DNA from: Macrostomum lignano
Lineage: Eukaryota
Direction of reading: 5' to 3'
Length of the DNA: 44,043 bases
NCBI GenBank assembly: GCA_002269645.1
Contig: NIVC01004499.1
Location: forward strand, 1-44,043
Positions 1-44,043 of this stretch are shown piece after piece (position 1 is the first letter of the stretch; the number at the start of each line of letters is the position of its first letter). The position numbers and the translations under genes were made by a program. The notes beneath the pieces are model-generated. The model searched no databases and had not been told where the DNA came from. It worked only from the letters and a program-made list of their open reading frames with translations.

Positions 1-553
1 ATCTCCATTTTCTTTTCACCCTGTCTACAATTGGTGCTCCAATGTTACATTATTATGGCAGTAGACTAAATGTGTAGTGAGCCATTTCACAAGCGTTCTT
101 TAATTAAATAAATAAAACTTTTATATCAAGGTTAACAATTACAACGTCGCAGAAAAGCGAGGTTTCAACTACAGTTCATTCCTAATTTCTTTGCCGATAT
201 ATTAAAGTGTAGTGTGCAGTTATCTGCTTTTTAATTTACGTAATTGTTTATTGTTGTGCGTTAAATCGTTTTCTTGTGTTGTACTCCTATATATGCTGAA
301 CGTACCACTACTGTAGTCCAGTTAATTATCAGTTCGAATTGCTAGTCGCACGAGACCCTGTCTTTGAAATGAACATTTTATTGTACAAAGTATTCTCTCT
401 GAAAATTGCCAGTGAACTTTGAATTCTGTAGCCGTCAATTTGTAACTTTTCATTTAAGTGCAATGTAGTTTTATAATAATGATTTTGGCTTGTGTGTTGC
501 GATTCTATTAAAGTGAATATGTTGTTTGGATTTGTTTATTTACCACTGTATTC

Positions 554-1814
554 TAGGGTGTGCTCAGTCCAGGGTGTGCTCAGTGTAGGGTGTGCTCAGT
601 CCAGGGTGGGCTCAGTCTAGGGTGTGCTCAGTCCAGGGTGTGCTCAGTGTAGGGTGTGCTCAGTCCAGGGTGTGCTCAGTCCAGGGTGGGCTCAGTGTAG
701 GGTGTGCTCAGTGTAGGGTGTACTCAATGTAGAGTGTACTCAATGTAGATTGTACTCAATGTAGATTGTACTCAATGTAGGATGTGCTCAATGTAGAGTG
801 TACTCAATGTAGGGTGTGCTCAATGTAGGGTGTGCTCAGTCTAGGGTCAGCTCAGCTCATGGTGTGCTCAGTCTAGTGTGTGCTCAGTCTAGGGTGTGCT
901 CAGTCTAGTGTGTGCTCAGTCTAGGGTGTGCTCAGTCTAGTGTGTGCTCAGTCTAGGGTGTGCTCAGTCTAGTGTGTGCTCAGTCTAGTGTGTGCTCAGT
1001 CTAGGGTGTGCTCAGTCTAGTGTGTGCTCAGTCTAGGTGTGCTCAGTGTAGGGTGTGCTCAGTCTAGTGTGTGCTCAGTCTAGGGTGTGCTCAGTCTAGT
1101 TTGTGCTCAGTCTAGGGTGTGCTCAGTCCAAAATGTGCTCAGTCTAGGGTGTGCTCAGTCTAGTGTGTGCTCAGTCTAGTGTGTGCTCAGTCTAGTGTGT
1201 GCTCAGTCTAGGGTGTGCTCAGTCTAGTGTGTGCTCAGTCTAGGGTGTGCTCAGTCTAGGGTGTGCTCAGTGTAGGGTGTGCTCAGTCTAGTGTGTGCTC
1301 AGTCTAGTGTGTGCTCAGTCTAGGGTGTGCTCAGTCTAGGGTGTGCTCAGTCTAGTGTGTGCTCAGTCTAGTGTGTGCTCAGTCTAGGGTGTGCTCAGTG
1401 TAGGGTGTGCTCAGTCTAGGGTGTGCTCAGTCTAGTGTGTGCTCAGTCTAGGGTGTGCTCAGTCTAGTGTGTGCTCAGTGTAGGGTGTGCTCAGTCTAGG
1501 GTGTGCTCAGTCTAGTGTGTGCTCAGTCTAGTGTGTGCTCAGTCTAGGGTGTGCTCAGTCTAGTGTGTGCTCAGTGTAGGGTGTGCTCAGTCTAGGGTGT
1601 GCTCAGTCCAAAATGTGCTCAGTGTAGGGTGTGCTCAGTATAGGGTGTGCTCAGTGTGTGCTCAGTGTAGGGTGACCAATGTAGGGTGTGCTCAATGTAG
1701 GTGTGTTCAATTTAGGGTGTGCTCAATGTAGGGTGTGCTCAATGTAGGGTGTTCTTAATTGTAGGGTGTGCTCAGTGTGTGCTCAGTGTAGGGTGTGCTC
1801 AATGTGTGCTCAGT
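554..1814. repeat. 16-bp minisatellite (AGGGTGTGCTCAGTCT and variants), about 78 units
   Basis: Tandem periodicity read directly; ends about 115 bp before the zinc-finger ATG. Confidence 0.97.
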
Positions 1815-1930
1815 CAGCAAATATCGAAATGCTTCTATCACTATTTTCAGTAATTTCAATATTTATCTTCATAAACTTGCCACAACGACGGCACACACAG
1901 AGAATACCACGCGGACAACAGATCTGAGCG

Positions 1931-4723
1931 ATGAGCACACGAAGCAAGTCAGCTGCTGGTGGCATCCAATTGAAATGCCGTTTATGCACCCTGCGCTTTA
2001 ACACCGCGGAGGAATTGGACAAGCACACCTACTTGTGCCATCCTCAGGTGTCAGCCTCTGCAGCTGCTTCATCGCCGCCATGTCAACGGCTGCCGCTGCG
2101 GCTGCCAACATGGCGGCAGCTGTGGCAGCTTCTCGTCTGCTGGCTCTGGCATCGAGTCTGCCGAATCAGACATTGTTGGTTTTGCTGGTGGCGTCCTTAG
2201 CGCTCTGGAGAATCAGGTTGAAAAGCGAGTCTATTTTCTGAGCTAGATCTGACCTACTTTCAGAGCTAGAGCTGACCTACTTTCTGAGCTAGAGCTGACC
2301 TATTTTCTGAGCTAGAGCTGACCTACTTTCTGAGCTAGAGCTGACCTACTTTCAGAGCTAGAGCTGACCTATTTTCTGAGCTAGAGCTGACCTACTTTCA
2401 GAGCTAGAGCTGACCTACTTTCAGAGCTAGAGCTGACCTACTTTCTGAGCTAGAGCTGACCTATTTTCTGAGCTAGAGCTGACCTACTTTCAGAGCTAGA
2501 GCTGACCTACTTTCTGAGCTAGAGCTGACCTACTTTCTGAGCTACAGCTGACCCATTTATGGATTCTATCATTGTGTCCGCTGCCTCCCCCGCAGACGGA
2601 TCCTCCGACATCGTCGAAATCTGCAGCCTTGCCAGCTTCCTCATTGGCTCATTCTGCTGTCGATTCTATAATAATGGCTTCATCAGCCGGCTCAGCTACT
2701 AATACGACCGCTAGTAACAATACTAATAGAAATAATAATAATAATAATAGTAATAATGGCTCAAAAACAGTCGCTAAAAAGCGCCGAATCCATCCAGAGC
2801 CACCTGTCCGCACTGTCACACCAGCTTCTCCAGACGCGCCACTCTAAAAGTACATTTAATCAGGCAGCGCTGCCCGGCGGTGAAGTGGCGCACAATTTCG
2901 GCCAATGCCGTTGTCAAATCGACATCGTCGGCGTTGAAAAGCTCCGGCCAGTTTGCTTGTCGAGAATGCGGTGCCAGGTTTCATAGAAAGTCCAACTGCA
3001 CCAGACATATGCGAATGCACGGCTATACCGGCGAATGAAGGCTTTGAAAGATTGCGAGACTGGCCGCAATGAAAGAAACTCGCACTGCTGCAGTCTCTGC
3101 ACCGAGTCGGATACCGCGTTTGACGAGATCGGGCTTATCTGGTGGGTCAACGATTCAGGTCTCACTATTCAGGTTGAGATTCTTTATGATTCAGGTTGAG
3201 ATTCTTTATGATTCAGGTTAAGATTCTTTATGATTCAGGTTGAGATTCTTTATGATTCAGGTTGAGATTCTTTATGATTCAGGTTGAGATTCTTTATGAT
3301 TCAGGGTTGAGATGCTTTATGATTCAGGTTGAGATTCTTTATGATTCAGGTTGAGATTCTTTATGATTCAGGGTTGAGATGCTTTATGATTCAGGTTGGG
3401 ATTCTTCACTATTCAGGTTGAGATACTTTATGATTCAGGGTTGAGATGCTTTATGATTCAGGTTGGGATTCTTCACTATTCAGGTTGAGATACTTTATGA
3501 TTCAGGTTGGGATTCTTTATGATTCAGGTTGGGATTCTTCACTATTCAGGTTGAGATACTTTATGATTCAGGTTGGGATTCTTTATGATTCAGGTTGAGA
3601 TTCTTCACTGTTCAGGGTTGAGATTCTTTATGATTCAGGTTGAGATTCTTCACTATTCAGGGTTGAGATTCTTTACTATTCAGGTTGAGATTCTTCACTA
3701 TTCAGGTTGAGATTCTTTACTATTCAGGTTGAGATTCCTCACTATTCAGGTTGAGATTCCTCACTATTCAGGTTGAGATTCCTCACTATTCAGGTTGAGA
3801 TTCCTCACTATTCAGGTTGAGATTCCTCACTATTCAGGTTGAGATTCTTCACTATTCAGGTTGAGATTCTTCACTATTCAGGTTGAGATTCCTCACTAAT
3901 CAGGTTGAGATTCCTCACTATTCAGGTTGAGATTCCTCACTATTCAGGTTGAGATTCCTCACTATTCAGGTTGAGATTCCTCACTATTCAGGTTGAGATT
4001 CTTCACTATTCAGGTTGAGATTCTTCAGTATTCAGGTTGAGATTCTTCAGTATTCAGGTTGAGATTCTTCACTATTCAGGTTGAGATTCTTCACTATTCA
4101 GGTTGAGATTCCTCACTATTCAGGTTGAGATTCTTCACTATTCAGGTTGAGATTCTTCACTATTCAGGTTGAGATTCTTCACTATTCAGGTTGAGATTCT
4201 TCACTATTCAGGTTGAGATTCTTCACTATTCAGGTTGAGATTCTTCACTATTCAGGTTGAGATTCTTCAGTATTGAGGGTTGAGATTCTTCACAAGAAGG
4301 ATAATCCTTAGAAAAGTTAGCATTCTTCATTCATTTCTAAATGTTCGCCATTCTGCCTCGCCATTTCGCAGCCACCTGTCGCAGTCGCACGGGTTAGCTG
4401 GCCGGCTACACCTGTGCAGCACCTGTCGCCAGGTGTTCACATCTCTCGCCGAGCTCCGCCAGCATCAGGAGGCCAGCCTCCATCAGCCGTGGCGCTCTTG
4501 CGATCGTCAGCAATGCCCGGCCAAGGACTGTCGGCGGTGCTTCACCTTGCCGAAGCACCTGGCGGAGCACCGGCTGCTGCACCCCACTCCGCCGCAGCTG
4601 CGGCCGCACCGCTGCCCGGTGTGCCTGGCTGCCGGCTGCAACGAAGATGACGTCACCTTCTGCTGGCAATTTCAATTGGTTGAGCACTGCGTTAGCGTCG
4701 GGCATTTGAGTCGCATGGCTTAA
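1931..4723 (+). CDS. Multi-finger C2H2/C2HC zinc-finger protein, about 7 fingers; exons approx 1931-2216, 2596-3141, 4372-4723; needs several 1-bp frame repairs
   Basis: Fingers CRLC..HTYLCH, CPHC..HLIRQRC, CREC..HMRMH, CSLC..IC|HLSQSH (split by a phase-2 intron, donor TG|GTGGGT 3142, acceptor TTTCGCAG 4371), CSTC..HQEASLH, CPAKDC..HRLLH, CPVC..HCVSVGH. Frame breaks near 2070-2150, 2790 and 3034. Start codon and first donor (CAG|GTTGAA 2217) are less certain. Confidence 0.75.
2231..2553. repeat. 23-bp minisatellite (CTGAGCTAGAGCTGACCTACTTT), about 14 units, filling zinc-finger intron 1
   Basis: Direct tandem periodicity. Confidence 0.97.
3152..4291. repeat. 22-bp minisatellite (TTCAGGTTGAGATTCTTCACTA / ..CTTTATGA), about 50 units, filling zinc-finger intron 2
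   Basis: Direct tandem periodicity; starts about 10 bp after the donor. Confidence 0.97.
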
Positions 4724-4799
4724 CTGACAGCTTTGAGAATTCATTTGGGATTTGATCATCTCCCTTAATCCTCAATCCTTTGTCTCTTATCTTTCTTGG

Positions 4800-5285
<486 letters not shown>

Positions 5286-5940
5286 GATCTCTGCACCTAT
5301 CGTCTGCTTGTCTATTTCTCTAATCTTTGCATTTCTCTTAACAAATTCTTAAGCCAGTTCTTTTCCTTGCACAAATATCTTGAACAGTGTTTGTTTTCAT
5401 TTACTGACCATTTTATTATGTCCATTGTGCTCAACTTTCGACGGATATTCTATAAGCATTATTTGAACTTATAATATATATGTATATGTATAAACTCTCA
5501 CTAATCTCAAAATTTTATACTTTTTTATATCTAGCATTATTTTTGTTTGGCTCATTATATGCTTTCACTAATATTCGGCACAATACTTCAAGCAGTTAAT
5601 TGGTTTACTGTTCAGTGCGAGCATTCGTTCACAACTTTTGTTTACACGGATGTCTACTTGCTTTTTTTTAGCTTTGTTATTATAAAGCGTGGTTCTCTTT
5701 TCATAAGCATGCAACTCCGTGCGTGCCCATTTTTATCGCCTGCTTGTTGCAGGTGCTGGTTTCCGCCACTTTTTTACATTAAACAACATATCTTCAAGGC
5801 TCAATATGCTATGTTTTGTCGATCCAACGGCATTTAGCTTTGCAAGAAATATTTACTGGCTTTTTTTGCACTGCTTCCTACTTTTTATTCTAAACCTTTT
5901 AATATTGGAACATTAATTACAATTTTCAACCTTTAATATT

Positions 5941-6665
5941 CTTTAAAATCGCCCTTTAGTCTTTTAATAAAATCCTATTCTCTGTGAAGACCGCTCTTTA
6001 ATCTATTTTAGAATCGCCCTTAAATCCCTTTTATACTCGCCCTTTAATCTCCTTTAGAATCGCCCTTTAAACCCCTTTATAATCGTCCTTTAATCCTTTT
6101 TAGAACCGCCCTTTAATCTCCTTTAGAATCGCCCTTTAATCTCCTTTAGAATCGCCCTTTAATCTCCTTTAAAATTGCCCTTTTATCTCCTTAGAACCGC
6201 CCTTTTATCTCCTTTAGAACCGCCCTTTTATCTCCTTTAGAATCGCCCTTAATCTCCTTTAGAACCGCCCTTTAATCTCCTTTAGAATCGCCCTTTAATC
6301 TCCTTTAGAATCGCCCTTTAATCTCCTTTAGAATCGCCCTTTAATCTCCTTAGAATCGCCCTTTAATCTCCTTAGAATCGCCTTTTAATCTCCTTTAGAA
6401 TCGCCCTTTAATCTTCTTTAGAATCGCCCTTAAATCTCCTTTAGAATCGCCCTTTAATCTTCTTTAGAATCGCCCTTTAATCTCCTTTAGAATCGCCCTT
6501 TAATCTTCTTTAGAATCGCCCTTTAATCTCCTTTAGAATCGCCCTTTAATCTCCTTTAGAATCGCCCTTTAATCTCCTTTAGAATCGCCCTTTAATCTCT
6601 TTTAGAATCGCCCTTTAATCTTTAGAATCGCCATTTAATCTCCTCTAGAATCACCTTTAAATCGC
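5941..6665. repeat. 23-bp minisatellite (AATCGCCCTTTAATCTCCTTTAG)
   Basis: Direct tandem periodicity with degenerate edges. Confidence 0.96.
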
Positions 6666-7213
6666 TTTGTAGCCTTCCCCAGCAAAAGTATACATCGGCC
6701 CTCTAATTTACTTATTAAATTGCCTCCATGAATTTGTACTATTTTGTTCGCTCCTGCTTGTACAGCTCTTCAAGTATTCTATAGAATAATAATAGCAATA
6801 ATATATTTATTATGATAATAAGCTGCATTCTGAAGCGGATATACTTTCAATAGTTATACGTTTAGCAATTTTTAAAGACAAAATAGTTATATCGACATGT
6901 AACTAGGCAAGCCAGGCCCGTTTTGAGGGCCTGTGTGTACATAGTCCATTATGCAATTTTAATTCTTACCTATTAGTATGTAGTTGCAATTTGCAATTTT
7001 CATTTAATTTGTGAATTTAATACTTTGAAAGCAAATATACATAATACATATATAAGCAGCGTCTGAGGCGTTTGCTTTTAAGCAGCTTATATTTAATTGA
7101 GTTGTTTTGTTATCTGTTTAGTTTCTGCGTTTTGATGATTAAGATTCTTAAGAAATTTTCACACCTCTTTGTCTTGCTTTACAGTACATTCCATTTTTAA
7201 CGGCCTGCTAATT

Positions 7214-7447
7214 CAGTTGCGGCGCAGTATCTCTGGTTAGGGGGGAGGGGGCAGTAGTTAGGTGGTCACCCCCCCCCCTTCTAAGAAAGTAAAAAATTAC
7301 GAACAAATTATGAAGTTGCATTACAGAGGGAGACTATCTGCCCTCCCTTCCTAGGGTCTTTTTGAGGGCCGTGGGGATGGTGGGGTGGTCACCCCCGGCC
7401 CCTTCCCCCCCCCCCCAGGCAGCTGCCCCCCTGCGCCGCCACCACTG
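7214..7447. mobile_element. hAT-like MITE, 234 bp
   Basis: Imperfect TIRs CAGTTGCGGCGCAG / CTGCGCCGCCACCACTG; flanks CTGCTAATT (7205-7213) and CTGCTATT (7448-7455) resemble an 8-bp TSD with one indel; internal GTGGTCACCCCC twice and G/C runs. Confidence 0.65.
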
Positions 7448-7614
7448 CTGCTATTTCTGTTTCTACCTGAGCTTTTGTCAGTCAGGTCAGGTAAGAAGGA
7501 TGCTTTAAGAGTAGGTTTATGTTAGGATTCGTGTTTGGGTTAGAGTTATAGGGTTAGGGTTTAGGACTTAAGTCAGTAAGTAGTAGGTGCTAGCCGTCTT
7601 CTGTTAGAGGGAGG

Positions 7615-7670
7615 TAGGGATTGCAAAATCCCGGATTTTTGTGATCCCGGGATTTAATCCCGGAATTTGG
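7615..7670 (+). mobile_element. Possible lone left end of a hAT-like element (TAGGGATTGC... with ATCCCGG subterminal repeats)
   Basis: TAGGG start and three ATCCCGG motifs; no matching right end or TSD found. Confidence 0.3.
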
Positions 7671-7942
7671 CCAATCAGAATTATACAGATTTTTATGCTT
7701 CTAGGTTAAAATTTTAAGGCAAAATATGCGCTAAACGCTTTTTTGCTTACTTTTTTGTATTGTTATAGAGATAATGATCTATTTTTAGATGAAAAATAGC
7801 ATTTTCTTGTGACCTATTGAAGTAAGTAGTATAAATGTACTAATTAGTAGTAAAGAAGCAAATCATATCAAAATTTAAATTGAAATTAATTTCACATTCA
7901 AATCTGTGATGCGGGGTTTAAAAAGGTGCCACACGACGTGAG

Positions 7943-8120
7943 GCAATTAACGGAAATTAGGGGCTCCGATTAATTTGGTGGTTGTGTTCACAAAATTGCC
8001 AAATGCAGAATGGGTCATAATAGTCATAATAAGGGGCCAACACATGCTTTTGTGCACCCTGTGTGAGCGTGTGTATTAGCGCTTGTATAGTTTTGCTGAG
8101 GAGTCGGCGGAATGAGCAAT
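7943..8120 (+). mobile_element. Degenerate SINE-body relic related to the SINE at 33770-34129
   Basis: Collinear shared blocks GCAATTAACGG, CCTGTGTG, GCGCTTGTAT and GAGT(C/T)GGCGGAATG(A/G)GCA. Confidence 0.6.
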
Positions 8121-8400
8121 ATTTATTTATGCATACAGACAAACTATAAGTTTAGAAGAGAGGCAGAGTTAGAGTGTACATTTACTGAACCCCAATAGCC
8201 GTAGTTTTTTTATATAGTTCACTTTACGATTCTAGATTATGTAAGTCTCAAACTTTGGCTAAATGTACATATTGTGCTCTTATCTAGCAGTGGGGTGGTG
8301 GCTTTCGCTGGCGCGGCGTTTTGTTTGATAATTGAACCCGCGTTTCATCTATTTTTTTCAGTCGCGCCTTAACTATCGATTATTACTTTAATTTTTCGCG

Positions 8401-9900
8401 ATGGCTTCTCTACAATCTGACTTGGCCAATCAAGAAGGCTCTGCCGCCGATTCCTTTGAAGTCGCCGCCGCCGCGTCGAGCGATTGTCGCGTCAAGCTCA
8501 ACCGACGCTCGCTGGGCGGCTTAGCCTTTGATGTTGAATTTATTGACGACAGCGGCCAGAGTAATAAAACTGATAATAGCGATGTTAAAAGTTCAGTTGG
8601 CGGCGGTAAAACGGCTGTTGACGCCAGTCCTAGTCGAAAGGCCCAGCAGCCGCCACAGTCGACTGCAGTCAGCGCCGATGAAATCGCCGAACGCCTGGCC
8701 GCGGCTGAGCTCCGTCGAGAGCAGCAGCTGGCCGAGCGAGTCGGCCGTCTGGAGACCAAGCTCAGTCACGTGACCGAAGTGGCCGAGCGACAGAAACGCG
8801 AAGTGGAAGCTCGAACTGAGCAGAATTTGAAGTCTGTTGAGGAGACGCTGAAAGCTGCCGAAGAGCGCCGACTGGGAAGGATGGAGGCAAGTTAACGGTC
8901 TTGGATAAATGGTTCCATGTGTACTTTTATTTTCTATGCTCGATTGCTTATAACTGCCGCCTGACTGGGGGGGGCAGCGACCCGACTGGGGGGGGGGGGC
9001 AGCGGCCTGATTGTGGTGGGGGGGGCAGCGACCTGATGGTGGTGCGGGGGGCAGCGACCTGATGGTGGTGGGGGGGCAGCGACCTGATGGTGGTGGGGGG
9101 GCAGCGACCTGATGGTGGTGGGGAGGGGCAGCGACCTGATGGTGGTGGGGGGGGCAGCGACCTGATGGTGGTGGGGAGGGGCAGCGACCTGATGGTGGTG
9201 GGGGGGGCAGCGACCTGATGGTGGTAGGCGGGGGACAGCGACCTGATGGTGGTAGGGGGGGGCAGCGACCTGATGATGGTGGTAGGGGGCAGCGACCTGT
9301 TGGTGTGGGGGGGGGCAGCGACCTGATGGTGGTGGGGGGCAGCGACCTGATGGTGGTGGGGGGACAGCGACCTGATGGTGGTGGGGGGGGACAGCGACCT
9401 GATGGTGGTGGGGGGGGACAGCGACCTGATGGTGGTGGGGGGGACAGCGACCTGATGGTGGTAGGGGGGGGACAGCGACCTGATGATGGTGGTAGGGGGG
9501 CAGCGACCTGTTGGTGTGGGGCACTAAGGGGCAGCGGCCTGAAAGCTTGGAAATTGTCAAGTAGACGCGCACCCCGAATGCATTTAATGACACCAGCAAC
9601 GTTATTATCATCAAACCGATGCCCCAACCCAGGAGGTGAAGCAGCGAGCTCGCGGCCTGAGCGCCGGAGCCAAGGAGCGCAGCAAGGCGGTACGCGAGAA
9701 GCTGGAAGCGGAACGGCAGACGCTCGAAGCCGAGCTGGATCGCGACATTCGTGCCAAAGAGGCGAAACGCCGCGAACAAATCGAACGAATTGCAGGGCGC
9801 CCAGCAGCACCTGGCCAAGGTGGAGGGGGTGCGCAATCAGCGGCTGAGCACCGGGCCTGAGCAAGGCTGCGGCGACACGGCCGGAACGCAGTCAGAGTAA
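8401..9900 (+). CDS. Stathmin-family (tubulin-sequestering) protein; exons 8401-8886 and 9633-9900; GC-AG intron; one 1-bp frame repair near 9795-9802
   Basis: RSLGGLAFDV resembles the stathmin KRASGQAFEL cap; ADEIAERLAAAELRR resembles EIQKKLEAAEERRK; the repaired C-terminus HLAKVEGVRNQR resembles KDKHIEEVRKNK. Donor GAG|GCAAGT, acceptor CCCAG|GAG, both phase 0. Probable 5' UTR intron 8241-8361 (GTAAGT..TTTTCAG). Confidence 0.78.
8962..9540. repeat. G-rich minisatellite, about 24-30 bp units (GCAGCGACCTGATGGTGGTG + G-run), in the stathmin intron
   Basis: Direct; G-run length varies between units. Confidence 0.96.
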
Positions 9901-10609
9901 CAGCGACTGCCGTTTTTGAAACGCTGATAATTAAAAAGTTCCGTTGGATTATATTTAGGTCAAAATTCTCTTCTATATACTACATAGTTTATGCCAGTTA
10001 TTCAGCGCTCATTATATCCTTTATTTTTTTCTATTATTTTCCTATTGTTAGTATACATTTTTGCTATAGAAGTAGTGCAGTTTAGAAATCGCCAAAAAAT
10101 TATTGCATTTTTTCTATTTCTAGGATAAGTGAATAAGAATTCGTAATTTTTGTTTAAAATCTAGTTTTTCTTAATAAGAAATTGTTGCATTTGTTTAAGT
10201 TTACCAGTTTAGTGTCAATATATAAAAATTGCATTAGTCTACCAGTTTTCCTATAATTAGTTTATACCCGTTGTCGCCTATATAGCTCATCATTTTCTCC
10301 TCTACATATAGGCATCAGTATGCAATCTCAATTAGTCAACCCAATGACTGTCAGTTGGACTGTCGCCAAACTTATAAACAAAACTTTTGTAACTCTAGGT
10401 GACCAATAAATCTTCCAGTGTGTGCGAGCCAGTTAACGAAGTTGTGTTCTGCTGAAAATTTGATTCAAAAATTGTTTCAATGCTCTTCAACCTGAGTTAG
10501 TTAATTTATTCAATGAAATACATCTACGAAAACATATTAACCAATTAAACCAGGCCATTAACATTTTAGAGAATTTTCTAGGGAATCACCCCTATTTAAA
10601 AACCCACAG

Positions 10610-11800
10610 AAATTTCCCCTAAAGCCTTGATAAATCGCCCTATAAAACCCCCCACAGGGTCGTCCAAAAATCCCAATATAATTGCCACTAGAAGCCTCCT
10701 AAAATCGCCCCTAAACCCCCACATACAATCGCCTCTAAAAACCCCCTAAAATCGCCCCTAAATCCCCATATCATTGCCACTAAAACCCTCCTAAAATCGT
10801 CCCTAAACCCCCACATACAATCGCCTCTAAAAACCCCCTAAAATCGCCCCTAAATCCCCATATCATTGCCACTAAAACCCTCCTAAAATCGTCCCTAACC
10901 CCCCATACAATCGCCTCTAAAACCCCCTAAAATCGCCCCTAAATCCCCTAAAATTGCCCTAACCCTCCTAAAATCGCCCTAACCCCTAAATCGCCACTAA
11001 AACCCTCCTACAATCGCACTAAAACCCTCCTAAAATCGCCCCTAAAACCCCCTAAACAATCGCCCCTAAAACCCTCCTAAAATCGCCCCTAAACCCCACC
11101 TACAATCGACACTAAAACCCTCCTAAAACCGCCCCTAAAACCCTCCTAAAACCGCCCCTAAAACCCTCCTAAAATCGCCCCTAAACCCCACCTACAATCG
11201 ACACTAAAACCCTCATAAAACCGCCCCTAAAACCCTCCTAAAACCGCCCCTAAAACCCTCCTAAAATCGCCCTAAAACCCCATACAATCGCCTCTAAAAC
11301 CCTCATAGAATCGCCCTAAAACCCTCCTAAAATCGCCCCTAAAATCCCCCCATAAAATCGCCACTAAAACCCTCCTAAAATCGTCCCTAACCCCCCTACA
11401 ATCGCCACTAAAACCCTCCTAAAATCGCCCCTAACCCCCTAAACAATCGCCCCTAAAACCCTCCTAAAATCGCCCCTAAACCCCACCTACAATCGACACT
11501 AAAACCCTCCTAAAACCGCCCCTAAAACCCTCCTAAAACCGCCCCTAAAACCCTCCTAAAATCGCCCCTAAACCCCACCTACAATCGACACTAAAACCCT
11601 CCTAAAACCGCCCCTAAAACCCTAAAACTAAAATCGCCCCTAAACCCCATACAATCGCCTCTAAAACCCTCATAGAATCGCCCCTAAAACCCTACTAAAA
11701 TCGCCCCTAAAATCCCCATCCATAAAATCGCCCCTAAAACCCTCCTAAAATCGCCCCTAAAACCCTCCTAAAATCGCCCCTAAAACCCCAATATAAAAAT
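10610..11800. repeat. About 23-bp C/A-rich minisatellite (AAAATCGCCCCTAAAACCCTCCT) with higher-order blocks
   Basis: Direct; ends about 50 bp before the OSGEPL1 ATG. Confidence 0.96.
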
Positions 11801-11850
11801 CGCATTGAAAACTGTATATTATACAATACCTGAGCGTTTAATTACATTGC

Positions 11851-14386
11851 ATGCAACTCCAAAGATTCGCGCTCGCGCCCCTAAAGGCCTTGCAATGGAC
11901 CAGTGGCTTCGCTGTCATCGGCAACAGAGGCAGCAGGCGCCTGTGCTCAATAGGAACCATTCTAGGCATTGAGACTAGCTGCGATGACACAGGCGTTGCC
12001 ATGGTAACCACAGACGGTCGGATACTGGCCGAGACTGTCTATGGCCAGACTACTACCCACCTAGCAACTGGAGGCATTGTTCCAGCCACGGCTGCGCAGC
12101 TCCACGCTGCCAATATTAACCCCGCTATTAGCCAGGTGTTACACGAAACTGGCGTTGCCATGGAAACGGTCGACGCGGTCGCCGTTACCAATTGTCCAGG
12201 TATGGCGCCCTGTCTGAAAGTCGGCTTGGTGCACGCTAAGCGCCTGGCTCGGCGGTTTAATAAGCCGCTGATACCTGTGCATCACATGCGAGCTCACGCG
12301 CTCACCGCTTGCCTCACTGATGGGGTGCAGCTGCCCTTCCTAGCCTTGTTGCTAAGCGGCGGCCACTCCCTGCTAGCGGTTGCTAGGGAAGTTGACGATT
12401 TCTACCTGGTTGGCAGAGGTTTGGACCAATCGCCAGGTGACACATTGGACAAGTGCGCTCGGTGAGTTTGGAACTGTGAGAATCGCCCTCAATGTAGCCA
12501 TGAGAATCGCCCTCAACTGTAGTCACGAGAATCGCCCTCGTAGCCATGAGAATCGCCCTCGCTGTAGCCATGAGAATCGCCCTCGCTGTAGCCATGAGAA
12601 TCGCCCTCGCTGTAGCCATGAGAATCGCCATCACTGTAGGCATGAGAAGCACCGTCTCGCTGTAGCTGAGCTGAGAATCGCCCTCTAGCCATGTCGTCGC
12701 CCCAGCTAGCTGAGAATCAGAGTGTCTAAACAGTTCTGAGAGTTGCCCTCACCTGCCATCGCCATTCCCTTCTCGCAGCTACCTGCGTCTCAGTGAGCTG
12801 CCCGGTCTCGGCGATCTGCCCGGAGGTCGCGCCGTCGAGATCGTAGCCTCCCAAGGCGGCGACTCCCGCGCTTGGCCGCTGTCCGGCAGCAGCACCCGGT
12901 TTAACAAGTCCGACTGCAACTTCAGCTTCTCCGGATTGCAGTCTGCGTTTCGACAGCTGGCAAACAGGGTGCTTCTTGGCGACCCCATGCAGCTCTCTGA
13001 GCCGTTGCAGCATAACCATTTGGTAAGTCTCTGTTGTGCTCTGTTCCTGCAATGCCTTATCGACATTGACACTCATTTCAGCTCCATCAAAACTCAATGC
13101 AGTCCCATCGACACTCATTCCAGCTCCATCGACACTCATTCCAGCTCCATCGACACTCATTCCAGCCCCATCGACACTCATTCCAGCCCCATCGACACTC
13201 ATTCCAGTCTCATCGACGCTCATTCCAGCCCCATCGACACTCATTGCAGTCTCATCGACACTCATTCCAGCCCCATCGACACTCATTACAGCCCCATCGA
13301 CACTCATTCCAGTCTCATCGACACTCATTGCAGCCCATTGCATCGATACTCATTCCAGCCCCATCGACACTCATTACAGCCCCATCGACACTCATTCCAG
13401 TCTCATCGACACTCATTACAGCCCCATCGACACTCATTACAGCCCCATCGACGCTCATTCCAGCCCCATCGACACTCATTGCAGTCTCATCGACACTCAT
13501 TCCAGCCCCATCGACACTCATTGCAGTCTCATCGACACTCATTCCAGCCCCATCGACACTCATTCCAGTCTCATCGACACTCATTCCAGTCTCATCGACA
13601 CTCATTGCAGCCCCATCGATACTCATTCCAGCCCCATCGACACTCATTACAGCCCCATCGACACTCATTCCAGTCTCATCGACACTCATTCCAGTCCCAT
13701 CGACACTCATTACAGCCCCATCGACACTCATTCCAGCCCCATCGACACTCATTGCAGTCTCATCGACACTCATTCCAGCCCCATCGACACTCATTGCAGT
13801 CTCATCGACACTCATTCCAGCCCCATCGACACTCATTGGAGTCCTATTAACACTCATTGCAGCTTGTCTAATTACTCGTAATTCGAGTTACTAATTAGCT
13901 AATTCTCTAAGTACGCTCGTACTTCTGTTTCAGGTTCGCCAGCACTACCCTCACCTCTGCGCCAGTCTTCAATACGCCCTGTGTCGAATGGTTGCCACCC
14001 GAACAGCTCGAGCCGTGAAATTCGCTCGCCGCACCGAGCTGCTCCCAGAATCCTTCCCTATCGTTGTCTCTGGCGGAGTGGCCGCCAACTCCGCCGTTCG
14101 TAGTTCGCTTCAAAGCCTCGCCAAGTTTTACGACTTGCCGTCGGCGGTTTTTCCGCCGGCGAGACTCTGCACCGACAATGGCGTCATGATTGCCTGGGCT
14201 GGTGCGCAGCTCTGGCGCCGCCGGCTTCACTGCGTGATGCCAAGGGATTTTGCTAGCGTCGATTTGGAGGCTCGCTGCCCTATTGGGGAAGATTTAACTG
14301 GCCTGGTGGCCAACTGGCACATCCCGGTTGACAGGTTTAGCATTCTGACTGATCATCCAGTAGCTGAGTCTGGGACTGCTCAATAA
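11851..14386 (+). CDS. OSGEPL1: Mitochondrial tRNA N6-adenosine threonylcarbamoyltransferase (Kae1/Qri7/TsaD family); exons 11851-12461, 12779-13022, 13934-14386
   Basis: ILGIETSCDDT, VHHMRAHAL metal-binding motif, LLLSGGHS, CNFSFSGL, VVSGGVAAN, LCTDNGVMIAWAG; Arg-rich presequence-like N-terminus; canonical GT-AG junctions with consistent phases (2, 0); no frameshifts. Confidence 0.96.
12478..12718. repeat. 24-bp minisatellite (GAGAATCGCCCTCGCTGTAGCCAT) in OSGEPL1 intron 1
   Basis: Direct. Confidence 0.95.
13060..13862. repeat. 21-bp minisatellite (ATCGACACTCATTCCAGCCCC) in OSGEPL1 intron 2
   Basis: Direct. Confidence 0.97.
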
Positions 14387-14444
14387 ATGAGTTCTTGTTG
14401 CACAGCGGTGTGCATCTATCTCAGGTTTTGAGATTCTCAGTTTT

Positions 14445-14895
14445 GAGCCAGCCTCTCAGATCCTCAGTTGCTGAGCCAGCCTCCCAGATCCTCAGTTGCT
14501 GGGCCAGCCTCCCAGATCCTCAGTTGCTGGGCCAGCCTCCCAGATCCTCAGTTGCTGGGCCAGCCTCCCAGATCCTCAGTTGCTGGGCCAGCCTCCCAGA
14601 TCCTCAGTTGCTGGGCCAGCCTCCCAGATCCTCAGTTGCTGGGCCAGCCTCCTAGATCCTCAGTTGCTGGGCCAGCCTCCCAGATCCTCAGTTGCTGGGC
14701 CAGCCTCCCAGATCTTCAGTTGCTGGGCCAGCCTCCCAGATCCTCAGTTGCTGGGCTAGCCTCCCAGATCCTCAGTTGCTGGGCCAGCCTCCCAGATCCT
14801 CAGTTGCTGTGCCAGCCTCCCAGATCCTCAGTTGCTGTGCCAGCCTCCCAGATCATTCAGTTGCTGTGCCAGCCTCTCAGATCCTCAGTTCTAGG
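14445..14895. repeat. 28-bp minisatellite (AGATCCTCAGTTGCTGGGCCAGCCTCCC) just after the OSGEPL1 stop
   Basis: Direct. Confidence 0.97.
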
Positions 14896-16088
14896 CTAGC
14901 CTCCTGGGCCACTGCCATCCGCTTTGATCCTCAGGCTGGCATGGCAGTTTAAGTTTCCAGCCTAATTTTTCAGCATTATGAGTGTCATTTTCATGGCTAT
15001 ACGCTCGTACGAGCGTATACATGTACTTTAAATGTAGCTAAATTTCTTAAAATGAAAATCATGTACATGTAGAATCAGTTGTAGACATGCCTGTTACATA
15101 CATGTATTTCCATCAGCTTAATAAGTGGCTGCATTTGCCGAGCTGGTTAATTTTGTATTGAAGATATTCTTCGTCACGCATATATAAATCATACAATACG
15201 TGTATACGCGCTTCTCTATTTTTAAAATATATGTAAAAATAAATGAGAAAATATTTTTCTTAACAACCACAACCATTATTATTCTATTCAACTTCATCTC
15301 GTATTAACCATATCGCTCCTTTAAATTTTATTCCCTCCCAACTAGCTGTATGCGAATATGTTAGTTTCTAACGAAAATCCCAATGAACTGCTCCTAACAT
15401 GTTTGTTCCTGTACGTGTACGTGCACATATACATGTATCTGGCATGATCTGTCTGTACGATTTGCAATGCAATAATCTGAATAGATTCAAATGTTAAACG
15501 AAAGCGTGCCTCACATTTATTACAGTGGAAAATGCAATCTTTAATCATTTGATTAATTATGAAATCTCAAATACAGAAACGTGTTTCTGCTTTCAGCAGT
15601 GCATTGCTAGCGTTAAAATTATTACCATTAGTTTTAGTTTAAAAGGCTTAGTAATTTATTTTATTACATTGCCTGTATTAAAAAAATCTACTATACGCCT
15701 AGGCTAAATAGAACAGACAGTTTATAATTTTTGTTAGTATTCTTCGAACATTTTTAAATTATTAGTATTAGTCACAATTTCCACGAACCCGTTCAACCTG
15801 TCGTCGAAAAAATCCATTTTTTTGCTTTACAGAGAAGCTAGTCCTATACGAGTTTATAGTTGGCAATTTGCAATTGTATTAAAAATAATATTTGTCCATT
15901 TTGAAGTTCTTTTTAATTTTAGTTGTTTCATTTCTTGGCTTTAAACATTCATAGGCCTAATATACTATATTAAAGACTTGCAGACTAAGTCTAGTCTAAA
16001 CATAATAAGTTCGAGTAGACTTTAATATACAGACAATTGCTGCATTCGAGGAGTAGTATTGGAATAAAAAGTAATTTTTTTTATAAAA

Positions 16089-19000
16089 ATGACCTCGATA
16101 CCGCGTTTTAATGTATCATCGCGCTACACAAGAACCAAAGAAGGTAAGAATAAGCTGCTTCAGCAGCTTCGACTTAATCCTTGGGCCTTGACCTTGAATC
16201 ATAATAATGAAAATGGCCTCCTTGTAATTCAAGCTTAAGATAAGACTGTAAAGTAGAAGTTTATATAGGCTGATTTTGATGTTTAGGAATTTTGATGATG
16301 CTTATTAAATTATAAAACTTTTTATTTAGTCTAAATCTATCTAGCACTAGGTCTAACATTAACTTGATACTAATATAGGCCAGTTCCTGGACACTTCGTC
16401 ATCTTACTACTTTGTCATCCACTCATATTTCTAGACACTTCGTCATCTTACCACTTCGTCATCTACGATACTATTGTGGACACATCGTCATCTACTCCCT
16501 GGACACTTCGTCATCCATTTTGTCTGAAAAACTTATTGAATAGCTATATATAAATTCGTCAGCTAAGTTGTATTGAGTAGTCATAAATATAGGTGGCTAC
16601 ACTGAGGATTAACTAACTGATAATTAATGTGGATTAACTACGACAGGGAAGAGCTGGAGATTGGAGAAGAGAAGAGATCGCAATCAGTACAAAATTGAAT
16701 TCTACTCGCGGTTTGAATACCATACAAAATCTTGGAATCATACAGCAAAACAAAAATAATAATAAATTGTAAATTTGCATACTTGAATAGCAAAATTAAA
16801 TACAACTTAAAAAATAAATAATAATAAATATTAAAAAATATACTATTCATAAACATAATTAAATCTACATCGTTACAACTCCTACACAACTCCACATGGT
16901 TGTGGAAGTGAAGCTATAATAAAATTACAATCAACACTTGTACACATACAGCGTGCATTTAGATGCCAATTATGGCGAGAAGTTGAGTCCCTAAATGTGT
17001 ATTTAATCTTATATTTTATATACTATTGATTGAGAAACAATTTGCATGTATAAAAAATTGAATAACAATTTTATAGCTTTGCAAAATCTTGGGAATGGGA
17101 TGACAGTGTTCTCAAAAATTGGTCACTTTGTCATCTAGATTTCTAACATTTTTTTTGTATGACAAAGTGTCCAAAAATCATGGTCACTTCGTCATCTGGA
17201 TGACAAACTAGTAAGATGACAAAGTGTCTAAGAACCATATAGGCCTACCTTTCCTGCTCAATTTAAACAAATCTGCAATATAATTTAGACAACTCAAAAT
17301 TCATTTTTGATAAGTCCTGGAGCAAAGCTCACATTCAATTTTGATAATTGTGATTCAATTTAATCATATTTCATTATTTGGCTTAAGCCCTTCTAGACAT
17401 TTGCTTCCTATCACCTTTGTTTCTGACCTTAAGAGAAAGAATTAGAGATTAATATATACATTCTATAAGCTAGGCCTAGGCTGGCTTTATATCCTAAAAT
17501 ATGTTGTCTCTTTTTTTAACAACAATGTAATTGATTGGTAGACTATAGAAATAGGATATGATCATAAATGTGATCACAAAATTATAGTTTCATGACACTC
17601 ACTTTTTTACAACTGTAACTTATGGAATTTTAACCTGGGAGTGTGATTTTCTCATTGTTTTGAATTGAGATTTTTGTGGATTTAAATAAAGTATTCTGGT
17701 AGTAGGCCTATATCTAATAATAAAAGAATATGGTAAGTGCTTTTTGGTATTTAATTATTAGGCCTAGGTTATTTAAAATAAGATTAGGTTACAAAACTAG
17801 AATTACAATTCTTTTATGTGCCTTAAAAGAAGCTACAGCTCACAAGAATCTCAACTTAAGAAAGTGCCAAGAATCCAAGATATAAAATAGAATAATAATA
17901 AAGAGCTAATAATAATATACCAACATTCTAACTAAATATAGCTGTAGATTATCTAGACATAAATATCAATACATTTAATTCAAAATGAATCAAATTAATA
18001 CCAAAAATTCCACTCACTTTAGTGTTGCTTCTAATAAAATATTTTGAAAAATTTCATGCCTAAGAAGGTATTATAGCAAAAAATTCTAATGCTTATAAAC
18101 AAATAAAAACAAAAAATATGTATAAAATGGCACATATTGCATTAACAAAAGCCCAACAAAAAAATTTAGTGCCTAGTGGCACACAGCCAAAGCTGATCAA
18201 AAAGATTTAGCTCAGAACAGGTCACCTAAAATGTAAAATCTGCATATGCCCTGCATGAAATATGCTTTTAGACACATTTGAAAGGCATAATTGATTGATG
18301 TGACAATATGATAATTGTTTCTAAGTAAATTTCACAAATAATTAAAATTCTAAAAACATTTTACTGGTAAGTTTTAGCCAATATTTTTTGATAATTTTCA
18401 GTCTGAGCTAAAGTAAAACATGCAGTTTTAAAGTTCAAAATGCTTAAAAAGCAATTTAATCTGATTTTTACCTGATTTTTAGTACTACTATGCCCTGTGC
18501 TCTGCTATGCATATGCTTGTATGTCAATAAACTAATGTAGGAATTGGCGTACAAACTTGTATTTTCATACATGCATAGCACAAACTCCAAAATATGCCAA
18601 AATATATTTCCATGCACATGTGACACCTTAAGTGTATACAAATGATTTACCCCAAAATTTCCGTGTTTTTATGAAATAAAGGTTATGATTTTTAACAAAA
18701 GTGTACAAAGTTTACTATTGTTTTTTAATATATAAAACAGTATAGAAACAGAACAGCTATTTTTTGTTGTTTTGCTTTATTGGTAATTAATACTTAGCAA
18801 ATAACATTGGCAATAATTATCATGATCCAAACCAACAAAAATGATCTATGAAATTTGTACAATAATTGTATTTGTCTGACCTCTATATTATTAAGTGTTT
18901 GGAATGAGGTGCAATTTTGTACCAGATGCAAATCTGGCATTGGTAAACATAGATGCACAAACAAATTTATAACTATGTCATAAATTATTATACCCCTAAA

Positions 19001-21096
19001 AGCTATGAAAATTTTGCTCAAATTTCCTTTTTGTTAAAATACAGAAGACACTTTGGAAGTTTTGGGAACAAAACATACATGCGCAACCACCAAAATTTGG
19101 TCGGCCATGCAACTTAGTTTTAACAAAAATGCAACAGTTTTTGGCCAAAAATGCGGCTTACATATAAAAAAACCCTAAAGCAAAATTAACACAACTTTGG
19201 GTAAATGGCAAGAGTAACTTTGACTGTCTTATTAAGGCAAAATGCCTCATCATCTACAGTGTTGGGCAAGTTACTCAAAAAAGTAACTTGCGTTACTATA
19301 ATTTAAGTTACCAATTTTTAAAAAGTAACTTACGTTAGCCTAGTAACTTTAGACAAAAACCTGGTAACTTTTAAGTTACTGCCCATTACTCACTTCTGTT
19401 ATCCATGTTATTAACAAAATTTTCTGCTTTTTTCATATTGCACATTTTTTCACATTGTTGTTACCGAAATTTGCCATTGGGCATTGGGATTATCCGATTT
19501 ACAGACAGAGACAGGAATTGGCGACACGATGTGAGGCAAGTAGGCCTAGAAGGACCTATGGGCAATGGCAATCAATAATTAAAATTATAAATGATAAAAT
19601 AAACAAATATCAATAATTCAATAGAGTAAAATAAATAGAACTGTATAAAATGGTGTAGTGTACTGCAGTGCCAGTGGAGGCTATAGATGAATTTCTTTCT
19701 TTGGTTGTTTGTTTGAATCAAACTTGAAAATTTTTAGTAACAAAAATGAAAGGCGAAAATATTTTACCGAAATTAACAAAGTAAAACATGTTTCAACTAT
19801 TTCTTCATTAATTTAGCGCAATACCATATGATACTATTCACTTAATTTTGAATTTAGGAATGAAAAATGCAAAAACATGTGACAACCGGCGTACTAGCTA
19901 AGCATTTCAGTTTTAAATTTAAATATTGTGATTGTTGCAAAGTAACTGTAATGGACTTACAGTTGCTCTAGAATACGATATAATGGAATGGCTTTTTATC
20001 TACCTTAAGGTAGTTGCTGGCACAATAGACTTGCAAACTTAGGCACAAAAAGTAGCCTAACCTGTCACTCCAAACACTAGTATTGATATTGTGGATCACA
20101 AATGAAAGAGAAGAATTAGGGAATTAAAGACTAGAAGTTTGCATTTAAAAAATTTGGAGTCTTAGGGGTTGTGGGCTTGTGGCTCATAAATAAGTGCAAG
20201 AATTAAGGATGGGAAAACATATAACATGTCTTGAAGAAAGGCAGGGGTGCTTAAGCAGTCTTAAGCATATTTTGCTTAGATTGGGTATTGAGGCTTTAGA
20301 AGGCTTTAAGGCTTTAATAGAGAAGTCAATAGAGCACTAAGAATCAAGTTTATAGAGCATTGATTGGGGGGGTATTGATTCCTATAAACTTAAAGGGATA
20401 GGATTGGTATTCAGTCTAGGGTGCATTTAATTGGACAAAGAAATGCATGTCTATAGGTTGAAGGCTGCTAAAGGGGGCTAGATATTAAAACTATGTGCTT
20501 TCACTTTCAGCAGTGATTATGTAAAATTCATGGTACAATGAAAGATGAAAGTCAGTCCACATTTATAATCGTTTTGATAGTAATTTAATTAATATTTAAG
20601 AATAAATTCATTTACCATCAATTAGTGCTACTGAAAAGTGAATAATGAGTAGCAAAGTAGGCATATTGAAGGTGGGCGAAGTGAAAAAATTTAATACCTT
20701 GATAGTCTAGTAGATTGATGGCAAAGCTTGCTTAATAAAAAGCAAAAGCAAACAAAGTCTCCCCTTTAAGCAATGGCTTAACCTTAAATTTCCATTTGAT
20801 ACTTTTGTTTGGCCTACCAACAACTCAAAATTGACTGCTTGGCATCTTAGAGGCCTCCCTATAAACTACAGCATTTAAGCGCTTCGCCCATAAACTCATG
20901 AGGTTTATTTTACTTAGCTAAACTGTAAAAAAAAATTATTGTAGACCATTTCAGCTCTTTCGAAGTGCTTAAATGCACTCTGAATTATGTGCCATTATTG
21001 ATTAATAATTGTTTTACACCTTATCCCACTCCAGACTCAGATGACTCAAGAAATATTCGCGATATAAATCGGGCTGACAGTTCTCGAACTGCCGGG
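16089..21096 (+). CDS. Two predicted upstream coding exons of the septin: 16089-16143 (MTSIPRFNVSSRYTRTKE) and 21035-21096 (DSDDSRNIRDINRADSSRTAG), joining at 22142
   Basis: AAG|GTAAGA donor (phase 1); CCACTCCAG| acceptor and GGG|GTGAGC donor (phase 1 in, 0 out); pyrimidine-rich acceptor CATCTCAG|TCC at 22141 in frame with the septin; no stops across the join. Confidence 0.6.
16382..17236. mobile_element. Non-autonomous Mutator/MULE-like DNA transposon, 855 bp
   Basis: Exact 9-bp TSD ATATAGGCC (16373-16381 and 17237-17245); about 40-bp imperfect TIRs (GTTCCTGGACACTTCGTCATCTTACTACTTTGTCATCCA versus reverse complement of the right end); several subterminal CACTT(C/T)GTCATC copies at both ends. 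Superfamily inferred from TSD length. Confidence 0.85.
19257..19395 (+). mobile_element. Old hAT-like element end (CAGTGTTGGGCAAGTTACT with GTAACT/AGTTAC subterminal repeats)
   Basis: Terminal motif and clustered GTAAC repeats; a possible decayed right end near 20070 (CCAAACACTA) has no matching TSD. Confidence 0.45.
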
Positions 21097-21356
21097 GTGA
21101 GCTGCGTTTTGTTTCAATTTGCTTTTGTAAATTGCTCTCATTAGCGTTTTTAATGGGACCACAAGAGTAAAAATTGTAAATAGTCCTACAACTTTATTAG
21201 TTTTTGTTTTATTGCTAGTTAATTTCTGGACTGCATTTTAGGTTGAAACTATTGGTTAAATCCCTGTTCCTTGAGAACTACTTCAGTTCCATGCTTTAGT
21301 TGAGTTGCTAGCTGCCGAATAAGCTTATGTGTAATGTCGGGACCTGTCTGTTCTAG

Positions 21357-21422
21357 TGTCTGTCTGTCTGTCTGTCTTTAATCACTGTTTGTCTGTCTGT
21401 CTGTCTGCCTGTCTGTCTGTCC

Positions 21423-21462
<40 letters not shown>

Positions 21463-21518
21463 TTCTACCTGTCTGTCTGTCTGTCTGTCCGTCTGTCTTT
21501 CTGCCTGTCTGTCTGTCC

Positions 21519-21558
<40 letters not shown>

Positions 21559-21816
21559 TTCTACCTGTCTGTCTGTCTGTCTGTCCGTCTGTCTGTCTGT
21601 CTGTCTTTCTTCCTGTCTGTCTGTCTGTCTTTCTTATCTGTCTGTCTTTCTTCCTGTCTGTCTGTCTGTCTGTCTCTCTGTCTGCCTGTCTGTCCGTCTG
21701 TCTGTCTGTCTGTCTTTCTTCCTGTCTGTCTGTCTGTCTGTCTTTCTTATCTGTCTGTCTTTCTTCCTGTCTGTCTGTCTGTCTGTCTCTGTCTGTCTAT
21801 CTGCCTGCCTGCCTGC

Positions 21817-21850
<34 letters not shown>

Positions 21851-21855
21851 GTCTA
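21357..21855. repeat. Imperfect (CTGT)n microsatellite
   Basis: Direct; intronic if the upstream septin exons are real. Confidence 0.97.
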
Positions 21856-22072
21856 TAACTTACTCAGCTAGTTAACCATTGGTTGCCGCAACCAACTGCC
21901 TGGCCCAACGCTAGCCCAATAATACAGAGCTGCGGTGACAAATACAATTAAATTAAATTAGCAAATGGTCTTGAAACAAAAAATAATAAATTGCGTTGCC
22001 TTTTATTAGTTAGATTACACATTCTGCAGCTACCAGAAATACTCGCAGTTTTTTTCTGTTTCGTTTAAAAAA

Positions 22073-25000
22073 ATGGACTCTGGCACACCCGACGCTCCGC
22101 CTTCCCCCACCTTATCCTCATCCACCTCTTCATCATCTCAGTCCAATGGCGCAGCCGCCTCGGCCGACTCCACCGGCAGCGACAACAGCCGGGTACAGCT
22201 GGGCTTTGCCAACCTGCCCGACCAGATGCACCGCAAAGCGGTTAAGAAGGGCTTCAATTTCACCTTGATGGTGGTTGGCGAGAGCGGACTGGGCAAGAGC
22301 ACCCTTATTAACAGCCTGTTCCAGCAGGACCTGTACAAGGACCGCGAACTGGGCAGCGTCACCGAGCGGATTAACAAGACAACCGAGATTGAGAAGCGCT
22401 ACATTGAATTGGACGAGAAAGGCGTCAAACTTCGCCTGACTGTGGTTGACACGCCTGGGTTTAACGACTGCATCAACTGCCAGGAGTGCTGGAGACCGAT
22501 CGAGGACTATATTGATAACACCTTTGAGCAGTACTTTAAAGATGAGTGCGGTCTCAATAGGAAGAATATCATTGACCACCGGGTGCACTGCTGCTTGTAC
22601 TTTATTAGTCCGTATGGCCACGGACTGAGGCCCATTGATGTGGAGTTTATGCGAAGGCTGCATGGCAAGGTGAGTGAGTCTGTCTGCTGGCTGGTGTCTG
22701 CTGCCTACCACTGTTGCTCTAAAATCATGTATAGTCATCTATGTCTTCCCCTTTTAACTTCCCTGCTTTCTTCTCCTCTCATCTCCCTTCATCTTTCTCT
22801 CTATCCTCTCCTCTCTCCTTTTCCTCTCCTCTCTCCCTTTCCTCTCCTCTCTCCCTTTCCTCTCTCCTCCCTCTCCTCTCTCCTCTCCCTCTCCTTCTCC
22901 CTCTCCTCTCTCCTCTCCCTCTCCTCTCCCTCTCCTCTCCTCTCCTCTCTCCCTCTCCTCTCCCTCTTCTCTCCTCTCTCATCTCCTCTCCTCTCTCCAT
23001 CCACCCTCTACTCTCCCTCTCCTCTCTCCCTCTCCTCTCTCCTCTCCCTCTCCTCTCCACTCTCCTCTCCTCTCCTCTCTCCTCTCTCCTCTCCTCTCTC
23101 CTCTCCCTCTCCTTCTCCCTCTCCTCTCTCCTCTCCCTCTCCTCTCCCTCTCCTCTCCTCTCCTTCTCCCTCTCCTCTCCCTCTTCTCTCCTCTCTCCTC
23201 TCCTCTCCTCTCTCCATCCACCCTCTACTCTCCCTCTCCTCTCTCCCTCTCCTCTCTCCTCTCCCTCTCCTCTCCACTCTCCTCTCCTCTCCTCTCTCCT
23301 CTCTCCTCTCCTCTCTCCCTCCACCCTCCACTCTCCTCTCCCTCTCCTCTCTCCCTTCATCTTTCTCTCTCTCCTCTCCTCTCTCCCTTTCCTCTCCTCT
23401 CTCCCTTTCCTCTCCTCTCTCCCTTTCCTCTCTCCTTCTCCCTCTCCTCTCTCCTCTCCCTCTTCTCTCCTCTCTCCTCTCCTCTCCTCTCTCCCTCCAC
23501 CCTCTACTCTCCCTCTCCTCTCTCCTCTCCTCTCCTCTCTCCCTCCACTCTCCACTCTCCTCTCCTCTCCTCTCTCCTCTCTCCTCTCCTCTCTCCCTCC
23601 ACCCTCCACTCTCCTCTCCCTCTCCTCTCTCCCTTCATCTTTCTCTCTCTCCTCTCCTCTCTCCCTTTCCTCTCTCCTTCTCCCTCTCCTCTCTCCTCTC
23701 CCTCTTCTCTCTCCACTCTCCTCTCCTCTCTCCCTCCACCCTCCACTCTCCTCTCCCTCTCCTCTCTCCCCCTATTATCGTTTCTTCTTTCGTCTTCCTC
23801 TCTCCCCTCTTCTCTCCTCTCCCTCTCCTCTCCTCTCTCCCTCCACCCTCTATCTCTCCTCTCCCTCTCCTCTCTTCTCTCTCTTCCTCTTCTCTCCCCT
23901 CTCCCCCCTCTGTTTCCCCCTCTCTCTCCTCCCCTGTCTCTTTCCATTTCTCCCCCTCTCAATTTCTACTCCTCTCTATTGAAGAATGCGGTGAGTATAG
24001 CAAAAATACATAATTGATCGTTCGGCATGCACAACCAGGTAGACTGTTTGTCTGAAAAAGAAACTGACTGCCTGTTATTCAATTTAATTCGTGTTTTTTC
24101 ATCAAGTGCGCAAATCTGTGCACTTGAAATTTAAAGCCAATTGAAATTAGAACACTGTTTTTTTTCTTTAAAAAAATAATTCCAAGTACCTTTTACGGTC
24201 CTGACCGCCATTTTTTAAACATCTGAAATTTCAATGCAAACTGAATGCTTGCTTGTAGTGCGCAATTGTTCTACTTGAAATACCGATTTTTCAAAATATT
24301 TTGTTTTAACAATTACCTCTGTTCGTGCTAAGCGCTTGCTTATCTGTGCACTGAATTGAATCTGTCATCTTCTGTAATGGTTTTACTTTCTATTTTCTCA
24401 TATATTTCCCATCAGCGATCTTTTATTCCCATCTGGGATCTCGCATTCCCCTCTTAGGATATTGTATTCTCCACCTGGGATCTTGTATTCTCTACCTGGG
24501 ACCTTGTATTCCCCACATGGAATCTTATGTTCTACATCTGGAATCTTGTATTCCCCATCTGGGATCTTGTATTCCCCACCTGGGATCTTGTATTCCCTAC
24601 CTGGGATCTTGTATTCCCCACCTGGGATCTTGTATTCCCCACCTGGGATCTTGTATTCCCTACCTGGGATCTTGTATTCCCTACCTGGGATCTTGTATTC
24701 CCCACCTGGGATCTTGTATTCCCCACCTGGAATCTAATGTTCTACATCTGGAATCTTGTATTCCCTACCTGGGATCTTGTATTCCCCACCTGGGATCTTG
24801 TATTCCCCACATGGAATCTAATGTTCTACATCTGGAATCTTGTATTCCCCATCTGGAATCTTGTATTCCCCACGTGGGATCTTGTATTCCCTACCTGGGA
24901 TCTTGTATTCCCCACCTGGGATCTTGTATTCCCCATCTGGAATCTTGTATTCCCCATCTGGGATCTTGTATTCCCCTCATGGGATCTTGTATTCCCCACA

Positions 25001-25698
25001 TAGGATCTTGTATTCCCCACATGGGATCTTGTATTCCCAACCTGGAATCTTGTATTCCCCATCTGGGATCTTGTATTCCCCATCTGGGATCTTGTATTCC
25101 CCTCATGGGATCTTGTATTCCCCACCTGGGATCTTGTATTCTCCACCTGGGATCTTAGATTTTCCATTAGGAATTTTGATTTTGGAAGCATGATTTCTTA
25201 TTTATCCCCATTCGGAATTACGAGTACATGTACATAGTAATGCACGTGTCCGCACCGATTGACCCCGCCTCAGGTGAACATTGTGCCCATTATCGCCAAG
25301 TCGGACACGCTCACTTCAACCGAAGTTCGCGAACTCAAAGAACGAGTTATGGGAGACCTGGAACGGCACAAGATTCAAATCTATCGAATGCCGGAGACTG
25401 ACTCGGACGATGATGAAGAGACTCGCGTTCAGGAGTCTGAGATCCGGGCCTGCATCCCGTTCGCGGCCATCGGCAGCAACTGCGTTGTCGAGTCTGGCGA
25501 AACCGGGCGTCGTGTTCGGGGCCGGCAGTACCCGTGGGGCGTTGTTGAGGTGGAGAATCCACGGCACTGCGACTTCACTAAGCTGAGGATCTTCCTGCTG
25601 GGCACTCATATGCAGGATTTGAAGGATATTACTAAGGAGGTGGGGTGTTTGTTATTTTTGTTTGTTTAGTTAGCTATCCAGTTAGTCAGTCAGTTGGT

Positions 25699-25729
<31 letters not shown>

Positions 25730-26055
25730 TTAGTTAGTCAGTTAGTTAGTCAGTCAGTTAGTCAGTTAGTCAGTCAGTTAGTTAGTTAGTCAGTTAGTTA
25801 GTTAGTTAGCTAGTTAGTCAGTCAGTTAGCTAGTTAGTTAGTTAGTTAGTTAGTTGTTAGCTAGTTAGTTAGTTAGTTAGTTAGTTGTTAGCTAGTTAGT
25901 TAGTTAGTTAGTTGTTAGCTAGTTAGTCAGTCAGTTAGTCAGTTAGTCAGTCAGTTAGTTAGTCAGTTAGTTAGTCAGTTAGCTAGTTAGTCAGTCAGTT
26001 AGTCAGTTAGTCAGTCAGTTAGTTAGCTAGTCAGTCAGTTAGTTAGTCAGTTAGC

Positions 26056-26092
<37 letters not shown>

Positions 26093-26098
26093 GTTAGC

Positions 26099-26147
<49 letters not shown>

Positions 26148-26235
26148 GTTAGCTAGTTAGTTAGTTAGTTAGTTAGTTACTTAGTTAGTTGTTAGCTAGT
26201 TAGCTAGTTAGTTAGTTAGTTAGTTAGTTGTTAGC

Positions 26236-26276
<41 letters not shown>

Positions 26277-27493
26277 GTTAGCTAGTTAGTTAGTTAGTCA
26301 GTTAGTTAGTTGTTAGCTAGTTAGTCAGTTAGTTAGTTGTTAGCTAGTTAGTCAGTTAGTTAGTTAGTTAGTTAGTTGTTTGTTTGTCAGTATTTTATTT
26401 AGCGTGTCACTATATTGAAACACCATCAGAAGACCCCAACAATGTGCTGTTTTGTCCGCAGTTGCACTACGAAAATTACCGGGCCAAGTACATTACAGAG
26501 CGAATGACTAAGCGCAAGGGACCGCGCGAAGAGATGGAGACTAGAAAGTGAGTGTGCATGGCTTCTCTTTTAAAGTTCTGGCTGTACTTACTAGACTCTC
26601 ACGTGGAATAATTTTTTAATATCTTATTTTCCAGATCGAAGAACACCTCCGATGCTCAGTTTGAGGCGCTGGTGGACACCGAAGGCCTTCTCAAGGAGAA
26701 AGAGGACGAGGTGAGGGTGGCGGATACTGAGAAAATGAGATAATAATCATGAGATGGGAGAATGGACACTTAATATGAGACAACAGACACGATAAGATGG
26801 GAGAATAGACACGATAAGATGGGAGAATAGACATGATAAGATGAAAGAATAGACACGATAAGATGGGAGAATAGACATGATAAGATGGGGAGAATAGACA
26901 CGATAAGATGGGGAGAATAGACACGATAAGATGGGAGAATAGACATGATAAGATGGGGAGAATAGACACTATGAGATAAGAGAATAGACACGATAAGATG
27001 GGAGAATAGACATGATAAGATGGGGAGAATAGACACTATGAGATAAGAGAATAGACATGATAAGATGGGAGAATAGACACGATGATATGGGAGAATAGAC
27101 ACGATGAGATGGGAGAATGGACACGATGAGATGGGAGAATAGACACCTGATATTTGTGCTGTCATACATAAAAGACAAGAGATTAGTAAAAGATCTCCCT
27201 AAGTCTCTAACACCGCCACAACCCGCCGCCAATCTCAGATCCGCCGCATGCAGCAGTTGCTGCAGCATCTGCAGTCCAACAAGTCGTCTCAGGGTGGCTC
27301 AGCTGACGGCTCCGGGCCGCCAACTTCGTCAGCCGCCGCCGCTGTGACATCAGCCAACTCCGCTGGCGGCGCTGCGGCCGTCTCGACGACTGCCGCCACA
27401 TCGTCAGGCGGGCCAACTGGCAATTCGTCTGGCGGAACAGCTGGAACGGCTGTCGGCGGTGCCGGGGCGACCAATGGACAGGAGGCAGCCTAA
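22073..27493 (+). CDS. Septin, SEPT2 group (SEPT1/2/4/5-like); exons 22073(or 22142)-22669, 25274-25639, 26462-26547, 26635-26710, 27239-27493
   Basis: Polybasic HRKAVKKG, G1 GESGLGKS, G3 DTPG, G4 AKSD, septin unique element [26 protein letters not shown], and coiled coil LLKEKEDE|IRRMQ typical of the SEPT2 group; all junctions GT-AG with consistent phase; no frameshifts. Confidence 0.96.
22742..23978. repeat. About 1.2-kb polypyrimidine (CTCT/CTCCT) low-complexity tract
   Basis: Direct; nearly purine-free on the + strand. Confidence 0.97.
24415..25158. repeat. 21-bp minisatellite (CTGGGATCTTGTATTCCCCAC) in a septin intron
   Basis: Direct. Confidence 0.97.
25668..26388. repeat. (GTTA)n / (GTCA)n microsatellite in a septin intron
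   Basis: Direct. Confidence 0.97.
26735..27146. repeat. About 22-bp minisatellite (GATGGGAGAATAGACACGATAA) in the last septin intron
   Basis: Direct. Confidence 0.96.
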
Positions 27494-27564
27494 GCAGGGA
27501 GAGGCTGTATGTTGTGTGTTATCTGTAACAATCTGCCTGAATCTTGAATCCCAGATTCAGACAT

Positions 27565-28540
27565 GGTTCTAAATCTTTACCCTGGGATCTGAATCTTAAA
27601 TCCTGGGATCTGAATCGTTTATTCTGGGATTTGAATCTTTAACCCTGGGATCTGAATCTTTAATCTGGTATCTGAATCTTTAACCCTGGGATCTGAATCT
27701 TTAACCCTGGGATCTGAATATTTAACCCTGGGATCTGAATCTTTAACCCTGGTATCTGAATCTTTAACCCTGGTATCTGAATCTTTAACCCTGGGATCTG
27801 AATCTTTAACCCTGGGATCTGAATCTTTAACCCTGGGATCTGAATCTTTAACCCTGGGATCTGAATATTTAACCCTGGGATCTGAATCTTTAACCCTGGG
27901 ATCTGAATCTTTAACCCTGGGATCTGAATCTTTAACCCTGGGATCTGAATCTTTAACCCTGGGATCTGAATCTTTAACCCTGGGATCTGAATCTTTAACC
28001 CTGGGATCTGAATCTTTAACCCTGGGATCTGAATCTTTAACCCTGGGATCTGAATCTTTAACCCTGGGATCTGAATCTTTAATCTGGTATCTGAATCTTT
28101 AACCCTGGGATCTGAATCTTTAACCCTGGGATCTGAATATTTAACCCTGGGATCTGAATCTTTAACCCTGGGATCTGAATATTTAACCCTGGGATCTGAA
28201 TCTTTAACCCTGGGATCTGAATCTTTAACCCTGGGATCTGAATCTTTAACCCTGGGATCTGAATCTTTAACCCTGGGATCTGAATCTTTAATCTGGTATC
28301 TGAATCTTTAACCCTGGGATCTAAATCGTTAATCCTGAGATCTGATTCGTTAACACATGGATCTGAATCTTTAATCTGGGATCTGAATCTTTAATGCTGG
28401 GATCTGATTCGTTAATACATGGATCTGAATCTTTAGTCCTGGGATCTGAATCTTTAATCCTGGGATCTAAATAGTAATCCTGGGATGTAAATCTTTAATC
28501 CATGGATCTGAATATTTAACCCTGGAATCTAAATCATTAA
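27565..28540. repeat. 21-bp minisatellite (CTGGGATCTGAATCTTTAACC) just after the septin stop
   Basis: Direct; homogeneous core, degenerate edges. Confidence 0.97.
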
Positions 28541-29697
28541 TCTTGCGATCTGTTCTACTAATCTGCAGATATATTAATAAATTAATACATAATCCTGGAG
28601 CCTGGATTTCTAATTGTAGGATCCTGTTCTTTAATCCGTCACCTGGATCCTCGAACCGTGTAATTTTTGAAATATTTATTTAGGCATTCATATAACCGGC
28701 TTTAGTGACGCTACTGTCTATTTGAAAGTGTTCCATCGCTGGATCATGTTAAATAGTATCGATTTTGGTTTGTTTGTTATCAATATTTCTTCTTTTATAT
28801 CCTAATTATTAATTAAATATAATTGCAATTCGGAGCGTAGATAATTTGTGCAATCCTTTATCTGTTTTCTGCTTCTGTCTTTTTCTTTACAAAGCGTATC
28901 CTTACATTTATATGTAATCCAGCTTAGCTCTACAAATTATTTATTGATTATTTATCGATCTCAAACGGTACAGCTTTAGCGAGCGTGCATGCTTCGAGTA
29001 TTTTTCTTACGCGTCCATTAAACAGTTGTCGAAGCAGTTATCAATTGCTTATTCAGACCAAATTTTTATTTCGCAATGCAAAAATTTTAGGGAACACAAA
29101 ACCGAATCGGCTCTAGTCATCCAATTTCCAATTGCACTACTATCAGCCTCATCAGTAGTGTAAATAGCTTTTTTGTATTTTTCTACCACGGTTTGTTAAT
29201 CGATGACGCAATCTCCTGTTTTTTATTGTATGGATGATTTTCATCTCAGTATTCTTTGTTAAACCGCAAACCCGTTGTCATCTGCAATACAACCCAGTGC
29301 TGCTGACTTTCGTTTAACAATGTCTGTCTTATCTAAAGTCATAATAATTTATATTACTATATTTATATTAGCAGTTCGCTTTGATTTGCTTGTTAATTAA
29401 TACTCGCCTCTTATTTAATTTTCTACGCTTTACTAAATTGTTGAATTTCTATTTGTTTTTCTGAACAAACTCATATTAAACACGTGTTAATGCAGCTTTT
29501 AACTTTTTGATTGCTTACGAGCGTAATTGCGTTGCTGATATAAAATGCAAAAAAGAAGTAAAAACTTTTATAGTTATATAAACTGCGCATTCAAATTTAG
29601 CTGCAGTTTTGTATATTTATTGTTTGCAAGCACAATGAACTGAGTATAATTGTTGTGTGACATTTTCAAATCGATGAGTTAATTATTTACTTATCTA

Positions 29698-30432
29698 AAG
29701 GGTAGAGAAGTATCATTCGGTAGAAAAGAGGTATCTTATCTATTGGGTAGAAAACGGGTATCTCATAGGGTAGAAAACGGGTATCTCATAGGGTAGAAAA
29801 CGGGTATCTCATAGGGTAGAAACGGGTATTTCATTGGGTAGAAAACGGGTATCTCATAGGGTAGAAATGGGTATCTCATAGGGTACAAATGGGTATCTCA
29901 TAGGGTACAAATGGGTATTTCATTGGGTAGAAAACGGGTATCTCATAGGGTAGAAAACGTGTATTTCATTGGGTAGAAAACAGGTATCTCATTGGGTAGA
30001 AAACGGGTATCTCATAGGGTAGAAACGGGTAGTTCATTGGGTAGAAAACGGGTATCTCATAGGGTAGAAATGGGTATCTCATAGGGTAGAAATGGGTATT
30101 TCATTGGGTAGAAAACGGGTATCTCATAGGGTAGAAATGGGTATCTAATAGGGTAGAAAACGTGTATTTCATTGGGTAGAAAACAGGTATCTCATTGGGT
30201 AGAAATGGGTATCTCATAGGGTAGAAATGGGTATTTCATTGGGTAGAAAACGGGTATCTCATAGGGTAGAAATGGGTATCTAATAGGGTAGAAAACGGGT
30301 ATCTCATTGGGTAGAAAACGTGTATTTCATTGGGTAGAAAACAGGTATCTCATTGGGTAGAAAACGGGTATCTCATTGGGTTGAAAACAGGTATCTCATT
30401 GGGTAGAAAACGGGTATCTCATTGGGTTGAAG
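29698..30432. repeat. 22-23-bp minisatellite (GGGTAGAAAACGGGTATCTCATA) downstream of the STRAP stop
   Basis: Direct. Confidence 0.96.
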
Positions 30433-30591
30433 GGATGCCTCTTTAGGTAGAAAAGGGGCATTTAATGAGGCAAAAAGGCAACATGAGCAGCATTAAGCAA
30501 GATGACAAGAGCAGCAATAAAGTGAGTACACAAGCGCTCAGTCATTGCACGCGCAAGTGCACAAATGCGTCAAATTGAAAATTAGTGCAGC

Positions 30592-33500
30592 TCAGCTGGC
30601 TTCAGAGTCCCCAGTCGGCGCGGCGGTCTCTTTAGGCATCTCCAGTCGCCACAGGCCGTAATTCTCTCCGATCTTGTGCTGCCACAATCGCAGGGTGCCA
30701 TCCTCGCTGCCTGAGGCATACAAGTGACCGTCTGGCGAGTAACGGACGCAGTGCACAGGTCCGAAGTGACCCTTGTGCGACTCCACCACCGAGCCGTCCT
30801 CAGCTGAGCACTTGTACAGCACGAAGTCTTCGCCGCCGCAGACAAAGACAGGCTCGCTAGGGTGCAGAGCTGCTGAGTAGATCTGACAGGGTAGACTGTG
30901 GCTGCTCAGCTCCACCAGTCTGTCCGAGTCCCAGATTGACACCTGGATAATGGGGCATAACAGTTCTGCTGTTAATGTGTCTGACTTAAAGATCGTGCGG
31001 ATTTTTTAAAGGCCGATTTCCTGGAAAAATCATTGAATTGCATTCGATCTGGGGCAGTGAAGATTGCTACTCTGTTGTATTTTATATAGTTGTGCAGTGA
31101 AAGTTTCAATTTTATTTTCATATCAGAAGGAGCAAATTCAATCATTGATTTTTTCCTATCTCCGCAGTATTTTTCCAGGAAATATGCCTCCAAAAAGTCA
31201 TTGGCCATGTGTCCGAAAAAAAACTTTGAGTCCTTAACTTACAACCCGCCAATTTTTGTCTACTAATCGATTATATTGAGCGACAGATGCAAAATACAGT
31301 AAAACAGTTCGTTTTATTTATTATAAACAAGCACTTTTGTCCAGCATAAGAAGATGGTGAAAGATTTGGCCTGTAGTTCTTCGACCAGATTTCACTGCAT
31401 CACAAATGACATTTCTAAGGAAAGTGGGATAATGCATGATATTCAATGGGACACGCTACGTGCATCCATTAAAACCTTTGATTTAACAGAGCTAGAAAGC
31501 TAGGGGTTGAACTCTAGGTGAACAGGGGTAGAAAGCTAGGTAAACATGGGTAGAACTCTGGGTAAACAGGGGTAGAACTCTGGGTAAACAGGGGTAGAAC
31601 GCTACAGTAACAGGCACAAACCTGTGAGCCGCAGCATAGCAACAGCCGAGAATCATCTAATCGCAATTGCAAGTCGCTGGGACAGCCAGACAGCTCCCGA
31701 TCCAGCACCGCGCTCTCCCCATCTGAGCAGCGAACATCTCGAACTACAAATCGTTTATCATCTGCCGCACTGGCAACCAGATATTGATTGAGAAAGATTG
31801 CCGCGCGAAGACTCTTGGCATGGCCCGGCAGTTCAATAGGTGGTGAATCATAATTAGACAAATCGAACAGTCTTAGAAGGCGTTCATTGCTACCAGTGAG
31901 CAATCGACCGCATTGAGCATCAAAATCAACGCATTTGACAATGTGCTTGTGCTCAAAACTGTGCAAAGGGTCGCCAGTGAATCCGTCCCATAATTTGGCT
32001 GAGAAGTCTGCAGCTCCAGTTGCTACCTGACTTGAGTCTGAGTTTAGCACAGCAGACCAGACTGCACCTTTGTGCCCACTCAGGGTGCCAATCCAATCGC
32101 CTGTATCGCCTTGGAGCAGCTGACTCTGGCCATCTGGTGTGAGATTATCAAATAATTAATTTGTGCAAGTGTGACATCATCATTTATTTTGTTTGACATA
32201 TTTTTAAATCACTATTCATTAATTGCCACTATGAGTAGGATAGTTTGAACATAAAAGTGACTATGCATTTGGGTGACTTGGCATATTTAATTATATGTTT
32301 TATATAAGGCCCTTAATTATTATCAACAGTTAAAATTATCAGTACATAAATAAAGCATAATCTAGCCTCACTAAGTCATTAAATTATATATGCAATTGTC
32401 AACTGACCTAGCTGATCTAGTTCTAGTAAAATAATGGTAGACTAAAAATAAGACTTTTGGTCTTTAGATAACTTTCCTAACAAAAAATTAATGACAAATC
32501 AAATACTTTTAGTCAGTTTGCCAATAGATTGCTAAACTAAATCATATTTAGTAAAAACTAAGTTGCATGATCAATGTAATTTTAGAGGTTGTATATAGGC
32601 TTAATGTCATGATATATATCAAAGTGATAGGGAGGGGGTAGAGGATGTATCCTTCAAATGGCCTAAAAGTTTTGTTGAAGTCTGCTCTTTAGCTTATATA
32701 ATGTAGATGTCCATTGTGAAAATAATTTATCCTCCTGAATATAACTATTCTCCCTGAAAAAAATTTCTAGCTATATGCCTAATATATATATACTTTTAAT
32801 TTTGATATTTAGTGGATCTTATTTAAATAAAAGACCTAAAAATTACAAAACTACAAACAAACAAAATTACTATTCTATTTTTAGGCTAAACCCCTAGGCT
32901 TAAACTTAGCAACATTGAAAAATTGTGACTATGCACCAATCCATATTGCGGATTGTGTCCCTATTGCAGCTAATGGCCATTTTCGTGGACGGCGTCCGGC
33001 GCGGATTGGACTGGTGGCGGCGCGGCGTGCGGCGGCGGCGCGGCGCGTGGCGGCGGCGCGCGGTGGCGTGGTGTGTGGCGGCAGCGCGCAGCGCGCGGCG
33101 AGCCATTGACTGACTAATTGAACCAAATCACTGATCCTGGGGACTGGCCCTGGCGCAGTACGGGTAGATGTCTGGCGCGGGAAAGGGGGGCGTCCGGCGC
33201 GGTTCAGACCTTGGCTGCAATAGGGGATTGTGTTACATGTACGCCAGAAAGTATTTGGCTATCTAGTAAATTGTACACCAATAAAAATTGTGTGATTAAA
33301 GAGCACATACCAATGCAACAAGTGGTAGATGCATGCAACAAAAAATTGCTCCAAAAAAATGATACCAATATTATTTAAAAATGGATATTATTAGTAAAAC
33401 AAAAAAGTTATGTATACTAAAGTTTTAGATATATTTTTACTAGTAATTGTAAAAACTTTAAGTATAATATTTAAAAAATTAATTTATTGCCACAAATTTA

Positions 33501-34836
33501 AATTTAATATTACTACAGCAAAGGATTGTTTAGCATAATTTACACAATTAAGATATATACTTGAATGTTTTTGTCTGCTGCATCACAAGCTTGAACATGT
33601 ATAGTTATAAATTATAAGCCAATGATTGTGCTATAAAGTTGCATTTCCTCCTTGTATGCCATATGTACACTAGCTAAAGCATTTGTATGCCAGATGTATG
33701 CCAGCTAAAGCATTTTTACACCAGAATTTTTTATTGTATACTACACTTTCGGTAATATGGGCACCAATGCGGGGGCCGTAGCCCAGCGGTAGCGCAGCTG
33801 CTCTGGTGTGCCGCGACCCAAGCTTGATTCCAAGTGCAGCCACATTAATTTGGGGCTGGATTGGAATCTTGGCTTGGCTCACTTGTGCAATTAACGGCCT
33901 TGAGAGCCAACCCCCCAAGGCGCAGTGAAGTGTACATGCCTAACAATTGATAAAAGTTAGGGCTGCTGTACACTCCTGTGTGTGTGTGTGTGCCTGCGTA
34001 ACATATCCGCGCGCTTGTATGCCTGCTCAGGGGAGTTGGCGGAATGGGCAGTAATGCCTCTTGCCAGTTGTGTGCCAATGACGCTTAAATTGCGCCAGGG
34101 TGCACACAACCCCCCTGCCTCTAATAAAAATGGGCACCAATGAGGAATTTCTCTTAAATTATTCTAAAATAAAAATATAAGAAAACCAATGAGGGTGCTT
34201 TTAATTCATCCAATCCTCACACACTGCTTCTCTATTTCATTCCTCAACTCAAGTCTGCCACAGTGTAGATAAGTTATGTCATTTGCAAAGATTAAGACTT
34301 TATTTGCACTTACAAGTGGCAAGTGGCAACCACAGAAAGAATCTTTAATGATGGTAACTTTTAATGTTGCTGAGTATTATACTATTTAATGTCTATTCTA
34401 TTTCTTAACTATTTAATTTTAAAATTATTGATTAAAATGCTTACACCCTGGAAGGCCTAGGCCAGGGACCTCCCTCAGTGTGTGTGCATTATGTAGTTAT
34501 CTAAAAACCATTTTATGTAATACTAAGGATAAGAATTTTTCATGGCAAAGACCACTTTCTTAACTATGCCTATGGTGATTCTAATGAATTAAATGGCAAT
34601 GCAAAAAACTATGAATCTTAAACAAAGTCTGACAATGACATAGGCCTTACATCAACTAGAAAATAAAAAAGTCAAGACAATGACCTTTAGTATTTACCTT
34701 TAGAAGCTGTGACAAGAAAGTATCCTAGATCAGATACATCACTGAATCTCAGCGACACCACTGGGCGTGTATGAACAGAACATGTTATAGCCAGTTGTTT
34801 GATTTGAGATAGGCCTAAAAGTGATTTGTCATCCAT
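30592..34836 (-). CDS. STRAP: Serine-threonine kinase receptor-associated protein (WD40, UNRIP); exons 34836-34698, 32133-31622, 30942-30592
   Basis: TCSVHTRPVVSLRFS..GYFLVTASK|DGQSQLLQGDTGDWIGTLSGHKGAVW, HKHIVKCVDF, GGEDF, GHFGPVHCVRYSPDGHLYASGSEDGTLRLWQ match STRAP throughout; GT-AG junctions with consistent phases (1, 0); no frameshifts. Exon 1 is absent from the ORF track. Confidence 0.95.
31500..31600. repeat. Short 22-bp minisatellite (GGGGTAGAACTCTGGGTAAACA), about 4 units, in STRAP intron 2
   Basis: Direct; starts about 20 bp from the donor. Confidence 0.85.
32959..33225. mobile_element. GC-rich MITE, 267 bp, in STRAP intron 1
   Basis: Perfect 12-bp TIRs CCCTATTGCAGC / GCTGCAATAGGG; exact TSD GATTGTGT (32951-32958 and 33226-33233; a 9-bp reading GGATTGTGT is also possible); internal direct repeat GGCGTCCGGCGCGG near both ends. 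Confidence 0.88.
33770..34129 (+). mobile_element. tRNA-derived SINE, 360 bp, antisense in STRAP intron 1
   Basis: Pol III A box TAGCCCAGCGG (33779-33789), B-box-like AGCTTGATTCC (33821-33831) at tRNA spacing, TAATAAAA tail, 13-bp TSD ATGGGCACCAATG (33757-33769 and 34130-34142). Confidence 0.88.
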
Positions 34837-36402
34837 TATGTCAATGATTGACTGCCTCTAAAATCCAAAAATTGCTATAAAAATACAACTACTGTGATGT
34901 TATCTGTCAATAGGGGTTTAAGAAATACGATCAGGGTATATACTTTGAAATCAAATAATATAAATAAAATGCCTTAAAATTGCAGAAGTACTCGATTTTA
35001 TTAAGTAGCTCTGCATAGTATTTATTTCCCGCAGACTCTTTCGATTTCGAAGAAAAATTACAGTTGAGTTGTCGCGCTTTTTGAGATCGTAATTTCAAAC
35101 TGATTACGAGTCACTTAAGTGAGAGTGTTGCTAAGCGCTATATTCTAAAATTTTTATTTCTTTATTTTCAAAATTCTATTTTCAGCAAAAATCAATGTGA
35201 TTTCGCTAGACCATCCGACGTTTATACAGGGGACCATGATTATTTTTAGGTTGACTTTATTTTGGTAAGCGTAATGGATGGTGAATTAAACTTGTCGAAT
35301 TACATGGCTATTGAAGTACATTTAAATTATATATTATACAATTATTTACGTAATTGACTCGAAAAGCAAGGCTTTTTATTAGACCCTGTTGGCCCCGTTT
35401 TTCTTGGTTGTCGAATTCGACACTTGGGGTGCGAAATTTGCTGTCAAATTTATTCATAGCTGCAAGACAGACGTACATGCCGGGACAATTAGAATGATGA
35501 AACCATGAAGCATACATGCACGGTGCAAACGCGATGGTCCAACAACCGAATTTGATAGCGCCTTCCAGATTCTATCACATGTACTACTGCAGTGTACATA
35601 TCACAATTGTACGTTGCCAGCTTGTCCTGCATGACGACTGCGCTTACCCTTCACATGTAGCAGTAATGCGCATTTATACATGTATATTGCTTGGCTCTGC
35701 AAAGCCAAAGTGAAGCCACGTCTTTAATGCATTCATGTAGATTTTCACTCCGCCACATGCAGAATCTGCACATACTTTTCGCAGATCTCAGAGCGTCGAT
35801 CATAGGTCTTGTATTCACTGCAGTAGGCAGCTCTCATGCTGCTGAAGCCTAATATTCAAATAGCACTTCAGATGCAGCGCACAACTTGACGACGCTGCGT
35901 GTGAATACGCCCACATTCCTAACACAGCCTCCTCTCACATGGAATTTGCCAACCTTTGTCTAACAAACATGCAGCCCGAGCTCTGTCCCAGGTTTCTATT
36001 CAAATTTTCCTAGCAGAAAAGTCAAGACTTCTCATTCAATCGATGACGTGAGTCTTACTGCATTCATGGTTTGTGAGGCTATGGCACTTAAGAAAAAGTC
36101 ATGCTTCATGTATACATGCACTGACTAAATTCTCTTCAAAAAGTATGGAACACCCCCATTGCAGTCAGTAAATGCGTGTTTCTACAGGTAACTGTGTATG
36201 CTGGCAGTCGTGAACTCTTCCTATCAGCTACGTACGCCCCCTGCCTACTGCTTGCTGCTTCGGTCCAGTAAGCAACAAGACGACATTTAAGTCAAGGAAA
36301 ACTTTTCGTAGCCTCACTTTTCTACTAAACCTCGCCTCTTCTGCATAAAACTCTGACAGGCGTTTCAGGTTTGTGAAGGAAAAAAGCTAGCTGCTTTAAA
36401 GC

Positions 36403-37296
36403 ATGTCATCGCAGCTGAAAACCCGACAGTCAAGGACATCGTCAGCTTCAAGCAGCGATTCCGAACTGCAGATTTCCAGCTGGCTTCATTTGCAACAGAA
36501 CCAGTCAAATCAAACGCAGAAATCTTCTAAAGGACTACCACAAAAGCAACAGAAATCTAGCAGCATGCCTAAGAAAGTGCCACAGAAGCAGATAAACTTT
36601 GCAAAGCCAAGCCAGAAATTGCCTCAGAAGAAGCAACAAATCCCTTCAAAGAAACTATCAGATCAGCAGCAGACAACGCAGCATTGGCGACCGGCCTGGC
36701 GAGAGCCAACTTTACGGAACTACAGCATGGACCGTCGAAATTCCGTTGAAAGTAAGACCGTCGAAAGTAAGACCGTCGAAAGTAAGACCGTCGAAAGTAA
36801 GACCGTCGAAAGTAAGACCGTCGAAAGTAAGACCGTCGTAAGTAAGGCCGTCGAAAGCACCGTCCCTGACCCGGCCCCAAATCAGCGCCCAAAAAAGCGT
36901 CAACTTCAGACTCAGAGCCAGCAGCAGCATCAGCAGGATCAGGAAAATGAAGTAATCGACAGTGTACTCTCCAATCAACGTCGCTTCAATCGTTACTCGA
37001 CTGAAATCGCCCAGATGTCCCGCTGCCTGCAGCCGATGCGCGATGCCGTCATTGACTGGGAAAAGTTTCGCAGCAACCTGCTTGAACAGAACGAGCAGTG
37101 TAACGCTGTCAGCATTCGACTGATTCGGACGGAAGCCTCTGCTCAGGAGCTTCAGCAGAGCCTCGCTGACATTCGAGCCCTGCTGGAAATGGAATTGGAG
37201 AAACTGACCGTACAGGAGTTGCAACGGTTGCTGCAGGAGAAGCAGAAGCGCCGCGCTCAGGACAAAGGACATAAGCCGGCTCATTATATTGATTAG
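36403..37296 (+). CDS. Uncharacterised 297-aa protein: S/Q/K-rich N-terminus, 7 x SKTVE-type repeats, C-terminal predicted coiled coil
   Basis: Intact 894-bp GC-richer ORF, coding-like composition, Leu/Glu/Gln heptad pattern in the C-terminal third; no family recognised. Confidence 0.65.
   Translation: MSSQLKTRQSRTSSASSSDSELQISSWLHLQQNQSNQTQKSSKGLPQKQQKSSSMPKKVPQKQINFAKPSQKLPQKKQQIPSKKLSDQQQTTQHWRPAWREPTLRNYSMDRRNSVESKTVESKTVESKTVESKTVESKTVESKTVVSKAVESTVPDPAPNQRPKKRQLQTQSQQQHQQDQENEVIDSVLSNQRRFNRYSTEIAQMSRCLQPMRDAVIDWEKFRSNLLEQNEQCNAVSIRLIRTEASAQELQQSLADIRALLEMELEKLTVQELQRLLQEKQKRRAQDKGHKPAHYID
36751..36855 (+). repeat. In-frame 15-bp coding repeat (AGTAAGACCGTCGAA), 7 units
   Basis: Direct. 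Confidence 0.95.
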
Positions 37297-38886
37297 GTTT
37301 GTGTGACAAAAATCTCTGATGCTTAATTGAAGCATATTTGCTAAGAACAAGTTTAACAAACGGCTGACTCACTGAGGCAAATTTTTCTGACGTATTCTTT
37401 TCTGCACCTAAAATAGTTACGAGTCTTTGTTTTTCATTCTGATTCAATTCGATCCTTACGTCGAAATGTTGCACGGAAATTCTTAAATATTTTCTACCTA
37501 TCTGTTGATTGCTGTCACAATTTTATGGACACCTTGTATGCAATTTCTGGTTAGCAGACTCAGTGGAAATACACTTTAGAAGACTTAGAAAGTTCTTAAA
37601 GTACACAGTTTGTGAACTTGTGAAGTACTAAGGACGCCTTAATATACAAATGTGTTGAAAGTTCTTAAAAGTGCACAAAAGATACTAAAAGTTCGTCGCT
37701 ACTCTAGCGAATTCATAAACTTCGTTTCAAGTTTTCATATTCAACAAGCTGTTTTAGCAGTATAGCCACCTTAACAATTGAATTGAGTAATACGCTCGTA
37801 TATAGCTGCCCTGATGGTTCTACGAGCTACTCCAGTACATTTTGGGTACTTCTTTTTGCACCTTCTAGTTTTTCGGCGAATGTTTAATGGTGATTCTGCG
37901 AGCCTAGTTGGCGTCAGTTACACGCACGAGTAGGTGCGCAAGCCTGCATGATCTAGCTCCTAGGGTCAGACTTTATGATATGACACATCGACGCAAGAGC
38001 TATAAGAGCAGAGAGAGGCTGTCACGCTATAAATATGTGTCTGGTCTGACACAGTCCCACCCCACCGCTATGATGCAGCACTCTGTCTTCTCTAGCAATG
38101 GCCATGTATACAGACCAAAAGTGTACTAAAGAGTTCTCTAGCGTCTAAGAGACTCTCATATGCAATCTATTTTTAGACTTTAGACTTAAAACGCGTTAGA
38201 AGATTACAAGTGGAGATTACAGTTGCTTCAGTTTCAGTTTTTATCCAAGCAGAGAAGTGCTACGCGCGCAAAGAATGCATCTATATAAGTTTTTTTTCTA
38301 CAAGAAAAGAGATAGAGCTTCTTTTCTTCTCGTAATAAACTTTATAAAATAATTATTCAGCTGCAATCCCTCACTTGCGACTGTGAAACTTCGCGACTTC
38401 AAGGTAAAGACGTTGTTTCTGGTTCATTCTCCTGTACGAGTATGCACAACTTTTTACCTTCATTTAACAAGTTACCGACTTTGTTGTATACTTAAAAGCT
38501 TTGTACAATTAGTAGAGGTGGATAAATCATACACCACCTAGATACTTCAGCTAGAACATTTAATTTCAACACACAACACCTCAGCATGACATTAGGATTA
38601 CAAAATCTTTGTCGAATCTAAACACACGTATTCTCCTTGTAAACAGGTTTCTTAAGCGGCGTAATTTTCCTAATTTGATTTCTGAGAGGAGTTTTGACTC
38701 TGCTCTTTTAGGAGTTCCCCAATATGGCTTTCGACAGGATGGTTCATCCGTGAGGGGTCAGGAGCCAACAGAAACGAGAAAAACACGTACAATTGATACA
38801 TTAGAAACAACAACAACAACCAAACTAGAGAACTCTGCCTCACGATTTGTAACGCACCAAGAGAAGAGTTTGCAACTAAAAGACAC

Positions 38887-39090
38887 CCACCGTGGAAAAG
38901 ACTTCGGCGGCCGGAATCAAGATTTGTCATGAGCTCCCAGGAGGCCAAAAAAGGGAGACACAGACCTCACCGAGGCCGCGAGGAAGGCCATTGAGGAGGT
39001 CGTCAACGCCGAACTTAAAATCTACACCGATGGCTCAGTCAGCGGTGAAGGTAGAAACGGCGGTGCGGCGTGCAAGGACAACTTAAGTAG
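38887..39090 (+). mobile_element. Fragment of a retroelement RNase H region (likely RNase H-bearing non-LTR clade)
   Basis: CCACCGTGG (PPW), then with frame changes DLTEAARKAIEEVVNAELKIYTDGSVSGEGRNGGAAC, containing the RNase H IYTDGS motif (39020-39037); no reverse transcriptase nearby. Confidence 0.7.
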
Positions 39091-39813
39091 AAGGACGCAA
39101 CACTCGAAATCTATGGTAAATGTTTAGAAGGCAACTTTTCGCCGAAAAATACACTACAGAGATATAGGAGGCTTTAATTTTTTCAGCACAAATATTGTTA
39201 TTGCTTGTGATAGGAGGCAGATCCAGTGCTCATCTTTTGATATGTTGTGCCTTTCTTATTGCTCTATCGATAGTCATAAAGCTTTTCGTTCAGAAATAGT
39301 TTTAAAGGCAGATTTCACCGGAAAAATACACTACAGAGATAGGAAATTTCACGATTATCAACACTAAAACAGTGATTGGGTCTCTTAACAGTGTCAGAGA
39401 AAGTTCTAATCACACTATTTTGTGCCTCGCATGTTGCTCTAACGACGCATTAATCGATTTTTCATGTTAAATTGGTCTGTCACTTGAAAAAACGTTTAAA
39501 ATAATGACAAGAGCAGGATGTGAGGAAAGACAACAACAGAAAAGACACAGAAACAAAAACAAAAGCCACTCAAATTTGATAGGCCCAAACAGTCGTCCTC
39601 CGTCTGACCTCTCATTAACGCGAGAAAAATCCCCAATCTGTCAATATACTTTCTTTTTTGCTTGTTTTTTTAAGCAACCGGTAGCTTACTTTTTGTTTTT
39701 TTGTAAATTATCTGATAGCTATTCCAACATTGTGTCACCATAAATAACAATCCCCTATATGTGCATACATCAAACTTCTTCTCCTCACAGTCACTGAAGG
39801 TGGTCACCCAATC

Positions 39814-42800
39814 ATGGCTGACCCCAGCTCTCAGAGCCACAGGTGGAACCTGACGATTCTAACCGGGCCGATCTCGCATTCTTCTCGAATGGAGAGCGCG
39901 AAGTTGAGTCGAGAAATCAACAGCAAACCGATCCTAAAGAGGACACAGATAACTCTAATAATCAATCAGCAACGACGGTGCTGTCAGAAGATGACCGGCA
40001 CCAACTGATTAAACTGACAAAAGCAGGCAAGTTTGAAGAGGCAAAACAAGTTATATCTCACTTACAAGACAAATTTATGCCTATTATTCCGGAGCGCGAA
40101 TCCCTCCGAACAGCGACGCACTATGCAGCAATGAGCGAGGAGGGAGCCGCGCTGTTGCAGGATTTGAAAGCCCTGGACGGTGCCAGCTGCTTGTCGAGAG
40201 CCGACCGTAAAGGCACTACGTCGCTCCATTTGGCGGCGCAGTTTTTATCGAAGGAGACTTGGCTGAGAACTATAAAACCGCTGGTAACGGCTAGTGATTT
40301 AAGGAAAAAAGACGATAAGTGGGACACCTGCGCTCACATCGCGGCTCGCGACAACTCCGTGGACGATGGAGTCATTCTCGAGATAGTTGACGCCCTCGGA
40401 GACAGATGCCTGGAGGTCCTGAATCGGAAGGGCGAGACGCCGCTGCAGCTGGCAATGAAGCACTGCGGTCCGGAATCAGCAGAGGCTCTGTTGCAAAAGT
40501 TTGATCTGAAGGTGCTTCAAGACACAACAGATGACGAGGGCAACACACTAGCCCACTTTGCGGCAAAAAATCCGAAGGACACTTTGTTAGTTTTTGATAA
40601 TCGATGGCGCAAATTAAGCGGAGATCCGAATCCTGATTCAGATTCAGATTCGTGTCTTTACTGGACAAACAACAACGGCGAGACTGTTCTGCAAATTGCG
40701 CTTGAGTGCTGCTCGGTTCCAACTGCTCAAAAGCTTCTGCAGAGAGCCGCTAAATCGGAAGCAATTCAGCAGAGAGATTCGGCTGGAAACACCTGTCTGC
40801 ATATCGCAGCAATGTCCAGTGGGCGGCAGAACTCCTGCTTACAGCAGTAAAACTTCATAAGCCGCTGGGTCCCGAATGCCTCGCTTGGAAAAATCAGGCT
40901 GGCGATTCGTGCTGCACGTCTCACTGGAAAATTGCCCTCAAGATGATAAAGCACTTACGAAACTCTTAGCTAAACTAATATCGAAATCTACTAAGGATAT
41001 TTTGTCGCAAACTGATGCGGCTGGCAACAGCTGCCTGCACATTGCTGCCAGAAGAAGCGACAAGTTGGCCCTGTTGTCTAAGGCTAAGAAAGTGTGCGGC
41101 AAGAGCTACGTCTACTGGCAGAACAGCCGACTCCAGTCGGTTCTGTTCTTTGCAATCGGCGTTGTCTCCGCGAAGCAATTGAAAGCTGCGGTGCACCAAA
41201 GCAGCCTCAAAGATGTATTCGGTAACACGGCACTTCACTATTTGCTTCAAGGCTACGGAACTGAAACCAACGGGCTCAGTTTGCTGGATTCTGTCAGCGA
41301 CATCCTTGATAAAATCAAGGTCTGATTGGCATGGGCATTGAGCCAAAAGAAGAGAATAAAATGGGACAGAACTTCCTGCATTGGGCTCAGCTTGAGACCG
41401 ATGTGCTCAGGGAGCTTCTAAAAGCGTTCGCGACCAACAAAACGTTTGATTTTAGATACCTTTTTAAGCAAGTAGAGTTCGGATCAAATGGGCTTCACTT
41501 AGTTCACACTTACTCAAGAAAGTACAACTTAGAGGAGTTAATCCAGCCAATAGCAAAGCTTTCAGGTATGAAAGAAAACGAACTGTTAAGCCTGACAGTT
41601 TCAAAAGGAGCCAACAAAGACGCCACTTGTTTGCACTTTGCCTGTGAGGGTGGAAAAAAAAGTAACGTTCAATACTTGCTCGAGAAAGAACAGAAGCTCA
41701 AGAAGTTTACAGAATCCGGCATGTCCTGCATCGACTTTGCCATTGACAGAGGCTGGCTAAAAGAAATTTGGGCCATCTATGTGGAATACGAGACTACAAG
41801 AACCGCAACAAGCGATTTTAAATCGGCAGTCAACACCGCCAGAATAAAGCTATTGCGCCTCATCGATCCGGCGCGAAGAGCTCTCAGACTTCCAGATCGA
41901 GTGACAGCCCAGAGGAACCTGGCATCCATTTTAGACCATTACTTCGCTCAGAAGTCGGAGGAACCCACGTTTTCTAGTAAAGATCGAGGCCTGCACATTC
42001 TGGAGCGAGCTATAGAGCTAAACTCGACCAAGATTTATCGCAGCGCTTTAAGAATGAACTTTGTTCACGCAGTCACTGAGACTCGACTACCAGCATTTCT
42101 GTTTCAGAGAAAGAACTCACCAAGTGCGATAGGAATTTCCCGGCAGGGAGAAAGTTCTGGACCATATAAATTGATCCAGGCTTCCTCTGAAATGTCTGTA
42201 ATCGACATAGTCTCATTATACTATAGTCATTATGACGAAATCCTACCCGACTTGATTCTCACTCGACAGTTCGAACTGATTCCGGCTAGCATTGGTCTTC
42301 TTATTCTGCTGGGTCCAGAAATTGAGAAGCTGCGCTCCGAGGCCCGTGGAAAACATGCTCGGCTGCAGGAGCTGCACACGAGGGTGCTCAACATCGCCGT
42401 GAATGCACTCGATGAGTTGTTTGCTAGCCAGTAAAACTGAAAAAACGTTGCTATTTGATTACCTTCAGGGTCAGATTGTTGGCGATGACGGTGCTCTGGG
42501 TCCAAAGTTTCCTTTCAGAAACTTCGACAAAGAAATCAGATACGGCTCAGTGCTAAAAATGATCGAAGAAGCGGACTGCAACGAGTTATTTGCCACAGAC
42601 TGCATCTACAGCTTTGTGCAGGAGGAGTGGAAGAGGGGACGGAGACCATGCCAATGTTGCACAGACTCTAATGACTCAACCAATGCCACTAAAATGGTCA
42701 AAGTCAGTGAAAATCAGCAGACGCCTAGCTCAGATGAAAGCAATTACCAACAACAGAATGGTGCTGCGGTGCCCAGTGACAAAGCAAGCGCTCAAAGCTC

Positions 42801-44043
42801 CTGCTGGGGCAAATTTAACTCTCCTAAAGCGAAGTTTATTGGCCATTACACATCATTCTCTTTTCTGATGGTATACTTTATCTGGTATACGGTGGACTTT
42901 AAGCAAAGTTTTTCCACTGCTTATCAGACATTCCAATTGTTCTTTATTTCTTGTCCTTTTTGCTTCAAGAAATCGCCGACATCTACAGAAGGAGGAAGCG
43001 ACGTCAATACTTTGTTTGTGACTCCATTCTACGATTGCCGAGGTACTTCAAAGACGTGCTGAACTTTCTCGACTGGTTCGCCATGATTTTTGTTTTCGTT
43101 GGCCTTATTTTAAAGTGGATTCTTCTCGCCGAGTCGCGCAAGCTGCACGATGCCTATCCCTGCCAAGTGGTCTTTAGTGTTGCATTCGGTCTGCTGATGT
43201 TTCGGTCGGTGCACTTCCTTAGCCTATCGGCCGTTATTGGTCCCGTGGTTGCGATGCTCTGGAGCCTCCTGTTTAACGACTTAGTGCCTTTTTTGGCTAT
43301 CATCGGAGTCATCATCGGCGCTTTCGGAGTATTTTTCTTCAATTTGCTGTTCTCGATCACAGGAGTGGACACTCGATCAGCTTACTACAACAGCTCGTGG
43401 TACGGCTGGATACATTTGTGCCAAGCGATCACTCTGCCATTCAATATTTTGTTCACCAACTTCGACAAGGTTATCTTTGACAAGTCCTCTAACGAACATT
43501 ACTATTGAAAGGTGGCCCACAGTCAAGGAATCGGGGTGTTTGAGAACCTGATGATGTTCTTGTTCATGGGACTCGTCAACATTGTAATGTTTGAACCTGC
43601 TGATTGCTTTGTTTAACCTTCGAGTCAGCCGCATGGCCAACGAAGCTCTGGGATTTGGAGAAAGACTTACTTTGGCATGTTGCGCGAGTACCAGGGCCTG
43701 AGTCCGTGGCCACGCCGCTATCGTTCATCTGGTTCATCTACGATTTTGTTCGGGTTCTTGCAAGTGTCGGAAGGGTCGAAAGTTCGTAAGAGTTACTCAG
43801 GAGGTAGGTGGTCGTTGCATTTTTAGTGTTTAAGGAGTATTCTTGTATATAATAAAAAAGTGAATTTCGCGGGATTTTTACAGAAAGCGCACTGGTGGCA
43901 AGACGAAAGTAAATATTCGAGAACTACATGAAGTTTCTAGAGTTCCAGGCCAATCAATTTACGTCGAATTCGACCTCGCCCTTCTGTTGTCCAACTTTGG
44001 TTCGAACAACCAGCAGGACGAACTGGCCGAGCTCACCGAGGCC
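39814..44043 (+). CDS. Ankyrin-repeat TRP cation channel with TRPM-like membrane domain; more than 1350 aa after repair; 10 or more 1-bp frame breaks; one intron 43804-43883; truncated by the window end
   Basis: About 15 ankyrin motifs (GTTSLHLAA, GETPLQLAM, GNTCLHIAA, GNSCLHIAA, DATCLHFAC and others), pre-S1 LFATDCIYSFVQEEW, S1 SPKAKFIGHYTSF, S3 NFLDWFAM, S4-S5 IGPVVAML..DLVPFL, repaired S6 LVNIVMLNLLIALFN and TRP box WRKTYFGMLREYQGLSPWPTPL. Functional gene versus pseudogene is unresolved. Confidence 0.85.

What the first reader, a model, noticed from the sequence alone, without database searches (positions are those of the whole stretch)
39814..44043. TRP channel joining a TRPA-length ankyrin array to a TRPM-type membrane domain
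About 15 ankyrin repeats resemble TRPA1 in number, but the rest looks like TRPM: helical linker IAVNALDELF..GSVLKMIEEADCNELFATDCIYSFVQEEW, S6 VNIVMLNLLIALFN, and a TRP box W-x9-EY-x6-P-x-P with the same spacing as TRPM2 (WKFQRHDLIEEYHGRPAAPPP). TRPC has one more residue in this segment, and TRPA1 has no canonical box. Canonical TRPMs have MHR domains and no ankyrins, TRPC has about 4 and TRPN about 29. This may be a lineage-specific domain-swapped TRP class. If the host is a flatworm that matters, because a flatworm TRPM is the praziquantel target.
Basis: partly seen in the sequence, partly recalled or inferred. Interest (0 to 1): 0.78.

Follow-up and report, generated by a model that had tools for sequence, protein, structure and literature searches.

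The report
Flatworm ankyrin-TRPM hybrid ion channel gene
This is a real gene from a Macrostomum-like flatworm for an ion channel that joins about 15 ankyrin repeats to a TRPM-type pore; the family appears flatworm-only and undescribed, and the broken reading frames look like assembly errors.

Summary
Window 39843-44043 (+) is one nearly intronless coding stretch of at least 1,365 codons. It encodes about 15 ankyrin repeats, a helical linker, S1-S6, a TRP helix (W-x9-EY-x6-PPP) and the start of a C-terminal helix, and it runs off the window end.

The reading frame is broken by 16 single-base indels and no stop codon. A database protein (P0028) matches the last 850 bases codon for codon, with 1 mismatch, 11 indels and one 80-nt GT-AG intron. 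The breaks are therefore most likely assembly errors that grow denser towards the window end, not decay.

The membrane half is TRPM-type. The best 60 solved-structure matches of a family profile are all TRPM (E down to 1e-32). The 50 listed Foldseek matches of a paralogue model are all TRPM as well. The TRPM Ca2+-site residues are conserved. The SLOG/MHR1-2 domain is absent and ankyrin repeats stand in its place; an MHR3/4-like linker is retained.

Every named relative is from a flatworm: many Macrostomum lignano paralogues, plus trematodes, cestodes and a monogenean. I found no paper describing this architecture; TRPM and TRPS are reported as ankyrin-free.

Placement relative to TRPM and TRPS is unresolved, because no outgroup sequences were available.

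The parts
39814..39842 (+). Uncertain translation start region. The ATG at 39814 is in frame +1 relative to the ORF. An AG lies at 39841-39842, directly before the ORF.
   Evidence: The orthologue P0020 starts MEPDSS, which aligns to window GTG GAA CCT GAC at 39843. The start is therefore either a further indel after the 39814 ATG, or an A>G difference or error at 39843, or an AUG supplied by a spliced leader. None of these is resolved.
39843..40106 (+). N-terminal non-repeat region (residues 1-88), acidic and polar.
   Evidence: Translation. It aligns to P0020 from residue 1.
40107..41792 (+). Ankyrin-repeat array of about 15 repeats, holding one-base deletions at about 40828, 40908 and 41321.
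   Evidence: Pfam Ank families. 10 repeats by iterated HMM. About 15 helix pairs in the orthologue model, pLDDT 83.6. Foldseek best matches are ankyrin-1, AnkB, NompC and Drosophila TRPA1 solenoids.
41793..42819 (+). Helical linker between the ankyrin array and S1. It contains LPDLILTRQFELIP (42243-42284), IAVNALDELF (42393-42422), GPKFP (42499-), the pre-S1 motif EEADCNELFATDCIYSFVQEEW (42565-42630) and a low-complexity insert (42631-42819). There is a one-base insertion at 42432.
   Evidence: hhalign: the window's group versus the other flatworm groups gives probability 95% (E 4e-8). Those groups versus the TRPM pre-S1 region (MHR3/4) give 99.4% (E 1e-21). The direct comparison reaches only 40%. 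PDB profile matches start at the pre-S1 motif.
42820..43229 (+). S1-S4 voltage-sensor-like domain, with a one-base deletion at about 42914. It carries the TRPM Ca2+-site residues: S2 E (in LLQEIAD), S2 D in place of Q, and S3 N and D (in VLNFLD).
   Evidence: Alignments to TRPM2. Column conservation across the family. Coordinates.
43236..43647 (+). S4-S5 linker, S5, pore helix and filter (QAITLPFNILFTNFD, 43422-43466), and S6 (GLVNIVM|LNLLIALFN, 43566-43632). Indels lie at 43410, 43421, 43488, 43507 and 43590.
   Evidence: Frameshift-aware alignment to P0028. TRPM alignments. Helix layout from the paralogue model.
43650..43750 (+). TRP helix and TRP box 2: GIWRKTYFGMLREYQGLSPWP(P)PLSFIWFIYDFV. 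Deletions lie at 43648 and 43713.
   Evidence: The spacing W-x9-EY-x6-PPP equals that of the TRPM2 sequence aligned.
43753..43803 (+). Post-TRP segment GSCKCRKGRKFVRVTQE, preceded by a deletion at 43751.
   Evidence: Exact match to P0028.
43804..43883 (+). The only intron detected: 80 nt, GTAGGT...TTTTTACAG.
   Evidence: P0028 skips exactly this stretch. Splice-site sequence read.
43884..44043 (+). C-terminal 'rib' helix (KAHWWQDESKY-PENYMKFLEFQANQLRRIRPR) and the start of the terminal helix (LLLSNFGSNNQQDELAELTEA). Indels lie at 43917, 43958 and 43980. The gene is cut by the window end about 20 codons before its stop.
   Evidence: P0028 continues TGAQLADNYKKLVKERRRTI and then stops. Paralogue P0004 models rib and pole helices here.

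Best explanation
The locus is a real, probably intact, nearly intronless gene of a Macrostomum-like flatworm that is not M. lignano itself. It encodes one subunit of about 1,395 residues of a tetrameric cation channel.

The domain order is:
- a short N-terminus;
- about 15 ankyrin repeats;
- a helical linker related to TRPM MHR3/4;
- a TRPM-type S1-S4 domain;
- the pore (filter F-T-N-F-D and S6 VNIVMLNLLIALFN);
- a TRP helix;
- rib and terminal helices.

Shown here:
- The 16 frame breaks are one-base indels without any nonsense codon, and they grow denser towards the window end.
- An intact protein in public data matches the last 250 codons almost perfectly.
- The membrane half is closest to TRPM in both sequence and predicted fold.
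- The SLOG/MHR1-2 domain is missing and ankyrin repeats take its place.
- Every relative that carried an organism name is from a flatworm, and the family is greatly expanded in Macrostomum.

Inferred, not shown:
- The frame breaks are assembly errors.
- The protein forms a non-selective cation channel.
- Gating is helped by intracellular Ca2+, because the Ca2+-coordinating residues known from TRPM2, TRPM4, TRPM5 and TRPM8 (S2 Glu, S2 Gln changed to Asp/Glu, S3 Asn and Asp, TRP-helix Glu) are conserved.
- It cannot be gated by ADP-ribose through MHR1/2 or NUDT9H, because both are absent.
- The ankyrin solenoid is the input module, acting by protein or cytoskeleton tethering or by ligand, thermal or mechanical coupling, and passes its signal through the MHR3/4-like linker to the TRP helix.
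- The most economical history is that a flatworm-stem TRPM lost MHR1/2 and gained an ankyrin array.
For: Continuity and frames:
- 18 exact-frame segments join into 1,365 codons with no stop.
- Alignment to P0028 gives 250 matched codons, 1 mismatch, 11 one-base indels and one GT-AG intron.
- Alignment to P0020 gives 5 more indels and no stop on the path.
- The indels are not tied to long homopolymers.
- Exons of other genes in the window are intact.

TRPM-type membrane domain:
- The paralogue model (pLDDT 82.8) shows S1-S6, a long S6-TRP helix, and rib and pole helices.

Ca2+ site:
- In the window's group the S2 Glu is kept in 22 of 24 sequences, S3 Asn in 23 of 24, S3 Asp in 22 of 24 and the TRP-helix Glu in 19 of 24.

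No MHR1/2:
- There is no Pfam LSDAT/SLOG hit, and no phmmer hit with a lamprey TRPM2 N-terminus, in any ankyrin-bearing member.

Linker homology:
-. In addition, PF25508 (TRPM2-like domain) is found in the ankyrin-bearing P0044.

Single gene:
- Colinear full-length homologues exist.
- The paralogue gene P0007 spans 2,999 nt for 963 aa, so a near-intronless structure is typical of the family.

Distribution:
- M. lignano, Opisthorchis, Dicrocoelium, Fasciolopsis, Paragonimus, Echinostoma, Heterobilharzia, Schistocephalus, Hymenolepis and Protopolystoma.
Against: - The source of P0028 is unknown, and no encoding contig is on record. It could come from an intact paralogue or allele while this copy is broken.
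- The TRP gene has 5 indels in its first 3.3 kb, whereas about 1 kb of septin exons has none. The error rate is therefore not uniform, and paralogue collapse or a very young pseudogene is not excluded.
- The position that aligns to the orthologue's ATG is GTG.
- The direct profile match of the window's group to TRPM MHR3/4 is weak (40%). The link rests on intermediate sequences.
- The neighbour-joining tree has no outgroup, and it supports a single ankyrin-bearing clade in only 49 of 100 bootstraps.
- No functional data exist. Ca2+ dependence, ion selectivity and the role of the ankyrin array are inferences from conserved residues and from other TRP families.
- Pfam Ion_trans does not score on the window's own membrane domain.
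Confidence: 0.78

Rival explanations
1. This copy is a pseudogene: a dead duplicate in a large, fast-turning-over gene family. P0028 would then come from a live, near-identical sister copy.
For: There are 16 frameshifts in 4.2 kb, while neighbouring genes' exons are intact. GTG stands at the orthologue's start position. The family has dozens of paralogues, so copies turn over.
Against: There are no nonsense codons, and only 1 amino-acid difference in 250 codons alongside 11 indels. Neutral decay should give several times more substitutions than indels. The indels pile up towards the window end, at about 1 per 70 nt in the last 850 nt against about 1 per 670 nt before it. That pattern fits falling read depth at a contig end.
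Confidence: 0.1
2. This is an ancient, separate group-1 TRP lineage that never lost its ankyrin repeats. It would be sister to TRPM+TRPS, not a TRPM that gained ankyrin repeats secondarily.
For: All other group-1 TRP families carry ankyrin repeats, and TRPM/TRPS are inferred to have lost them (PMC7306681). The PDB profile scores are about equal for all TRPM subtypes, TRPM2, 3, 1, 5, 4, 8 and 7, from 1e-32 to 1e-19, as expected for a deep branch. The ankyrin-bearing groups lie together on one side of the unrooted tree.
Against: The family was found only in flatworms among named hits, so an ancient origin requires loss in every other phylum. The linker is homologous to TRPM MHR3/4, and one member hits Pfam's TRPM2-like domain. 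Both fit descent from a TRPM with a melastatin region. The long branches may simply reflect fast evolution.
Confidence: 0.12
3. The ankyrin part and the channel part are two adjacent genes or separate transcripts, joined only by reading through.
For: Many M. lignano database models of this family are fragments holding only one half (P0001-P0003, P0008).
Against: There is no stop codon and no gap between the halves. The conserved linker bridges them. Full-length colinear models exist in M. lignano (P0014, NCBI), and ankyrin plus Ion_trans proteins exist in Dicrocoelium, Heterobilharzia and Schistocephalus. The paralogue model packs the ankyrin repeats, linker and membrane domain as one chain.
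Confidence: 0.04
4. It is a divergent TRPA or TRPN channel whose membrane domain only looks like TRPM.
For: The repeat number is TRPA-like. The first ankyrin segment's best PDB hit is NompC (3e-17). NompC and Drosophila TRPA1 are among the structural matches of the ankyrin array.
Against: No TRPA1 or NompC match below E=1 for the membrane half, while TRPM reaches 1e-32. The other ankyrin segments hit only generic or designed ankyrin proteins, so the NompC hit is not specific.
Confidence: 0.03

Closest known systems
TRPM channels (TRPM2, TRPM3, TRPM4 and TRPM8 as solved examples)
   Same: S1-S6 and TRP-helix sequence. TRP spacing W-x9-EY-x6-PPP. S6 motif N-x4-L-N-L-L-I-A-x-F-N. The Ca2+-site residues in S2, S3 and the TRP helix. 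An MHR3/4-like pre-S1 linker. Rib and pole helices after the TRP helix. The overall predicted fold.
   Different: There is no MHR1/2 (SLOG) domain and no NUDT9H or kinase domain. About 15 ankyrin repeats stand at the N-terminus. TRP box 1 reads WRKTY, not WKFQR. The filter reads F-T-N, not F-G-Q/E. The generic Ion_trans model does not score.
TRPS (soromelastatin, CED-11-like)
   Same: It is a sister family of TRPM with a related membrane domain, so it is a candidate neighbour in any tree.
   Different: TRPS is described with SLOG and Nudix domains and without ankyrin repeats (PMC7306681). No labelled TRPS sequence was available to compare here.
TRPA1 and TRPN (NompC)
   Same: A long N-terminal ankyrin solenoid in front of a six-helix TRP channel. 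The repeat number is near that of TRPA1 (14-18).
   Different: The membrane domain is not similar at the sequence level. NompC has 29 repeats. The linker between the array and S1 is TRPM-like, not TRPA- or TRPN-like.
Flatworm TRPM_PZQ (the praziquantel target)
   Same: Same phylum and the same broad TRPM-type membrane domain, with a conserved glutamate in the TRP helix.
   Different: TRPM_PZQ has MHR and NUDT9H domains and its own M. lignano orthologue (PMC9910428). The present family is a separate paralogous group. Praziquantel sensitivity is untested.

Membership tests
TRPM | S1-S6 plus TRP domain closer to TRPM than to any other TRP family | tested here: met
   all top sequence, profile and fold matches are TRPM. 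The best non-TRPM PDB sequence hits are E 0.03-0.08.
TRPM | N-terminal melastatin homology regions 1/2 (SLOG / LSDAT_euk) | tested here: not met
   No Pfam hit. No phmmer hit with a lamprey TRPM2 N-terminus in any ankyrin-bearing member. Ankyrin repeats occupy this position.
TRPM | MHR3/4-type helical linker before S1 | tested here: inconclusive
   hhalign gives a direct match of only 40%. Through the other flatworm ankyrin groups it gives 95% and 99.4%. PF25508 is present in P0044.
TRPM | TRP box 1 and proline-rich TRP box 2 with TRPM spacing | tested here: met
   IWRKTYFGMLREYQGLSPWPPPLSF after repair. The spacing equals that of TRPM2. Box 1 is WRKTY rather than WKFQR.
TRPM | C-terminal rib helix and coiled-coil pole helix | tested here: inconclusive
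   Both are modelled in paralogue P0004 and aligned weakly to TRPM2. In the window the region is cut at 44043, and P0028 shows only about 40 further residues.
TRPM (Ca2+-activated subset) | Ca2+-coordinating residues in S2, S3 and the TRP helix | tested here: met
   E, D (in place of Q), N, D and E in the window, conserved in 19-23 of 24 group members. Which residues bind Ca2+ is taken from my knowledge of published TRPM2, TRPM4 and TRPM8 structures.
TRPS | SLOG N-terminus, Nudix C-terminus, TRPS-type TRP box 2 | tested here: not met
   No SLOG or Nudix hit. The TRPS consensus for box 2 was not available to compare.
TRPA | 14-18 ankyrin repeats plus a TRPA-type membrane domain | tested here: not met
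   The repeat number fits. The membrane domain gives no TRPA1 match below E=1.
TRPN | About 29 ankyrin repeats plus a NompC-type membrane domain | tested here: not met
   About 15 repeats. No NompC match for the membrane half. The NompC hit of one ankyrin segment was not reproduced by the others.
TRPC | About 4 ankyrin repeats, TRP_2 domain, EWKFAR box | tested here: not met
   No TRP_2 Pfam hit. No TRPC PDB hit below E=1. The box reads IWRKTY.

The most novel reading that the evidence does not exclude
The flatworm ankyrin-TRPM proteins are a distinct metazoan group-1 TRP family that branches beside TRPM and TRPS. They would preserve the ankyrin-bearing state that existed before the SLOG domain was fused on. 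That would make them a living intermediate that rewrites the 'ankyrin-free TRPM-TRPS ancestor' model. They would also offer a flatworm-only channel class, present in flukes and tapeworms, as a possible drug target.
Probability: 0.12. Interest if true: 0.8.

Novelty: new variant of a known kind. Interest (0 to 1): 0.6.

Why it matters
TRPM and its sister family TRPS are described as the only group-1 TRP channels without ankyrin repeats (PMC7306681; PMC12980990). Here a TRPM-type channel carries a long ankyrin solenoid in place of the nucleotide-binding SLOG domain.

The family is found across free-living and parasitic flatworms and has expanded to dozens of copies in Macrostomum. It is a natural experiment in swapping the sensor module of a TRP channel while keeping the linker, the Ca2+ site and the pore.

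I found it only in flatworms, so host animals may lack it, and it occurs in flukes, tapeworms and a monogenean. It is therefore a candidate parasite-selective channel class, alongside TRPM_PZQ.

The sequences already sit in databases as 'hypothetical protein' or as the automatic name 'TRPM7'. What is new is recognising and defining the family, not raw sequence data.

Tried and rejected
- Pfam on the membrane pieces alone, and on the repaired C-terminal 599 aa, gave no family.
- The first word-indexed homologue search found only 8 proteins and missed the 94%-identical P0028. The exhaustive representative search was needed.
- Looking up the contig that encodes P0028 found nothing on record, so its source (transcript or gene model) is unknown.
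I modelled the paralogue P0004 and a substring of the orthologue P0020 instead.
- Neighbour-joining bootstraps did not settle whether all ankyrin-bearing groups form one clade: 49 of 100 with the fragment P0059 included, 10 of 100 without it. No TRPA, TRPC, TRPN, TRPV or labelled TRPS sequences could be obtained for rooting.
- I rejected a specific TRPN origin for the ankyrin array. It was suggested by the NompC top hit, but the other ankyrin segments hit only generic ankyrin proteins.
- I rejected the apparent in-frame TGA at 43506. It is two compensating frameshifts.
- The automatic alignment of the pore-loop columns was unreliable (filter rows). The filter assignment rests on the pairwise alignment and on the model.
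- Searches of the TRPM and flatworm TRP literature found no description of ankyrin-bearing TRPM-like channels. [quoted passage not shown]
Full report
**What is in the sequence**

From 39843 to the window end (44043), the + strand carries one long coding stretch. It switches reading frame repeatedly but never loses sequence between the pieces.

A frameshift-aware alignment to the M. lignano orthologue P0020 places five one-base indels, at about 40828, 40908, 41321, 42432 and 42914. P0020 is 54% identical and colinear from its residue 1. No stop codon lies on the alignment path.

A second alignment, to the 276-aa database protein P0028, covers 43197-44043. It shows:
- 250 matched codons with one amino-acid mismatch;
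- eleven one-base indels, at 43410, 43421, 43488, 43507, 43590, 43648, 43713, 43751, 43917, 43958 and 43980;
- one 80-nt GT-AG intron, at 43804-43883.

Joining the 18 exact-frame segments gives 1,365 codons without a stop. P0028 runs 20 residues beyond the window before its stop, so the gene is cut at its 3' end.

**Are the frame breaks real?**

The pattern argues for consensus errors in a long-read assembly, not for decay:
- there are 16 indels, no nonsense codon and essentially no substitutions relative to an intact public protein;
- indel density rises from about 1 per 670 nt to about 1 per 70 nt in the last 850 nt;
- the indels are not tied to long homopolymers.

Exons of the other genes in the window are uninterrupted: septin, a TsaD/OSGEPL-like gene, a WD40 protein and a stathmin-like ORF. 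This means the problem is local to the window end. It also leaves a small chance that this copy is a young pseudogene or a collapsed paralogue.

The source of P0028 could not be traced. P0028 omits the intron exactly, so it derives from a spliced transcript or from a gene model on an intact copy.

**Host**

The septin exon at 22073-22672 is 90% identical to M. lignano septin. The next best hits, from vertebrates, are about 70%. The closest relatives of the TRP gene are all M. lignano proteins, at 34-61% identity. The window therefore comes from a macrostomid flatworm other than M. lignano.

**Domain anatomy**

- Pfam finds ankyrin families in all three N-terminal pieces. An iterated ankyrin HMM finds 10 repeats, and spacing suggests 15 over residues 88-650.
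- An AlphaFold model of the orthologue's N-terminal 824 residues (pLDDT 83.6) shows about 15 helix-pair repeats, followed by a helical domain. Its best structural matches are the long solenoids of ankyrin-1, AnkB, NompC, latrotoxin and Drosophila TRPA1.
- After the array comes a conserved helical linker holding LPDLILTRQFELIP, IAVNALDELF, GPKFP and the pre-S1 motif EEADCNELFATDCIYSFVQEEW.
- Then follow S1-S6, a TRP helix and a rib helix (coordinates).

**Family assignment of the channel half**

- The C-terminal 660 residues hit Nematostella TRPM2-like at 4e-15 and other TRPMs below that. Nothing from TRPA, TRPC or TRPN appears below E=1.
- A four-sequence family profile raises TRPM2 to 1e-32. 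The 60 best PDB sequences are all TRPM, and the matches run from the pre-S1 motif through the post-TRP helices.
- An AlphaFold model of paralogue P0004 (pLDDT 82.8, pTM 0.70) has the TRPM helix layout. All 50 listed Foldseek matches are TRPM3, TRPM7, TRPM2 or TRPM4, at E about 1e-13.
- After repair, S6 reads VNIVMLNLLIALFN. The TRP region reads IWRKTYFGMLREYQGLSPWPPPLSF, which is W-x9-EY-x6-PPP as in TRPM2.
- The residues that coordinate Ca2+ in TRPM2, TRPM4, TRPM5 and TRPM8 (by my knowledge of those structures) are present in the window and in 19-23 of 24 members of its group.

**What replaced what**

No ankyrin-bearing member has a SLOG/MHR1-2 match.

Profile-profile comparison of the 480 residues before S1 gives three results:
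- 99.4% probability (E 1e-21, 240 columns) between the two more conservative flatworm ankyrin groups and TRPM MHR3/4;
- 95% (E 4e-8) between the window's group and those two groups;
- 40% for the direct comparison of the window's group with TRPM.

One M. lignano member (P0044) combines ankyrin repeats, Pfam's TRPM2-like domain and Ion_trans.

The architecture is therefore ankyrin array, then an MHR3/4-like linker, then the TRPM membrane domain. Only the distal melastatin module was exchanged.

**Distribution**

An exhaustive profile search of 1.84 billion representative proteins found 1,121 relatives and 44 below 1e-30.

Every ankyrin-bearing hit that carried a name is from a flatworm:
- many M. 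lignano clusters;
- trematodes: Opisthorchis, Dicrocoelium, Fasciolopsis, Paragonimus, Echinostoma and the schistosomatid Heterobilharzia;
- cestodes: Schistocephalus and Hymenolepis;
- the monogenean Protopolystoma.

A few members from unnamed assemblies could not be assigned to a taxon.

In a neighbour-joining tree of S1-TRP, three ankyrin groups each get 100% bootstrap. They are the window's Macrostomum-rich group, a second Macrostomum group, and a neodermatan group. Their union gets only 49%, and the tree has no outgroup.

The paralogue P0007 occupies 2,999 nt for 963 residues in the M. lignano genome. Near-intronless genes are therefore normal for this family and are not a sign of retroposition.

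**Literature**

Himmel et al. 2020 state that ankyrin repeats were not detected in TRPM or TRPS, and they infer an ankyrin-free ancestor. A 2026 TRPM domain-evolution paper held none of the flatworm terms I searched for (Macrostomum, platyhelminth, flatworm, Schistosoma, Schmidtea). The schistosome and planarian TRP papers I checked simply count these genes as TRPM, or do not mention ankyrin-bearing forms at all. A 2026 mollusc survey repeats that group-1 TRPs except TRPM carry ankyrin repeats. Only a passing remark on 'fewer ankyrin repeat domains' in TRPM diagrams was found.

**Likely working**

This section is inference. The protein should assemble as a tetramer, possibly with paralogues, into a cation channel. 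The conserved Ca2+ site suggests that intracellular Ca2+ is a co-agonist, as it is in TRPM2, TRPM4, TRPM5 and TRPM8. ADP-ribose gating is ruled out because the domains it needs are absent.

The ankyrin solenoid is the most plausible input module. It sits where MHR1/2 would be, on top of the retained MHR3/4-like ring that contacts the TRP helix. The large expansion in a free-living worm points to a sensory role.

**Verdict**

The case is a new variant of a known kind: a TRPM-type channel with an ankyrin array, specific to flatworms as far as I could see, and not described in the papers I could search.

Three questions remain open: the rooted phylogenetic position, the true state of this particular copy, and all aspects of function.

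Noticed in passing
window 39841-39845: The codon that aligns to the M. lignano orthologue's start ATG is GTG, directly after an AG. The nearest upstream ATG (39814) is one base out of frame. Possible causes are a further assembly error, a real start shift, or a spliced-leader AUG. The last idea comes from my memory of flatworm spliced leaders ending in AUG and was not tested.
   Followed up: partly
window 4752-5474, 8593-9864, 12726-13894, 14468-14899, 21356-21871, 22741-24013, 24517-25158, 26770-27165: There are long tandem or low-complexity repeat tracts. They show as repetitive ORF translations on both strands and as strong GC-skew swings, for example -0.63 at 22001-24000. Several lie inside introns of the septin and TsaD-like genes.
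   Followed up: no
window 11851-12465 and 13988-14386 (+): Two exons of a TsaD/OSGEPL-type tRNA threonylcarbamoyltransferase gene (Pfam PF00814). They are separated by about 1.5 kb of tandem repeats.
   Followed up: partly
window 22073-22672, 25259-25669, 26459-26545 (+): A septin gene with intact exons, 84-90% identical to M. lignano septin. I used it to place the host as a Macrostomum relative that is not M. lignano.
   Followed up: yes
window 8401-8895 (+); 31514-32050 (-); 36403-37296 (+): Three further ORFs: a stathmin-family ORF, a WD40-repeat exon on the minus strand, and a 297-aa ORF with ESKTV repeats and no Pfam match.
   Followed up: partly
proteins P0084 and P0153: Two TRPM-like proteins score both for ankyrin repeats and for the melastatin region. 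In P0084 the ankyrin hit (95-182) lies N-terminal to an MHR match (214-798). I did not check whether these are real architectures, fused gene models, or hits to the ankyrin-like MHR3.
   Followed up: no
proteins P0066, P0085, P0093, P0097, P0102, P0105, P0111, P0130: A well-separated clade of 1,200-1,400-aa TRPM-like proteins. The five looked up come from ENA metagenome assemblies. They show neither ankyrin nor melastatin N-terminal matches, and their taxon and family (possibly TRPS-like) are unknown.
   Followed up: no
window 39843-40826 versus PDB: The first seven ankyrin repeats hit NompC's array (3e-17) clearly better than ankyrin-B (2e-10). Later repeats do not, so I judged the hit non-specific.
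   Followed up: yes
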